The notes under the pieces are model-generated. The model made no database searches, was not told where the DNA came from, and saw nothing but the letters and a program-made list of their open reading frames with translations. DNA of 64,000 bases from Longimicrobiales bacterium (GTDB taxonomy: Bacteria > Gemmatimonadota > Gemmatimonadetes > Longimicrobiales > Gaopeijiaceae), in the NCBI GenBank assembly GCA_965202805.1, contig OZ241869.1, positions 1,856,001-1,920,000 of the forward strand, given 5' to 3'. Both the position numbers and the translations under genes were made by a program. The first letter of the stretch is position 1; every line of letters begins with the position of its first letter. This document shows, piece by piece, positions 1 through 64,000 of this stretch.

Positions 1-2
1 TC

Positions 3-1199
3 GCGCAGGGTGACCAGGCCGGTCTCGCCGCCCTCTTCGGCGGCACCTCCTTTACGATGCCGTTCGGGGCGCCGGGCGCGCAGCAGCAGTCGGCCACCGG
101 CACGCAGCTGGCGAGCTGGGGCGCGGGCGAGTACCACCACCTCGGCGAACCCGGCGCGACCGATGTCGACTGGAAAGGCAACATGGTGAGCGCCCACGCC
201 GGCGCGGACGTGCGCATAGGGCCGGACATCCTGGCGGGGGTCGCGGGCTCGTACAACTCGGGCAACTTCGATTTCACCGACAAGACCGGCGCCAGCCCGG
301 TAACCGGGACCTACGGCACCACCATGACCAGCGTGCACCCCTACCTGGCGTGGTTCTCGGGCGCGCGCGGCAGCTCGGTGTGGGGCTCGGCCGGATACGG
401 CCGCGGCGAAGTCGAGGTCGACGACGTGCGCGAGGGACTCCGCACCAGCCCGGCCAGCACGCTGACGGGGGCAGGGGGCGCCAGCTACCAGCTGTTCACC
501 AGGGGCGAGGGCGGCGTGCGCCTCAAGGCCGAGGGCTGGTACGGCCGGGTCAAGGTCGACGGCGGCGAACGGATCGAGGCGGTGACGCTCGACATGCAGC
601 GCGGCAAGCTCGCGCTGGAGCTGACGCAGGGCTTCCGCACGGACACCGGGCACGAGATGGCGTTCCTGCTCGAGGGCGGGATGCGCTACGACAACGGCGA
701 CGGCGTGAACGGGGCCAGCGCGGAAGTCGGCGGCGGGCTCCGCTACACCAACTCCGGCATGGGGCTGATCGCGGAGGGCCGCGGACGGTTCGTGATCTCG
801 GCGCGCGACGGCTACGAGGAATGGGGACTCGGCGGCATGCTCCAGTTCGACCCGGCGGTCCGCGGCCAGGGGCTCTCGATCCGGGTGGCGCCATCGTACG
901 GCGACCACAGGAGCGGGGTGAACCAGTTGTGGGAGCGCGGAGTGTCCGATGCGGTGGGCGGCCAACATCCGGGCATGGGCCCGAACGTGGATGGCGAGGT
1001 CGCGTACGGCATCGCCGGCTTGGGGACGCCCTACAGCGGCTTCTATCTGGCCGAGAGCGGCATGCGCGCATTCAGTAGCGGCGTACGCTACGACCTGGGC
1101 GCGGGCGTCGGGCTACGGCTCGAGGGGACGCGACGCGAGAGCGGGCCTGGAGGAGCGCAACACTCGGTGGGCGTCCGCGGGAGGATCAAGTTGTGGTAG
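3..1199 (+). CDS. Autotransporter beta-barrel domain, C-terminal part of a large surface protein (5' end outside the window)
   Basis: The frame is open from the window edge (AQGDQAGLAALFGGTSF...). It is co-linear with the C-terminus of 2517..6803, has alternating beta-strand patterns and ends ...VGVRGRIKLW. Confidence 0.85.
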   Translation, partial: AQGDQAGLAALFGGTSFTMPFGAPGAQQQSATGTQLASWGAGEYHHLGEPGATDVDWKGNMVSAHAGADVRIGPDILAGVAGSYNSGNFDFTDKTGASPVTGTYGTTMTSVHPYLAWFSGARGSSVWGSAGYGRGEVEVDDVREGLRTSPASTLTGAGGASYQLFTRGEGGVRLKAEGWYGRVKVDGGERIEAVTLDMQRGKLALELTQGFRTDTGHEMAFLLEGGMRYDNGDGVNGASAEVGGGLRYTNSGMGLIAEGRGRFVISARDGYEEWGLGGMLQFDPAVRGQGLSIRVAPSYGDHRSGVNQLWERGVSDAVGGQHPGMGPNVDGEVAYGIAGLGTPYSGFYLAESGMRAFSSGVRYDLGAGVGLRLEGTRRESGPGGAQHSVGVRGRIKLW

Positions 1200-1413
1200 A
1201 GGAAACCCGACGTATCTCGATCGCATCAGAGCCGTGCGCACATGGGCACTTGGCAGCTTGCGCCGCAAGAGACGATTCACGGCACCCGAACACACTACAG
1301 GTAGTAGTAGGGGCGCGTTAGCATACCATAGGTAGTAGTGCGAGACTTCTGCGGCGCAGACTGGAGTGTTACCGGCACACCGACGAGGTACAACGCAGGA
1401 CGGCTCAGGATCG

Positions 1414-1659
1414 TCAGGTCACGGTCGTCGCGTCCGGGGACGCGTCGGAATCGCTCGCGGAAACCCGCTTGTGGTGATCCATACGCATCTGCCGGGCAGC
1501 ACTCTCGGCCTGTTGGCTCACCTCCTTACGAGCGGCAAGCTTGTCTTTCGCGGTTGTACGCCATAGCCGTAGCTGGGGTAACAGCAACAGGAACGTCGCG
1601 GCCTGCAGAAGGCATCCGATCACGATGGCCACGTTGGCTGCCCTAACGAGATCGTCCAT
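1414..1659 (-). CDS. Small membrane protein (81 aa), last gene of a 3-gene insert
   Basis: ATG at 1659 overlaps the 3' end of the upstream ORF. There is one hydrophobic segment (VAIVIGCLLQAATFLLLL). Confidence 0.45.
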   Translation of the reverse strand: MDDLVRAANVAIVIGCLLQAATFLLLLPQLRLWRTTAKDKLAARKEVSQQAESAARQMRMDHHKRVSASDSDASPDATTVT

Positions 1660-2002
1660 CCAACTGCTCGTTCTCGGGATCGTTTTCGGGATCGGGGGTC
1701 GTGTCCTCGCCGAGGACGCCATCGGCGTACCGTAGGCGCGTTCTTTGCAGCAGCATGAAAGCTTCCCATTCCGGCGTTCGCATGGCTTCTGGCGACCAGG
1801 GTTCTGCTCCCCATTCGCCGCGAATCGCTGATGAGAGTTCTTCCTGCAATTCGTCGAGGGCGGCTGCCAGCTTCAGTTGAGTTGTGGGCGGGAGGGCCGC
1901 AATCAACGAGCCCAAGAACTTCGCGATGGTCAAAAGCGATAGAGTGTTGGCCCAAGTGGCGTCGTCAACCGGCGTCTGGGTCGCGGGGGGCTGGCTCGTC
2001 AC
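1643..2002 (-). CDS. Hypothetical helical protein (119 aa)
   Basis: GTG at 2002 overlaps the TGA of the GIY-YIG-like ORF (GTGA coupling). The sequence shows amphipathic helices and an acidic tail. Confidence 0.55.
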   Translation of the reverse strand: MTSQPPATQTPVDDATWANTLSLLTIAKFLGSLIAALPPTTQLKLAAALDELQEELSSAIRGEWGAEPWSPEAMRTPEWEAFMLLQRTRLRYADGVLGEDTTPDPENDPENEQLDGRSR

Positions 2003-2208
2003 GGTCCCGTTGGACGGCCCTTTCTGCGCTGCTCGTGCTCCCACTGTCGGGCGGCCTGCAGAGAGTGCCGGTATCCCTCTTTCATCATGTAGGCGCCAGC
2101 TCCGAACCTGCGCTTATGCTCTTGCTCGCGGCGTTCCGGATTCCTAGTGATTCCAACATGCACCGTCCTCCGGTTCCGCACGATGCGGTACAGCGTGTAC
2201 GTTGCCAT
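1999..2208 (-). CDS. Minimal GIY-YIG-like nuclease domain protein (69 aa)
   Basis: YTLY...HVGIT..PERREQEH matches the GIY-YIG pattern (xxY..YIGxT..R..H). An AGGAGG RBS lies upstream. Confidence 0.65.
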   Translation of the reverse strand: MATYTLYRIVRNRRTVHVGITRNPERREQEHKRRFGAGAYMMKEGYRHSLQAARQWEHEQRRKGRPTGP

Positions 2209-2516
2209 CCATGCCTCCTGACGAAGGTTGCGATCAGGTGAATCATAACAGTTGTCGGAGACGCCTACAATCCGGTTTCAGACCGTCAACGGTCGCAGTG
2301 CATCAGCCGTCGCCCGACCTGCCCGATGACGTGCTGCATCGTCCGCAGGGATAGCCTCAATCCCCTTGCGCGGACGTTGCAAGTCCGCGCACACGTTGGT
2401 GATACGGGCCACCTGACGGGGAGCGTGAGACGATGGCTGAACGGGCGGGAGCAGTTGCGCCAGCGCGCCACGCGCGGCAGGGACTGGCTGACCTGGAATG
2501 CCAGCGCGCGTTTCAT

Positions 2517-5500
2517 CTACCGCAATCTGATCCGTCCGCGGACACCCACCGAGTGCTGCGCCCCAGCGGGACCGCTCTCGCGCCGCGTGCCCTCAAGGCG
2601 CAGCCCGACGCCCGCGCCGAGGTCGTAGCGCACGCCGCTTGAGAAGGCGCGCGCCCCGCCCCCGGCGAGGTGGAAGCCGCCGTAGGGCGTCCCCTGGAAG
2701 CCGGCGATGCCGTAGGCCACCTCGCCGTCCACGCTGGGGCCCGTGCCCAGGCCGTGGCCGCCCATCGCGTCGGAGACCCCGCGCTCCCAAAGCTGGTCCA
2801 CCCCACTCCTGTGGTCGCCGTATGAAGGTGCCACCCGGATCGAGAGTCCCTCGCCCCGGGCCGCCGGGTCGAGCATGAGCGTGCCGCCGAAGCCCCACTC
2901 CTCGTAGCCTTCGCGCGAAGAGAGGACGAAGCGGCCGCGGCCCTCCGCGGTCACGCCCAGGCGGGAGTTCGTGTAGCGGAGTCCGCCCCCGACTTCCGCG
3001 CCGGCGCCGTTCACACCGTCGCCGTTGTCGTATCGCATCCCGCCCTCGAGCACGACTGCGAGTTCGTGCCCGGTGTCGGTGCGGAAGCCCTGCGTCAACT
3101 CCAGGGCGAGCTTGCCGCGCTGCATGTCGAGCGTGACCGCCTCAATCTGCGCGCCGCCGTCGACCTTGACCCGGCTGTACCAGCCCTCGGCCTTGATGCG
3201 GATGCCACGCGCGCCGCTGTCGAGTAACTGGTAGCCGGCGCCTCCCGCTCCCGTCAGCATGCTGGCCGGGCTGGTGCGGAGTCCCTCGCGCACGTCGTCG
3301 ACCTCGATTTCGCCCCGGCCGAGACCGGCCGAGCCCCACACCGAGGTGCCGCGCGCGTCGGAGAACCACGCCAGGTAGGGATGCACGCCGGTCATGGTGG
3401 CGCCATAGGTGCCCCTCACCGGGCTGGCGCCGGTCTTGTCGGTGAAGTCGAAGCCGCCGGAGGAGTACGAGCCCGCGACACCCGCCAGGATGTCCGGTCC
3501 CACCCGCACGTCCACGCCGGCGTGGGCGCTCACCATGTTGCCCTTCCAGTCGAGGGCGCTCGCGCCGGGCTCGCCGAGGTGGTGATACTCGCCGCCGCCC
3601 CAACTCGCCAGTTGCGTGCCGGTGGACGACTGCTGCTGCGCGCCCGACGCCCGGAACGGCATCTGGAAGGAGGTGCCGCCGAAGAGCGCGGCCAGTCCGG
3701 CTTGATCGCCTTGGGCGAGGCCCAGCCCGCCCGCGCCCGGCGCCGACAGGCTCGCGGCCATCGACGAGAGTCCGTTCGTCTCCACGCGCCGCTCCATCCC
3801 CATCCCGCTGGCTACCACGTCCACCCGGCGGGCGATCGCCGAGACCGTGCTCGACGTCATCGCGGCCGCCACGTGCGGCAGGACGCTCGTGTTCAGCCGC
3901 CCCGCGCGCTGGACGGGGTCGTCCGTGGCCGCCGAAGCGCTCCCCGACGGCGCGCCGGTGCCCGCCCGGTTGATCGCCGAGACCCGGTAGTGGCGCACGC
4001 TCCCCGGCTGCAGGCCGGTGTGCGAGAAGGCGGTGACCGTGGACTGGGTGTTGGTCTCCAGGTCGACCCAGGCGGCGCCCGTCTCCGAGACCTCGATGCG
4101 GTAACCCGTGATGCGCGCGCCGCCGTTGTAGGCGGGCGCGACCCAGAACAGGTCGATCTGCGTGGGCGTGACGTCGTTGGCCATGAGCCCGGTGGGCGCG
4201 TCGGGCACGGTGGCGTCCGTGGTCGAGCCCGCGACCCGCGACGCATTGCCCACGCCGATCCGGTTGATCGCCGAGACGCGGTAGTGCCTCGTCGAGGCCG
4301 GCTCGAGCCCGCCGTGCGTGTAAATGGTGGCCGGGGTGCGCGTGTTGGCCACCAGGTCCTCCCAGCTCCTGCCCCCGTCGGCCGACACCTCGATGCGGTA
4401 GCCGGTGATGCGCGCACCCCCGTCGTCCGAGGGCGCCTGCCAGGAGAGGCCGATCTGCGAGGTGCCGACCGCGTCGGCGCTGAGACGCCGCGGCACCCCC
4501 GGAAGGGTCGCCTCGGTGGTCGCCCGCGCCGTGTTCGAGAACTGCCCCACCCCCGCCAGGTTGATCGCCGCGACCCGGTAGTGCCGCGTGGTCGCGGGCC
4601 GGAGGTTGACGTCGGAGAACGTCGTCGTCCTCGCGTTCGTGTTGCGGCGGATGATGTTCCAGGTGCCGCCCCCGTCGTCGGAGGCCTCGATGCGGTAGCC
4701 GATGATCGAGACGCCGCCGGTGTAGCGGGGCGCGTTCCACGCCAGATCGATGCGCGCCGTGCCCACCGCCTGGGCCGTCAGCCCGGTCGGGACCCCGGCG
4801 AAGTCGGCGTGCGTAAGGGCCGTCGCCGGGAGCGCCGGGGGCATCGGCGACCATGCCCCTTCGCCCACGCGGTTTATGGCCCGAACCCGGTAACTGTACC
4901 GGGTCACCGGCTTGAGCCCGGTGTGCGTGAAGGTCCTCGTCGTCGTCCCCGTGTTACGCTCGAGATCGATCCACGAGTTGTCGTTGGGCCCTTGCACCTG
5001 GATGCCGTAGCCGGTGACGCGCTCCCCGCCATCGTTCTCCGGCGGGTCCCAGGCGAGGAGGATGCTTTTCGGTCCGGTCGCGCGCGCACGCACGTTCTGC
5101 GGCGGCCCGGGCGGCGCCGCGGTGGTCATCGCGTTGCGCACGCTGGATGGAGGTCCCGTCCCCTGGCTGTTGACCGCGGACACGCGATAGAACCAGGTGG
5201 TCGCGGGTCTGAGGCGGGTGTCGAGGTAGGTGGTGGTCGTGCTGTTGGTGCTGGGCACCAGGATGATCCAGCCCGTGTTGCCGTTGGGGGACCTCTCGAT
5301 GCGGTAGCCGGTGATGGCGCTCCCGCCGTTGTCGGACGGAGCCGACCATGTGAGGAGGAGCTGGCCGCTTCCCCTCAAGCCGCTCGGGGTCACCCTGAGC
5401 CCCGTCGGCCGGCTCGGAACGGTGACCTCGGTGGTGGCCCGGGCGGTGTTCGACCAATCGCTGTGGCCCGCCCGGGTGATGGCCCTGACCCGGTAGTGGC

Positions 5501-6803
5501 GGGTGGTGCCGGCACTCAGGTCGCGGTGGGTGTAGGTGGTGGACGTGGTGTTGGCCACGCGCACGCTCCAAGGGTCGTTTCCCGTGAGCGACGACTCGAT
5601 GCGGTAGCCGGTGATCGGCGACGAGCCCCTGGTCGAGGGGGCGCTCCAGCTCAGCTCGATGGCCGACGTCCCCCTGGCCCGCGCCGTCAATCGCCGGGGA
5701 GCGCTGGGCAGCACATGCTGCGTGGTGGCGTCGGCCACGTTGGACGGGTCTCCCACCCCATTGAAGTTGATCGCCGAAACCCTGTAGTGGCGCGTCTCGC
5801 CCCCGGAGAGACCCGTGTGGCTGTAGCTGGTGTCGGTGTTCCGGGTATTGCGCACCAGATTGGACCAGGTGGTGCCGGCATTCGTCGACACCTCGATCAG
5901 GTACCCGGTGATCCTGGCGCCGCCGTCCGAGCTCGGCGGATCCCACTCCAGGTCGATCGTGTCGGTGCCGACGGCCTCCGCCGTGAGGTTGCGCGGCTCG
6001 CCGGGGACTCCGGTGCGCGTCGTCCCGGTGAGGTTCCGCGCCACGCGGTCGAAGCGGAGCGCGAGATTGCCGACCGCGTCCCTGGCCGCGTTGTCGCCGC
6101 CGGCGCCGTAGAACACGCTCACCTCGTCGCCCCGCTCGACGGGGCCCTCCAAGAGCAGAAATATTTCGTCCGCCGACAGCTCGACCTCGGATACCCGCCT
6201 GGTGTGGAACGTGCCGCTCCGGATGAAGGACACGGAGAAGTCGCTGGCCGACGGGACGAAGTCGTCATCGAGGTCTTCGTCGAAGACGACGACGACCTCT
6301 TCGCCGTTGACCTTCACCTCGTCCACCTCCGGGGCCTTGTTGTCAACGCGGAAGTCGTGTGTCCTGGCTCTGCTCTCTTCGCCTCGCCTGTTCTCTGCCG
6401 CGCCCGCAGGGATGGTGACGATTACCGTGCGGTCATAGTCCGGATCCGTGATGAGGTGGAGCGCGTAGTTCGAGCAATAGTCCGCGTCGCAGTCCTCCAG
6501 GACATCCTTGGTGGCGCCGAAGACCTCGATCTCCCCGATCGTGAGACCGGTCACGGCCTGCGAGAAACCGATGTTGATGCGGATTTCCTCGTGCACGGAC
6601 CCCGTGAAGGTATGCGAAAGCCTGACCGTGGGGGCGACTGCCGCGCGCGCTGCAGCAACTCCCGCGGCGGACCGGACTCCCTCATCCCAGCCATCCGCGG
6701 ACGGCTCCTGAGCGCGCGCGCGCGTCGGTGGAACCAGGAACGCGCAGATCGCTGCGGCAGCCAGAATGGGACGAACGGGTACGCCAGGCTGATTCGGAGT
6801 CAT
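2517..6803 (-). CDS. Fibronectin type III repeat autotransporter (signal peptide, Ig-like, SwmB-like, 7 FN3, beta-barrel)
   Basis: Signal peptide (ARA-Q). Seven P..P..L.A / W..P..DGG..ITGY.IE / YRVSAIN repeats, a helical linker and a C-terminal barrel. Confidence 0.9.
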   Translation of the reverse strand: MTPNQPGVPVRPILAAAAICAFLVPPTRARAQEPSADGWDEGVRSAAGVAAARAAVAPTVRLSHTFTGSVHEEIRINIGFSQAVTGLTIGEIEVFGATKDVLEDCDADYCSNYALHLITDPDYDRTVIVTIPAGAAENRRGEESRARTHDFRVDNKAPEVDEVKVNGEEVVVVFDEDLDDDFVPSASDFSVSFIRSGTFHTRRVSEVELSADEIFLLLEGPVERGDEVSVFYGAGGDNAARDAVGNLALRFDRVARNLTGTTRTGVPGEPRNLTAEAVGTDTIDLEWDPPSSDGGARITGYLIEVSTNAGTTWSNLVRNTRNTDTSYSHTGLSGGETRHYRVSAINFNGVGDPSNVADATTQHVLPSAPRRLTARARGTSAIELSWSAPSTRGSSPITGYRIESSLTGNDPWSVRVANTTSTTYTHRDLSAGTTRHYRVRAITRAGHSDWSNTARATTEVTVPSRPTGLRVTPSGLRGSGQLLLTWSAPSDNGGSAITGYRIERSPNGNTGWIILVPSTNSTTTTYLDTRLRPATTWFYRVSAVNSQGTGPPSSVRNAMTTAAPPGPPQNVRARATGPKSILLAWDPPENDGGERVTGYGIQVQGPNDNSWIDLERNTGTTTRTFTHTGLKPVTRYSYRVRAINRVGEGAWSPMPPALPATALTHADFAGVPTGLTAQAVGTARIDLAWNAPRYTGGVSIIGYRIEASDDGGGTWNIIRRNTNARTTTFSDVNLRPATTRHYRVAAINLAGVGQFSNTARATTEATLPGVPRRLSADAVGTSQIGLSWQAPSDDGGARITGYRIEVSADGGRSWEDLVANTRTPATIYTHGGLEPASTRHYRVSAINRIGVGNASRVAGSTTDATVPDAPTGLMANDVTPTQIDLFWVAPAYNGGARITGYRIEVSETGAAWVDLETNTQSTVTAFSHTGLQPGSVRHYRVSAINRAGTGAPSGSASAATDDPVQRAGRLNTSVLPHVAAAMTSSTVSAIARRVDVVASGMGMERRVETNGLSSMAASLSAPGAGGLGLAQGDQAGLAALFGGTSFQMPFRASGAQQQSSTGTQLASWGGGEYHHLGEPGASALDWKGNMVSAHAGVDVRVGPDILAGVAGSYSSGGFDFTDKTGASPVRGTYGATMTGVHPYLAWFSDARGTSVWGSAGLGRGEIEVDDVREGLRTSPASMLTGAGGAGYQLLDSGARGIRIKAEGWYSRVKVDGGAQIEAVTLDMQRGKLALELTQGFRTDTGHELAVVLEGGMRYDNGDGVNGAGAEVGGGLRYTNSRLGVTAEGRGRFVLSSREGYEEWGFGGTLMLDPAARGEGLSIRVAPSYGDHRSGVDQLWERGVSDAMGGHGLGTGPSVDGEVAYGIAGFQGTPYGGFHLAGGGARAFSSGVRYDLGAGVGLRLEGTRRESGPAGAQHSVGVRGRIRLR

Positions 6804-6858
6804 CGGTGCCGTCTCTGCGTCAGATGAACGCGCGGTGGAATAGGGACTTGAACGAGCG

Positions 6859-6894
6859 TCACCCCCCGCCCGGAAGGTCCCGGACGGGGGGTGA
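6859..6894 (-). terminator. GC-rich hairpin downstream of the lipoprotein gene (terminator or mRNA stabiliser)
   Basis: Perfect 10-bp inverted repeat TCACCCCCCG / CGGGGGGTGA. No clear U-tract. Confidence 0.5.
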
Positions 6895-6958
6895 GCCGTC
6901 CTGCGACCATCGGCCTGACCGGTGACGAGTCAGCCAGGCCGATGGTGTTGAAGGGTGA

Positions 6959-9900
6959 CTAGCTGCTTGCCGGGTCGGCGGCGACGTCCTTCGTCTCGGT
7001 CGCCTTCCAGACTTCCTCGTCGTCGTCGTCGACCTCTTCGGCCTGTCGCGTCTCGACACGGACCTTGAGCGCCTTCCGGAGGTCGGCCTCAGTCACGTTC
7101 AGCTCCTGAGTGCTGCCCGCGATGGTCCAGTCTGCTGCCGTGAAGCCACTAACGACGAGCACCGCGCTCGTCGCATCGGTGCCGCCAGCAGTCAAAGCAA
7201 GCTCGGCTGCGTCTTCGGCGATGAGCGACTGCGTTCCGGCCGCTCCCATATCGAGCGTGATGACGACTCGCGTAGCGGTTCTGGAGTTCGTCGAGACTTC
7301 CCAGTTGACGATGAGGCTGTCGGCAGTCGCACCTGCTTGAGTATCACGCACTGCAGTGATCTTGCTGGGCGATGCGTCGACCCGAGCAACGGACCTCATG
7401 CCAGAGTTGCCCGTGCGCGTCTCGGTGCTGGCGTCCGCCAGTGTCTCGGTCGCCGAGACGCTGACCCGGACGCTGAAGCCGAGGTCGCCCTCGTTGCTGT
7501 CCGGGGCAGTGAACGTACCTACCCTGACGCCCTCAGTCACATTGTCTTCGGTGTCGGCGCTGCCATCGGGCGCGAAGGACCCGTCCGTCCAGGTGGCACC
7601 GGCTTCGCCGCAATCCGCAACGCAATGCTCGACTGTGTGCGTGATGGCGCTGAAGCCGGAAACATCGGCATCGAACTGCCAGCGGATGTTGACCGCCCCG
7701 GTGTAGTTGCCGGTGGTTGCGTCCTTCACCCGCGACGTGGTGATGCTCCTGGCGTTGACGCTCACTCCGGTGATGTTGCCGAAGTTCACGGTTTGACCGG
7801 GAGCAACACGGACATCTTGCTCGTCGTCGGGATAGCTGAAGCGCGTGAGGCTGGTCGCCGGCGCCGCGGCTGTGATCGTGTAGCGGTCGTACGGCACGCT
7901 GAGCGAGAAGCTTCCCGTTCTGCCGGTCGTGGCGGTAGCCGTCGCCTCAGCGCCTTCTACGCCCGCCTCCGTCGCCGTGACGGTAACGCCGCTCATCGGC
8001 CCGCCACCCGGACGAACCACTCTACCGCTGATCGTGGCGTTCACGAAGCCGGTGAAGTTGAAGCCCGAGACGGCCGAACCGGCGTGCGCGGGAATGTCAT
8101 CGATCTCATCAGGCACGAAGGACATGCCATCCTTCGAGACCCTGAGCCAGACTCCGTCGCCCCGGTCCTGGGCCTTGACCATCACCGTGTAGCTGCCGTC
8201 GGCGCCCGTCAGATGAATGTCGTTCTTCGTGGCGCCCTTCGACTTCGCGTTCTTGTTCTCCGGGGCCTCGTACTTGGTGCCATCGTAGCTCACCTCGACC
8301 TTCACGCCCGGAATCCCATCGCCGCTGCCGGAGGCAGTGACCCTACCGCTGATCGAGGCCGTCTCGGCCGCAGCCGTGAGCTTGAGGTCGTTGCCGTCAT
8401 CGTCCTCCACCTTCTTCACCGTGTTGGCTGCGAATGTGAGGGTCACGCTGGCCTTGCCGACGTCTGCGACCGAGGCCTCCACGAAGATGCCGGTCACCTT
8501 CTTCTTGCTGACGGTGCGCGTCTCCGACTTGATGCCCTCGATAATGAAGCGGCCATGCTGGTCGGTCATGGTCGACGCATTGTTCGCGGTCACGGTCGCG
8601 CTGTCCATGGCGAAGCCTTCATCGTCGACGATGAATCCGTAGACGGTCGCCGTGGCCGGTCTGACGGTGAGGTCGACAGGTCCCTCGATCGGTTCGAACA
8701 TGTCGTCGGCGTCTCCACCGTTCGCCTCCCACCCATCGGAGACGCTGAGCGAGTAGGCACCCGCCGCGACATCGGCGAAGGTGAACGCACTCATCGGGTT
8801 GTCGCCCTTGGTCTTGTCCGAACGGGTGTCCTTCTCCGTGGTAGTGAAGGACTCTTCCTCACCCGCCAGATTCTTGCCGTCGACCGGGCTCAGGCTGACC
8901 GTGACCCCTGCCTCGGTGTCTTCTTCCTCCACGGCCTTGAAGTCGTCGCCGTCATCCATTGCGACGGTTTGCTTCGTCACGGTCCCGCTCACCTCGTAAG
9001 TGGTCACGTAGGCGAACGACGCGCACTCGCCGTGATCCTGAGGCGCGGTAGCCTGCAGCGGGCAAAGCTCGACCGTGTGGTTGAAGCCGCCCATCGCACC
9101 GAAGGCGCCACCGGTGATGCCGTTGACGTCCATCCCCGTGTATGCCGCGAGCTCGTCGGGCTCGAGGAGTTTGATGTTCGTGTCATCGGCAACCTTGCTC
9201 GCCTGGACGATGACGTTCTCGTCGGCGGGCACGTTGCTGAAGGTGTGCACGCCTTTGCTGTTGCTGCTCTCGATGCTGTCCGCGGCCACGAACGCACGGG
9301 AGCGCCCGCTACCGTCGATGTAGCGGATGCCGACATCGACCATGCGGTCGTCACCGCTGCCGTCCCTCTCGTCGCCATCCAGGAGATTGCCGGTATAGCC
9401 CATCACCTGGTCGCGCTCGTGGTGCACGTAGACCTTGAGGGTCTGGGTCGTGTACTGCACCTCCATCGTGCCGGCGTCAACGGTGCCCGCCAGCTTGAGA
9501 CCGGTGTGCGTGAGCTCGACCGAGCCCGGATCGTAGTCCTCGCCGCCGTCCAGCTTGTTGTCCTGGTCGTCGGCGACCGCGAAGGTGTAGGTCGCGGGCA
9601 GGTCGGCGGCCGTCACGGTCGTCTTGAACGCCGCGTTGCCCTCGTCGTCCAGCTTGTCGGGCGCGCCATCAACCGCATCATCGCCGGACATGACGCTCAT
9701 CGCCCAGCCCTTCAGCGCCTTGCCTCCACCGTAGTCGGTGGTGATCGTCGCGCCGCTGACCGTCGCGTCGACGCTCAGGTTGACGAGGTCGTGGCCGTTG
9801 GAGCCCGCGGTTGCGAACATCTGCGGATCCCACGACACGGCCGTCATGCCGTCGCCGCTGTAGTCCTCGTGGGAGACGCTCGCGTGAACCATGTTCCCGC

Positions 9901-11596
9901 TGGTGCCGGCGCGCGCGACCTTGATCGCCACCGAGCCGTCGTCGCCGGTCTCACCGCTGCCGACCTTGGTCTTGTCATCCCCAGCCGAGTCGTAGAGCGT
10001 GACGGACGCGCCGGAAACCGCAGCGCCGGTGTCGTCGCCGTGCTTCAGCATCACCGTGAAGTTCACGGTCGTGTGCGTGATGTCGAACGGAATCCCCTGC
10101 GAAGCGGCCTCGCCGACTCCGAGAGCGATCTCGTAGCCGGTCGCCGGTCCGCCGTACGCCACGTCGTTGGCCGCGAGTGCCGCCGCCACCGTGGCGTCGA
10201 TGAGGACGACCAGCTGGTACGGGCCGGAACGCAGACCCGAGAACGAGAAGGCGCCGGTCGCGTCGGTCGCGCCCAGCCGCTGCTCGTTGACGCCCGGGCC
10301 CACCAGCGCCACCGGAATGCCGGCGTGCGCCAGAGGATGCTCGCCCTCGTCGTGCATGTCGTTCTTGGTCGCCTCGTCGAGGAACACCATTCCCGACACG
10401 CTCGCGGTGCGCGCGTGCATGCCCTCGAAGTTCACGATCGCCGACTCGTCGTCGCCGACCGTCACGTCCGTGCTCATCGACTCGAACACGTAGGCGTCGC
10501 TCTCGACGGAAATCGAGACCGTGTAGTCGCCGGCCGCCAGGCCCGCGAAGTTGTACTGGCCGCCGTCGTCGGTCGTCGCCATCTGGGCCTCCTCTCCGCC
10601 CGACAGCGTGACCTCGATGCCGCCGAGGCCCATGCCTTCGACGCTCACCCGGCCGGCGATGCCCGAAGTCCGGAGCAGGACGCCGGTGAACGACACCGTT
10701 CCGGTCTCGTCCAGATCCACGCTCACGTCCTGCGACGTGGACGCGAACTCGTAGTCGCGGGTGTCGAAGTCGGAGATCGAGACCGTGTAGGAGCCGGGGC
10801 GCAGTTCCTCGAACCGGTACATGCCGTCGGCGTCGGTCATCATCGTGTAGCTCTCGTCGGCGGGACCGCCGGAGAGCGTCACGGTGACGCCCGCAAGGCC
10901 CTCGCCCTCGATGATCACCTGACCCTCGACCGCGGAGGTGCGGATAAAGTGTCCCGTAAAGTCGGCCTGGCCGACCTCGCCCACCTCGACAGAGATCTCG
11001 AGGCTTACTTCCTCGAAAGAGACGTCCTCGGGGAAGTCCGAGATAGTGACCGTATAGGTGCCGGCGCGGAGCCCGGTGAAGGCAAAGCCGCCGCTCATGT
11101 CGGTCTCCATGGTCTCGCCCATGGCGTGCTCGCCGCCGAGCGTGACTGTAACGCCCGCCAGCGTTTCGGGCTGGCCGTCGCCGCCGCTCATCATCGCGTC
11201 GGCCGCTACCACGTTGCCGACCACGGCCGAAGACCGGATGTACTCACCGGCGAAGTTGAGTTGCACGTTCTGACCATCGGTCGCGATGGTCGCGGACTGC
11301 GTCACCTGGGCGAACGTCGCGTCCTCGGGGAAGCCGCTGATTGTGACCGTGTAGGTCCCGGCTTCCACGCCCGAGAAAGCGAAGCTGCCACCCGACCCCG
11401 TCGTCGTGGTCGCACCCGACGACAGAGTGGCGGTGATGCCGCTGGCGGCCGTCCCTTCAATCGTCACCGTCCCGGAGATGGTCCCCACGGGAGTCGGCGG
11501 CGGGGGCGGCTCCACAGGCGGCGGAGTGCCCTCGTCGCAGGCGGTGAAGGTCAGGGCCATCAGCGTTGCTGTGGCGAGGAGCTTGAGTCGGTTCAT
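6959..11596 (-). CDS. Large surface lipoprotein with tandem carboxypeptidase-regulatory-like / CnaB-type beta-sandwich repeats
   Basis: Lipobox FTA-C, a Pro-rich linker, repeated GVTVTLSG...G.Y.F.GL.AG.YTV.IS units and an AGGAGG RBS. Confidence 0.88.
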   Translation of the reverse strand: MNRLKLLATATLMALTFTACDEGTPPPVEPPPPPTPVGTISGTVTIEGTAASGITATLSSGATTTTGSGGSFAFSGVEAGTYTVTISGFPEDATFAQVTQSATIATDGQNVQLNFAGEYIRSSAVVGNVVAADAMMSGGDGQPETLAGVTVTLGGEHAMGETMETDMSGGFAFTGLRAGTYTVTISDFPEDVSFEEVSLEISVEVGEVGQADFTGHFIRTSAVEGQVIIEGEGLAGVTVTLSGGPADESYTMMTDADGMYRFEELRPGSYTVSISDFDTRDYEFASTSQDVSVDLDETGTVSFTGVLLRTSGIAGRVSVEGMGLGGIEVTLSGGEEAQMATTDDGGQYNFAGLAAGDYTVSISVESDAYVFESMSTDVTVGDDESAIVNFEGMHARTASVSGMVFLDEATKNDMHDEGEHPLAHAGIPVALVGPGVNEQRLGATDATGAFSFSGLRSGPYQLVVLIDATVAAALAANDVAYGGPATGYEIALGVGEAASQGIPFDITHTTVNFTVMLKHGDDTGAAVSGASVTLYDSAGDDKTKVGSGETGDDGSVAIKVARAGTSGNMVHASVSHEDYSGDGMTAVSWDPQMFATAGSNGHDLVNLSVDATVSGATITTDYGGGKALKGWAMSVMSGDDAVDGAPDKLDDEGNAAFKTTVTAADLPATYTFAVADDQDNKLDGGEDYDPGSVELTHTGLKLAGTVDAGTMEVQYTTQTLKVYVHHERDQVMGYTGNLLDGDERDGSGDDRMVDVGIRYIDGSGRSRAFVAADSIESSNSKGVHTFSNVPADENVIVQASKVADDTNIKLLEPDELAAYTGMDVNGITGGAFGAMGGFNHTVELCPLQATAPQDHGECASFAYVTTYEVSGTVTKQTVAMDDGDDFKAVEEEDTEAGVTVSLSPVDGKNLAGEEESFTTTEKDTRSDKTKGDNPMSAFTFADVAAGAYSLSVSDGWEANGGDADDMFEPIEGPVDLTVRPATATVYGFIVDDEGFAMDSATVTANNASTMTDQHGRFIIEGIKSETRTVSKKKVTGIFVEASVADVGKASVTLTFAANTVKKVEDDDGNDLKLTAAAETASISGRVTASGSGDGIPGVKVEVSYDGTKYEAPENKNAKSKGATKNDIHLTGADGSYTVMVKAQDRGDGVWLRVSKDGMSFVPDEIDDIPAHAGSAVSGFNFTGFVNATISGRVVRPGGGPMSGVTVTATEAGVEGAEATATATTGRTGSFSLSVPYDRYTITAAAPATSLTRFSYPDDEQDVRVAPGQTVNFGNITGVSVNARSITTSRVKDATTGNYTGAVNIRWQFDADVSGFSAITHTVEHCVADCGEAGATWTDGSFAPDGSADTEDNVTEGVRVGTFTAPDSNEGDLGFSVRVSVSATETLADASTETRTGNSGMRSVARVDASPSKITAVRDTQAGATADSLIVNWEVSTNSRTATRVVITLDMGAAGTQSLIAEDAAELALTAGGTDATSAVLVVSGFTAADWTIAGSTQELNVTEADLRKALKVRVETRQAEEVDDDDEEVWKATETKDVAADPASS

Positions 11597-11668
11597 GGAA
11601 CCTCCTGAGTGGTGGAAATGAAATGCCGGCCTGCAAAGGCTGGACGAAGAGTCGCGTGCCCCTGGATA

Positions 11669-11684
11669 AGCAAAGGTGGTGCCA
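11669..11684 (-). promoter_or_regulatory. sigma54 (-24/-12) promoter of the lipoprotein gene
   Basis: The minus strand reads TGGCAC-CACCT-TTGCT, an exact TGGCAC-N5-TTGCW match about 70 nt upstream of the ATG. Confidence 0.8.
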
Positions 11685-11944
11685 ACTTCGGAACCTTCAT
11701 GTTTGACAACCAGTTACGGACTATCACACCCCCGTGTGGAATCCGGTGAAACCTGCAAATCCTCGGATTGTCGAGGGCGACCTCTGTTTTCTGATTGCGA
11801 CATAAACGATAAAGTGTTACCGATATCGCCAAAATATCAGAAATATATCCCTCCCGTCACTGGAACTCCCGCCTTGCGACATACGACGTTTTCGATAATC
11901 TTAACTCCAAAATTGACTGTGGGGCGATTCGCCCCCGCTCCAAA

Positions 11945-11980
11945 TTGACAAGATCGCCGATCATGCCATACTGATATAAT
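11945..11980 (+). promoter_or_regulatory. sigma70-type promoter candidate for the AraC-like/dead-TnpB operon
   Basis: TTGACA at 11945-11950, TGc-CATACT with the hexamer 16 nt later, and a TATAAT at 11975-11980. Confidence 0.5.
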
Positions 11981-12055
11981 AAGGCTCACCATGGGGGCAC
12001 GCGAACCGGGCACCGCCGGTTCGGCCCCGCGTCTCGTCACTCCAGAATCGCACCG

Positions 12056-12919
12056 ATGAAATCGAAAGAACCGGCCTACATGATGTATTGCAGGGACCTC
12101 GAGGTTCGAGCCGCGCTGGAGCGCGCGTTCACCGCTTACCCGGTCCGGCGAGTGCGTTCGCGAAAGGCACTCGAGACGCCGCCCGCGAACATCCGCGTGA
12201 CGGTATTCGCAACCGAGACGTGCACCGAGCGCGAAGTCCGGTGGCTGCTGTCGATGTTCGGGCTTCTGAGTCCGCCATGCATCGTGGCGACGGGCCTCTC
12301 CCTGGACTGCATGCGGCGAATGCACTCACTCGCCTCCGCCAGGCTGAAGGTGGTGTGGGCCTCCGATGTCAGAGACCGCCTCAAGCCGGTCCTGGATGGC
12401 CTCTGGATGCAGAATTGGAGTCCGATGGGGCGTTTCGGCCTGGGACTGCTGGACGAGCTCAAGCCGATGAGGGACTTCCTCAGGAAGACGATCCGCATTG
12501 CGTGCGGCCTGCACGTCGGTCCCACCCTCCCTCCCTTCTTCCCGAGAACGACCGTCAGAAGGCTGGCGGCCGAGGTCGGCGTCGCCACATCGACGCTTCG
12601 GCTCTGCTGGAGGGAGGAAGTTCCGCTCCGGTGCAACCTGAAGGGCCTCCTGGGCTGGTCCCTCGTCCTCTGGGGCACGCGCGAACGCACGTCCCTGGAC
12701 TGGGCTGCCATCGCCGGAAAGCTGCGGATGCCGCGCCGCACGCTGGAGAGAAACTTCATTCGGACGGCCGGATGCACGCTCGGCGAGGCGGCCGACGATC
12801 CGGAACGAGTCGACAGGCGATTCGCCGAGTGGGTCGATTCCGTGTGGGATCCCGATGCCGTCCGCAGGCCCGGCGCCGGGAACATTGTGGCGCAGGAACC
12901 CACCGAGGAGCTGCGCTGA
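12056..12919 (+). CDS. AraC-like double-HTH transcriptional regulator with a degenerate receiver-like N-terminal domain
   Basis: Two HTH-like segments, TVRRLAAEVGVATSTLRLCW and WAAIAGKLRMPRRTLERNF..TAGCT, with AraC-like spacing. Confidence 0.7.
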   Translation: MKSKEPAYMMYCRDLEVRAALERAFTAYPVRRVRSRKALETPPANIRVTVFATETCTEREVRWLLSMFGLLSPPCIVATGLSLDCMRRMHSLASARLKVVWASDVRDRLKPVLDGLWMQNWSPMGRFGLGLLDELKPMRDFLRKTIRIACGLHVGPTLPPFFPRTTVRRLAAEVGVATSTLRLCWREEVPLRCNLKGLLGWSLVLWGTRERTSLDWAAIAGKLRMPRRTLERNFIRTAGCTLGEAADDPERVDRRFAEWVDSVWDPDAVRRPGAGNIVAQEPTEELR

Positions 12920-12921
12920 CG

Positions 12922-13962
12922 GTGGCCGGATCGACTTCCCGGCGCTACGTCGGCTGGCGCTGCAGGCTCTACCCGAGTCCCTCACAGGACGCGGCGCTCG
13001 CCCGGTGCCGGAACGCCCTGCGCGAGCTGTCCAACACGCTCCTCGTCAACTCGCAGCTCAGCTACAGCGAGACCGGACGGCGGCTGACCAAGGCCGAACT
13101 GCACAAGCTCATCCGGGACTGGCGCGCCGGAGGGGCGAGCCAGGGGTGCCCGGCCAGCGCCATGTACCGCGTGGCCGCCGATCTCCACGTGGCCTTCCGC
13201 AACTGGTTCAAAAGGCAGGGCAGACGCGGGCGAAAGGGGTTCCCCCAGCTCAAGAGCATGGGCCGCGAGCCCGGCATCTACCTCAGCAACCAGGGCATCC
13301 GCTTCGACGGCAACCGGGTGTGGCTGCCGAAGTACGGCTGGGTGCGCTGGAAGGGCGGGAAACTGCCCCCGGGGAGATTGCCGGGCCCCGCCGGACGCAA
13401 GACCCTCGGCCTGCTCTCCGGGCGCGTCTGGCTGGATGCGGGGAACCGGTGGATGCTCTCGTGCCTGTTCGAGTGCGCGCCGCTCACGCCCTCCAGGGCG
13501 AGCACGGACAGGGCCGAGGTCCGGCAGCGGGGCCGCGAAATCACGGTGTCGGTCGACGGGGAATCGGTCCGCGTGATCCGCGAGAACAGGGCGCTCCGCA
13601 ACGCCAGACGCCGCCTGGCGAGGCTCGAGCGGCGGCTGGAGCGGTGCGAATTCGGTTCCGAGGGCCGAAAGCGCACCCTGGCCCTCATGCGCAACCAGGC
13701 GCGCAAGGTCCGGAACCACCAGGCGGATCTGCAGCACAAGGCCACGACGGGCGTCGTGCACGAGGCCCGCGAGATCGAAGTCGAAGGCGCGAGCTCGGAA
13801 CTGCTGCGCCAGCTCGAATACAAGGCGGAGTGGTACGGCCGCCGACTGAAGGTACGGCGAGGCCCGCCGAAACCGGGGACGGGCAATCCCCGACGCGCGC
13901 GGAGACCGGGGAGCCGGTCGCAGAAACGCGAATCGCGGACGCGAAGGCCGAAAGCTCTGTAG
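12922..13962 (+). CDS. Nuclease-dead TnpB homologue (TldR-like, 346 aa)
   Basis: GTG start 2 nt after the upstream TGA, with a GAGGAG RBS. TnpB motifs RLYPSPSQ, AFRNWFK..GFPQLK, VWLPKYGWVRW, NRWMLSC, LARLERRLER...GS, DLQHKAT and LRQLEYKAEWYG are present. The RuvC-I GxD, zinc finger and RuvC-III D are absent. Confidence 0.85.
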   Translation: MAGSTSRRYVGWRCRLYPSPSQDAALARCRNALRELSNTLLVNSQLSYSETGRRLTKAELHKLIRDWRAGGASQGCPASAMYRVAADLHVAFRNWFKRQGRRGRKGFPQLKSMGREPGIYLSNQGIRFDGNRVWLPKYGWVRWKGGKLPPGRLPGPAGRKTLGLLSGRVWLDAGNRWMLSCLFECAPLTPSRASTDRAEVRQRGREITVSVDGESVRVIRENRALRNARRRLARLERRLERCEFGSEGRKRTLALMRNQARKVRNHQADLQHKATTGVVHEAREIEVEGASSELLRQLEYKAEWYGRRLKVRRGPPKPGTGNPRRARRPGSRSQKRESRTRRPKAL

Positions 13963-14000
13963 CCGTCTGCGAAGGCCGGAACGAATCAGGGACGACGTCA
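13874..14000 (+). ncRNA. Candidate omegaRNA/guide RNA scaffold overlapping the 3' end of the dead tnpB
   Basis: Stems CGGGGA/TCCCCG, GACCGG/CCGGTC and TCGCGGACG/CGTCTGCGA. The layout ACG-CGCG-CGGAGA...GAAA-CGCG-AA resembles tnpB 3' ends as I recall them. Boundaries are approximate. Confidence 0.5.
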
Positions 14001-14243
14001 GGCGCCGCGGCGTCGTGGACCTCCCGTCGCTCGGCGGCGGCCGTCCACGATCTTCCCGGTCGCGCGATGCTGTGCGATCAAGCGCGTGAGTTGGGCGCGA
14101 GAGAACTCCGTGCCCTCCCGGAGCGTCTTCTTGATCTGCGACTTCTCCTTCTTGCGGAGACCATGGTAGCCGGTCTCGTCGAGAAGCTCCGCGATGAACT
14201 GGTACTGCGCGTCCCTGGTCCCGTCGCTCGGCGTCTCGTTCAA
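13998..14243 (-). CDS. 81-aa protein resembling the N-terminal HTH of integrase-core transposases
   Basis: Y.FI..L....Y..L.KKEK..I...L...T.FSRAQLTRLIAQHRATGKI pattern. ATGA overlap with the bactofilin stop codon. Confidence 0.55.
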   Translation of the reverse strand: MNETPSDGTRDAQYQFIAELLDETGYHGLRKKEKSQIKKTLREGTEFSRAQLTRLIAQHRATGKIVDGRRRATGGPRRRGA

Positions 14244-14734
14244 TGAGACCTCCCGTCAGGTTCGCGCCGGGTGTCCTCGGACGAACGCCGGGTGTCGTCT
14301 TCGCGCCGGGTGTCGTCTTCGCGCCGGGTCTCCTCGGACGATGTCTTGAACGCCACGTTGATCAGGGCGCCCTTCTCGACGGCGATGCTCAGGGTGTCGA
14401 TCTCGCCGTCCACGACGCAGGACGCCTTCAGTTCGATACTCGAAGCGGTCTCCACCCGGCCACGGACCCGCCCGGAAATGACGGCGTCCCGGGCCAGGAT
14501 GTCGCCCACCACCACACCGTTCTTCGCAACGACGATGGCCTTGTCCGACCTGATGTCGCCGTCGACCCGGCCTTCGACCCGGATGGTGTCCCTGCTGCTG
14601 CAGTCACCGACCAGGGTCATCCCGCGTGCGATGACGGAAGCCGCACCGTCCGGCTCGGCGGAGGGATCGCCACCCGGGCGCCGCTTCATCCGCGGCGGTG
14701 CGCTCGGGTGCCCCTTCCTCAGGAAAGGAGTCAT
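14240..14734 (-). CDS. Bactofilin (polymer-forming cytoskeletal protein, CcmA family)
   Basis: SVIARGMTLVGD...IRVEGRVDGDI...VVVGDILARDAVISGRVRG beta-helix repeats. An alternative start exists at 14803. Confidence 0.9.
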   Translation of the reverse strand: MTPFLRKGHPSAPPRMKRRPGGDPSAEPDGAASVIARGMTLVGDCSSRDTIRVEGRVDGDIRSDKAIVVAKNGVVVGDILARDAVISGRVRGRVETASSIELKASCVVDGEIDTLSIAVEKGALINVAFKTSSEETRREDDTRREDDTRRSSEDTRREPDGRSH

Positions 14735-15025
14735 GGCTTCGCCTGGGTGACCTGCAACGTCCTGGCGCGGGGACACAGCGCCCCATGCGACCGACGTGGG
14801 CATAGTTTCTCAAAATAGCCGATGATGTATGATTTGTCAGTGATATTTTGAGTGTGAATGATGATAAATTGGCGATAGGCGTCGATATTCCGGGAAGGTG
14901 CCCTTGAGTCCTGGCCGCGGATTCATCACGTTTGAGTGACAGTTCGGGTGCAATTGCGACGTTTTGGCGATTGATGATTGTGCCCGAGGGGTGAGAACCG
15001 GGCGAGATGCGGGGAGGGCAGGCTT

Positions 15026-15550
15026 GTGACGGAGCACCCGGACGCATTGAGAATCGAGGACGCATCCAGAGTCGAGGCGCTGCAGGAGCGCGTCTCGAGC
15101 CTGTGCAGCGCGATCCTGCGCATCAACGCGAGCCTGGACGTGGAGACCGTCCTTCAGGAGGTCGTGGACGGCGCCCGCGCCCTGACCGGCGCCCGATACG
15201 GCCTGATCGCCACGGTCGACGACGCGGGCGAAGCCGGTCCCTACCTCGTCTCCGGCCTGACGCCGGAGCAGTCGCGGCAGCTCGAGGAGTGGGAGGACGG
15301 CCTCCGGGTCTTCGAGCATTTCCGGGACCTTCCGGGTGTGGTGCGGGTCGCGGACCTGCCGGCCTGGCTGCGGTCGTCCGGCTTTTCGCCGATCGCGCTT
15401 CCGTCCAGGACGCTGCAGGGCACGCCGATCCGTCATCGCGGCGTCTACGTGGGCAGCTTCTTTCTCGCGGGAAAGGACGGGCGCGGCGGGTTCACCCGCG
15501 AGGACGAGGAGATCCTCGTGTTGCTGGCGTCGCAGGCAGCGGCGGCGATC
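15026..15550 (+). pseudogene. Truncated GAF-domain sensor (N-terminus of a histidine kinase-type protein)
   Basis: GTG start with a GGGGAGGG RBS. The sequence ILRINASLDVETVLQEVVDGARALTGARYG...FTREDEEILVLLASQAAAAI then switches abruptly to the antisense of the adhesin gene. Confidence 0.75.
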
Positions 15551-15792
15551 CGCATCCTGAGCGCCGGGTTCGCCGCCGCCCCACGCGAACAGGAACTCCG
15601 TGCCGCCGCCGGGCGCTCCGAGGCCCACCGGGCCGCCGAGGCCGGTCAGGCCCAGCGGGCCGCCAAGGCCGTTCAGGTCCAGCGGGCCACCAAGACCGGT
15701 CAGGCCCAGCGACGCTGCCAGGTCCGCGGGACCCGGAGACCCGCCCGTAGCGCGGCCATCGGCGGCGTCCGCCGCCAACTGCGCCAGCCTCC

Positions 15793-15848
15793 GCTCGGCT
15801 GCGCGCCCGGCTGCACGCCCGGCTGCACGCCCGGCTGCACGCCCGGCC
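15793..15848. repeat. 12-bp tandem repeat (encodes RAAG x4)
   Basis: ggctgcacgccc units. Confidence 0.8.
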
Positions 15849-16366
15849 TCCCCGCGCCCCCCGCCGCGCCAGAGCCGCGACACCGCCCAGCCTTCGAGCA
15901 GCCGTCCGGCCGCCTGGCGTGCCGCGTCCCGGCCCAGTGGGATCGAGCGCCCCCCCACCGTCAGGCGCGACCGCTCGTCCGCACCGCCCGGCCCCACGCG
16001 GCGGCCGAGCGTCATGCGCGCGCTTGCCAGATGTGCCCGCGCCATCGCCGCCAGCGTCTCGTCGAGGACGGCGCGCACCATCCGGTCGCTTGCGTTCACG
16101 CCGAAGGTCTGCGCCGCGGAGAGCCCGCCCGGATCGCGCGCCGTCACCTCGATGGAAGCCGGGCCGTAGCCGACCGGCGTCAGCGTCAGCGCCGAGCCCG
16201 CCACGGACACCGCGGCCACGCCCGGATCGGACGACACGGCCATGTAGGCCAGCGGGTCCCCGTCGCGGTCCGCGAAGTACGGCGCCAGGTCGAGCGCCAC
16301 CGACCCGCCCCCCTCGTCGAGCGCCTGGTCCGGGATCGCGCCCACTGCCTCCGGCGCGTCGTTCAC

Positions 16367-17488
16367 CGACGCGACCGCCACCACGACCTCCGCCTCCGCC
16401 GTACCGCCGTTGCCGTCCGTCACCGTGTAGGTGAACCGGTCCGTACCGTGCCAGTCCGCCTCGGGCGCGTAGGTCACCCCGCCGCCCGCCGCGACCCGCG
16501 CCGTCCCGTGCGAGGGAGCCGTGACGGACTCGACCCTCAGTGTGTCCCCCTCGACATCGGTGTCGTTCGCCAGCACGTCGATCACCACCGGCTCGTCCTC
16601 CGCCGTCGCCGCCGTGTCCGCCACCGCTTCCGGCGCGTCGTTCACCGGCTCGACCACGACCTCGACCTCTGCCTCCGCCGTACCGCCGTTGCCGTCCGTC
16701 ACCGTGTAGGTGAACCGGTCCGTCCCGTAATAGTCCGCCTCGGGCGCGTACTCGACGCCGCCGTCGGCGGCCGCCCGCGCCGTCCCGTGCTCCGGCGGCG
16801 ACACCGACTCGACTCGCAGCGCGTCCCCCTCGACATCCGTGTCGTTCGCCAGCACGTCGATCACGACCGGCTCGTCCTCGGCCGTCGCCGCCGCGTCCGC
16901 CACCGCTTCCGGCGCGTCGTTCACCGGCTCGACCACGACCTCGACCTCCGCCTCCGCCGTCCCGCCGTTGCCGTCGGCAACCGTGTAGGTGAACCGGTCC
17001 GTCCCGTGCCAGTCCGCCTCGGGCGCGTACAGCACGCCGCCGTGCCGATCCCCCGCAATCCGCGCTGTCCCATGCGCCGGAGCCGTCACCGACTCCACCC
17101 GCAGCGCGTCCCCCTCCACGTCCGTGTCGTTCGCCAGAACGTCGATCACCACCGGCTCGTCCTCGGCCGTCACGACCGTGTCGGCCTTGGCCTCCGGCCC
17201 GTCATTCACCGGCTCGACCACAACCTCGACCTCCGCCTCCGCCGTCCCGCCGTTGCCGTCGGCCACCGTGTAGGTGAACCGGTCCGTCCCGTGCCAGTCC
17301 GCCTCGGGCGCGTACTCGACGCCGCCGTTGGCGGCCGCCCGCGCCGTCCCGTGCGAGGGAGCCGTCACCGACTCCACTCGCAGCGCGTCCCCCTCCACGT
17401 CCGTGTCGTTCGCCAGCACGTCGATCACGACCGGCTCGTCCTCCGCCGTCGTCGCCGTGTCGGCCGCCGCCACGGGCGGCTCGTTCAC
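16367..17488 (-). repeat. Four ~280-bp near-identical intragenic repeats (Big_9/tandem-95-like Ig domains)
   Basis: AEDEPVVIDVLANDTDVEGD...GTDRFTYTV.DGNGGTAEAEV occurs four times. Confidence 0.9.
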
Positions 17489-19416
17489 GTTCACCACCTC
17501 GACGACCACCGGCGCCAGCGCCTCCCCGCCATGCGGATCACGGGCGCTCATCGTCAACTCGTACCGGTTCGGCTCCGTCTCGTGGTCCTCGCCCGGACCC
17601 ACATACGTCACCGCGCCGTCCCCCGCCCCGACCGCGAACAGATGTCCGGCGCCCGACGCCAGCGCATACTTCACCTCGTCTCCGTCCGGGTCCTCGGCGA
17701 CCGCCGCGCCCAGCGGCACCGGGCGGCCCCGGCCGTCCTCGTTCTCCCGAAGCTCGAACGTGTAGGACGGCTCGCCGAACGCCGGAGGCGCGTTCGCGAC
17801 CTCGATGGACACCGTGGCCGAAGCCGTTCCGCCCCGGCCGTCGGAGACCTGCACGCGCATCGTGACGCTCCCGGTCTCGGCCGGAGCCCGCCAGCGCGCC
17901 GCCGCCTCGTCGACCGGCCCCGCGAACCGCCCTGCGGGCGCGCTCCACGCATAGCTCAGCGGGTCGCCGTCGGGGTCCGAAGCCCGCGCGGTCAGACGTA
18001 CCTCCCCGCCCGGACCGATCCGGCACGGGTCGCACGACGCGGACACCGTCGGCTCGCCGTTCCGCGGATCGCCGCCCCCGCCGCCTCCGCCGCCTCCTCC
18101 CCCGTCCCCGCCGTCGTCGTCCCCGCCGTCGTCGTCCCGAATCCTCACCTCCACCGAGCTCGGGCTGCCCGCCTTCACCGACGACGGCAGGTTGCCCAAC
18201 GCCACGGTGAACGTCTCGTCAGCGGTGTCGGTGTCCTGGTTCGTCGTCACCGTGCCCGTGCCGGTCGTCGAACCGGAGCTGATCGTGATGCTCGACAGCG
18301 AGCCGTAGTCCTCCCACTCGGCCGTGCCGCTGGACAGCGTCAGCGGGATCGCCACGTTGCTCGAGAGCGGCGACGACAGGCGAGCGGTCACCGTCACCGG
18401 GGAGCCCTCCGTCACCGGGTTCGGCGAGGCCGAAAGCGACACCGTGGGCGCCGACGAAGTCCCTCCGCCTCCGCCGTCGTCCCGCCCCGGCTGGCGCGTC
18501 ACCGTCACGGTGTAGGTCCGCGTCGTGGTGCCGTCCTCGGCGGTAACCTCGACCCTGAGGGCGTTCGGGCCCGTCGAGAGCGCGATGGCTCCGCTCGCCG
18601 AGCCGCTCGCGACCGCCGTCAGGCTCGACCCCTTGCCCACCTTCACCGTGGCATTGGAGTCGTTCACCGTCGGCGTCAGCTTCGCGTGGGAGACATAATT
18701 GGCCACCGTCGCCGAGTAGAACGTGGTGGACGCGGCGAACGTGCCGATGCTCAGCGCCGTGAACGTGCCCGTCGCGCTCGTGCTGCTCGACGCCGTCAGG
18801 CCGGACAGGGTCGCGTCGGTGGACTGCGGCTGGGTCGGCGCGCAGGACGTGCCGATGCTGAGGGAGACCGGGGTGCCGACGGTCCAGGTGAGGCCGTGGT
18901 TCATCCAGTAATGAGAGGCGATGCCGAAGATCGAAAAATCAAACTCGGTCGAGCCGACACAGAATTTGAGCCTCCGAAGCGCTGGACTCGCTGCTGTCGA
19001 CAGAGTAAGGAGAAGAGGTCCACTTGTTCTAACACTAAGGTCAAGGAAGTGATACGATTGGCCGTCGACCGTGAAGCTGTTGTCCGTCAGCTGCGTATCG
19101 CATTCAGACTTGCTTCCGCAGCCGACTCCCCCTGCAATTTCCACCGGCGTCAACGTCGCCGACCAGACGGTGGAGGCGTCCTGCCGGGCCGAGGGTGTGC
19201 CGCTGCCCGTGATGAACGCGGAGCGGACGTTGCCGGGTATCGTCAGCGCCTCTGCCGCCGCGGGGGCGAGCAGGGCGAGCGCGCCGAGCAGCAGCGCGGG
19301 AGCGGGCAGGAGGTTCAGGCGGGCGCGCGATGTCGTGATCTGTCAACCCCTGCCAAATGTCGACTGCCAGCCGCCTCGGTCCTCGCAAACACACGCGCGC
19401 GCCCTCTCCCGTGCGA

Positions 19417-19480
19417 GGAAAGCGCATCCTACGACAGGAAAAGCGCATCCTACGACAGAAAAGGCGCGTCCTAATGATAG
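19417..19480. repeat. 21-bp tandem repeat x3 upstream of the adhesin gene
   Basis: ggaaagcgcatcctacgacag / gaaaagcgcatcctacgacag / aaaaggcgcgtcctaatgatag. Confidence 0.8.
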
Positions 19481-19534
19481 AATTCTTGTCAAGTCCCCTT
19501 GCACGCAGGATCCCGGGCGTCCCCGCCGCAACCG

Positions 19535-19666
19535 GACGAGATCGGCTGCCTCCCGGTCACCCGCAGCGGTGCCATCCTCTTCTTCCAGCTCATGAACCGG
19601 CGCTACGAGCACGCTTCGACGGCGCTCACCTCGAACCAGGGCTTCGAGCGCTGGGGCGAGATCATG
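19535..19666 (+). mobile_element. istB: IS21-family istB ATPase remnant
   Basis: DEIGCLPVTRSGAILFFQLMNRRYEHASTALTSNQGFERWGEI matches the IstB Walker B to TSN region. Confidence 0.8.
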
Positions 19667-19723
19667 ATCACCGTCCGGGCCCCCTGGGTAGCCCAGGCGG
19701 AGGGTCTGCCCCGGGGGTGGCGC

Positions 19724-20085
19724 AGTTTCGCATACGCGCGTCCCGATTTGCCATTGACATCGTCCGGTTCGGCGGCTCCGAGTGGACCGGTGGCGAAGGA
19801 GTGCTCGAATTCACATGCGGGCGTCCCGTCTTGCCATTGACAACATCCCCAGCGGACGGCTCGCTGCGGACAGAAGCCAGGACGCCCGAATTCATAACCG
19901 CGCGTCCCGATTTGCCATTGACGGCATCCCCGGCGCCCGGCTCGTTGCGGGCAGGAACCAGGGCGCCCGAATTCACATGCGCGCGTCCCGTTCTGCCATT
20001 GACAGGACGCCGGCGCGCGGCTCGCTGAGCGGGCAGAAGCCAGGGTGCCCGAATTCACATGCGGGCGTCCCAATTTGCCATTGAC
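19724..20085. repeat. Degenerate 81-82-bp tandem array, 5 copies of a ~35-bp core
   Basis: Core GAATTCACATGCGSGCGTCCCG.TTTGCCATTGAC starts at 19807, 19888, 19969 and 20051, with a weaker copy at ~19724. Confidence 0.85.
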
Positions 20086-20304
20086 GGATTTCTAACCCGC
20101 TCTTCGGCAGGATTCAATATCCTGCATTCCATAGTCCGCCAGCGGCGCTGACAGGCCCTCTGAGAGCGTTCGTGGGCCTCCGCCTCCTCCGATGGTCTCC
20201 CAACCCCGCCTCGGCCGCTACAGGGCATCCTCGGAGGCCGATTTCAGTACCGTTATATTTGTATGTAAGTCATCAACAATAACCTCGATATTACGGATCA
20301 ACCG

Positions 20305-22116
20305 ATGATCGCATCTCGAAACTTGATCGCATCCGGAGACTCGATCGCATCTCAAGACTCGATCGCATCTTCAGACCAGGGCTGCGCCACGCGCGAAGCG
20401 CCCTCTTCCGACGAGAACGACGATGAACTCTACCGGCTCGGCGAACGCATCGCGGCGCTTGCCGAACGCATCAACGCCGCCGAAGCCCGGATGATGACCC
20501 TGATCGCCGATTTCGACCGCCGGGGCGGGTGGAAGGACGGCGGCTACTCTTCCTGCGCCGAGTGGCTGGCGTGGCGGCTCGGCATGAAGATCGGCCCGGC
20601 CCGCGAGCGCGTCCGCGCGGCCCGCGCGCTCGAGAACCTGCCGCAGACGGCGGATGCCCTGGCGAGCGGCACCATCTCCTACACCAAGGTGCGGGCGCTC
20701 ACGCGCGTGGCGACGCCCGAGCAGGAGGGGGAGCTGCTCAAGTTCGCGCGCGTCAGCTCGGCCGCGAAGCTGGAGCGGACGCTGCGCATGTGGAAGAAGC
20801 TGTCCCGCGATGAGGAGCTGACGGCGGAGCAGGCCCGGCGCCGCAGCCGGACGTTTTCCGTGTTCGTGGACGGCGACGGCATGTACGTGGTGAAGGGCCG
20901 GCTCGAGCCCGAGGTCGGGGCGGTGCTGATGCGGGCGGTGGAGGCGGCGTCGGATGCGCTGTTCCGGTGCGAGGGCGAAGGGGGCGCCGGTAGCCGCGAG
21001 GGCGGTGCGGGTGCGGGTGGTGACCAGGGCCGAGCGGGTGCCGGTAGCCGAGGGAACGATGCCGGCAACGCGCGTCCCAAGCCGAAGCAGCGCCGGGCGG
21101 ACGCGGTGGGGCTGCTGGCGGAGCGGGCGCTGGCGGCCGGGTTTGGAGGTGGTGAATGCCGTGAACCGGATGGCGATGTGGATGCGGTGGACGGTGACCT
21201 CGGCGAACCGGATGGCGATTTCGATGAGCTGGATGGCGCTCGGACCACCGAGTCGAATGCGGCGTCTCGGGGTGAACCGGTTGGAACGCGGGAAAATGCA
21301 CAGAAGAGCGCCGCGGGAGCCGAGCCCTGTGCCAAGTGCGGCACCCGGCACGACGAACCCGGAGCCCGGCACGACGAACTCGGAGCCCGACCCCGCGTCG
21401 AGTCCGGCACCCGCGCCGAGCGCTACCAGGTCATGGTCCACTGCGACGCCTCGACGCTCGCGGCGGAGGGCGAGCCGGGACGCTCGGATCTGGACGGGAT
21501 CCGCGTCTCCGCGGAAACGTCGCGGCGCATGGCGTGCGATGCCGCCGTGGTCGCGATGGTCCACGCCGAGGACGGGTCGGTGCTGAACGTGGGCCGACGA
21601 ACCCGGACCATTCCGCCGCACATCCGGCGGGCGCTGGAGGAGCGGGACCGGGGATGCCGCTTTCCGGGGTGCGGCTGCCAGTTCACCGAGGCGCATCACG
21701 TGAAGCACTGGGCCGACGGAGGCGAGACGAGCCTGAGGAACACGGTGTTGCTCTGTCGGCGGCATCATCGCGCGGTTCACGAGGGACGCGTGAAAGTGTC
21801 GGTGGCCAGCGACGGGACCGTGCTCTTCGTCACGCCGAAGGGGAGGATGCTGGTCGATGCGCCGAGCAGGCCAACGTTGGGGAACGCGCGAAGGCAGCGA
21901 GTGTCGCGGGAGGCACCGGGCCAGCGAGTACCGGACGAAGCGCCGGGCCAGCGAGTACCGCAGGATCTGCCTCCGGTCCCATCGGCGCATCCCGGCGCCC
22001 CGGCGACGGGCGATGGTTTTGTGCTCTCCAACGGAGCAGCGCTCTATCGCGACGCCGACATCCCGTGGGAGATCGAAGCCGCGTTCCGGGAAGCCATGGA
22101 TGAGTCCCTCGAGTAG
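20305..22116 (+). CDS. DUF222 domain / HNH endonuclease (REP13E12-like)
   Basis: N-terminal GW...G..SCAEWLAWR..M....ARERVR motif. C-terminal RRALEERDRGCRFPGC..EAHHVKHWADGGETSLRNTVLLCRRHHRAVH. Confidence 0.9.
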   Translation: MIASRNLIASGDSIASQDSIASSDQGCATREAPSSDENDDELYRLGERIAALAERINAAEARMMTLIADFDRRGGWKDGGYSSCAEWLAWRLGMKIGPARERVRAARALENLPQTADALASGTISYTKVRALTRVATPEQEGELLKFARVSSAAKLERTLRMWKKLSRDEELTAEQARRRSRTFSVFVDGDGMYVVKGRLEPEVGAVLMRAVEAASDALFRCEGEGGAGSREGGAGAGGDQGRAGAGSRGNDAGNARPKPKQRRADAVGLLAERALAAGFGGGECREPDGDVDAVDGDLGEPDGDFDELDGARTTESNAASRGEPVGTRENAQKSAAGAEPCAKCGTRHDEPGARHDELGARPRVESGTRAERYQVMVHCDASTLAAEGEPGRSDLDGIRVSAETSRRMACDAAVVAMVHAEDGSVLNVGRRTRTIPPHIRRALEERDRGCRFPGCGCQFTEAHHVKHWADGGETSLRNTVLLCRRHHRAVHEGRVKVSVASDGTVLFVTPKGRMLVDAPSRPTLGNARRQRVSREAPGQRVPDEAPGQRVPQDLPPVPSAHPGAPATGDGFVLSNGAALYRDADIPWEIEAAFREAMDESLE

Positions 22117-22365
22117 GCCATGGGCCTGTCACATCCGGGCGAGCCCGCCTTTCGAGCCAAGGCCCGCCTTCCCGAGCCCGCCTTCCGGGCCAGCCCACCT
22201 TCCGGGCCAGCCCACCTTCCGGACCGAAGACCTGAACACGCACCAGCGCGTCGGGGGCTCACCACCGCGTTGGGCAAAGGGCCCACCCGCGTGTTGGCAA
22301 GGGTCACCAGCGTGTCGCCAGCCCTGGTGTCGGGATCTTCATCTTCAGGCGCGCCGCCAGCCTGC

Positions 22366-23496
22366 TCAGTCGCCATCCTCTGCGTGGCGGCGGGCGATGC
22401 GGTCCAGCTTCGGCCCGATGGATGACATCACCGCCGCGAACAGGACGAGCGCCCAGCCTGCAGAGAGGATCAGGTGGGCGCCGACGAGCATTCTCGCGCC
22501 GACCGATACCGGGACGAGGCTCATGAAGTCCTGGCCGAGGGCGGTGAAGAACGCAAAGGAGAACCAGTCGGCGATCCCCGTGCCGCCGCCGGCAAACGAC
22601 CCGGGGGCAAGGCGCTGCAGCGTCCCGTAGAAACCCGCGAAGACGGCGATGATCGTCATGTAGCCGACGGCAAACCCGCCGATCGGCACCCACATGATCC
22701 GCAGGTAGGCGGCGAGCTGACTGTACACTTCAAGCCGCGGACGGAGCCAGACGGCGGCGGCGCGCCCAACAAGAAACGCGATCAGCGGAATCACCACGAT
22801 CGAGAAGACGATGGTCAGGACGATCCACGCGGCCGCGGCGGCACCCGTCAACCCGACGTCTTCCCGGATCACCCCGAAACCGAACAGCAGACCCATCACG
22901 ACAGGAAGGACAACCGCGCCCAGGACCAGCAGCCACGGAGGCCGCGGGTCATCCCATCCCTCGCGGCGCCGGCTGAGGAGGCCGATCAGCAGCGCGGTCC
23001 AGGGCACGGCCAGGAGAAGGAATGCCGCCAGGAGTGGCGCCAGGTCGAAATTGCCAACGACCAGCGCGGGGATGAATCCCAGGCTCAGCAGGACGGCGAG
23101 GATGAACGTTTCCCGGATGACATCCCGATACCCGCGGAAAGACGAGCGGCCGAGCCCATCGATCAAGCCGACCGCCATAGGGAGAAGGGGCGGCAGGATG
23201 ATGCCCCAGCCGACACTCAACGCCCCGCTCAGGAACGCCGCGACGACGCCGACCGCCAGGCCGATCAGGATGCCGGCCCACGGGTGACTCCCCGATCTCC
23301 CGCGCAAACCGACGCCGACACCGACGGCAACCGCGAACCCCGCCCCCAGCAGAACGTCGGTGTGGACGCCGGTGATGGCGTAGCCGAAGGTTACGACGAT
23401 GGCGGCGATGGCGGCCGCGATCCGGACCGCCCGCCAGATCAGTTGTTTCGGCATCCCCCTCCCTGGCGGAAGGTCAGGCAATGGCGTCGAGGGCAA
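22366..23496 (-). CDS. Multi-pass membrane protein with a C-terminal two-TM ion-channel-like domain
   Basis: About 9 hydrophobic segments. DWFSFAFFTALGQDFMSLVPVSVGARMLV resembles an Ion_trans_2 pore region. Confidence 0.6.
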   Translation of the reverse strand: MPSTPLPDLPPGRGMPKQLIWRAVRIAAAIAAIVVTFGYAITGVHTDVLLGAGFAVAVGVGVGLRGRSGSHPWAGILIGLAVGVVAAFLSGALSVGWGIILPPLLPMAVGLIDGLGRSSFRGYRDVIRETFILAVLLSLGFIPALVVGNFDLAPLLAAFLLLAVPWTALLIGLLSRRREGWDDPRPPWLLVLGAVVLPVVMGLLFGFGVIREDVGLTGAAAAAWIVLTIVFSIVVIPLIAFLVGRAAAVWLRPRLEVYSQLAAYLRIMWVPIGGFAVGYMTIIAVFAGFYGTLQRLAPGSFAGGGTGIADWFSFAFFTALGQDFMSLVPVSVGARMLVGAHLILSAGWALVLFAAVMSSIGPKLDRIARRHAEDGD

Positions 23497-23583
23497 CCAG
23501 TTCCGTCCCTGACGGTGCGCACGGATCCGTACTCATTCGGGAGGCCGCGAGTGCACGCCCCTGCCTCGCACGCACACCTCTGC

Positions 23584-25857
23584 CTACCGCTCCGGGTCCG
23601 AAACCACCGTCGGCCCCTCTCCCTCCTCCAGCGTCTCCAGCACCTGGCGCCACTCGAACTTCTCGCCGATGCCGCGCACGTAGTGGTCCATCCAGGCCTT
23701 CTCGCTCACGGCCTTGACCAGGCGGTTGCGCGGGTCCGGGATGCCGTGGCTGCGGCCGGGATACATGAAGAGCTCCGTCGGCACCTCCAGCTTCTTGAGC
23801 GCCATGTGCAGCTCGACCGACTGCGGGCTCGGCACGCGCGGATCGCCCTCGACCACGTGAATCATGGTGGGCGTGACCGCGTTGGTGATGTACTTGAGCG
23901 GGGACTGGTCGAAGTAGGTGTCGAAGTCCTCGTACAGGAAGCCGTCGCCCACGTAGAACTGGCGGTTCCGCTGCACGTCGCTCTGGGCGTACATGCTGAT
24001 CCAGTTCATGGTCCCGGCGCCGGAGCTGATCGCCTTGAAGCGGTCGGTCTGCGTCAGGATCCAGTTGGACCAGTGGCCGCCCGCGCTCCATCCCAGCGCG
24101 CCCATGCGGTCGCCGTCCACGATGCCTTCGGCGATGAGATGGTCCACGCCGGTGATGATGTCCTCGTAGCCCATCGTGAAGTAGTCGCCCACGATGTCGG
24201 TGCGATGCGCGTTGCCGTAGTTGCGCGAGCCGCGATAGTTGGGCTTGAGGACGGCGTAGCCCGCGCCCGCGTACACCTGCGCGTTGTAGCCCCCGTTGAA
24301 GCGGAGGATGTCGGCGGACGCGGGGCCGCCGTGGATCGCGACGATGAGCGGATAGCGCGTCCCCTCCTCGTAGCCGACGGGGTAGACCAGGACCCCGCCG
24401 ACCATCTTTCCGTCGGACGAGCGCCAGTTGACCTCCACCTCCTCGCCGAGGGCGATGTCGCGCACCTGCGGGTTCACGTCCACGAGCTGCGTCCACGCCG
24501 AGCGGTCGGGCACGTCGTCCACGCTCGCCACGGTGAACACGGTGGGAGGGGTCTTCGGGTCGCTGTAGCCGATGAGGAGCGTGCCGGTGTCGTCGTCGCG
24601 GGACACGGAAAGGGCAGCCCGCTCCTCGGTGAGCTGCCGCACCTCGCCCGTCCCGACATCGAGTGCGTGCAACTGCGTGGTCACCGTCACGCCGGCATTG
24701 AAGTAGATGGTCTCCGAGTCCCCGGACCAGAACCCGACGCTCGAGCTCTGGTCGAAGTCCGCGCCCAGCTTGCGGAACGCGCCCCCGCGGTCATCGACTT
24801 CGCGGATGTAGACGCGGTTTTCGGTCATCGAATAGCGCTCCAGGTCGTCCGGCGCCGAGAAGGCGATCCAGCGGCCGTCGGGGGAGAAGCTCATCCCGCC
24901 CTCGCCGATCTCGTAGTTGTCGGTGAGGCGCTCGATCTCGCCGGTCGCCACTTCCTTGAGATAGAGGTCCGCGTAGAGGCGCTGCGCGGTGATGTTGCGC
25001 TCGTAGCGCTCGGGCGAGCCGCCCGTGATGCCGATCCAGCGGCCATCGTCGGAGAGCGTGAAGCCGTTGACGCTGTACGAGGCGTCGCTGGTCTCGCGCC
25101 GCTCGGTGGCCGACGCGACATCCACGCTCCACAGGCTCGAGAGCGGGGTGACGGCGTTGCGGATGTCGACCGTGAAGCCGTGCTCGCGACGTTTCACCTC
25201 GTCCTCGTCGAAGGAGTCGGGGCGCGCGAAGTAGATGCGGCTCCCGTCCGGGGAGAAGTCCCACTGGTCGACCCCGGCCTCGCCGTCGGTGAGCTGTGCG
25301 GGCTCGGAGCCCGTGAGGTCGTCGGCCGGCAGCCGGTGGAGCTGCTCCCGACCGCTCTCGCCGGAGCGGTAGACCAGCCAGCCCCCGTCCGGGCTGAACG
25401 CGAAGCCCGACACCCCCTCGGCCGCGTCGGTGACCTTGCGGGCCTCGCCGCCGTCGTGGCGCATCATGTAGAGCTGGTTCTCGGCGCCGTCCCGGTTGGA
25501 CGAGAAGACGAAGAACGACCCGTCCGGGCCCCAGGCCGGGCTGGTCTCGTTCTTGTCGTCGGTGTAGGTGAGCTGCCGGCTCGACGCGACGCCCTCGCCG
25601 AGCGACACCAGGTGGATGTCGGACTGGGATTCCGCCGCATCCCAGTCCGGGGTCGTGACCGTGTAGAGCATCCACGCCCCGTCCGGGCTCGGCGTCCACG
25701 AGCCGGCTCGTTTGAACTCCTGCACATCCATGAACGTGAGCGGGCGCTGCTGCGCGGCCAGCGGCGAGCCGAATGCCGCGACGGCGACGGAGGCCGTGAA
25801 GGCGACGGAGGCCGTGAAGGCGGCGGAGACCGTAAGGGCGAAGGAGGGAAAGCGCAT
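23584..25857 (-). CDS. S9 family peptidase (prolyl oligopeptidase/acylaminoacyl peptidase type)
   Basis: Signal peptide, PD40-like xSPDG repeats, IHGGP, NYRGS, the GWSAGG nucleophile, DPRVP and a catalytic His. Confidence 0.92.
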   Translation of the reverse strand: MRFPSFALTVSAAFTASVAFTASVAVAAFGSPLAAQQRPLTFMDVQEFKRAGSWTPSPDGAWMLYTVTTPDWDAAESQSDIHLVSLGEGVASSRQLTYTDDKNETSPAWGPDGSFFVFSSNRDGAENQLYMMRHDGGEARKVTDAAEGVSGFAFSPDGGWLVYRSGESGREQLHRLPADDLTGSEPAQLTDGEAGVDQWDFSPDGSRIYFARPDSFDEDEVKRREHGFTVDIRNAVTPLSSLWSVDVASATERRETSDASYSVNGFTLSDDGRWIGITGGSPERYERNITAQRLYADLYLKEVATGEIERLTDNYEIGEGGMSFSPDGRWIAFSAPDDLERYSMTENRVYIREVDDRGGAFRKLGADFDQSSSVGFWSGDSETIYFNAGVTVTTQLHALDVGTGEVRQLTEERAALSVSRDDDTGTLLIGYSDPKTPPTVFTVASVDDVPDRSAWTQLVDVNPQVRDIALGEEVEVNWRSSDGKMVGGVLVYPVGYEEGTRYPLIVAIHGGPASADILRFNGGYNAQVYAGAGYAVLKPNYRGSRNYGNAHRTDIVGDYFTMGYEDIITGVDHLIAEGIVDGDRMGALGWSAGGHWSNWILTQTDRFKAISSGAGTMNWISMYAQSDVQRNRQFYVGDGFLYEDFDTYFDQSPLKYITNAVTPTMIHVVEGDPRVPSPQSVELHMALKKLEVPTELFMYPGRSHGIPDPRNRLVKAVSEKAWMDHYVRGIGEKFEWRQVLETLEEGEGPTVVSDPER

Positions 25858-26157
25858 CTGAAACCTCGCGTGCGACGGGAAACTGGGGCCGGGGCGATGT
25901 GATTCGGGGTCAGGGCGATGTCACCCGGGGCCGAGCCGCGTCGCTGCGGGTCGTGCCCATGTTATGGCGGGTCGAGTGGCGAATCGCCGGAACCCTTCAT
26001 CATACCAACAGAGATCGACGTGGGCGAGGACATGAACCGGCCGGCGAGACCCAGGCGCGGCCCTCACGCCGTCATCCCATCGCAGGCCAGGAACGAGCGC
26101 CGCGACCGGGGGTCTACTCAGGGGAGCAGTCAGGTGGTTTCGCTGGAGGAGGTCCCG

Positions 26158-26634
26158 ATGTTCATCACGGCCGGCAGGCACGCGCTCTCCGTATTGATCC
26201 TGGCCGTGCTCGTCGCCGGCTGCGGCGCATCGCTCGGGCGTCAACTGAGGGACGATATCGGGCGGGCGACGCTCAGGGACATCCAGCTCCACGTGCCGGA
26301 GGTTCTGTCCGACCACGGCTATTCGATCAATCAGCGCAGGGAGACGCGCACCCGCATCTACTACGAAACCCGCTGGCTCTACCGGGCCCCGTTCGACGAC
26401 GAGGTGGAGCGGGGCGTGCAGGAGGTGCGGACGCGGTTCTTCGTGCAGGGGCGACGGGGCGGATCGGACTTCTTCGATGTCGAGATCCGCGTCGAGAACG
26501 CGGTCCGGGGCATCCTCCCCAGCGGAGACTGGTCCCCGCTCGTCACCCCCGACTTCGAAGATCACATGAGAAGCGTCTCCGACGAACTCATGATGAACAT
26601 CAACGCGGGCGTGCGGATTCGCGGAGGGGTCTGA
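26158..26634 (+). CDS. Hypothetical lipoprotein
   Basis: GGAGGAGG RBS and lipobox VAG-C. Confidence 0.7.
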   Translation: MFITAGRHALSVLILAVLVAGCGASLGRQLRDDIGRATLRDIQLHVPEVLSDHGYSINQRRETRTRIYYETRWLYRAPFDDEVERGVQEVRTRFFVQGRRGGSDFFDVEIRVENAVRGILPSGDWSPLVTPDFEDHMRSVSDELMMNINAGVRIRGGV

Positions 26635-28182
26635 CTACCTCAGGCTCCACCCGGCGGCCGTGCCCGGAGTGCCCTCGCCGCCGAACGAGTACACCTCCAG
26701 GCTGAGCGCCTCCAGCTCCTCGGCGATCACCGGCATGTGCAGCGGGGTTCCCATGCGGAGCGTCCCGAAGCCGCGCTGATCGAAGTAGTCGAGCCCGCCG
26801 GACTCGAAGAGGAGCTCCATGCTCTTCTCGTACCACATGGCGAAGAGCACGCTGCCGCACGCGCCCGTGATGGTCCGGGGCACGCACCGGTCGCCCGACA
26901 CCCCGTCGACCGTGGCGGGCGGGAGGCCCGCGGCTTCACGGCTCGGGTTGATGTAGGGAAGCGCTGCTTCCGGCTGGCCCATCCTGATGTGGGCCTCCGC
27001 CATGAGGAACTCCATCTCGCGCACCGTCAGTTCGGGGATGAAGCCGAAGCCGCTGTCGGCCTTGTCGCGCCACTTCCAGGCGCGGTACGGCGTGACGAAC
27101 CAGATGCCGCGCTGGGCGTCTCCGAAGAGCGTGCCCGGAATCTCGACCAGGGTCCCGGAGGCCTGGGGGTCGCCGGGCGCGTGGATCCGCCGATCGTCCG
27201 TCTCCACGTGGACGGGGAACCTCTCCCTCGGGCCCGCCGCCTCGTAGGCCTGCCACTGGCCGGACTGGTCCGCGGGGCCGACGAAGCGCACGGCGAGGTT
27301 GTGGGGCAGGTTGTAGGCGTCGTCCCAGACGTCTCCCGGGGTCGTGTTGATGCCGTAGTCGGACGTCACTCCGGCCTGGGCGAGCGTCATGACCTCCGCC
27401 CAGTTGACCGAGGCCCGCTCCTCGGGCGTCCGGGCGACGGTCGTCATCAGACGGGCCTCCCAGGAGTTGATCATCCGGACCAGGTTGTCGCTCGAGACGC
27501 TGGTGCCCATCCAGCCCGCGGGGATCGTGAACGAGTTGGAGCCCGCGATCTGCCGGGCGGCCTGCAGGTACCCCCTCGCGGCCTGGGCGACCTCGCCGTA
27601 CGGGCGCAGGTCCGCGTTCTCCACCGCCGCCTCGGTGTCCACGCTCTCGTCGATGACGAAGCCCTGGTCGAAGACGTTGGCGATGTAGCCGTGGATCAGC
27701 CCCTGCATGAGCTTGGCGAACGCAAGGGTCCGTTCCGTGTCCGCACCCCCGGCCCCGATCTGCAGGTTGCTCTCCTCAATGACCAGCACACCGTCGCGGA
27801 TCGCGGCGAGCGCCTGGTTCAGCTCCATCCAGGGTGCCCGCAGCGAACGGCCCCACTGGTAGCCGATGGCGTTCGTGAGGTTGATCCGGGGCTGCTGGTT
27901 GTTGTCGGAGGCGAAGTGGTTGGCGGCCGCGGACGCGATGACCTCGGACGCGCTGCTGAGGGCCCGCACCATGGCGAGCTCGTCGCTGGCTCCGTGCATC
28001 TGGTCCCACCAGGTCGAGTAGGTGCCGGCGATGAGCGACTCGATGTCGCCCGGCTCGGAGAGCGCGCGGTCACGGTCGGGCTCGTTGGGATTCACCACTT
28101 CGAGGTCGCAGGCGGAAATCGCGACCAGGCTCACGGCTGCGGCACCTGCCAGCGTCTGCAGTTTTGACGGTAGGAATCTCAC
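26635..28182 (-). CDS. RagB/SusD-like nutrient uptake lipoprotein
   Basis: Lipobox ISA-C-DLEVVNPN, EMEFLMAEA, YEKSMEL and DQRG motifs. It lies directly downstream of the SusC-like gene. Confidence 0.85.
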   Translation of the reverse strand: MRFLPSKLQTLAGAAAVSLVAISACDLEVVNPNEPDRDRALSEPGDIESLIAGTYSTWWDQMHGASDELAMVRALSSASEVIASAAANHFASDNNQQPRINLTNAIGYQWGRSLRAPWMELNQALAAIRDGVLVIEESNLQIGAGGADTERTLAFAKLMQGLIHGYIANVFDQGFVIDESVDTEAAVENADLRPYGEVAQAARGYLQAARQIAGSNSFTIPAGWMGTSVSSDNLVRMINSWEARLMTTVARTPEERASVNWAEVMTLAQAGVTSDYGINTTPGDVWDDAYNLPHNLAVRFVGPADQSGQWQAYEAAGPRERFPVHVETDDRRIHAPGDPQASGTLVEIPGTLFGDAQRGIWFVTPYRAWKWRDKADSGFGFIPELTVREMEFLMAEAHIRMGQPEAALPYINPSREAAGLPPATVDGVSGDRCVPRTITGACGSVLFAMWYEKSMELLFESGGLDYFDQRGFGTLRMGTPLHMPVIAEELEALSLEVYSFGGEGTPGTAAGWSLR

Positions 28183-28257
28183 TTCTCACCCTCCTGCTCT
28201 ACGAGTTCCGCGTGTCGAACGCACTTCCCGTGGCGGCTGTGTCGCCGGGTCGTCGCG

Positions 28258-31200
28258 TCAGAACACGAGCTCGACGTCAATTCCGATCTGCCGGTAGTTC
28301 GGGTAGAAGTACTCGTCGATCCGGCCGATGGCGGCGGAACCTCCGAAGGTCGTCTTGCCCACTTCCGGATCGTGACCCTGGTAGCCGGTGAAGGTGACCA
28401 GGTTGCGGCCGGCCAGGTTGACCGTGGCGCGGTCGAAGCCCACCTGCGCCAGGAGCCCCGGGAGGTTGCTCTGGTCGAAGGTGTAGCGAACCGACAGCTC
28501 CCGCAGCTTGATGAAGTCCCCGTCCTCCACGTACCAGTCGTTCCGGTTGTTGCGGTCGTAGAGGAAGGCGGCCCCGTAGTACGGAAGCGGCTTCTTGAGC
28601 TCCTCGGGCTTGCCCCGCTGATCGATGGCTCCGACGCCGCTGCGGGAGCCCCACTGGCGGGTCTGGTTCATGATCTGCGCCCCGAACTCGCCCTCGAAGA
28701 GGAGCGTCAGCCCCATGTTCCGGAACTGGAAGTCCTGCAGGAAGGAGACGTTCAGATCGGGCTGGGACGAGCCCAGCGGGCGGGGCGTGTTGTCGAACCG
28801 GTTGTGCTTGATGGGCATGCCCCAGTCGAGGGTCGTGCCGTCGACATCCCCCGTGGTGCCCCAGAGCGACTTCGCGGCTCCGTCCCGGTAGTCGTTGCCC
28901 GCTCCGACGTAGACGAGCAGCCCGTCGTCGTTGACGTCGAACTGGTTGCAGTCCATTCCGCCGGGAAGTTCGCTGCAGCTCCTCAGCCAGTTGGAGCCGT
29001 AGAACGCGCCCAGTTCCTCGCCTTCCCGCACCATCATGCGCGCCCGCAGGTCGCGGAACTCGAAGGGCGGCACGTTGAGCTCGGTGATCTCCTGGCGGGT
29101 TCGGTCGAGGTTCAGGCGAGCCGTCCAGACGAGGTCCGGACGCTCGACGAAAGCCGCCTCGATCGAAGCCTCATACGTGGTGGAAGCCACGGTGCCCGCG
29201 TTCCGCCACTGGGACTCGAAGCCGAGGGCGGAGCTGAGCGGCACCAGCAGCAGCTGATCCCTGACCTCGAGGTCGACGTAGTTGAGCTGCACGCGATACC
29301 GGTCGGCGACCATCATGTCGACCCCGTATTCCTGCTCCGTCGCCAGTTCGGGCTTGAGCCCGCTGTTTCCGAGCAGCTTGGGGATGATGCGCCCGCGGTC
29401 GACCGCGTAGGTCTGATACTGGTAGGAGAAGCCGGGGCGGCCGCCGGCGGTGCCCCGCGAGTAGCGAGGCCTGAACTCTGTGAGGAAGTCGAGCGGCCAC
29501 CACTCCTCCTCCGCCATCCGCCACGCCGCGGAGACGCGGTAGTAGTTCTGCCAGCGCTCGTCCGGTCCGAACAGCGAGCTTCCGTCGCGGCGGGCCAGGA
29601 GGTCGAGGATGTACTTGCTCTTCCAGGTCAGGGCGGTGATGGCGAACAGCCCCTGCGAACGAACCGTTTCCGCGTGCGAGCGCGTGTACAGTCCGGTCGT
29701 GAGGAGCCCCATCTGCGGCACCCCGACGACCGAGAAGGTCGAGCCTCCCGCCACGAAGTTGTCCGAGGACGTCTGCTCCGCGAGCCAGCGGAAGCGGGTC
29801 CGCGTCGTAAGGTCTCCGAAGCTGTGCTGGATCGACGCCGTGAGGTTGCCGTTGAGCTCCTCGCGGAGATCCTCGAGCCGGAACATCGCCCCGTCGAGCG
29901 GAGGCCGGGGGTAGGCGCGCTTCCACGGGCTCGGCGTGATGTTGACCTCCTTCAGGTTCGTGCGGTCGTAGGACAGGTTGCCCTGGAACGACAGCCACGA
30001 GAAGGGGGAGTACTGCGCGTCGACGGCGCCCATGACGCGAAGCCGGTCACGGGTCCAGTCCTGGTTCTCCAGCTGATAGAACGGGTTGGTCCTCCTGCTG
30101 ATCAGATCGCCGATCACATGGAGGTCGCCGTCTTCGTCGCGGGAGAAGAGGTCGGTGCCGGCGCGGTAGTGATCGCTGCCCAGGAAGAGCCCGCGCCTGG
30201 CCGTGCCCCCCGAGGCGGTGGGATCGCGCGGCTCGTAGCCCACCAGGTCGGTGAGGTTGCTCAGCCCGATGCGCTCCTGCTGGAAGATCACGTCCTGCTC
30301 CCGCAGCGTGACATACGAGCTCAGCGAGAACTGGAGCTGATCCCCGATCGACTGATCGAGGTTGAGCCGGACGTTGGTCTGCTCCGCGCCATCGTGGAAC
30401 TGCATGACTCCCTCGTCGCGCTGGTATGCGGCCGAGGCGCGGTACTGCGTGCTCCCCTCGTTCCCGGACGCCGACACGTACGTGTTGTAGGAGTTTCCGG
30501 ACGACAGCATGTGGTCCCAGACCGAACCCCCGTAGAGGTTGGGCGGGACCGGCTGGTCCTGGAACGTCGTCCACTGGTCGCGGCCGGTCCCGCCGGGCCG
30601 TCCGAAGTTGTCGTTGAGCGCGTACGACCCGGTGCTGAGCTGCTGGTTGCGGTTGTGGAGGTCGAGCTCGTTGCCGCTGCGGTCGAGGATGGCCGTGCCC
30701 GCGGCGTTCATGCGGTACTCGTGGGACTCGGTCAGCGCCATGACGTACTCGATGTCGTTGAACTGGTACTGGCTGCGCACCGTGAACTCGTGGGTGCCCT
30801 CCCGCAGCGCGGCGCCCCGGCGGGTGGTCACCTCCATGACTCCGGCCTGCGCGCGCGAGCCGTACAGCGAGGCCGCCGCCGCACCCCGGACGATCTCGAT
30901 GTTCTCGATGTCGTTCGGGTCGATGTCCGCGAGGGATCCCGTGGAGATCACCCCGTCGACGATCAGCAGCGGGGCCTGGCTCTGCATGATGCTGGTGGGG
31001 CCCCTGAACTGGATGGAGGGTTCGTCCCCGGGCTGGCCGGTGCCCTGGATCACCCGGGTTCCCGCCGTGCGGCCCTGCAGCAGGCTCGCCACGTTGAGCG
31101 CCGAAGCGATCTGCGCGGTCTCCACCTCCACCTGCTCCACGGTGAACGCCAGCTCGGTCTCGGGGGTGGCGCCCGCGACGCCGGTCACGACCACGGCATC

Positions 31201-31548
31201 CATCGCCAGCACCCGCGACTCCAGCATGAAATTCGCGACCACGGGGGCCCCGGTAGTGACGTCGATGACCTGGGCGTCGGTCTGGCGACCGATGAGCTCC
31301 GCCCGGATCTCGTACTGGCCGACGGGCACGTTGGGGAGCGCGTAGGCGCCGTCGGCGTTGGTCAGCATCCCGAGTTGCAGCTCGGGGATGTGGACCTGAA
31401 CCGTGGCGATGGGCTCGCCGGTGTTCGCGTCCGTGACCGTTCCGGTGACGGTCCCGACCTGCCCCGCGAGGCTGCCCGCGGCCAGAGCCAGAGAGGCCGC
31501 AAGCACGGCGGCCGACGACCCGACCCTTCTAACGCACGTTCCATCCAT
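28258..31548 (-). CDS. SusC/RagA family TonB-dependent receptor
   Basis: Carboxypeptidase-regulatory N-domain, plug (PLLIVDGV..DIDPNDIENIEIVRGAAAASLYGSRA), FIKLRELS, GHDPEV and a terminal Phe. Confidence 0.93.
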   Translation of the reverse strand: MDGTCVRRVGSSAAVLAASLALAAGSLAGQVGTVTGTVTDANTGEPIATVQVHIPELQLGMLTNADGAYALPNVPVGQYEIRAELIGRQTDAQVIDVTTGAPVVANFMLESRVLAMDAVVVTGVAGATPETELAFTVEQVEVETAQIASALNVASLLQGRTAGTRVIQGTGQPGDEPSIQFRGPTSIMQSQAPLLIVDGVISTGSLADIDPNDIENIEIVRGAAAASLYGSRAQAGVMEVTTRRGAALREGTHEFTVRSQYQFNDIEYVMALTESHEYRMNAAGTAILDRSGNELDLHNRNQQLSTGSYALNDNFGRPGGTGRDQWTTFQDQPVPPNLYGGSVWDHMLSSGNSYNTYVSASGNEGSTQYRASAAYQRDEGVMQFHDGAEQTNVRLNLDQSIGDQLQFSLSSYVTLREQDVIFQQERIGLSNLTDLVGYEPRDPTASGGTARRGLFLGSDHYRAGTDLFSRDEDGDLHVIGDLISRRTNPFYQLENQDWTRDRLRVMGAVDAQYSPFSWLSFQGNLSYDRTNLKEVNITPSPWKRAYPRPPLDGAMFRLEDLREELNGNLTASIQHSFGDLTTRTRFRWLAEQTSSDNFVAGGSTFSVVGVPQMGLLTTGLYTRSHAETVRSQGLFAITALTWKSKYILDLLARRDGSSLFGPDERWQNYYRVSAAWRMAEEEWWPLDFLTEFRPRYSRGTAGGRPGFSYQYQTYAVDRGRIIPKLLGNSGLKPELATEQEYGVDMMVADRYRVQLNYVDLEVRDQLLLVPLSSALGFESQWRNAGTVASTTYEASIEAAFVERPDLVWTARLNLDRTRQEITELNVPPFEFRDLRARMMVREGEELGAFYGSNWLRSCSELPGGMDCNQFDVNDDGLLVYVGAGNDYRDGAAKSLWGTTGDVDGTTLDWGMPIKHNRFDNTPRPLGSSQPDLNVSFLQDFQFRNMGLTLLFEGEFGAQIMNQTRQWGSRSGVGAIDQRGKPEELKKPLPYYGAAFLYDRNNRNDWYVEDGDFIKLRELSVRYTFDQSNLPGLLAQVGFDRATVNLAGRNLVTFTGYQGHDPEVGKTTFGGSAAIGRIDEYFYPNYRQIGIDVELVF

Positions 31549-31726
31549 AATGAGCCTCCACGTGCAAGCATCCAGACAACCGGCGAGGTCCGGACAGGTC
31601 CAGCGGCGTCCGGACAAACGCAAAAAGCCGCGCAGGCCCCTGCGAGCAGTTGGTGCTACCCCGGGCCCACGCGGCATAAAGTACCGCCATGATCCAGCTT
31701 CCTTACCAGATGTACTACGTACCGGC

Positions 31727-31756
31727 AGACTACGCCGCGCGCCGACTTTTTGTCAA
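31727..31756 (-). promoter_or_regulatory. sigma70-type promoter candidate for susC-susD
   Basis: TTGACA-N18-TAGTCT on the minus strand. Confidence 0.4.
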
Positions 31757-31782
31757 GCGAGGGACGCCCCGCACGGCGACGA

Positions 31783-32787
31783 TCAGCGGCTGAGGTCCGC
31801 GGGGCACCCGGCGATGTTCCTGAAATCGCGGGCCGTGGTCACGCGGATGATCCCGGCGGCCCCCCGGGGACCGGCGATCAGCGTCGCGGCGGGGCCCCGG
31901 AGCACGCGGATATCGACGATTTCACGGGAATCGACGTCTCCCAGATCCCCGTCCGAAACGTACCCGTCGACGACCAGCAGCGGCTGCGCCTCCACCGGCT
32001 CCGGGTCAGGCGGGCGCCGCTTGGTGGTGATCTCGATCACGCCGCCCTGGGCCCGGGAGCCGTAGTGGGCCGCGGCGGCCGCGCCCTTGAGAACCTCGAT
32101 GCGCTCGACATCCATGGGATCGATCCCGGCGGTGCTGTGGCCCGCGATGATCCCGTCCACGACGACCAGCGGCTGCTGCTCCGCCCCGCCCAGGGTGGCC
32201 GGACCGCGCAGGAGAATGTCGGACTCCTGGCCGGGAAGGCCGCTTCCCCGCACCACTCTCCCGCCGGCCATCCCCCGGAGGAGGTTGGCGACGCTGCCGC
32301 CGGCCGTCGCGGTGCGCAGCCGGTCGCCGCTCAGCTCCTCCACCGAGAAGGGAAGCTCGGCCCGCGACCGTTCGGAGGGCGTGCCGGTGACGACGAGCTC
32401 GTCGAGCGCGAAGGCGCGCGGACCCACCTGCACGGCGACCTCGGTGGCCTCGTCGGGGTCGACCTCGACGGTGCGGGCCGCCAGTTCGCACCCCAGCGCG
32501 TAGACCAGCAGCCGGTGCTCGCCGGGACGGACCGCGGCCAGCTCGAACCGCCCCTCGGCGTCGGTGTCCGCGCGCAGTCCCAGCTCGGGAAAGAGGACCT
32601 GGACGCCGGGCACCACCGGACCACCGCTGTAGATGACCTGCCCGCTGACGCTTCCGGTGGCCTGCGGCGAGGCATCGACCGGAAGCAGCGCAAACAGCGC
32701 GATGCTCGCGACGAGCGGGCTGAGCGGGCTCGACCGCAGGAGCGGGTTCAACCGCAGGAGCGGGTTCAACCGCAGGAGCGGGCTCAT
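31783..32787 (-). CDS. TonB-dependent receptor plug-domain protein without a barrel
   Basis: N-terminal beta-sandwich, a full plug (IDPMDVERIEVLKGAAAAAHYGSRA) and a second partial plug (PLLVVDG..DIRVLRG), then a stop. Confidence 0.8.
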   Translation of the reverse strand: MSPLLRLNPLLRLNPLLRSSPLSPLVASIALFALLPVDASPQATGSVSGQVIYSGGPVVPGVQVLFPELGLRADTDAEGRFELAAVRPGEHRLLVYALGCELAARTVEVDPDEATEVAVQVGPRAFALDELVVTGTPSERSRAELPFSVEELSGDRLRTATAGGSVANLLRGMAGGRVVRGSGLPGQESDILLRGPATLGGAEQQPLVVVDGIIAGHSTAGIDPMDVERIEVLKGAAAAAHYGSRAQGGVIEITTKRRPPDPEPVEAQPLLVVDGYVSDGDLGDVDSREIVDIRVLRGPAATLIAGPRGAAGIIRVTTARDFRNIAGCPADLSR

Positions 32788-32800
32788 GTCCCGCGGTCCC

Positions 32801-33436
32801 TCAGAAGTTCAGCAGCAGCGCCGCAGTGAGGATCCGATCCTTGTGCGTGAGGTCTTCACCGAAGCGCGTAAACGATGTCTGGAGCTGCCGGAACTCCCCG
32901 CGGAGCCCGATGCGGCTGTCCGCCCCGAAGCGGGCTTCCATCCCGCCCGCAAAGCTCCACGCGCCGTCAAACCCACGCGCATCGGGTCCGCCCTGCGGGT
33001 CGAAGACCCACTTGTACGACTTCCATCCTCCACCGACGGCACCGTAGGGCGAAACCGTCATGGCGCCCGCCGCGAGGGGAAGCCGGACCACGAAGTCGCC
33101 CTGAATGGTCCAGATGCGCGGATCGCGTCCCGATACGATGGACGAGCGGCCATCGGACGCCCCCAGGGTCCCGTGCTCCGTCGACAGGGCGTTGACCTGA
33201 ACGCCCATGTGGCGATGGAACCAGAAGTTGAGGGTGCCCCCGAGCAGAGTGGCGGTGTCGAACCCGCCGCCGTCCCGGAACCGGGTCGTGGGGTTCATCT
33301 GCCCGAAGATCAGACCCACCGATACGACGTCGTCGCCCGGCTCGGCCTGGCCCATGGAGCTGAACAACTGGGCCGAGAGGTCGGTGGCCGGAAGGGCGAA
33401 GAAAGAGAGGAAGGTGACCAACACGACGCGCTTCAT
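32801..33436 (-). CDS. Small outer-membrane beta-barrel protein
   Basis: Signal peptide, VSPYGAVGGG motif, terminal LLLNF and a GGAGGG RBS. Confidence 0.8.
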   Translation of the reverse strand: MKRVVLVTFLSFFALPATDLSAQLFSSMGQAEPGDDVVSVGLIFGQMNPTTRFRDGGGFDTATLLGGTLNFWFHRHMGVQVNALSTEHGTLGASDGRSSIVSGRDPRIWTIQGDFVVRLPLAAGAMTVSPYGAVGGGWKSYKWVFDPQGGPDARGFDGAWSFAGGMEARFGADSRIGLRGEFRQLQTSFTRFGEDLTHKDRILTAALLLNF

Positions 33437-33470
33437 ATCGCCCTCCATGCCGAGAATGTACCGCATTCGC

Positions 33471-33500
33471 ACAGTACGGCGCGGACGAGCGGTTTGTCAA
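33471..33500 (-). promoter_or_regulatory. sigma70-type promoter candidate for the OMP/plug operon
   Basis: TTGACA-N18-TACTGT on the minus strand. Confidence 0.4.
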
Positions 33501-33588
33501 AGACGGGGGCACGGGACGGCCCCGGGGGAAGATCCCGAAGGACCCTCCTCCCGGGGCCGGGAGACCTCAGCGGCGAGGGCCGGGGACC

Positions 33589-35025
33589 TCAGCCGCCCCG
33601 GTTCGACCGGCTCGCGTCCGTCGCCACGCCCGGGAGCTGCACGAAGCCGATGCCGCGTGCGTCGTCCCACTCGACCACGGTGCCGTGCGGCTCCGAGGCG
33701 TCGATCAGGTCCTGAATGATCTTCCTGCCCAGCTCGCGGTCCGCGAACATCGGTCGGCCGCGCACCGTCGCGGGCTGCCCGAATCCCAGCGAGATGGGGT
33801 GCAGCTCGAGGCTGACCAGCTCCTCGCCCCGGAAGGTGGGCATGGCAACCACCGATTCCCATATCTCTGCCCGCGCGGGGAAACCGATCGTCTCGTTCTG
33901 GTAGCGCACCTGGTTGAAGTCGGCCACCCAGGCGTTCCCGTCGCCCTCCAGTCCAAGGCCGGCGTAGTTGTCGTAGGGAAGCCGCAGCAGCGTCTCGTTC
34001 TGGAAGATGAAGTCGCCCAGCGAGTACAGGATGGGCTTGCCCTGGTAGATGTCGATTCCGGTGAGGTAATGGGGTCCGTGCCCCACGAACACGTCCGCCC
34101 CGGCATCGATCATCGCGTGCGCGAACTTCTTCAGGTACGGGCCCTGGTTGTGCGCGTGGATGGTCACCACCACGTATTCGGCCAGCCGCGAGGCGTTGTT
34201 CACGACCGCCGCGATCTCCGCCATGTCCTCGGGATCCGGGTCGCTGTCGACGCGGGACTCGTCGCCCGGATGAAGCACCGTGCCGAACAGGTTGAGCGGC
34301 TCGCCCGGGGCCCCGAGCTCGTCCCGCTGCCCGAGTGCCTCGAGGTCCATGCCCTGGACCGACCGGCGCAGTTCTTCGAGCTGACCCCGCTCCACGTAGC
34401 GCGTCGTGATCACGTGCAGCGGGTTGAGGCCGGGACGTCCGCGCACTCCGCCCTTGGCCGGACCGGCGACGGAGTGGGGCGGGAAGGCCGACGACACCGA
34501 GATCAGCGCGACGCGGCCATCGTGCGTCTCGAGGAAGCGGGCCTCGCGCGCCTCGGCCAGGTTCTCCCCGGTCCCCGCGGTGAGCAGGCCGGCCGCTTCC
34601 GAGTGCCGGCGGGTGATCCGGTGCCCGTCCGCGGCGTAGTCGCCGGTGTGGTTGTTCGCCATCGACACCATGTCGAACCCGGCCCAGACCAGCTCGTTGG
34701 CCAGATTCGGGTCCGCGCGCATCCAGGTGCCGCCGCTGGAGGCGGCCGGATACGGCTCGTAGTCGTGGAAGAGCACCTCGAGGTTGACGAACGAGGCGTC
34801 CGCGCTCCGCACGAGCTCGATCATGTCGAGGTACATGGGCTCCTTGTAGGGCGAGAGCCGCCGGGTGATGATGGCGTCTCCCGTGAGCGCCACCGTGAAC
34901 ATGCCGTCGGCGGACAGGCTTCCGGACGGATCCTGGGCGGCGGCCTCGGTGGGGCCCGCGAAGGCCATGGGGGTGAACGCGAAGCCGATGATCGCGAAGC
35001 CGAAGAACACGGAACGTTTGAGCAT
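33589..35025 (-). CDS. CapA family (PGA_cap) metallophosphoesterase-fold protein
   Basis: LTGD, VNLE, SMANNHTGDY, IHAH, FVGHGPH and YSLGDFIF motifs, plus a signal peptide. Confidence 0.9.
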   Translation of the reverse strand: MLKRSVFFGFAIIGFAFTPMAFAGPTEAAAQDPSGSLSADGMFTVALTGDAIITRRLSPYKEPMYLDMIELVRSADASFVNLEVLFHDYEPYPAASSGGTWMRADPNLANELVWAGFDMVSMANNHTGDYAADGHRITRRHSEAAGLLTAGTGENLAEAREARFLETHDGRVALISVSSAFPPHSVAGPAKGGVRGRPGLNPLHVITTRYVERGQLEELRRSVQGMDLEALGQRDELGAPGEPLNLFGTVLHPGDESRVDSDPDPEDMAEIAAVVNNASRLAEYVVVTIHAHNQGPYLKKFAHAMIDAGADVFVGHGPHYLTGIDIYQGKPILYSLGDFIFQNETLLRLPYDNYAGLGLEGDGNAWVADFNQVRYQNETIGFPARAEIWESVVAMPTFRGEELVSLELHPISLGFGQPATVRGRPMFADRELGRKIIQDLIDASEPHGTVVEWDDARGIGFVQLPGVATDASRSNRGG

Positions 35026-35154
35026 GCCACTCCTCCTGAAAAAATGCCGGCTGCTCGGGAGCCGGTTGGCCCGGCTGCCTCGGACCGGCATAGTAAGGGA
35101 GTAGTGGGTCTTCTGGCGAGTTGAAACCGAGGGAACGCATCCGGGACGAAGCCG

Positions 35155-35496
35155 ATGCTCGGAATGACGACATTCGTGGGAGCCGTCTGGCTCTGGCTGC
35201 TGCTGGTCGCGCGTCACCGGATCGAATCGGGCAGGCCGCCGAGCCACCCCGAGAGCCGGACCTCGCTTGGATGGGTGCGCGCGGCGCATGCCGTGGGCGG
35301 TTTGTTCGGCGGATTCCTGGGAGGATCGTTCGGAGGCTGGTCGGAGACGATCGCTCTCGCCGTGGCCCTGGGCATTTTCTCCGCCGCCCTCGTCCCGCAC
35401 CAGAAGCGCCTCTGGTCGGGCACGGTCCGGGATCTCCGGATCCAGGCGCCCGACGACGAGACGGAACGGGCGTGGGACGCTGATTCTCGGCCGTAG
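35155..35496 (+). CDS. Small membrane protein
   Basis: Three hydrophobic segments in an otherwise empty gap. Confidence 0.5.
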   Translation: MLGMTTFVGAVWLWLLLVARHRIESGRPPSHPESRTSLGWVRAAHAVGGLFGGFLGGSFGGWSETIALAVALGIFSAALVPHQKRLWSGTVRDLRIQAPDDETERAWDADSRP

Positions 35497-35540
35497 CGGA
35501 CAGCCTGAGGTTCCCTGCTCGATCACATCGCGGGCACGGT

Positions 35541-35593
35541 TTGATCGGACCTCCGAAGAGTAGTATCATCGTGACATGTCGAGTGATACTACT
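35541..35593 (+). promoter_or_regulatory. Promoter and inverted-repeat operator of the MNT-HEPN operon
   Basis: TTGATC-N17-TATCAT ends 6 nt before the ATG. Perfect inverted repeat AGTAGTATCA (35559-35568) / TGATACTACT (35584-35593). Confidence 0.7.
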
Positions 35594-36271
35594 GTCGAAT
35601 CCCGGGCATCCCGGGAGGCTCGCGCATCCGGCGCATCCCGGAAAGCCCGCGCATCCCGCGCATCCGGCGAATCCCGGAAAGCCCGCGAGTCCCGCGCATC
35701 CCGGGCATCCCGCGAATCGCGCGCCCCCTCGGGCCGCTTCGTCCTGCGCATCGATCCCGGAGTGCACGGGCATCTGCGGGAGGCCGCGCACGCAGCGGGT
35801 GCGTCCCTTAATGAATACTGTGCGCGCAAGCTGGCGGCGCCCGGGACGTGGCTGGACGAAGAGGCCTCCTCGATCGTCGAGCGCGCCGCATCCATCCTCG
35901 GCGAGGCGCTGGTCGGCGTCGTGGCCTTCGGCTCGTGGGTGCGCGGCGAGCACGATTCGACCTCGGATTTCGATGTTCTCCTGGCCGCGGCCGACGATCT
36001 GCCGGTTTCGCGAGACCTGTACCGGCGCTGGGACGATGCCACCGGGCTCTCCTGGCAAGGCCTTGAGGTGGAGCCCCATTTCGTCCATCTCCTGCCCGAA
36101 GGGGAGGTGCCTTCCGGGCTTTGGGCGGAGGTCGCCACGGATGGCGTGATCCTGTTCGAGCGGGGCTTCGAGGTGTCGCGCCGCCTCGCCGAGGTGCGCA
36201 GGCGGATCGCGGACGGGGACATCGTCCGCCGCCTCGCCCGGGGGCAGCCCTACTGGGTGCGGGCCGGGTGA
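35576..36271 (+). CDS. HicB-like RHH domain fused to a minimal nucleotidyltransferase (MNT antitoxin)
   Basis: SGRFVLRIDPGVH..L...A...G.SLNEYC followed by FGSWVRGE....SDFDVLL. Confidence 0.85.
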   Translation: MSSDTTVESRASREARASGASRKARASRASGESRKARESRASRASRESRAPSGRFVLRIDPGVHGHLREAAHAAGASLNEYCARKLAAPGTWLDEEASSIVERAASILGEALVGVVAFGSWVRGEHDSTSDFDVLLAAADDLPVSRDLYRRWDDATGLSWQGLEVEPHFVHLLPEGEVPSGLWAEVATDGVILFERGFEVSRRLAEVRRRIADGDIVRRLARGQPYWVRAG

Positions 36272-36702
36272 TGCGAAACCCCGGGCTGGCCCGCGACTAT
36301 CTCCGGCGGGCGAAGATCCGGCTTGCGGCCCTCGACGTTCTGTTCGAAGGGGAGAGCTGGGCCGACGTGGTCCGCGAATCGCAGGAGATCGTCGAGCTCG
36401 CGCTGAAGGGACTGCTGCGGTTCCGCGGCATCGACCCGCCCCGCGCGCACGACGTCTCGGAGGTGTTGCTCGCGGAGCGGGATCGCCTGCCGGTCGGGAT
36501 CGAGCGCGAGGTCGAATCGCTGGCGGACTGGTCCCGGCACCTGCGGCGGGACCGCGAACTCGCGTTCTATGGAGCGGAGGATCTGACGCCGTCCGGCTTC
36601 TATTCGCGGGAGGACGCGGTTCACGCCCGCGCCAGCGCGCGCGGCACGGTCGAGCTGGTGTATCCGGCCGTGATGGATCCCGCGGACTCCGCAGGCGGCT
36701 GA
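36271..36702 (+). CDS. HEPN domain protein (toxin partner)
   Basis: TGATG overlap with the MNT gene. SQEIVELALKGLL, PPRAHDV and RELAFYG motifs. Confidence 0.85.
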   Translation: MRNPGLARDYLRRAKIRLAALDVLFEGESWADVVRESQEIVELALKGLLRFRGIDPPRAHDVSEVLLAERDRLPVGIEREVESLADWSRHLRRDRELAFYGAEDLTPSGFYSREDAVHARASARGTVELVYPAVMDPADSAGG

Positions 36703-36916
36703 GTTCCGTCACCGGCCGAGGTCGCGCTCACCGCGATGACGGCCGCGGAAAACCTCCGGGCCGCCCGTTTTTCGGGCATTTGTTAACCAGACGGGCGTAC
36801 CGAACGTTCTACAGGGTGGACTAAGGGGTGCCCGGTGTTGGCGAACGGGGCATCCCGACCCTCCGGCGAGATCCGCTGGAGGATGGCTCTGCAAGCTACC
36901 AGACGAGAGGTGACAA

Positions 36917-37309
36917 GTGGATGACGTAGTGATGACACTGGGACTGTTCGCAGCCGTCGTGGGGATCGTCTGGCTGAGGGCCAGGGTGCATCAGGCTCGG
37001 CTGGCCAGGCAGGCCGAGACCCAGCAGCAATTGCTGGCCAAGTTCCAGTCGGGCAGCGAACTCGTGGAGTTCATCGAAACGGAGGACGGCAAGCAGTTCC
37101 TGCGTCAGTTCGAGTCCGACCCGAATCGCATGATCCTGGTCGTTCTTTCCGCAGGAATCGTCTCGACGGTGCTGGGGTTCGGCCTCCTCGTGCTCATGAT
37201 CTGGGAAGACGGCTTTCTCTTCCCCGGCGTCGGGACGACGGCGCTCGGCGCCGGCCTCATCGCTGCGGCCATCATCTCGAAGAAGCTGTCGGACCAGTGG
37301 CGTCAGTAG
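36917..37309 (+). CDS. Hypothetical membrane protein co-transcribed with the ECF sigma factor
   Basis: Three TM segments and a GAGG RBS. It ends 3 nt before the sigma gene. Confidence 0.7.
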   Translation: MDDVVMTLGLFAAVVGIVWLRARVHQARLARQAETQQQLLAKFQSGSELVEFIETEDGKQFLRQFESDPNRMILVVLSAGIVSTVLGFGLLVLMIWEDGFLFPGVGTTALGAGLIAAAIISKKLSDQWRQ

Positions 37310-37312
37310 CGA

Positions 37313-37816
37313 ATGCATGAGGACGAGGCCGCGTTCCGCCGGGTCTACGAGCGTACGGCGCCGCGGCTTCGAGCGTACCTGCATCTGGCGGTGAGGGATC
37401 CGGCGCTGGCGGACGACGTTCTGCAGGAAGCCTACTACCGCCTGCTCCGGGCCGACATGAAGGATGCAGCCATCGGCCAGGTGAGGTCATACCTGTACAA
37501 GACGGCCCGGACGCTGGTTGCCGACCACGGACGGAGAGCGGGTCGCGAGCGAAGACGGCAACGGAGATGGAACTCGTCGGTTTCGGAGAGCCCGAGGCAT
37601 GACCTGACGCTCGACATGCAGCGCCTCTTCGCCCGGCTCTCGGAGAGGGAGCAGACGCTTCTCTGGCTCGCGTATGTGGAGGGTGCCAGCCACCGGGAGA
37701 TCGCAGCTTCATTGGGCATGCGGACGAACAGCGTCCGCGTCGTGCTCTACCGCGCGCGAAAGAGGTTGGCGGAGATTCTGGAGGGCCACGGATGGGGCCC
37801 GGAGGAGGCATCATGA
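37313..37816 (+). CDS. ECF RNA polymerase sigma factor
   Basis: ADDVLQEAY (region 2) and LSEREQ..L.L.Y.EG.SH.EIA..LG....SVRVVLYRAR (region 4). Confidence 0.92.
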   Translation: MHEDEAAFRRVYERTAPRLRAYLHLAVRDPALADDVLQEAYYRLLRADMKDAAIGQVRSYLYKTARTLVADHGRRAGRERRRQRRWNSSVSESPRHDLTLDMQRLFARLSEREQTLLWLAYVEGASHREIAASLGMRTNSVRVVLYRARKRLAEILEGHGWGPEEAS

Positions 37817-38307
37817 TACCGGATCCATGTCCCGGAGCGGAATCCGTGTCTGAAGGGGCACGGGCCGGAAGATCGAGCGAGGAGCTTGCGGCGCACCTGG
37901 CGGAGGGCGATTCGTCCCGGGAGTCCGGCCGAGTGGCTCGATGGATGGCCGAGCTCGCCGAGACGGTGAACGCCCGGGCGACTTCCCTGCCCGATCCCGG
38001 CCTCATCTGGCTCAAGGCGCGGATTCGCAAGCGGTCCGAGGAGTCGTGGAGCACACTGCTTCCGATAGGGGTTGCGTGTGGGGCGGCGGCCATCGGATTG
38101 GGAGCGATTGTCGCACGCCTTCCCGGAGCGATTCTCGCAGGCCTTCCGACGGAGGCCTGGAGGTGGCTCCAGGAATGGCTGCCGAGCGCAGGCATCCCGG
38201 GGTGGGAGCTTCCCAGCCTCGCGCCTCCCGGGCCACTTGCGATCGCGTGGATGCCCGCCGCCATCCTGCTGATGCTTCTTCTGGTGTTCACCGCCAGCGA
38301 AGCGTAA
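37813..38307 (+). CDS. Putative membrane-anchored anti-sigma factor
   Basis: ATGA overlap with the sigma gene, a ZAS-like N-terminus (LAAHLAEGDSSR) and two TM segments. Confidence 0.65.
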   Translation: MIPDPCPGAESVSEGARAGRSSEELAAHLAEGDSSRESGRVARWMAELAETVNARATSLPDPGLIWLKARIRKRSEESWSTLLPIGVACGAAAIGLGAIVARLPGAILAGLPTEAWRWLQEWLPSAGIPGWELPSLAPPGPLAIAWMPAAILLMLLLVFTASEA

Positions 38308-38396
38308 GCCGGTCCGGGGCCTTGGCCGGTCCGGGGCTCTAACCGGGCTCGGGCTCGGGATGGTGCTCCGGCTGCGCCGGGAGACGTGCCGGGCGC

Positions 38397-39752
38397 TCAC
38401 CGCACGTCGGTCGGCAGCCTCCGCACGACCACGCTTGGCACATCCAGGTCGTCAAGCTCGATAAACGCCGCCAGGCCGTCCGGGCCGAAGGCGTCGGGCA
38501 TACCGGTTTCGCCGCTACCATAGGTGCCGACGTATTCACCGGTGGCGGTCAGTACGTCGATCGGACCATCCTCGAGGACTTCGTCGCCCTCGCGCATGAC
38601 CCATATCCGCCCCTCCCATGTAGTGTGCAGCCGGCGGATTACGGGGATGACCGGATAGAAGGACTCCGCCCGAAGCTCGATGCCGATGCCGCTCGTGGGG
38701 GTGATGGACTGCGATCGCCGCTCTTCCATCTTCCTCCTGTACTCCCTCTCGATCCGCCGCGTCACCGGCTCGGGAGGAAAGGGCCGGATGATCGTCCTGA
38801 CCGTCCGCCCACCGCCGGGACCGGTGATCTTCAATGCATAGGCCGAAGAATCGGCGTAGACGATCGCTCCGTCCGGCAGCGCGGCCATGCGCACGGTCGG
38901 TTCGAAGACGGGAGGGGGAGAGAGTATGCTCGCGCTCGCTTCCAGTTGGCTGCGCAGCTCCCTGGACAAGAGGTCCGACACATCGCCGGGGCCGGTTACG
39001 TTGACGCTGCTCTGTCCGTCGCCGCGTGGGGGATTCCAGGCGCGCACGGCCACGCTGGTTTCGGCATCCTCTCCGCCGAGGCGATGATGCTCGATGGTCC
39101 GGAACCCCAGCCCCGGTTCTTCCGGTGCCGTGCCCTCGGGCGTCTCTGCGTCGCCCAGCGAGTACACGGCCCCACCGCGAGGATCCGCATGGATGGTCCG
39201 CACCACGGTGGACGTCACGGTCAGATTGCCCGCCTGACGGCGCGTCGTCGCCGGGCGCATGCGAACCATGCGCAGGAATTCGCCGGAAGGACCGAAGAGC
39301 TGGTACGCGTTATGCCCCATATCGCTTATGACCACTGTACCGTCGCGTAGAACCGCGTAGCTGCCGGGCCGCCGGAATTCCCCCGGTCCTCCGCCCATGG
39401 ATCCGAAGTCGCGCAGGTAGGCGCCCGAGCTGTCGAAGATGACGACGCGCAGATCCGCACGGGCGACATCGGCCGCACGATCGAACACGTAGAGGTTGCC
39501 CTCGGCGTCGAAGGCCACCCTGGCGATCCATGAGAAGGTCTCCCAGTACGCGCCGTCCACGACGCCGACCCGGTAGACCTCCTCGAACTCGGGGACGATT
39601 CGGTGATCCCGGCCGGGCAGTTCGATGACCGCCTGTGCATGGAGGGCGGGGGACCCGATAGCGAGGATCATCCCCGGGAGGATCATGCCGGGGAGGATCA
39701 GGCCCGCGAGGATCAGGCCCGGAGCGAATTCACGAAGCCGCGTAGGCGTCAT
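38397..39752 (-). CDS. Secreted 6-bladed beta-propeller protein
   Basis: [13 protein letters not shown] and [17 protein letters not shown]-like repeats. ATGA overlap with the upstream peptidase. Confidence 0.8.
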
Positions 39753-41167
39753 CGCAGCAGCGCCTCCAGCTCCTCGGGCGATCGCGGCAGCGAGGCGGTC
39801 AGGATTTCCGCGCCGTCCTCGGTGACCAGGATCACGTCCTCCACGAAGACCGCGATGCCGATGTCGTGGTTGTAGTACCAGGGCTCGACGGTGAAGACCA
39901 TGCCGGGCGCGAGCGGCTCGTCCATGAGCGCGGGGTCGCCCGCCGACAGGCCGATGTGGTGGCCGAAGAACGAACCCGTCTGCATGTGGGGCTCCTCTTC
40001 GTCGGGAATGGCGGCGTAGGCCACGGAGGTGAGTTCGCGCAGGGTGACGCCGGGCCGGACCGCGGCGATGATCGCGTCGGCGGCCCGCGTGCTTACCAGC
40101 AGCTTCTCCCGCTGGATGTCCGTGAAGGTCCCGTTTACCGGGAAGGTGCGCCCGACGTCGCTGATGTAGCCGTCCACCTCGCAGCCGACGTCGAGGATCA
40201 CCAGGTCGCCGTCCTCCATTCTGCGGTTGCGGCGGTCGTAGTGGGCCGCCAGCAGACGCCAGGGCCACAGGCTGTTGGGACCTGACTTGATGATGGGCGT
40301 GAAGGGGAGCGATTGGGACCCGAAGGTGCGGCAGGTATTCTCGAACTCCCCCTGAAGCGTGCGCTCGTCGACGCCGGGACGGATGCGCCAGGCGACCGAC
40401 TGGATGCCCGCCATGGTCGCGTCGGCGGCGACGCGCATGTGATCGATTTCGGCAGGGGTCTTGATCATGCGCAGGCGCGCGATGACGTCGAAGGCATTGG
40501 CGATTTCCGCGTCCGGATAGTCGGTGCTCAGCCGGAGGGTGAGCGATGCCGTCGCGTCCAGGCTTCCGATCAGCGGGACGGCCGGGGGCGTGATCTCCCC
40601 GGTCGATCCCGAGTTCACCCGCAGGACCGCTCCGCCACGCACCCGCGTCCCGAGGAAGGCGTCGAGGTCGGCGATGTCCCGGTACTCGTCGATGCCCGCG
40701 ATGCTGCGCAGCTGATAGTCGGTGAGAAGCGGGCGCCCGGGGAAGTCGTTGGGCCGCCCCGGATTCTCGAAACGCGGGTCCCGCCGGGGCATGAAGAGGA
40801 TCGAGCGGTCCCGGTCGGCGTCGAGAACCAGCATGGAATGCACGACCTCGAGGCCGGTCAGGTACCAGAAATCCTCCAGCTGCCGGAAGGTCTCGCCGCG
40901 GGTGACACCATCGGAGGACGGCGTGAGCAGGAGTCCGCCCCCGCTGGCGCGCAGGCCGTCCAGGATGCGCGCGCGGCGGTACGCGTACTCCTGGGCCCGG
41001 AATTCCAGCCGGGTCCAGTCGGTGTAGCGCTGCTCGGGGGTCTGGGCGGCGAGGGGTGCCGCCAGGACCGGGATGCCTCCATCCGGGCCGCTGCCGACGG
41101 ACAGAACGGGGCTCGCGCATGCGAGAATGGGCACGATGACGCCGCGGCGAAGCACTCTGGCCGACAT
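39749..41167 (-). CDS. Xaa-Pro aminopeptidase (M24B)
   Basis: [37 protein letters not shown] and FVEDVILVT motifs. Confidence 0.92.
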
Positions 41168-41395
41168 GATTCACGATCCCCTGTCGAAAGACTGATGCGG
41201 TTCCGGGCAACTTGGCAGCCGGGGCGGGCGCCGTCCATGGCGCGCGGCACCGGGGCAGCCGAACGCCGACGGGTCCGTGCGTGTCCGGCAAGGGGAGCGG
41301 GCGTCGGAAATCGGCATCCCGGCGCCCCTACTCCACAGCGTGGGAAGACGGTACACTTTCCCGTCCCTGCACACTATCGCCCGAGGATCACTACG

Positions 41396-44300
41396 ATGGA
41401 CGACCTTCGTTTCCGAACCCGTCAGGCGTGCTCGCGCGCCGGCCGCACGTTCTCCCGCTGCCTCCGTGGACTGCCGGTCTTCGCCGCGCTCGCCGCGCTG
41501 CTCCCGCTTGCGTCCACGGTGGGCCCCCCCGCCTCCTCCGCGGACGGCTTCTCGACCGGGGACCCGCCCCGCGCCGGCGAGGTCGCCCGCTTCCTGCTGC
41601 CCGGTGCGCTCCACGCCCAGGAGGCCGACGCGGACGACCCGGCGGAGCTCAACTCCGGCCTGCTCTCGTCCTTCAGATGGCGGAGCATCGGGCCCGCGGT
41701 TGCATCGGGGCGCATCGCCGACATCGCCATCGACCCGACCGACCGCAGCACCTGGTACGTCGCGGCCTCCTCCGGGAACGTCTGGAAGACCACCAACGCG
41801 GGCACCACCTGGACTCCCATCTTCGACGACTACGGGTCGTACTCCATCGGGGCCATCGCGCTCGACCCGAACGACCATCTCACCCTCTGGGTGGGCACCG
41901 GCGAGAACAACGGCCAGCGCTCGGTGGGCTACGGCGACGGCGTCTACAAGTCGGTCGACGGGGGGCGCTCGTTTGCGAACATGGGACTCGAGACCTCCGA
42001 GCACATCGGCATGATCGCGGTGCATCCCGACGACTCGCGCACCGTCTTCGTGGCGGCGCAGGGGCCGCTCTGGAACGCGGGCGGGGAGCGCGGGCTCTAC
42101 CGGACGCGGGACGGCGGCGAGAGCTGGGAGCGGGTGCTCGAGATCGACGAGCACACGGGAGTGAACGAGGTCTACTTCGACCCGCGCAACCCCGACGTGA
42201 TGTACGCGTCCTCGTGGCAGCGGCGCCGGCACCAGTGGACGATGATCGACGGGGGCCCGGGCTCGGGCATCCACAAGTCCACCGACGGAGGCGAGACCTG
42301 GCGGGCCATCAACCGCGGACTGCCCTCGGGGGACAAGGGCCGTATCGGGATGGCGATTTCGCCGATCAACCCGGACGTACTGTACGCGATCGTCGAGGCG
42401 TCGGGGAACGACGGCGGGACTTTCCGCTCGGAGAACATGGGCGAGAACTGGAGCCGCACGTCACGCTACCAGTCGACCGCGCCGATGTACTATCACGAGC
42501 TCTATGCCGACCCGCATCGCTTCGACCGCATCTATGCCATGGACACGTTCCTGGAGACGTCCGACGACGGCGGCGAGACCTGGAGCCGGCTGCCCACGCA
42601 GAGCGTGCACGTGGACCATCACGCCATCGCCTTCGACCCGGACGATCCCGAGCATCTGATACTGGGGAATGACGGGGGACTGTACGAGACCTTCGACTTC
42701 GGGGAGAACTGGAGCCACTTCACCAATCTTCCTCTCACCCAGTACTACAAGGTCGCGACCTCCAACGACGAGCCCTTCTATTACGTCTATGGCGGGACGC
42801 AGGACAACAATACCATGGGCGGGCCCTCGCAGACGCTGGGGGGCGGCATCCGCAACTCGGACTGGTATGTGACGCTGGGGGGCGACGGTTTCGATCCGGT
42901 CGTGGATCCCGAGAACCCCGACATCATCTATTCACAGTTGCAGCACGGGGTGCTGTCGCGCTTCGACCGGGGGAGCAAGGAGCGGCTCGATATTCAGCCC
43001 CAGGCCGACCCCGGCGGGCCGCCGCTGCGCTGGTACTGGGATGCGGGGCTGATCATGTCGCCGCACGACAATAACCGGCTCTATTTCGGGGCCCAGATCC
43101 TCTTCCGGAGCGACGACCAGGGCTCGAGCTGGCGCGCGGTCTCCGGGGATCTGTCGCGCAATATCGACCGCAATCAACTGGAGGTCATGGGGCGCGTGTG
43201 GAGCGTCGACGCCGTGGGCAAGAACCGGTCGACGTCGGTGTTCGGGCACATTGTGGCGATCTCCGAGTCGCCGCTGGTCGAGGGCCTCATCTATGTGGGC
43301 ACCGACGACGGCCTGGTGCAGGTCACCGAGGACGGGGGCGAGACCTGGCGGGAGATCGCGAGCCTGCCGGGCGTGCCGGACACGAGCTTCGTGCACGACG
43401 TGGAGGCTTCCCTGCACGATCCCGACGCCGTCTTCGCCGTGGTGAACAACTTCAAGCGCGGCGACTTCCGCCCCTACGTCCTGAAGTCGGAGGACCGCGG
43501 GCGGAGCTGGACCTCGATTACCGGCGGCCTGCCCGACAACAGCCCCTCCTTCTCGATCGTTCAGGACCACGTCGAGCCCGACCTCCTCTTCCTGGGGGCC
43601 GAATTCGGGGCCTTCGTGTCGGTGGACGGGGGCGAGTCGTGGATGGAATTCGACAGCGGGCTGCCCACGATTCCCGTGCGCGACCTGGAGATCCAGCAGC
43701 GCGAGGGCGACCTGGTGGCGGCGACCTTCGGGCGCAGCTTCTACGTCGTCGACGACTACACGCCGCTGCGCGAGCTGGCGCGGGGGTCGGAGGCCATCCT
43801 CGCGTCCGGGGGACACCTGTTCGAGGTGGCCGATGGTGACATGTACGTGCCCTGGAACCCCGGCGGGGCGAACGGGGCCGACTTCTATGCCGCGGACAAT
43901 CCGGAACTGGGCGTGACCTTCACCTACTGGGTCGGCGAGACGCTGCGCACCCGGCGGGCCGAGCGGCAGGCCGAGGAGAGGCGGGCCGCGGGGCGGGGCG
44001 AGGACACCCCGTACCCGTCCTGGGAGGAGCTGCGGGAGGAGGACCGCGAGGAGGCGCCGCGCGTGTTCCTTACGGTGCGCGACGGCGGCGGCGAGGTGGT
44101 GAACGTGGTCGGCGGCTCGACGTCGCGGGGCGTCCACCGGGCGGTCTGGAACTACCGCTACCCCGCGTACACGCCCGTGACCGGCGGAGGTGGCGGGGGC
44201 GGCTTCGGCGGCGGCAACGGGCCGATGGCGCTGCCGGGCAGCTACACGGTGTCGCTCGCGCAGCGGGTGGACGGGGAGGTGACCGAGCTGGCCGGCCCGG

Positions 44301-44830
44301 TCCCCTTCGAGATCGCCCCGCTCGCCACGCCCGTCATCGCCGCCCAGGACCGGGCGGCCGTGCTGGCCTTCCAGCGCGAGACCGGTGAGCTCCTGCGCGC
44401 CGTCACGGGTTCGCAGCGCGCGGCCGCGGGGGCCGCCCAGCGGATCGGCGCCGTCAAGCAGGCGCTCGAGCGCTGGCCCGCCGCGCCGGACGGGCTCATG
44501 GGCGAGGCTCGGACCCTGGAACTGCGCCTGTTCGACCTGCGCGAGACCCTCGACGGCTCACGCACGCGGGCCTCGCGCGCCGAGCCGGATCTGCCGGGGA
44601 TCGCCGGGCGGGTCAACCAGGTCGTGCGCGGGCACTGGAACGGCACCCACGGGCCCACGGGAACCCACCGCGAGCAGTACCGCGTCGCGCGCGAGGCCTT
44701 CAGCGCCATGTACCCCGAGCTGCAGCGGCTGGTCGAGACCGACCTTCCCGCGCTGGAGGGGCGGCTGGAGGCGGCGGGGGTGCCGTGGACGACCGGGCGC
44801 GCGCTGCCGAGCTGGCCGCCGGGGGGTTAG
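41396..44830 (+). CDS. Secreted VPS10/sortilin-like BNR(Asp-box) repeat protein, putative glycosyl hydrolase
   Basis: WRSIGP..SGRI, multiple S.DGG.TW Asp-boxes and GGTQDN. Confidence 0.88.
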   Translation: MDDLRFRTRQACSRAGRTFSRCLRGLPVFAALAALLPLASTVGPPASSADGFSTGDPPRAGEVARFLLPGALHAQEADADDPAELNSGLLSSFRWRSIGPAVASGRIADIAIDPTDRSTWYVAASSGNVWKTTNAGTTWTPIFDDYGSYSIGAIALDPNDHLTLWVGTGENNGQRSVGYGDGVYKSVDGGRSFANMGLETSEHIGMIAVHPDDSRTVFVAAQGPLWNAGGERGLYRTRDGGESWERVLEIDEHTGVNEVYFDPRNPDVMYASSWQRRRHQWTMIDGGPGSGIHKSTDGGETWRAINRGLPSGDKGRIGMAISPINPDVLYAIVEASGNDGGTFRSENMGENWSRTSRYQSTAPMYYHELYADPHRFDRIYAMDTFLETSDDGGETWSRLPTQSVHVDHHAIAFDPDDPEHLILGNDGGLYETFDFGENWSHFTNLPLTQYYKVATSNDEPFYYVYGGTQDNNTMGGPSQTLGGGIRNSDWYVTLGGDGFDPVVDPENPDIIYSQLQHGVLSRFDRGSKERLDIQPQADPGGPPLRWYWDAGLIMSPHDNNRLYFGAQILFRSDDQGSSWRAVSGDLSRNIDRNQLEVMGRVWSVDAVGKNRSTSVFGHIVAISESPLVEGLIYVGTDDGLVQVTEDGGETWREIASLPGVPDTSFVHDVEASLHDPDAVFAVVNNFKRGDFRPYVLKSEDRGRSWTSITGGLPDNSPSFSIVQDHVEPDLLFLGAEFGAFVSVDGGESWMEFDSGLPTIPVRDLEIQQREGDLVAATFGRSFYVVDDYTPLRELARGSEAILASGGHLFEVADGDMYVPWNPGGANGADFYAADNPELGVTFTYWVGETLRTRRAERQAEERRAAGRGEDTPYPSWEELREEDREEAPRVFLTVRDGGGEVVNVVGGSTSRGVHRAVWNYRYPAYTPVTGGGGGGGFGGGNGPMALPGSYTVSLAQRVDGEVTELAGPVPFEIAPLATPVIAAQDRAAVLAFQRETGELLRAVTGSQRAAAGAAQRIGAVKQALERWPAAPDGLMGEARTLELRLFDLRETLDGSRTRASRAEPDLPGIAGRVNQVVRGHWNGTHGPTGTHREQYRVAREAFSAMYPELQRLVETDLPALEGRLEAAGVPWTTGRALPSWPPGG

Positions 44831-44837
44831 ATCTCCC

Positions 44838-46484
44838 TCACCCGATCAGCTGCTCGTTCCCCGCACCGCGCTTCTTCAGGAGCCCGACGGCGACCGCGCG
44901 CGCGTCATCGAGCGTCCTCACGACCTGCTTCCGGGGCACGCCGTCCAGGATATCCAGGGTCCTGAGCGTCTCCGCCGGCTTGCCCGAGAGCCCCATCACG
45001 ATGACCTCGGTCTCCTCGCGCCCGGCGACGTCCAGGAGCTGCAGGATGAGCATCGCGGCGCTGTCGTCGAGGTAGGACACGTTGGTGAAGTCGAAGATGG
45101 TGACTTCGTGCTCCTTGATGTCTCCGCCGATCACGGCAACCAGCTTGTGCGCGGACGCGACGGTGAAGCTCCCCTTCAGGGCGACCAGGCCGACCCGGGC
45201 CGAGTACCAGTCCATGACCGCCGGATCCTCGTGTTCGGCGAAGAACATCTGATCGAGCAGGGGCACGGACACCACGCTGTCCAGCTCCAGGCTCTCCAAC
45301 TGCTGTGAATGGGCCATGCCGGCCACGATGAGCCCGATCGCGACGCCGGTCATCAGGTCCACGAACACCGTCAGCCCCAGCGTGACCAGCATGACGATCA
45401 TGTGCTCCCGCCGGAGGTGGTGGATGCGGGCGAGCATGCGCCAGTCGATGATGTCCCACCCCACCTTGATCAGGATGGCGGCGAGGACGGCGTGGGGAAT
45501 CGGCTCCACGAACTGGCCCAGCCCCAGGAGAAGACCCAGGACCAGCGCCGCGCGCAGGGCGCCGGAGACCGGTGTGCTGCCCCCGGCCCGGATGTTGACC
45601 ACCGTGCCCATGGTCGCCCCGGCGCCCGGCAGCCCGCCGATGAGCCCGGAGGCGATGTTGCCGATGCCCTGCCCGACCAGTTCGCGGTTGGCCTCGTGGC
45701 GAGTGCCGGTGATGGAGTCGGCGACCAGCGACGTCAGGAGGCTGTCCACCGAGCCCAGGATCGCGAGAATGAGCGCCGGCTGAACCGCGCTCACCAGGAA
45801 TCCCAGGGACGGCATCGTGAACTGAAGCGTCGGCAGGCCCGTCGGTATCTCGCCGATGACGGGGATGCCTCCCAGCCACAGGACTCCCGCCGTGGTTCCC
45901 ACGACGAGTGCGACCAGCGGGGGCGGGATCAGCTTCGCGTAGCGCTTCGGCCACACCAGGCTGGCTGCCAGCGTGAGCACCCCGATCGCCACCGCGGTCG
46001 TGTTCGCGGTCGCAAGCGCCTCCGGCATGGCCCGCAACGCGCCCATCGCCCCGCCGGCAGCCGGGGGCAGTCCGAGGAACGGCAGGCTCTGAATCATCAT
46101 GATGATGATGCCGATCCCGGACATGAAGCCGGACACCACCACCGCCGGCGTATAGGCCACGAAGCGCCCGATCCTGAGCACGCCCATGGCGATCTGCAGC
46201 AGCCCCGCCATGATCACGACGATCATGGCCTCCGCGAGCGTGGCGGAGTGCGTGGTGAGGATCGCCGCCATGGCGACGGTCATGGGCGCCGTGGGCCCCG
46301 AGATCTGTGATCGCGTGCCGCCGAACACCGCCGCGAAGAACCCCACCGCGATCGCGCTGTAGAGCCCCGCGGCCGCTCCCAGCCCCGACGCCACGCCGAA
46401 GGCCAGCGCCACCGGCAGCGCCACGATGGCCGAGGTGACCCCGCCGAAGAAGTCCCCGCGCAGCCTCTGATAGTCGTATGTCAT
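44838..46484 (-). CDS. SulP family anion transporter with STAS domain
   Basis: [36 protein letters not shown] and a C-terminal STAS (YLDDSA). Confidence 0.92.
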
Positions 46485-48295
46485 GCAGTCCCCCGCTCCG
46501 CCTTGGCGATCACGGCCAGAAAGTCCTCACCGTAACGCTCCAGTTTGGTTTCGCCCACCCCGGTAATGCCAGCCAGCTCCTCCGGCGTGCCCGGACGGCG
46601 CTCGACCATCTCGCGCAGGGTGGCGTCGTGAAAGATGACGTATGGCGGCACACCCTGGGCCCGCGCCAGTTCCAGACGATGGGCGCGCAGCGCCTCCCAC
46701 AGCCCTTCATCCCACGTCGCCGGGTCGGGAGGCGGCCGCTCCGCCCGGGGCTTGCGCTTGCGGCTGGCCGCCGGCGGGCGCACGTCCCGGCGCATGCGCA
46801 CCGGCGTCTCGCCCCGCAGCACCGGCCAGCTCTCGTCGGTGAGCCGGATCGAGCCGAATCCCTCCATGTCGACCCACAGCAGGCCGCGCGCGACGAGTTG
46901 GCGGAACACCGAGCGCCACTCGTAGGGACCCAGGTCGGCGCCTACCCCCCAGGTCGGAAGGCGGTCGTGCCCGAAGCGCCGGATGCGGTCCGTTTCCCTG
47001 CCCCGCAGGACATCGATGAGGTACGCGGCGCCGAAGCGCTGGCCGGTGCGATACACGCACGACATGGCCTTCTGGGACGCCTCCGTCGCATCCCAGGTAT
47101 CGACCGGCGTCAGGCAGTTGTCGCAGTTGCCGCAGGGCTCGGGCATGGTCTCGCCGAAGTACGCGAGCACGGTCTGGCGGCGGCAGGTGGTGAGCTCGCA
47201 GTAGCCCAGCATCGCATCGAGCTTGCGCACCTCCAGCCGCTTGCGCGCCTCGCCCGCTTCCGATCCCTCCACCATGTTGCGCAGGGTCACGACCTCCTGA
47301 AGCCCGTACACCATCCATGCGCTGGCGGGGAGCCCGTCGCGTCCCGCGCGTCCCGTCTCCTGGTAGTAGGCCTCGATGCTTTTCGGCAGGTCGAGATGGG
47401 CCACGAAGCGGACGTTGGACTTGTCGATGCCCATGCCGAAGGCGATGGTCGCCACCATGACCACGCCCTCCTCGCGCTGGAAGCGGTCCTGGTTGCGCCG
47501 GCGTTCGGCGGCCCCGAGCCCCGCGTGATAGGGGAGGGCGTCCACCCCCTCGCCCTTAAGCCATTCCGCGGTGGCGTCCACCTTCTTCCGCGAGAGGCAG
47601 TAGACGATGCCCGCGTCGCCCCGGTGATGCATGTCGAGGAACCGACGGAACTGGGCGCGCGCATTGTTTTTCGGGACGACGCTGTAGCGGATGTTGGGGC
47701 GGTCGAAGCCGCTCACGAAGACGGGGGCGCCCCCGAGCCCGAGGCGGTCGACGATCTCGCGCCGGGTCAGCTCGTCGGCGGTGGCGGTGAGCGCGATGCG
47801 GGGCACGTCGGGGAAGTGCTCGCGCAGGGTGGAGAGCTGGAGGTACTCGGGGCGGAAATCGTGCCCCCACTGCGACACGCAGTGCGCCTCGTCGATGGCG
47901 AAAAGGGACAGCCGGGCCCGGGCCAGGAGGTTGAGCGTGCGCTCGCCGAGCAGGCGCTCGGGGGCGACATAGAGCAGATCCAGCTGCCCCGCGCGCACGG
48001 CGGCTTCCCCGTCCAGCACCTCCCGGTAGGAGAGGGAGGAGTTGAGGCAGGCGGCGCGCACCCCCAGTTGGCGCAGCGCCTCCACCTGGTCGCGCATCAG
48101 GGCGATGAGGGGCGAGACCACGACCCCGGTGCCCTCGCGCACGATGCCGGGAATCTGGTAGCAGAGGGACTTGCCGCCTCCGGTGGGCATGAGCACCAGG
48201 CAGTCGCCCCCGTCCACCATGTGGCGGATGATCTCCTCCTGCTGCCCCCGGAAGTCGGGGTAGCCGAAGGTGCGCTCGAGGACCGTTCGGATCAT
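46481..48295 (-). CDS. recQ: ATP-dependent DNA helicase RecQ
   Basis: [37 protein letters not shown], the CGNCDNC Zn site, and RQC and HRDC domains. Confidence 0.97.
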
Positions 48296-48390
48296 CCCGG
48301 CCTCATCGCCGAACGGGCGCCGCCCCGGCAGTCAGCGTCACCTGAGCCGCCGGACGACATCCCCGCCGGCGCGACCCGCTACGCGACCGG

Positions 48391-49980
48391 TCAGGGGTTC
48401 ACCAGCTCCGGGAACCCGGGCGGCGGGCGCCGGTGGCGCGTTCCCTGCTCGTAGGCGTAGGCGAGGCGGAAGAGCAGGCCCTCTTCGTACGGGCGCGCGA
48501 GGATCTGAAGCCCCGCCGGATGGGCGCCTTCCGTGAACCCCATGGGCACGGTGATGGCGGGCATCCCGGTGGCGGGCGCGACCCGCTGGCTGTTGTCGCC
48601 GCTGTACTCCTCGTTGCTGCGGTCGATGTGCGCGGGCGGGCTCAGCCAGGTGGGATAGACGACTGCGTCCAGCCCGGCGGCGTCCATCGCGCCCGTCAGG
48701 TCGGCCAGGTAGCCCTGGCGCTGTTCGTTGTCGAGGTAGTCCGGGCAGGGCGGATCCCATTCGGCCGGGGGGACGTCGAGCGGCATCCCCTCCGAGCGGC
48801 GCAGCCCGCTTTCCGCGTCGCCGCCGAACTCGCCGGTCTCGAGCACGGCCAGCACGTCGGTGAACGGGGCCGCGTCTCCCAGCGACTGCAGGTAGACGTA
48901 CATGTCGTAGCGGAAGCGGCGGCAGGACATGCCCTCGCGCTCCAGCTGCGCCTGCACGTCGAAATCGAAGGGATCGACGATCTCGGCGCCGAGCCCCGCC
49001 AGCTCCCCGAGCGCGTTCTCGAAGACGGCCACGACCTCCTCGTCGGCGTCCTCGGTGTCCACCAGGGCGCGCAGGACCCCGATGCGCGCGCCCGCGAGGC
49101 CGTTCGCATCCAGGAACGCGGTGTAGTCGTCCTCCTTGCGCCCCTGCCCCGCCTCCGTGTAGGGGTCGGCCGGGTCGTAGCCGGCCACCACGTTGAAGAG
49201 CCGGGCCACATCCTCAACGGTGCGCCCCATCGGGCCGGCGATGTCGCGGTCGAAGGCCAGGGGCACGACGCCGTCCCGGCTGGTGAGCCCGATCGTCGAG
49301 CGGATCCCCACCAGCGCCAGGCGCGAGGAGGGCCCGCGGATGGAGTTGCCGGTGTCGCTGCCGAGCCCGATCAGCCCGAAGCCGGCCGCGACCCCCGACG
49401 CGGTGCCCCCGCTCGACCCGGCCGGCACCCGGTCCGGGGCGTAGGCGTTGCGGGTCGTGTCGAACGACGAGCTCACCGACTGGCGCGGGCTGAACGCCCA
49501 CTCGGCCATGTTGGTCTTGGCCACCACGATGGCGCCCTCCTCGCGGATGCGGCGCACCATGAAGGCGTCGTCGGGCGGCACGCTCGCGGCCAGCCCGATC
49601 GAGCCCGCCGTGGTGACCATGTCGTGGGTGTCGAAGTTGTCCTTCACCAGCACGGGGACGCAGAAGAGCGGGCCGGGCTCCTCTCCGGCGGCCAGCGCCG
49701 CGTCCAGCTCGCCGGCGCGGTCGAGGGCGGCGGGGTTCACCACCGTGATCGCGTTGATGCGGTCCTCGTAGGCTTCGATGCGGTCGAGGTGGGCCCGGAC
49801 CACCAGGCGGCAGGTGGTTGCGCCGGAGAAGATGGCCTCCTGCACCCCGGCGATGGTGGCTTCCACCACGTCGATGGGGCCGGGAGGGGCGGCGCAGGCG
49901 GTTGCGGCGAGGGCTGCGGCCAGGGCGATGGCTGTGGGTGCGCATGCGCCCGTGCGGGCTGGTCCTGTCTTCCCTTCCAT
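48391..49980 (-). CDS. Amidase signature family protein (likely lipoprotein)
   Basis: VKDNFD, KTNMAEW, GSSGGTA and GSDTGNSIRGP motifs. TGATG overlap with the upstream gene. Confidence 0.92.
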   Translation of the reverse strand: MEGKTGPARTGACAPTAIALAAALAATACAAPPGPIDVVEATIAGVQEAIFSGATTCRLVVRAHLDRIEAYEDRINAITVVNPAALDRAGELDAALAAGEEPGPLFCVPVLVKDNFDTHDMVTTAGSIGLAASVPPDDAFMVRRIREEGAIVVAKTNMAEWAFSPRQSVSSSFDTTRNAYAPDRVPAGSSGGTASGVAAGFGLIGLGSDTGNSIRGPSSRLALVGIRSTIGLTSRDGVVPLAFDRDIAGPMGRTVEDVARLFNVVAGYDPADPYTEAGQGRKEDDYTAFLDANGLAGARIGVLRALVDTEDADEEVVAVFENALGELAGLGAEIVDPFDFDVQAQLEREGMSCRRFRYDMYVYLQSLGDAAPFTDVLAVLETGEFGGDAESGLRRSEGMPLDVPPAEWDPPCPDYLDNEQRQGYLADLTGAMDAAGLDAVVYPTWLSPPAHIDRSNEEYSGDNSQRVAPATGMPAITVPMGFTEGAHPAGLQILARPYEEGLLFRLAYAYEQGTRHRRPPPGFPELVNP

Positions 49981-50954
49981 CACTTGATCTCCTCCAGCAG
50001 TTCCACGTTGCGCAGGCCCTCGCGCGCGTCCACCGCCGGAGGGCGGCCGTTGCGCACCGCCGCGGCGAAGTCCGTCAGCTCGCCCACATAGGGGTTCTGG
50101 ACGACGTAGGGCACCATTCCCGCCCTGGTGAAGACCGTCCCCGCGCCCCGCGGCCCCAGGGTGTGGTTGCCGATCACGTATCCCTGGTCGCCGTAGACCT
50201 CCACCCGCGAGGGCGACTCGAACTGCACCGAGGAGCAGAACTCCGCGGTGGCCCCCGACTCGAAGGTCACCGCCACCAGGGCGCTCTCGTCCCGGGGCCC
50301 GCCCCACACCGCGTTGCTGGTCATGGAGCGCACCTCCACGACCTCGCCGCAGCCCGGCATCATGAACCAGCGGATCATGTCGAGGCAGTGGGTGCCCACC
50401 CCGGCCAGGCTCCACCAGCGCCCCACATCCGACCCGGCGCGCCAGTTGGAGTCGTCGGGCGCCGGCCAGGTCCACTGCACCCGCATGTGCCGGAGCGCCC
50501 CGAGCGCCCCGCCCCTGATGAGCCGCTCCATGGCGCGGTGGCCGCCGTGCCAGCGCAGGTGGTAGGCAACCCCCACGGTGACGCCTGCGGCCTCGGCGGC
50601 CTCCGCCACCCGGCGCCCGTCCGCCGACGAGGTCACCATCGGCTTCTCCACGAAGACGTGCTTGCCCGCCGCGATGGCCGCGAGCGCCTGGTCGGCGTGA
50701 AGCGCGTCCGGCGTGGCGATCAGCACGGCATCGAGTCCCGGATCGGCGAGCATCTCATCCAGGCGCTCGTAGCCCGGATGCGGCGCCCTCGCCCGATGGC
50801 GTCGCGCGAAGTCGCCCGCCCGCCCGCGGCTCCGGCTCAGCACGCTCCACAGTCGAAGCCCCGAGGCCGAGGCCAGGGCCGGGGCCAGCTGGGTCTCGGA
50901 GATGCGCCCGGTGCCCAGCAACGCCACCCTGAGGGGCTTCGGCTTCATGCTCAT
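49980..50954 (-). CDS. Gfo/Idh/MocA family oxidoreductase
   Basis: VALLGTGRI, IATPDALH, GKHVFVEKP and HCLD motifs. Confidence 0.92.
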   Translation of the reverse strand: MSMKPKPLRVALLGTGRISETQLAPALASASGLRLWSVLSRSRGRAGDFARRHRARAPHPGYERLDEMLADPGLDAVLIATPDALHADQALAAIAAGKHVFVEKPMVTSSADGRRVAEAAEAAGVTVGVAYHLRWHGGHRAMERLIRGGALGALRHMRVQWTWPAPDDSNWRAGSDVGRWWSLAGVGTHCLDMIRWFMMPGCGEVVEVRSMTSNAVWGGPRDESALVAVTFESGATAEFCSSVQFESPSRVEVYGDQGYVIGNHTLGPRGAGTVFTRAGMVPYVVQNPYVGELTDFAAAVRNGRPPAVDAREGLRNVELLEEIK

Positions 50955-50955
50955 G

Positions 50956-52134
50956 TCAGCGGACCGCCATCATCTGAATCTCCACGCCGAGGCGCCCCAC
51001 CAGCGGCAGGCCCGCCACCGTCGGCTCCGGTGCCCCTTCCGGCATCACTTCGCCCAGGACTTCCAGCACCGCTTCCGCGTCGCGCACGTCCGTCAGGTAG
51101 ACCCAGACGTTCCGCACGTTGGAAAAATCCATCTCAGCAGCTGCCAATGTTGCATTTAACCTGTCCAGCGTGTTGCGCGTCTGCGCGGGGATGTCCTCCC
51201 CCGCCGCCAGCATCCCCGCCAGCCAGAGACGAGCCCCAGTGTCGATGGCCGGCGAAAGCGGCGCGCGGCCCGGACCCTGGCCCGCGGGGCGGACCACCGC
51301 GCGGGCATCGGAGCTCTCGGCGACGCACTGGATCTCGACCAGGAAATCGGAGTTCATGAGCCCGCCGCGCACCGCTGCCCGGGCCGGCGGATCCTCCGCG
51401 GTGACGAACTCGCGGTAGGCCTCGTTCATGTCGCCCCACAGGCGCACGTCGTCCAGGAAGACCTGACAGCTCACGAGATCCCCGTAGTCCATGCCCGCCG
51501 CCTCCAGAACCATCCCGATGTTGCCGAACACGCGCCGGGTCTGCGTCTGCACGTCGCCGCGCACCGGCTGGTAGGTCTCCGGGTCGCGGCTGGTGGCGCC
51601 CGCGACGAAGAGGACGTCGCCCGCCCGGATCCCCCACGAATAGGGGAGCGCCGGCGACTGCAGCCCGGAGGGCGAAATGACCTCGGTGTCGTCGGGCGTG
51701 GCCACCGCCGAGATCTGGATCAGCGCGTCCACGTCGGGCAGGTCGGCCTCCACGGTGGCGCGCGTGGGCGGATTCTCGGCGAAGTAGGTCCGGTAGATGC
51801 CGTTCATCCCCTGAAAATGACGGGGGTCGCGCAGGAACACGTTGACGGCGACGACGTCCTCGTATCCGAGCCCGTGCCCGGCGAGCTCCGCTCCCAGCGC
51901 ATCCAGCGTCGCCGTGGTCTGCTCCTCGATGGTGGTGAGCGCGACGTCGCCGTCCGAGGTCCCCGTGAGGTTGGACAGGAAGACGAGCTCCGGCGCCTGC
52001 GCGGAGGCCCCGGGCGCGCACGACAGCGCGAGCGGCAGGGCGAGCAGGACCAGTGCGGGGACGGCGGCGCGGCCGGCGCGGACACGCGATCCCGGGCTGC
52101 GGACATCGAGGAAGCGCGAACGGGACAGGTTCAT
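50956..52134 (-). CDS. RidA/YjgF family protein with three tandem domains and an export signal
   Basis: PPTRATV, PYS...GDVLFVAG, PPARAAV..VEIQC and VEIQM motifs. The hydrophobic leader ends ALS-C, and there is a GGAGG RBS. Confidence 0.85.
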   Translation of the reverse strand: MNLSRSRFLDVRSPGSRVRAGRAAVPALVLLALPLALSCAPGASAQAPELVFLSNLTGTSDGDVALTTIEEQTTATLDALGAELAGHGLGYEDVVAVNVFLRDPRHFQGMNGIYRTYFAENPPTRATVEADLPDVDALIQISAVATPDDTEVISPSGLQSPALPYSWGIRAGDVLFVAGATSRDPETYQPVRGDVQTQTRRVFGNIGMVLEAAGMDYGDLVSCQVFLDDVRLWGDMNEAYREFVTAEDPPARAAVRGGLMNSDFLVEIQCVAESSDARAVVRPAGQGPGRAPLSPAIDTGARLWLAGMLAAGEDIPAQTRNTLDRLNATLAAAEMDFSNVRNVWVYLTDVRDAEAVLEVLGEVMPEGAPEPTVAGLPLVGRLGVEIQMMAVR

Positions 52135-52405
52135 GGGATGACCTCCGGATGGGCGATGGAAGGCTCGCAGCCCTGATGGTAGCCGCGCCGGGCGCGCGCG
52201 CAAAGGGAACCGGGTGAAGTCGTCCCGGACGCCCCGGAATGCGCCCATCGGCCCGTCGGCTTGACTTGATCCGGCGCCCTCCCTACATCCAACCCACATC
52301 ACCGCCGGGACCTTCCGGGAGGGGCATCCACGCCCCCCGGCGTGCCTCCGTTTTCTCGACGGGGCACGGTGCGAGGCGGCACCGTCGCGGAGGATCGGCG
52401 CGCGC

Positions 52406-53776
52406 ATGGCAGACTCGACGACGCAGGATCAGGGCATCGCGGCACGCCTCCTCAACATGGAGCGCGGCGAACTCCCGCTCGCCGTCCTCTCCGCGATCTT
52501 CTTCTTCTTCGTGCTCTGCGGGTACTTCTTCCTGCGGCCGGTGCGCGAAGCCATGGGCGTGGCCCGCGGAATGGACGAGCTGCGCTGGCTCTTCGTGGTC
52601 ACCTCGGTCATCTCGCTGGCGGCGGTGCTCGCCTTCGGCGGGGTGGTGGCGCGCATGAACCGGCGCCGCTTCATCCCCGTGGCCTTCCTCTTCGTGATCG
52701 CCTGCCTGTTCGTCTTCTCCGGGCTGATCATCCAGGACGTGAGGGCCGGCGGCGGGCTAATCGGCACCGATGCGGAGACCACCCTCGCGCGCGGCGTGGG
52801 CTACACCTTCTACGTGTGGCTGACGGTGATCAACCTCTTCACCACCAGCCTCTTCTGGGCCTTCATGGTCGACATCTTCGACGTGGACCAGGGGAAGAGG
52901 ATGTTCGCCTTCATCGGCATCGGCGGCACCCTGGGCGCGCTGGCCGGGGCCGAGGCCACGAGCATCATCAGCGGGATGACGGAGTCGTCGTACCTGCCTG
53001 CCGGGCTCATGCTGCTCGCCTGCGGCTGCTACTGCATCGCGATCGCCACGATGCTGTGGCTGGACCGGAGGGCGGTCCGCTCGCGCGCGTCGCGGCTGGA
53101 GGGGCTCACCAAGGGCGGCCGCGACGCCGCCGGGCCCGACGGCAGCAGCAGGATCGGGGGCACCTTCTGGGAGGGAGCCAGGGCGGTCGTGGCCTCCCCG
53201 TACCTGCTGGGGGTCGGGCTGTGGGTGGTGTTCATGGCCATCTCCAACACCATGATCTACTTCACCCAGGCCAACATCATCCAGCAGGCCACCGACACCT
53301 TCAGCCAGCGGGTGGGGAGCTTCGCCAACTTCGACTTCCTGGCCCAGTTCGCGACCCTCCTGACCCAGATCTTCATCACGACGCGCATCATCAAGAAGCT
53401 GGGCGTGGGCTGGACGCTGGCGATCCTGCCGCTCGTGACCGTCGCCGGGTTCGCGGTGCTGGCGGTGTGGCCGCTGTACGGGGTCATCCTGATCTTCCAG
53501 GCGGTGCACCGGGCGACCCGCTACGCCATCTCGCGGCCCTCGCGGGAAACGCTCTTCAGCGTCGTCACGCCCTCCGAGAAGTACAAGGCGAAGCCGGTGG
53601 TCGACGTGTTCCTGTACCGCGCGGGAGATGCCACGGGGGCCGGAATCGACGCCACCTTCGCCGCCCTCGGCATGACGCTGGCGCTGGTGGCCGCGTCGAC
53701 CGTGCCGCTGGCGGGCATCTGGATCGCGCTCTCGATCGGGCTGGGTCGGGCCCAGGCCAAGCGAGTCGCGGAGTAG
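52406..53776 (+). CDS. MFS-fold Npt/AAA-family-like nucleotide transporter
   Basis: YFFLRPVREAM, SLFWAFMVDIF..QGKRMF and RPSRETLF....EKYKAK..VD...YR.GD motifs. Confidence 0.85.
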   Translation: MADSTTQDQGIAARLLNMERGELPLAVLSAIFFFFVLCGYFFLRPVREAMGVARGMDELRWLFVVTSVISLAAVLAFGGVVARMNRRRFIPVAFLFVIACLFVFSGLIIQDVRAGGGLIGTDAETTLARGVGYTFYVWLTVINLFTTSLFWAFMVDIFDVDQGKRMFAFIGIGGTLGALAGAEATSIISGMTESSYLPAGLMLLACGCYCIAIATMLWLDRRAVRSRASRLEGLTKGGRDAAGPDGSSRIGGTFWEGARAVVASPYLLGVGLWVVFMAISNTMIYFTQANIIQQATDTFSQRVGSFANFDFLAQFATLLTQIFITTRIIKKLGVGWTLAILPLVTVAGFAVLAVWPLYGVILIFQAVHRATRYAISRPSRETLFSVVTPSEKYKAKPVVDVFLYRAGDATGAGIDATFAALGMTLALVAASTVPLAGIWIALSIGLGRAQAKRVAE

Positions 53777-53850
53777 GCGACGGCCGGTCGGCGACCGAGG
53801 TGCGGGCCGGCGGCCGGTCGGCGACGAGGTGCCTGGCCGACGCCCTGCGA

Positions 53851-54909
53851 CTACCGATACAGCCCGAAGAAGACCTTCGCCGCCACCTTCCGGAACACAC
53901 TCCGGGTGAGCAGCCCGGCTTCGAGTGCCCGCGCCACCGGCAGGCGGTCGTAACCCCAGCGCGCGGCGTGCTTCCACGCCAGCTTGGGATACGCGCGCCG
54001 GACCACCGGACCGGGATGCGCGCCGCCCGCCAGGTGGTCCGCGATGGCGTCTCCGGCGATCTTCCCGAACCGCCAGGCGTGGTGGATGCCCCCGGCCGTC
54101 AGCGGTGACACCATGCCGGCGGAGTCCCCGATGAGCATCACCCGTTCCCCGTAGAAGTTGCGAAGCAGACCACCATAGGGGATCACGCCGCCCCGCTTCT
54201 CCACCACCCTGCCGCCGGACAGCCCGAAGAGGGGGTCGAGCTTCGCGACGAACCCGGGCAGGTCGGCCCGCCGGTCGCGGTGCAGCGCCAGCCCGACCTG
54301 CGTCGTCGCCACGCCCGGCACCACCCACCCGATGTAGCCGGGCGCGTACTCGGGATCGATGAAGCAGTGCAGGCAGTCGGCGACGCCGTCCAGGGGCTCG
54401 AACTCCCATTCGACCCCCTTCAGGAGGCGGCGGTTGCGATCGAGGCCGAAGCCCCCGGCCACTCCGGAGCGCGCGCCATCGGCCCCGACCAGGAAGCGAC
54501 AGGCGACGTCGGAGCCCTGAAGCCGCAGGACGGATCTCTCCGGGGCCGCGCCCCGATACCGCTCGCCGAACCGGATCTCGACGCCCGCGCGCTGCGCCTC
54601 GCGCGCCAGGTGGCGCATGAGCCGGGCGGTATCGGTCGCCATGAAGAAGTAGCCGTCCCGCTCCAGATCGATATGGTCGTGGGCGGGCGTGTAGACCCGG
54701 ACGCGGCTGATCCGGCGAACCAGCCGGGCCGGCACCCTCCACTCGGCCCACGCTTCGTGCACGAGAATCCCGGTGGTGTGGATGCGCTCGCCGGGTTCGG
54801 ACTGCCGCTCCAGAACCAGGACGGAGAGGCCCCGCCGGGCGGCCTGACGCGCGCAGGCGAGACCGGCAAAGCCGGCCCCCGCCACCACCACATCATGGTT
54901 CTCCGCCAA
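53851..54909 (-). CDS. Geranylgeranyl reductase-like FAD-dependent oxidoreductase
   Basis: DVVVAGAGFAG, VGADGARS and LIGDSAG.VSPLTAGGI motifs. TTG start with a GGAGAGG RBS. Confidence 0.88.
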   Translation of the reverse strand: MAENHDVVVAGAGFAGLACARQAARRGLSVLVLERQSEPGERIHTTGILVHEAWAEWRVPARLVRRISRVRVYTPAHDHIDLERDGYFFMATDTARLMRHLAREAQRAGVEIRFGERYRGAAPERSVLRLQGSDVACRFLVGADGARSGVAGGFGLDRNRRLLKGVEWEFEPLDGVADCLHCFIDPEYAPGYIGWVVPGVATTQVGLALHRDRRADLPGFVAKLDPLFGLSGGRVVEKRGGVIPYGGLLRNFYGERVMLIGDSAGMVSPLTAGGIHHAWRFGKIAGDAIADHLAGGAHPGPVVRRAYPKLAWKHAARWGYDRLPVARALEAGLLTRSVFRKVAAKVFFGLYR

Positions 54910-55044
54910 GCCACCTCTCCTCGTGCGTGGAACGCCGACCGAACCCCTGCGTCGAACGCTGACCGAACCCCGCATCCCGGCGCCCGGCGCGACCCCAAAC
55001 TTGCGGGGCGGTCGCGACACCGCCACACAAGATATGTCACGGAT

Positions 55045-55180
55045 GATTCGGGGTTCCTGATCGAAGAGGGTTCGGGGTTCCCGATCACGCAGGGTTCGAG
55101 GTTCCTGATCACGCAGGGTTCGGGGTTCCCGACGAGAGAAGGTTCGGGGTTGCCGATCACGCAGGGTTCGGGGTTCCTGA
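55045..55180. repeat. 24-bp tandem repeat, ~5.7 copies, in a divergent intergenic region
   Basis: Consensus ggttcggggttcc(c/t)gatcacgcag. Confidence 0.9.
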
Positions 55181-55265
55181 ACGGCTTGCGGGGACCTCGC
55201 CGCGTGGGCCACCTTCACGCGCATTCGTCATCCCGCCTCCCCGGAGCTCGTCCCAGGAGCCAGCC

Positions 55266-57803
55266 ATGAACGCGCACAGCCGCTTGCGATCATCGACCTC
55301 GACACTGGTGGCCGGTCTGATTCTGACGCCCCTCTTTCTGACATCGCCGCTCATCGCCCAGGAGGCCGGCGACGGCCTCGACATCGACCGGGGATACATC
55401 CTCCCCGACCAGGTCATCCAGGACCTCTTCGCCACCGATCCGAACTACGCCACCCTGGACCACGTCAGCCCGGACGGCGACCACTTCGTGGTTCCGCTGT
55501 CGACCGAACTGTCGACGCTGGAGGAGGTGGGGGAGGAGACGCTGCGCCTGGCCATGCTCGAACTCCGGGCCGCCACCGACCGGCCCTGGCACCTCGACAT
55601 CTACGGGCTCTACGGGTTCCGCTTCTATTCGCTGAGCGAGCGGTCGTTCACGGATGTGGAGCTGCCCGACGGGATCTACGTGAGCGACCTGATGTGGTCG
55701 CCCGACGGCGCGCGGCTGGCCTTCCTGGCGCACCTGGAGGAACGGACCGAGGTCTGGATCGCATCGGCCGGGGACGGCAGCGTGACCGCGGCCGGCGACG
55801 CGCGCGTGATCGCCACCCTGGGCACTTCCTCGCGCGGTCAGGGATCGGCGCCGTCCCAAATGCTCCAGTGGACGCCCGCCGGCTCGGTCATCACCCTGGC
55901 GGAGCCGGCGGACCGCGGCGCCGAGCCTCCCGCGCCCGTCCTCCCCGCCGGGCCCACCATCCGGCACACGCGCTCGGCCGCGACGCCCACGCGCACGATG
56001 CCCTTCCTGCTCGAGGGCGAGCACGACTCGGACCTGTTCGAGTACTACACGCGCAGCCAGATCGTCGAGCTGGCGCCCGGACGGCCTCCCCGCCCCATCG
56101 GGGACGCCGGGATGTACGAATCGGTCTCGCTCAGCCCCGATGGACGCCACCTGATCGCCACCCGCATCGAGCGGCCCTTCTCGTTCATCGCCAGCTACAC
56201 CGGCTTCCCGCGCGTGACCGAGGTGCTGGACGCGGAGAGCGGCGATGTGCTGGCGACGCTCGACGAACGCGGGCTGCGGGAGGGCCGGGGCGGCGGAGGC
56301 GGCGGCGGCCCGCGCGACTGGCAGTGGCGCCCGGACGGGAGCGGCGTCGCGTATCTGCATCGCGCCGCCCCCGACGACGCGGGCGACCCGGACGCGCCCC
56401 GCCCCGACCGCATCATGCTGCTGCGCGCGCCCTTCGGCGACGGCGACGAGGTCGAGGTGGCCTCGAGCGACGATCCGATCACCGAGGTCACGTACTCGCT
56501 GGACGGGCGCCACGCCTTCGCGTCGGTGCGCCGGGACGGAGAGAACGGGCTCGCCCACTTCGCGCTGGACGATGGTGCCCAAGGCAACATCATCGTGCCC
56601 TTCCACGACCCCGCGGACGCGGTCTCCCTCCCCGGCGACCTGCTCACCGCGCGCACCGCCAACGGGCTCGACCACGCCTGGGTCTCCTCGGACGGCGAGA
56701 GCGCCTATCTGCGCGGCGCGGGACTCAAGGAGGACTTCCGCCCCCAGCCCTTCGTCGACCGGGTTTCCCTCTCCAACGGATCCACCGAGCGGCTCTTCGA
56801 GGGCTCGCGGGACAGCTTCGACCAGCCGCTGGTGCCGTTGGACCCCGACCTCGAGCGCATGATCGTGAGCCGCGAGGGCAGGAACACCTTCCCGGACAGC
56901 CATCTCTGGACCGGGGGCGGCGAGATGGAGAATCTGACCCGCAACGCGGACCCCTTCCCCCAACTCACCGCCGCGCGCCGCATCGACTTCGAGTTCACGC
57001 GCCGGGACGGGCTCGAGATCCAGGGACGGGTCTCGCTCCCCATCGACTATGTCGAGGGCACCAGGGTGCCGGCCATCTTCTGGACCTATCCACGCGAGTA
57101 CAGGAGCGAAGAGGCCTTCACCAACGCCACCATCCGCGCGCGCAATCACAATGCGTACACCGGCCTGACCTGGCTCCGCTGGTCGGACATCTGGCTCACC
57201 CAGGGATACGCGCTTGTCTATCCGGACATTCCCATCGTCGGCGAGAACTATAACGACTACTATATTTCAAATATGGTCGACGGGATGTACGCCGCGATGC
57301 GCGCGGTCGATGGCCTGGGCGTGATCGACATGGACCGGATCGGGCACGGGGGCCACAGCTACGGCGCCTTCGCGACCGCCAACTTCCTGGCCCACACCCC
57401 CTTCTTCAAGGCGGGCATCGCGGGGGACGGCGCCTACAACCGCTCGCTCACGCCCATGGGCTTCCAGGCGGAGCCGCGCGACATCTGGGCGGCGCCCCAC
57501 GTCTACATGGAGATGTCCCCCTTCTTCAAGGCGGACCAGATCAACACGCCGCTGCTCCTCTACCACGGGGCCGACGACAATAACTCGGGCACCTATCCCA
57601 TCCAGTCGAGGCGGATGATCCAGGCGCTCACCGGGCTGGGCAAGACGGCGGCGCTCTTCGAGTACCCCTTCGAGTCGCATACCCCGCGCGCGATCGAGAA
57701 CAACCTCGACATGTGGGCGCGCTGGGTGGGCTGGTTCGACACGTACGTGAAGGGCGAGGGGGCGGATGCGCGCCCGGTGTCGGATGGAGGTTCGAGGCGC
57801 TAG
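55266..57803 (+). CDS. S9 family serine peptidase
   Basis: WTYPREY, GGHSYGAF, GAYNRSLTP.GFQ, YHGADDNNSGT and ESH motifs. Confidence 0.92.
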   Translation: MNAHSRLRSSTSTLVAGLILTPLFLTSPLIAQEAGDGLDIDRGYILPDQVIQDLFATDPNYATLDHVSPDGDHFVVPLSTELSTLEEVGEETLRLAMLELRAATDRPWHLDIYGLYGFRFYSLSERSFTDVELPDGIYVSDLMWSPDGARLAFLAHLEERTEVWIASAGDGSVTAAGDARVIATLGTSSRGQGSAPSQMLQWTPAGSVITLAEPADRGAEPPAPVLPAGPTIRHTRSAATPTRTMPFLLEGEHDSDLFEYYTRSQIVELAPGRPPRPIGDAGMYESVSLSPDGRHLIATRIERPFSFIASYTGFPRVTEVLDAESGDVLATLDERGLREGRGGGGGGGPRDWQWRPDGSGVAYLHRAAPDDAGDPDAPRPDRIMLLRAPFGDGDEVEVASSDDPITEVTYSLDGRHAFASVRRDGENGLAHFALDDGAQGNIIVPFHDPADAVSLPGDLLTARTANGLDHAWVSSDGESAYLRGAGLKEDFRPQPFVDRVSLSNGSTERLFEGSRDSFDQPLVPLDPDLERMIVSREGRNTFPDSHLWTGGGEMENLTRNADPFPQLTAARRIDFEFTRRDGLEIQGRVSLPIDYVEGTRVPAIFWTYPREYRSEEAFTNATIRARNHNAYTGLTWLRWSDIWLTQGYALVYPDIPIVGENYNDYYISNMVDGMYAAMRAVDGLGVIDMDRIGHGGHSYGAFATANFLAHTPFFKAGIAGDGAYNRSLTPMGFQAEPRDIWAAPHVYMEMSPFFKADQINTPLLLYHGADDNNSGTYPIQSRRMIQALTGLGKTAALFEYPFESHTPRAIENNLDMWARWVGWFDTYVKGEGADARPVSDGGSRR

Positions 57804-57833
57804 CAGCTGCACGCGGGGGGGAGGAGAAACGGC

Positions 57834-59588
57834 ATGGCATCGCACGACGGCAGGTCCGCATCGACCGTCCGCTACGAGCCCGACGAGCGGCCGCCGTGGC
57901 CGCTGGCGGTGGGGCTCGCGCTCCAGTACAGCATCCTGGCGCTCGGCGGCATCGTCCTGACGGTTGCGATCGTGCTTCGGAGCGCCCAGAGCGGCGAGGC
58001 CTACCTCGCCTGGGGGGCGTTCGGCGCCCTCATGGTCTGCGGGCTCGCCAGCATCGTCCAGGTAATGCGGCTGGGGCGCATGGGGTCCGGGTACGTGCTC
58101 ATCATGGGCACGTCGGGCGCCTTCATCGCGGTATCCGTGGCCGCGCTCGTGCAAGGGGGCCCCGCCCTGCTGACGACGCTGGTGATCGCGTCATCGCTCT
58201 TCCAGTTCCTGCTCGCGGGGCGCCTGTCGATTCTGCGCCGGATCATCACGCCGACGGTCGCCGGGACGGTGATCATGCTGATCGCGGTCAACGTGATGCC
58301 CTTCCTGTTCGATTTTCAGGACAACGTGCCGCCCGGCGCCTCGCCGCTCGCAGCACCCGTCACCGTGCTCGCCACGCTCATCGCGACCCTGGCCATCATG
58401 CTCAAGTTCACCGGGCCGGTGCGGCTGTGGGGACCGCTGATCGGGATCGGGGCCGGTTGTGCGGCCGCGTCGTACTTCGGTCTGATCGATACCACCACCC
58501 TGGCGCAGGCCGCCTGGGTCGGCGTGCCGGCGGCCGGCTGGCCGGGGCTGGGCCTCGACTTCAGCGCCGCCTTCTGGGCGATTCTGCCGGCCTACACCTT
58601 CGTCACCCTCGTGGGCGCGATCGAGACCGTCGGCGACGCGGTCGCCGTCCAGCGCGTCTCCTGGCGGGAACCGCGGGCCACGGACTATCGGGCGGTCCAG
58701 GGGGCGGTGGCCGCAGACGGCCTGGGCAACCTCCTCTCCGGACTCTTCGCCACGGTGCCCAACACGACCTATTCGAGCAGCGTCTCCATCGTCGAGATCA
58801 CGGGGATCGCGGCGCGCCGGGTGGGCGTGTGCATCGGGCTCATCTTCTGTGCGCTGGCCTTCCTGCCCAAGGTGACGGCGCTGCTGCTCATCATTCCGGA
58901 TCCGGTGATCGGCGCCTACGCCATGGTGATCATCGCCGTGCTCTTCGTGCTCGGCGCCAGAATCGTCGTGCAGGACGGCATGGACTACCGCAAGGCCACG
59001 ATCGTGGGCGTGTCCTTCTGGGTCGGGGCCGGGTTTCAGAGTGGAGCGATATCGACTGAAGGGCTGACGCCGTTCCTGCAACAGATGCTCAACAACGGGA
59101 TGACGTCGGGCGGGCTGACCGCGCTCGCGCTGACGGCGTTCATGGAGCTGACCGGGCCGAGGCGCGTGCGCATGGAGACCGCGCTCGAGGTCGGGTCGCT
59201 GCCGAAGATCCAGGAGTTCCTGGAGGGGTTCGCGAGCCGCAAGCGCCTCGGGGCGGAGACCGGGCTCCGGCTGGGGCACGCCGCCGAAGAGACGCTCCTG
59301 CTGCTCATCGAGGACGGCGAGGGCGAAGCGTCGGCCGGACAACGCCGGCTGCGCCTGACCGCGCGCACCGATTCGGGCGGGGTCGAGATGGAGTTCCTGG
59401 CCGCCAGCGGCGAAGGCAACATCGAGGACCGCATGGCGGTGCTCGGCGGGCACGCCGCGGAGGAGCCCGGGGAGCACGAGATCTCGCTGCGGCTCCTGCG
59501 GCACCTCGCGACATCCGTGCATCACCACAAGTACCAGGACGCCGACATCGTGACGGTGCGGGTCGAGGCGGCCACGGCGACGGGGTAG
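57834..59588 (+). CDS. NCS2 (xanthine/uracil) permease with a C-terminal soluble extension
   Basis: Y.PDERPP, AIETVGD, ADGLGN and PNTTYS motifs, plus about 140 extra C-terminal residues. Confidence 0.85.
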   Translation: MASHDGRSASTVRYEPDERPPWPLAVGLALQYSILALGGIVLTVAIVLRSAQSGEAYLAWGAFGALMVCGLASIVQVMRLGRMGSGYVLIMGTSGAFIAVSVAALVQGGPALLTTLVIASSLFQFLLAGRLSILRRIITPTVAGTVIMLIAVNVMPFLFDFQDNVPPGASPLAAPVTVLATLIATLAIMLKFTGPVRLWGPLIGIGAGCAAASYFGLIDTTTLAQAAWVGVPAAGWPGLGLDFSAAFWAILPAYTFVTLVGAIETVGDAVAVQRVSWREPRATDYRAVQGAVAADGLGNLLSGLFATVPNTTYSSSVSIVEITGIAARRVGVCIGLIFCALAFLPKVTALLLIIPDPVIGAYAMVIIAVLFVLGARIVVQDGMDYRKATIVGVSFWVGAGFQSGAISTEGLTPFLQQMLNNGMTSGGLTALALTAFMELTGPRRVRMETALEVGSLPKIQEFLEGFASRKRLGAETGLRLGHAAEETLLLLIEDGEGEASAGQRRLRLTARTDSGGVEMEFLAASGEGNIEDRMAVLGGHAAEEPGEHEISLRLLRHLATSVHHHKYQDADIVTVRVEAATATG

Positions 59589-59678
59589 CCCTCGAGCGGT
59601 GTGCGAGCGGCGCGGGTGGAGGCGGCCTGGCCCTCGCGCGGATCGAGCGTAGCGCGAGCGGTGCGGACCCGCGCCCGC

Positions 59679-60518
59679 TCAGGGAATCCTGATGGCCGCG
59701 CCCACGCCGGCGAAGAAGTCCTCCGCGGCATCGTTCAGCCCGACGCCGACCCGGATGTCCCATTGCGCATCATCGGCCGTGAGCCAGGTCAGGCCCGCGT
59801 TGAAGTAGTGCTCCTTCGGGGCATCGGTCCCCACGGGCAGAAACGCGTACCATTCGCCGTACACGCCGCCGCGCGTTCCGAGACCGGCTCCCGCGACCGC
59901 CGACTGGGCCCATTCGGGGTAGCCGTCGCCGCCCTCCGCGACGGCCAGGTTGACCTGCGTGCTGCCCGCCAGGGAGAGGCCTCCGGGCACATCCCAGCCG
60001 TAGGCGAGGTTCACGCCCGGCAGCACGCGTCCGCCGGAGAACAGGGTGCTGCCCGTGGGCAGGGTCATCTGCGGCACGAGCGCGAGCGCCGGAATGCGAC
60101 CCGCCTGCCGGGTGAGTCGGAGCTTGGCGCCCAGGTAGAGGTCTTCGATCCCGGTCTCGCTGGCCCCGTTCGCCTCCGAATCCACGCGGGTCACCGGGGT
60201 GGCCGCGACCCGGAATTCGAGCCAGTCCGCCGCGACACCCCTGCGCAGCAGCATTTCGCCCAGCTTGTGGGTGTGGACCGAATTGCCGCCGGACCAGTCG
60301 CCGCTGAACGCGTAACCGAACTCGATCTGAAGCACGCCCCGGCCCACGGTGGAAGTCCCCTCCGTGAAATCCGGCCGTTCGGCGGCCAGGGGGCGGGACG
60401 CCGGGGAGGTGGCCGGTGCCCGGGCAGGCTCCTGCGCGGATCCGTCCGCCGGGTGCCCGAGCATCGTGCCACCGGTCAGGGCGGCGAGCAGGCACGCGAG
60501 AATCAGTCGAGTGGTCAT
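59679..60518 (-). CDS. Outer-membrane transporter-like beta-barrel (MetA-pathway/COG4313-like)
   Basis: Signal peptide, ERPDFTEG..TV..G..QIE.G, DLYLGAK and LPTG motifs. Confidence 0.8.
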   Translation of the reverse strand: MTTRLILACLLAALTGGTMLGHPADGSAQEPARAPATSPASRPLAAERPDFTEGTSTVGRGVLQIEFGYAFSGDWSGGNSVHTHKLGEMLLRRGVAADWLEFRVAATPVTRVDSEANGASETGIEDLYLGAKLRLTRQAGRIPALALVPQMTLPTGSTLFSGGRVLPGVNLAYGWDVPGGLSLAGSTQVNLAVAEGGDGYPEWAQSAVAGAGLGTRGGVYGEWYAFLPVGTDAPKEHYFNAGLTWLTADDAQWDIRVGVGLNDAAEDFFAGVGAAIRIP

Positions 60519-60647
60519 GGCATCATCAAGGTAATCGGTCTGCCGGTTTGGCAGGCTTCCCCGGCGAAACCCGTCCGGGCCGAGTTGCGGCGGTGGGCAG
60601 ACCACCCCGGTTTTCCCGCCCGCCGCAATTGCCGCTAGTTTCAGGGC

Positions 60648-61925
60648 ATGAACAACGTCATCCGGGCATCCGTCCAGAGCCGTGGCCTTCCGCGCATCCT
60701 GCGAGGCTCCCTCGTGGTCGCGGCCCTGGCCGCCTGCGACGACCTCGGCCCCCAACCGCCCCTGGGATCTCCCGCGCGCCGTGCCGCGGTGCTCGCCATC
60801 TCCCCCGAGTCGGCGACGCTCTCGTCGCTGGGTGAGACGACCACGTTCAGCGCCGCCCTCACCGACCAGTTCGGGGAGGCGTTCGCGGGCACCGTCGGGT
60901 GGTCGAGCAGCGACCCGGGCGTGTTCACCGTGACCCCCACCGGAGTGGTCAGCGCCGTCGCGAACGGATCGGGTACGGTGACCGCGTCGTTCGAGGCGCT
61001 GAGCGCGACCGCGCAGGTGGTGGTGGCGCAGGCCCCCGCGGCCGTCGTGGTCGTGTCGGGGGGCGGGCAGGAGGGGATGGCGGGCGGCACGCTCGCCGAG
61101 GCGGTGGTGGTGCGGGTGGACGACGGGGGCGGCTCGCCGGTCGAGGGCGCCACCGTGACCTTCTCGGCCGCCGAGGGGCACGGGTCGGCCGACCCCGCCA
61201 CCGCGGCCACCGACGCGGCCGGCCTTGCCCGCACGACCTGGACGCTCGGCAACGCGGCCGGCGCGCAGACCCTCACGGCGGCGGCGGCCGCAGGAGTGTC
61301 GACCGACATCCGCGCGGCCGCGGGCGAGCTCCCCACCCCGCCCGACTCGGCCGCCTACAGCGTCGTCTTCGACGCCACCTGGAGCGCCGCCACCCACCCG
61401 AGGGACTTCCCGCGCAGCGCCCACTTCTCCGCGCTCATCGGGGCGGTGCACAACGACGGCGTCCGCTTCTGGGCAGGCGGCGAGACGGCCAGCGCCGGGA
61501 TCGAGAGCATGGCCGAGACCGGCGGGACCAGCACGCTCAGGTCGGAGATCCGCGCCCGGATCCCCGGCAACGCCCTCTCGGTCATCAGCGGACCCGGCCT
61601 CGGCACCAGCCCGGCCCGCGCGACCCTCTCCCGGTTGGTCGTCCGGGTGGAATACCCCCTCGTCACCCTGGTCACCATGATCGCCCCGAGCCCGGACTGG
61701 TTCGTGGGCGTGTCCGGGCTTTCGCTGATGGACGAGTTCGGGCAGTGGGTGGAGGAGATCGAGTTCACCCTCTACCCGTACGACTCCGGCACCGACGACG
61801 GCACCAGCTACAACTCCGCCAACGCCGACTCCTCCCCCAGACAGCCCATCCACAGCCTCCGCGGCGAAGCCCCCTTCTCGAGCGCGCCCATCGGAACGTT
61901 CACCTTCACGCGCATCGGGAGTTAG
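60648..61925 (+). CDS. Lipoprotein with Big_2/Big_1 Ig-like domains and a Spondin_N domain
   Basis: Lipobox LAA-C, WSSSD..V.TV...G.V.A, Y.V.F.ATWS..THP..FP..AHFS.LIG, MIAPSPDWFVGV and YD.GTD.G motifs. Confidence 0.88.
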   Translation: MNNVIRASVQSRGLPRILRGSLVVAALAACDDLGPQPPLGSPARRAAVLAISPESATLSSLGETTTFSAALTDQFGEAFAGTVGWSSSDPGVFTVTPTGVVSAVANGSGTVTASFEALSATAQVVVAQAPAAVVVVSGGGQEGMAGGTLAEAVVVRVDDGGGSPVEGATVTFSAAEGHGSADPATAATDAAGLARTTWTLGNAAGAQTLTAAAAAGVSTDIRAAAGELPTPPDSAAYSVVFDATWSAATHPRDFPRSAHFSALIGAVHNDGVRFWAGGETASAGIESMAETGGTSTLRSEIRARIPGNALSVISGPGLGTSPARATLSRLVVRVEYPLVTLVTMIAPSPDWFVGVSGLSLMDEFGQWVEEIEFTLYPYDSGTDDGTSYNSANADSSPRQPIHSLRGEAPFSSAPIGTFTFTRIGS

Positions 61926-62013
61926 CGGGCTCGGGTGCAGATCGGCGCCGTAGCGCGTATTATTTCACCAGTGTGCGCGACAACGCTCCCCCAACTCCGA
62001 CCGACCCACCGGC

Positions 62014-64000
62014 ATGAGCCCGAACGAACGCAATCACGGCGAGCCCGGCGGCCCGATCGCCTACATGGCGAGCAACGGCATTGCGGCCAATCTCCTGATG
62101 ATGGGCATCATCGCCGCCGGACTCGTGTCGCTGACGGGCCTCGACCGGGAAGCCTGGCCTACCACCCCCTTCTACCATATCGAAGTCTCGATGGCCTATC
62201 CCGGTGCCACGCCGGAGGAGATCCAGGAGTCGATCGTCGTCAAGATCGAGAATCAGGTCAGCGGGCTGGATGACGTGAGGGCGGTCAAGTCTGTAGCGGC
62301 CCCAGGCATGGCTTCCGTGCGGGTCCAAATGGATTCCCGTACAGACATGGCTCTGGCCCTGGACGATATCGAGTCTGCCGTCAATCGCATACAGTCCTTC
62401 CCGCTCGGCGCCGAACGTCCCCGGTTCCAGGAGATGGACAACCGCATGAGCATGATGCGGCTCATTGTCCACGGCGACATCTCCGAGCGCTCGCTGAAGG
62501 AGATTGCGTATCAGATCGAAGACGACCTCACCGCGCTGCCCTCCGTCTCCAAGGTCGAGGTCAGCGGCGTCCGGAACTACGAGATCTCCATCGAGGTGCC
62601 GCTTCGCCGCCTGAGAGCCCTCGGACTCACGCTCACCGATATCGCAGGTGCGATTCGACGCAGTTCGCTGGACCTGTCGGCCGGCAGCATCAATACGCGG
62701 GAGTCCCAGGTTCGGGTGCGAACCCTCGGGCAGAACTATAACCAGCAGGATTTCGAGGAGATCGCGGTTCTCAGCAGCCGCGACGGCACGGTCGTGCGCC
62801 TCGGCGATATAGGCAAGGTCCGCGACGGCTTCCAGGAAGCGGACCTGATCGTCCGCCATCAGAACCATCCCGCCCTTTTTGTCGAGGTCTATCGGGCCGG
62901 TGGCGAACATGTGATGGACGTGGCCACGACCGTCCGCGAGCACCTGGCGAACGAGGTGATTCCGGCACTGCCGGACGGCGTGGGCATCACCATTTGGAAC
63001 GACGAATCCCAGGCGTACGAGGAACGCGCCGATATTCTCCTGAAGAACGGTATCCTGGGCCTGTTGCTGGTGCTGATCGCCCTCAGCCTGTTCCTCCAGA
63101 TCCGGCTCGCCCTGTGGGTTGCCGTGGGCCTCGTCGTTTCGGGTATCGGCGCCCTCGCCGTAATGATGGCCTTCGACGTGGCGATCAACACCATCAGCCT
63201 GTTCTCCTTCGTCCTCGCCATAGGGATCGTCGTCGACGACGCCATCATTGTGGCCGAGCACATACAATCCGAACGCAGTCGGGGGGTACCCGGCGTCGCC
63301 GCGGCGATCCGCGGTGTCCGGAGGATCAAGGTACCACTGACGTTCGCAGTGCTCACCTCGGTAGCAGCCTTCGTCCCGCTGCTGTTTATCCCGGGCGGTG
63401 TCGGTGACGTATGGCGGGCCTTGCCGATCATCATGATCGCCATGCTGATGGTTTCCCTGGTGGAATCGCTGCTGGTGCTGCCCAACCACCTGTCGCACCT
63501 GCCCGGCCCGAACTGGGTGCCGGCCAATGCGTTCGACCGATTCTTCTCGCGGCTCCAGAGTCGCGTCGACTCGAGGCTGAGCCGGTTCGTGCAGGGGCCC
63601 CTCGACCGGGCCCTGCGGTACGCCACGGATCGGCCCGGCGTGACGATGTCGGGTGCCGTCGGAATACTCGTGCTGAGCATCGCCCTGCTGCCCGCGGGGA
63701 TCGTTCCCACGACGCTGGCCGACGACGTGGAAGGTGATTTCGTGACGGTCGTTCTGGAGATGCCCGATGGGGCCACCGCTCCAAGAACGTACGAAGTGGC
63801 GCGGGAGCTGGAGGCGGCGGGCCACCGGGTCATCGAACGGCTTTCCAGCGATCGGCCTGCGGATGCGCCACCTCTGCTGACCGGCGTTACGGTGACCGTC
63901 GGACTGGGATCGAGAATGGAGGGCGGACTCAACCCGGAGCCCACTCTCAATCCGCAGCCCAATATCGCCACCATCGAGTTCAAGCTCCTCGGCGCGCAGC
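62014..64000 (+). CDS. RND efflux permease (AcrB/AcrD/AcrF family), 3' end outside the window
   Basis: Not in the ORF track because it has no stop in the window. Translated by eye: IAANLLM..., YPGATPEEIQESI...IE and LAIGIVVDDAIIVAE. Confidence 0.9.
   Translation, partial: MSPNERNHGEPGGPIAYMASNGIAANLLMMGIIAAGLVSLTGLDREAWPTTPFYHIEVSMAYPGATPEEIQESIVVKIENQVSGLDDVRAVKSVAAPGMASVRVQMDSRTDMALALDDIESAVNRIQSFPLGAERPRFQEMDNRMSMMRLIVHGDISERSLKEIAYQIEDDLTALPSVSKVEVSGVRNYEISIEVPLRRLRALGLTLTDIAGAIRRSSLDLSAGSINTRESQVRVRTLGQNYNQQDFEEIAVLSSRDGTVVRLGDIGKVRDGFQEADLIVRHQNHPALFVEVYRAGGEHVMDVATTVREHLANEVIPALPDGVGITIWNDESQAYEERADILLKNGILGLLLVLIALSLFLQIRLALWVAVGLVVSGIGALAVMMAFDVAINTISLFSFVLAIGIVVDDAIIVAEHIQSERSRGVPGVAAAIRGVRRIKVPLTFAVLTSVAAFVPLLFIPGGVGDVWRALPIIMIAMLMVSLVESLLVLPNHLSHLPGPNWVPANAFDRFFSRLQSRVDSRLSRFVQGPLDRALRYATDRPGVTMSGAVGILVLSIALLPAGIVPTTLADDVEGDFVTVVLEMPDGATAPRTYEVARELEAAGHRVIERLSSDRPADAPPLLTGVTVTVGLGSRMEGGLNPEPTLNPQPNIATIEFKLLGAQ

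Follow-up and report, generated by a model that had tools for sequence, protein, structure and literature searches.

A two-gene locus, reg-dTnpB, probably represents a new clade of TldR-type RNA-guided repressors that sits beside a variant lipoprotein operon and silences a resident paralogue of that operon, as judged from comparative sequence analysis. We located this pair in a 64,000-nucleotide stretch of Longimicrobiales DNA (the window) that belongs to a 4.02-Mb genome termed G000. The fixed tip of the RNA predicted from the locus matches the leader of the rival lipoprotein operon, so the locus is probably an RNA-guided switch between surface coats. This candidate guide RNA is the key feature of the locus and had gone unseen in a first-pass annotation of the same DNA.

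Organization of the reg-dTnpB locus

The dTnpB gene (positions 12922 to 13962 of the window, plus strand) starts with GTG at 12922, stops with TAG at 13960-13962 and codes for a C-terminally truncated, apparently nuclease-dead TnpB homologue of 346 amino acids whose last ~36 codons are translated scaffold DNA. It is preceded by reg (12056-12919, plus strand), a co-transcribed partner gene coding for 287 amino acids with a predicted N-terminal CheY-like receiver fold and a C-terminal double-HTH domain. In the window a 2-nt gap separates the reg stop codon (TGA, 12917-12919) from the dTnpB start and a GAGGAG sequence is located ahead of this start at 12906-12911, which confirms the earlier description of a 346-residue reading frame that begins 2 nt after the regulator's stop with its own ribosome binding site. 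The motifs quoted in that description (RLYPSPSQ, GFPQLK, LPKYGWVRW, HKAT and LRQLEYKAEWYG) are likewise all present in the translation. Ahead of reg there is a sigma70-like promoter, TTGACA-16-CATACT with a TG upstream (11945-11972, plus strand), that falls within a block kept between copies and from which the reg-dTnpB operon would be transcribed.

The 3' end of the dTnpB reading frame overlaps a putative omega-RNA-like guide-RNA scaffold (13851-13981, plus strand) that runs from GGTACGGCGAG to GCCGGAA, with a 5' limit that is uncertain because dS is already low from near 13792. The scaffold is followed by a conserved guide-like tip, CGAATCAGGG (13982-13991, plus strand), which together with the preceding GAA forms a 13-mer at 13979-13991. 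Beyond the tip lies locus-specific sequence (13992-14016, plus strand) that is unlike in every copy and that contains an inverted repeat, ACGACG..CGTCGT, which could mark the end of the RNA.

Divergent from reg is a module-linked giant lipoprotein gene (6959-11596, minus strand; 1545 amino acids with CarboxypepD_reg, SdrD_B and SpaA repeats) that belongs to a multigene family. The sigma54-type promoter that had been assigned to it proved real and corresponds to TGGCACCACCTTTGC (TGGCAC-N5-TTGC; 11670-11684, minus strand), located 88 nt upstream of the lipoprotein ATG. The second gene of this operon (2517-6803, minus strand; 1428 amino acids) has seven fn3 domains, and its paralogues come after other lipoprotein copies. 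Downstream of dTnpB is a GAF-domain remnant (14978-15760, plus strand) that is homologous to the N-terminus of a GAF-PAS-HisKA kinase that is encoded at another place in the genome, next to a paralogue of reg. Note that just upstream of the window there are an integrase gene and a lipoprotein copy that lacks a promoter and is truncated at its N-terminus. The idea of a genomic island was dropped because neither a tRNA nor a direct repeat of at least 12 nt was found flanking the 1.847-1.870 Mb region.

dTnpB has lost the TnpB active site

dTnpB matched the NCBIfam guided_TnpB model with an E value of 1.8e-23 (83 bits, under the cut-off of 100) and the Pfam OrfB_IS605 model at 4e-5 (under the gathering score). 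Its best solved natural homologue is ISDra2 TnpB (E 4e-16), with an alignment over residues 13-290 and then 291-309. Catalytic residues were placed by phmmer against solved ISDra2 TnpB (8exa/8h1j) and with a family alignment termed A2. Specifically, the RuvC-I Asp, which is part of GVDVG in active relatives, aligned to Arg201 of AEVRQRG; ~19 lid residues are gone directly after the RuvC-II Glu; and the C-terminus lies 36 residues past YKAEWYGRRL, with the CxxC pairs and the DRDxNAA motif absent. Each of the 27 family-1 and 11 subfamily-2 rows of A2 has the Asp to Arg201 replacement and lacks RuvC-III and the zinc finger. These comparisons bear out the first-pass annotation in that it described a TnpB with RuvC-I lost, the lid deleted and CxxC and RuvC-III gone. 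Its proposed loss of the D-E-D triad stands for the Asp to Arg201 change and for the deleted RuvC-III but not for the RuvC-II Glu, which is kept in the window as E288 of IEVEG and is present in most A2 rows. By sequence comparison, dTnpB is nuclease-dead.

What characterizes an active IS200/IS605 TnpB (an intact D-E-D triad, a zinc finger, tnpA or element ends) was not found here. A search for Y1 transposase (PF01797) gave no match in the entire 4.02-Mb genome and matches in 6 of 14 control genomes, in agreement with the tnpA absence noted earlier. No left element end was recognised either, with conservation between copies continuing leftwards into the lipoprotein gene. Inside one genus there is a graded series that goes from full-length but dead proteins, to dead proteins with a decayed zinc finger, to truncated ones. 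The locus also shows how scaffold DNA came to be translated as the C-terminal tail of the protein.

The dTnpB tail encodes a candidate guide RNA

The last 36 codons of dTnpB plus 30 nt past the stop are nearly invariant as DNA. Codons 311-346 have a dS of 0.037, versus 0.45 in the gene body, and a dN/dS of 1.2, a pattern which argues that this tail is an RNA scaffold that is conserved as nucleic acid rather than as protein. Two loci (L023 and L024) have 1-nt deletions that shift the frame of the tail and the DNA is still conserved, and comparison with L036, a full-length relative of 408 residues, indicates that the tail DNA equals scaffold that in L036 is located beyond the zinc finger. In the consensus fold of the scaffold 97.8% of cells pair versus at most 47.7% with slid partners, compensatory change is seen in two pairs and one stem has variable-length inserts; covariation is thin, as most pairs are invariant and the observed number of pairs changed on both sides is equalled or exceeded in 247 of 500 shuffles. 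A single-sequence RNA fold was no better than shuffles (z -1.04), and Rfam returned no family over 11600-14400 save a chance CRISPR-DR29 match at E 5.2. The 3' region appears to fold like a TnpB omega-RNA scaffold and is a candidate guide RNA. All scaffold types end with GCCGGAA. In family 1 this is followed by CGAATCAG(G/C)G and then by divergence in every locus, with conservation halting at the same base in copies that have unrelated flanks.

The guide tip matches the leader of a resident lipoprotein operon

Directly after the scaffold end (...GCCGGAA) comes the conserved CGAAUCAGGG. We propose that the 3' end of the operon transcript (about 13851-13981) would be made and bound by dTnpB as an omega-RNA scaffold that is followed by a fixed 10-13-nt guide, (GAA)CGAAUCAGGG, where the GAA may be part of the scaffold or part of the match. 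The 13-mer GAACGAATCAGGG has just two occurrences in 4.02-Mb G000, where the chance expectation is 0.068 genome-wide and 6e-6 in three leaders. Its second copy (G000:C1:3414457-3414469) is 1.5 Mb away, inverted, and 26-38 nt upstream of the ATG (G000:C1:3414495) of lipoA, a paralogous sigma54-driven giant lipoprotein operon. The guide 13-mer is complementary to the sense strand of this leader, with CCCTGATTCG being the lipoA-leader side of the match. A scan of the genus gave 43 matches, spread over 17 of 19 genomes, and the reversed pattern had none; by their coordinates 27 are scaffold ends, 14 are at the same lipoA-type leader position and 2 are elsewhere. The leader site is present in 14 of 16 scaffold-bearing genomes (the G011 leader matches at 12 of 13 positions) and CCTGATTCGTTCAACC is the longest invariant block of the lipoA-type leader over 14 species, counts that are not independent across species since the compared species are close kin.

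The site is present in 0 of 14 module-linked lipoprotein leaders, and the window's divergent lipoprotein has no match in its own leader. The earlier suggestion that the pair regulates the divergent lipoprotein itself is therefore not supported, and the companion suggestion of paralogous adhesins as targets came near the mark, the guide tip matching the leader of a paralogous giant lipoprotein operon. In our model a complex of dTnpB and RNA would bind at the site matched by the guide, within the transcribed leader of resident, sigma54-dependent lipoA, this binding would lower lipoA expression, and the module's own lipoprotein operon (6959-11596 plus 2517-6803) would be spared because the site is absent from it. 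On the lipoA non-target strand TTGAA is followed by CGAATCAGGG, and our guess is that TTGAA is the TAM. Since the guide pairs with the sense strand, this presumed TAM faces away from the promoter. Tip variants (CAGCG, CAGGA and CAGGC) have no compensating change in the leader of the same genome; the G003, G004 and G005 leaders retain CCCTG, so that only 8-11 nt are matched there. In several of the variant-tip copies, moreover, reg is truncated or the tail is shifted. As the target is predictable from sequence alone (a 10-13-nt guide versus the conserved lipoA leader), the model is directly testable.

The locus-specific sequence after CAGGG was also considered as a guide. It had no G000 match of at least 14 nt that starts at 13986 or later, the local matches of the variable part from 19 scaffold ends did not go beyond a cross-locus control, and the variable part was unmatched in the upstream regions of three G000 lipoprotein paralogues, so that, being without targets, it was dropped. 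The sole 14-nt extension, CGAATCAGGGACGA (G000 1666679), is inside a PIN-domain gene with no TTGAA before it and is probably a chance match. In separate observations, 7-9 nt of the subfamily 2 tip CCGACTCAATA are found, in sense direction, in the lipoA-type leader, and family-3 guides of G006 have, at up to 1 mismatch, 4 and 5 extra matches, none with TTGAA. A G006 family-3 match at 12 of 13 positions lies ~300 nt upstream of its own array, beside TATAGT.

An unlikely alternative is that the RNA is a trans-acting antisense small RNA on lipoA mRNA, with its tip pairing with CCCUGAUUCGUUC at 23-35 nt upstream of the AUG and with dTnpB only processing, stabilising or chaperoning it, no DNA being bound. 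A guide that is complementary to the sense strand is complementary to the lipoA mRNA as well. Furthermore, the DNA orientation is the one that works poorly for 5'-UTR roadblocks, given that 5'-UTR targets were efficiently repressed only in the opposite orientation in TldR reporter tests, as far as the available text of the published work describes them. What argues for DNA as the target is that purifying selection still acts on the REC/WED and RuvC-scaffold parts, the regions with which TnpB holds the RNA-DNA duplex, and that a TnpB-style TTGAA is exactly at the expected TAM position. We also know of no TnpB relative that acts on RNA targets. We infer that dTnpB acts on the DNA of the lipoA leader.

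The pair is conserved and under purifying selection

Of 18 other genomes of the genus, 15 carry full-length dTnpB matches with 72-83% identity, often in several copies, and reg adjoins dTnpB in 18 of 18 fetched family-1 loci, so the pair is not unique to this genome, in line with the domestication that the first-pass annotation had proposed. Of 19 copies, 15 have reg and dTnpB separated by 2 nt, and in the other 4 the two genes overlap by 4 nt. For the gene body (codons 1-290) dN/dS is 0.28 at a dS of 0.45 in the 10 of 19 copies that have a full-length reg and an unshifted tail, which indicates purifying selection and is not near 1. A lipoprotein homologue is divergent beside reg in 11 of 16 pair-bearing loci (window included); among 15 pair-bearing 20-kb loci the adjacent lipoprotein is absent in 4, and in one more the locus is interrupted by the end of its contig. 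Two further dead-TnpB lineages (L045 and L036) directly precede lipoprotein genes and are without reg. Among the 18 sequencing datasets that match 11600-14300 (DNA or of uncertain kind) there are several sponge metagenomes and no RNA run.

These data also bear on whether the locus is a functionless, decaying IS200/IS605 remnant, with the pair hitch-hiking on duplicated lipoprotein cassettes and the 13-mer being a fossil insertion site in a lipoprotein leader that is kept alike by gene conversion. Several copies are indeed broken or rearranged, as TGA stops occur in 7 of 27 family-1 matches (identity of at least 72%), reg is N-terminally truncated in L016, L018, L021, L022 and L024, and G006 has tandem fragments. 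The window's reg is unusually diverged, with dN close to dS (dN/dS 0.7-1.0 versus other copies), and the guide variants are uncompensated in their leaders. We nevertheless consider decay improbable given the constraint on the gene body and the intact frames in 20 of 27 matches from many species. Synonymous change is also 12-fold lower exactly over the scaffold, conservation ends at one base despite unrelated flanks, and the leader site is the most conserved leader block. Finally, a fossil flank would not persist in about 27 copies with all later sequence differing.

The partner protein reg

The window's reg has no Pfam or NCBIfam match and a profile search of PDB sequences gave 0 matches. HTH_18 was weakly matched in 4 of 21 reg family members (best E 0.0055), and HTH_18 or HTH_AraC in 15 of 109 remote homologues, all under cut-off; an Atlas lead likewise points to HTH_18. 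No sigma70-family domain was found in reg. A whole-protein model has a mean pLDDT of 58 and no Foldseek match at E <= 0.001. Residues 4-125 (pLDDT about 60-82) are modelled as a CheY-like receiver fold, with Z of 11.3-9.6 to many receiver domains and 3q9s as top match (Z 11.3, rmsd 3.1, 112 residues aligned). After strand 3 (VFATETC; VYGTTTCSD in relatives), inspection of alignment A1 by eye found no conserved acceptor Asp at the expected place and an invariant Cys56. The C-terminal model (pLDDT 81) again has no Foldseek match at E <= 0.001, with AraC-family or AraC-like DNA-binding domains, all weak, in 16 of the best 20 matches listed. These include AraC 2k9s, 3mkl, YesN 3lsg, AdpA, Rns and AraT, with target-normalised TM of 0.25-0.62 and E of 0.05-0.6. 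The AraC-like label that reg was given at first is thus without sequence-profile support and is echoed in weak fold matches (E 0.05-0.8) of which none is <= 0.001. From the models, we describe reg as a receiver-like domain plus a double HTH that weakly resembles AraC in its fold and in sub-threshold Pfam matches.

At 90% identity the reg family falls into 21 clusters, and a profile search gives 349 representatives. The family includes paralogues that are located beside a GAF-PAS histidine kinase without any TnpB, which together with the kinase remnant found here suggests that a TnpB element inserted into an older regulator-kinase pair. The most likely role of reg is to control expression of the module. 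A more ambitious and doubtful idea is that reg and dTnpB together make up a single RNA-guided transcription factor that responds to a signal, with the RNP addressing the lipoA leader and the partner giving a signal-dependent output. In that case the several modules of a genome would act as a network by which a sponge-associated bacterium selects, from 3 to about 20 giant surface lipoproteins, the one that it displays. Prediction of a complex of reg with dTnpB residues 1-312 gave a score of 0.00, which is no answer and speaks neither for nor against binding.

It is quite unlikely that the RNP brings the AraC-like, receiver-like protein to DNA as dCas12f brings sigmaE, so that the pair is one RNA-guided transcription factor whose effect at the lipoA leader is activation or antisense transcription, not a simple roadblock. 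The tight coupling of the two genes fits such a factor, as does the dCas12f-sigmaE precedent, for which the accessible part of the published account places the transcription start 46 bp downstream of the TAM. However, reg is absent from the two sister dead-TnpB lineages, its paralogues pair with a histidine kinase in the absence of TnpB, as the kinase remnant downstream also recalls, and the guide, read from the presumed TAM, is directed away from lipoA. It is extremely improbable that the 13-bp repeat is instead a recombination site at which a tyrosine recombinase shuffles lipoprotein cassettes by inversion or exchange, as the integrase gene and truncated lipoprotein copy upstream of the window, an integrase fragment in L045 and the multi-copy lipoprotein family (about 20 paralogues in G007) might suggest, but the G000 copies are far apart and inverted such that exchange would put no gene behind the lipoA promoter, the repeat is always at the end of a structured, TnpB-linked scaffold, and paralogue-rich genomes without dTnpB (G007 and G009) are without the site in the leaders examined.

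Comparison with known systems

As with ISDra2 TnpB and its omega RNA (8exa, 8h1j, 8bf8), the putative scaffold overlaps the gene 3' end with the putative guide next to it. The ISDra2 TAM is TTGAT, which the presumed TAM TTGAA resembles. Unlike in ISDra2 TnpB, Arg stands at the position equivalent to the catalytic Asp191, the lid, zinc finger and RuvC-III are missing, there is no tnpA and no recognisable element ends, and the guide is fixed and not an insertion flank. With REC-AraC response regulators of the YesN and AraT type, reg shares a CheY-like fold, weak C-terminal matches that include YesN, AraT and AraC domains, and a paralogue that adjoins a GAF-PAS histidine kinase. It differs from them in having no above-threshold Pfam model, no evident acceptor Asp (Cys56 is nearby) and a small family. 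The dCas12f-sigmaE system is similar in that a nuclease-dead protein of the TnpB/Cas12 family is coupled to a gene for a transcription protein, and its guide is also short, with an optimum of 14 nt in the available part of that study (Hoffmann et al., 2026). In the present case the partner is no sigma factor, there is no CRISPR array and repression is the likely outcome. The literature searched, partly at the level of titles and abstracts, contained no description of a dead TnpB associated with an AraC-like partner, and within these limits a TnpB-derived system constantly coupled to a receiver-like regulator has no precedent.

The closest likeness is to TldRs, whose three characterised clades are linked to fliC, oppF and csrA and whose discoverers, in the text available, expect that others exist (Wiegand et al., 2023/2024; Xiao et al., 2026 preprint). 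The same accessible text gives TldR guides of 9-16 nt and one TldR that targets downstream of the TSS, and the string 'Gemmatimon' was not found in 5 supplementary files of the Xiao et al. preprint. Shared features are derivation from TnpB, a decayed RuvC, loss of the zinc finger by C-terminal truncation, no tnpA, a stable link to non-transposon genes, a candidate guide RNA encoded at and past the gene 3' end, and a short guide whose match is in the leader, promoter-proximal or transcribed, of a gene paralogous to the adjacent structural gene. In contrast to TldRs, the present locus is of another lineage and phylum (Gemmatimonadota), is associated with giant sigma54-driven lipoproteins, includes a co-transcribed receiver-like/double-HTH protein in the unit, and has the same guide across copies with several modules possible per genome. 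If our reading is true this would be a fourth TldR clade, in a little-studied phylum. As in the prophage fliC-TldR (fliC_P), a variant structural gene would travel with an RNA-guided repressor of the resident copy, and this repetition of the phage-flagellin logic suggests that domesticated TnpBs may have a general means of managing the choice between paralogues.

A regulator gene is followed by a nuclease-dead TnpB homologue

The window belongs to a 4.02-Mb genome in one contig (G000, contig C1), and carries on its forward strand a gene for a 287-aa regulator (reg, 12056-12919, TGA stop) that is followed after 2 nt by a 346-aa gene (dTnpB, from a GTG at 12922 to the TAG at 13960-13962). The 346-aa protein is a TnpB homologue that matches NCBIfam guided_TnpB (E 1.8e-23) with 83 bits, short of the 100-bit cut-off, and gives weak matches to Pfam OrfB_IS605, HTH_OrfB_IS605 and the TNB domain. 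It also aligns by phmmer (E 4e-16) to ISDra2 TnpB, solved as 8exa and 8h1j, over residues 13-290 and, after a skip of ~19 residues, 291-309. In a 45-row family alignment (A2), the active relatives P0102, P0104 and P0111 read GVDVG or GVDLG, IEDL plus lid, CxxC...CxxC and HDRDxNAAKN. The first site of dTnpB in this alignment is AEVRQRG with Arg201 equivalent to the Asp, Glu288 is retained in IEVEG with the lid absent, and the protein terminates 36 residues past YKAEWYGRRL without cysteine pairs or a RuvC-III motif. The first-pass annotation had described a dead TnpB with no accompanying tnpA, and the ISDra2 and A2 alignments, together with the absence of a Y1 transposase gene from the whole of G000, confirm this observation. 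Judged by its sequence, the window TnpB is dead as a nuclease.

The pair is conserved and the dTnpB body is under purifying selection

We searched for dTnpB in 61 genomes including G000, covering the genus, 18 other genera of the family and 24 genomes of two other families. Full-length matches (72-83% identity, up to 12 per genome) are present in 15 of the 18 other genomes of the genus, and G000 has a single copy. One of the 18 other genera has matches, which are ordinary TnpB-like proteins with ~29% identity, and no match was found in the two other families. Public proteins contain ~50 clusters of dTnpB type, the few named of which point to Gemmatimonadota, as well as a second group just as short (subfamily 2, 50-55% identity) and 21 clusters of reg that lack Pfam annotation. 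By tblastn, reg is immediately upstream of the TnpB-like gene in all 18 fetched loci of family 1 (copies like that of the window), with five showing the C-terminal half of reg alone and one cut by a contig end. The two genes are separated by a 2-nt gap in 15 of 19 copies and overlap by 4 nt in the other four.

Selection was analyzed by the Nei-Gojobori method on the 10 of 19 copies that have a full-length reg and an unshifted tail. Codons 1-290 of dTnpB have a dN/dS of 0.28 (dN 0.125, dS 0.453) and codons 311-346 a dN/dS of 1.2 with a low dS (dN 0.044, dS 0.037). Thus, the dTnpB body is under purifying selection and its tail is constrained as nucleotides, not as peptide. For reg, dN/dS is 0.50 over all pairs (dN 0.265, dS 0.527) and 0.7-1.0 when the window's reg is compared with other copies. 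The pair is not unique to this genome, and the dTnpB body does not show the dN/dS near 1 of a decaying IS remnant.

Reg resembles a receiver joined to a double-HTH domain

Although the full-length model of reg is poor, with pLDDT 58, residues 1-125 match CheY-like receivers, among them 3q9s at Z 11.3 (112 aligned residues, rmsd 3.1 A) and dozens more at Z 9.6-11. The last 150 residues modelled separately reach pLDDT 81; Foldseek gave nothing at E <= 0.001 for this model, and its weak matches (E 0.05-0.8) are mostly AraC/XylS DNA-binding domains (AraC 2k9s, 3mkl, YesN 3lsg, AdpA, Rns, Rob, SoxS and AraT). Pfam HTH_18 weakly matches 4 of 21 reg family members, HTH_18 or HTH_AraC matches 15 of 109 remote homologues from a profile search, all below cut-off, and an ESM Atlas lead points to HTH_18. 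G000 also has a paralogue of reg whose divergent neighbor is a GAF-PAS-HisKA-HATPase kinase gene. Given the receiver match, the weak AraC/XylS matches and this kinase-side paralogue, we regard reg as an atypical regulator that combines a receiver with a double HTH and may be of REC-AraC type. Note that seven cysteines are invariant or nearly so (C12, C56, C75, C85, C150, C193, C240) and that an acceptor Asp is not evident, which may point to sensing of redox state or metals in place of phosphorylation.

A GAF remnant downstream of dTnpB is homologous to the same kinase, and the TnpB element may have landed between reg and its kinase. A 1438-aa cadherin/Big_9 ORF (14837-19153, -) runs antisense over this remnant (14978-15760, +); probably the ORF is not natively coding over its last ~250 codons, or else the GAF fragment is dead.

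The dTnpB tail coincides with a putative guide-RNA scaffold

The DNA of 19 copies is near-invariant from ~13800 to 13991, beyond which similarity is wholly lost, and it is still conserved in L023 and L024 where 1-nt deletions shift the tail reading frame. A 408-aa relative with 40% identity (L036:3809-5032, genome G006) keeps the lid and zinc finger (Pfam TNB, E 4e-15), is likewise dead (GVALG, DRALNAA), and has stop-codon DNA, GGTACGGCGAGCCCGCCGGAACC, homologous to the window DNA coding for VRRGPPKPG. Because the tail DNA is conserved across frameshifts and homologous to this stop-codon DNA, a deletion of ~165 nt must have removed the zinc finger and RuvC-III, fusing the ORF into the putative omega-RNA scaffold, now part of the reading frame as the basic tail of dTnpB.

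An RNAalifold consensus of 23 distinct scaffolds of three types has 26 pairs, two with compensatory changes, one of which is a G-C to A-U change of a long-range stem in all four family-3 rows. In this fold 97.8% of cells pair, versus 23.7-47.7% with the partners displaced by 1-3 columns, and one stem accommodates inserts of 0-30 nt above a preserved base. Covariation support is modest since most pairs are invariant; the window scaffold folded singly was not better than shuffles, and Rfam has no family matching the region. We interpret the tail DNA as a probable guide-RNA scaffold.

Scaffold-like RNA genes also occur without their own ORF, with one on each side of the full-length dead TnpB in G006 (L036:3491-5484) and two in tandem directly upstream of a sigma54 lipoprotein promoter in G001 (L046:19533-19982), each with a different sequence after the terminal GCCGGAA. 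Nine loci from different species (L013, L016, L018-L024) have a common conserved convergent gene directly after the scaffold and are therefore in orthologous positions; L016 and L018 have lost the locus-specific spacer, with the scaffold running directly up to this gene. L035 (G006:C1:4439249-4443662) is a cluster of partial, rearranged copies, in two of which the scaffold end CAGGG is fused straight to the 3' end of a reg gene (GGGTCGATTCC). In the window, an 81-aa ORF without family (13998-14243, -) is directed toward the guide region, with a stop codon that overlaps the hairpin after the guide, and adjoins a bactofilin gene (14240-14803, -; Pfam E 1.3e-22).

The pair neighbors giant lipoprotein genes

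Divergent from reg is a 1545-aa lipoprotein gene with CarboxypepD_reg, SdrD_B and SpaA repeats (6959-11596, -), which has the promoter TGGCACCACCTTTGC at 11670-11684 and is followed by a gene for a 1428-aa protein with seven fn3 domains. A lipoprotein homologue is divergent beside reg in 11 of 16 pair-bearing loci, window included; those without it are four 20-kb loci and one more cut by a contig end. In G000 the paralogues comprise three full-length genes (1.848 Mb, the window and 3.414 Mb) and a fragment. The window and 3.414-Mb copies share 94% identity in their first 491 residues and 61% overall. Dead TnpB genes of subfamily 2 (L045) and of the full-length form (L036) are directly upstream of lipoprotein genes without reg, and therefore the dead TnpB-lipoprotein association is the older one, with reg specific to family 1.

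The L045 gene (9520-10560, genome G010; 53% identity, truncated too) is located between an integrase fragment and the lipoprotein gene. Subfamily-2 genes are also present, again without reg, in L039, L046 and L047, and there are identical copies in G001 (two) and G011 (two, inverted, 10 kb apart). Two lipoprotein-fn3 operons face each other at G000:C1:1847156-1857199, the end of which is window 1-1199, and at window 2517-11596. The left copy lacks its promoter and first ~110 codons, is preceded by a 383-aa integrase-like gene, and might be a silent cassette or integration scar.

A conserved guide-like tip matches the leader of a paralogous lipoprotein operon

All scaffold types terminate in GCCGGAA, which in almost every family-1 copy is followed by CGAATCAG(G/C)G and then by locus-specific divergence. 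Target searches using the locus-specific part as the guide gave nothing above chance. The sequence GAACGAATCAGGG is present exactly twice in G000, at the scaffold end (window 13979-13991) and on the minus strand at 3414457-3414469, where it precedes by 26-38 nt the ATG (3414495) of the paralogous giant lipoprotein gene of the lipoA operon. By chance this 13-mer would be expected 0.068 times per genome and 6e-6 times in three 120-nt leaders. A scan of 19 genus genomes with GAACGAATCAGNG gave 43 matches in 17 genomes, and the reversed pattern gave none in the same 19. By coordinates, 27 matches are 3' ends of TnpB-like matches; 14 of the remaining 16 are at the same position in the same kind of lipoprotein leader, and two are elsewhere (one in G009, and a CAGCG variant in G002).

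In the leader shared by these 14 matches, a sigma54 promoter precedes the ATG by ~115 nt, the site is located at -35, and CCTGATTCGTTCAACC is the longest invariant block in a 14-species alignment. G011 has the site with one mismatch. The site is thus present in 14 of 16 scaffold-bearing genomes, and was not found in the drafts G017 and G018; guide variants are uncompensated in the leaders of three genomes. None of the 14 leaders of lipoprotein genes adjoining a reg-dTnpB pair has the site with up to three mismatches allowed, and neither reg nor dTnpB is encoded at any of 11 target loci checked by tblastn (nine with lipoA-type leaders). The two complete genomes that lack any dTnpB, G007 and G009, have the most lipoprotein paralogues (~20 and ~8, respectively); the site is absent from the five leaders examined in each, and no sigma54 motif was found in those of G007.

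At the G000 site, the non-target strand has AGGTTGAA followed by CGAATCAGGG and CTTT, and of the 11 genomic copies of the guide 10-mer the lipoA-leader site alone is preceded by TTGAA. We infer a target-adjacent motif (TAM) of TTGAA with a 10-nt guide, which could be 13 nt. The guide extended by the four window-specific bases that follow it (CGAATCAGGGACGA) has a 14-nt match at G000:C1:1666679-1666692, inside a PIN-domain toxin-like gene; this match is not preceded by TTGAA and is probably due to chance. In G006, a site ~300 nt upstream of a family-3 array and beside a TATAGT box (L108, C1:4698242-4698254) agrees on the opposite strand, at 12 of 13 positions, with the 13 nt that follow the scaffold of the full-length dead TnpB; four other one-mismatch matches occur in that genome versus one for a reversed control, and the site could reflect autoregulation or chance. 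Read in the sense direction, the lipoA-type leader (AACCGACTC) and the subfamily-2 RNA tip CCGACTCAATA have 7-9 nt in common.

Proposed mechanism and comparison with known systems

We propose that the reg-dTnpB operon is transcribed from the promoter TTGACA-16-CATACT (11945-11972), with the same transcript giving the scaffold-guide RNA. The predicted ribonucleoprotein would bind the lipoA-type leader at its site past the sigma54 promoter, lowering lipoA expression, and the module's own lipoprotein operon would escape. The weak points of this mechanism are the uncompensated guide variants and the guide orientation, as reporter tests of TldRs found this orientation to be inefficient for roadblocks in 5'-UTRs. 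An antisense mode in which the guide acts on lipoA mRNA is a real rival to repression at the DNA, because the guide is complementary to lipoA-type mRNA as well.

In regards to novelty, the TldR literature consulted covers fliC, oppF and csrA clades plus 506 dead TnpB-like proteins. 'Gemmatimon' is absent from five supplementary files of the TldR preprint, files that may give accessions without taxon names, and so the dTnpB family could be among the 506. The literature consulted on TnpB with AraC and on Gemmatimonadota with TnpB contained no description of a reg-dTnpB association. The proposed repression at the DNA matches the published logic of fliC_P-TldR, and shares short guides and transcribed-region targets with the oppF TldRs; the reg-dTnpB system would be an addition to the known TldR-type dead TnpBs.
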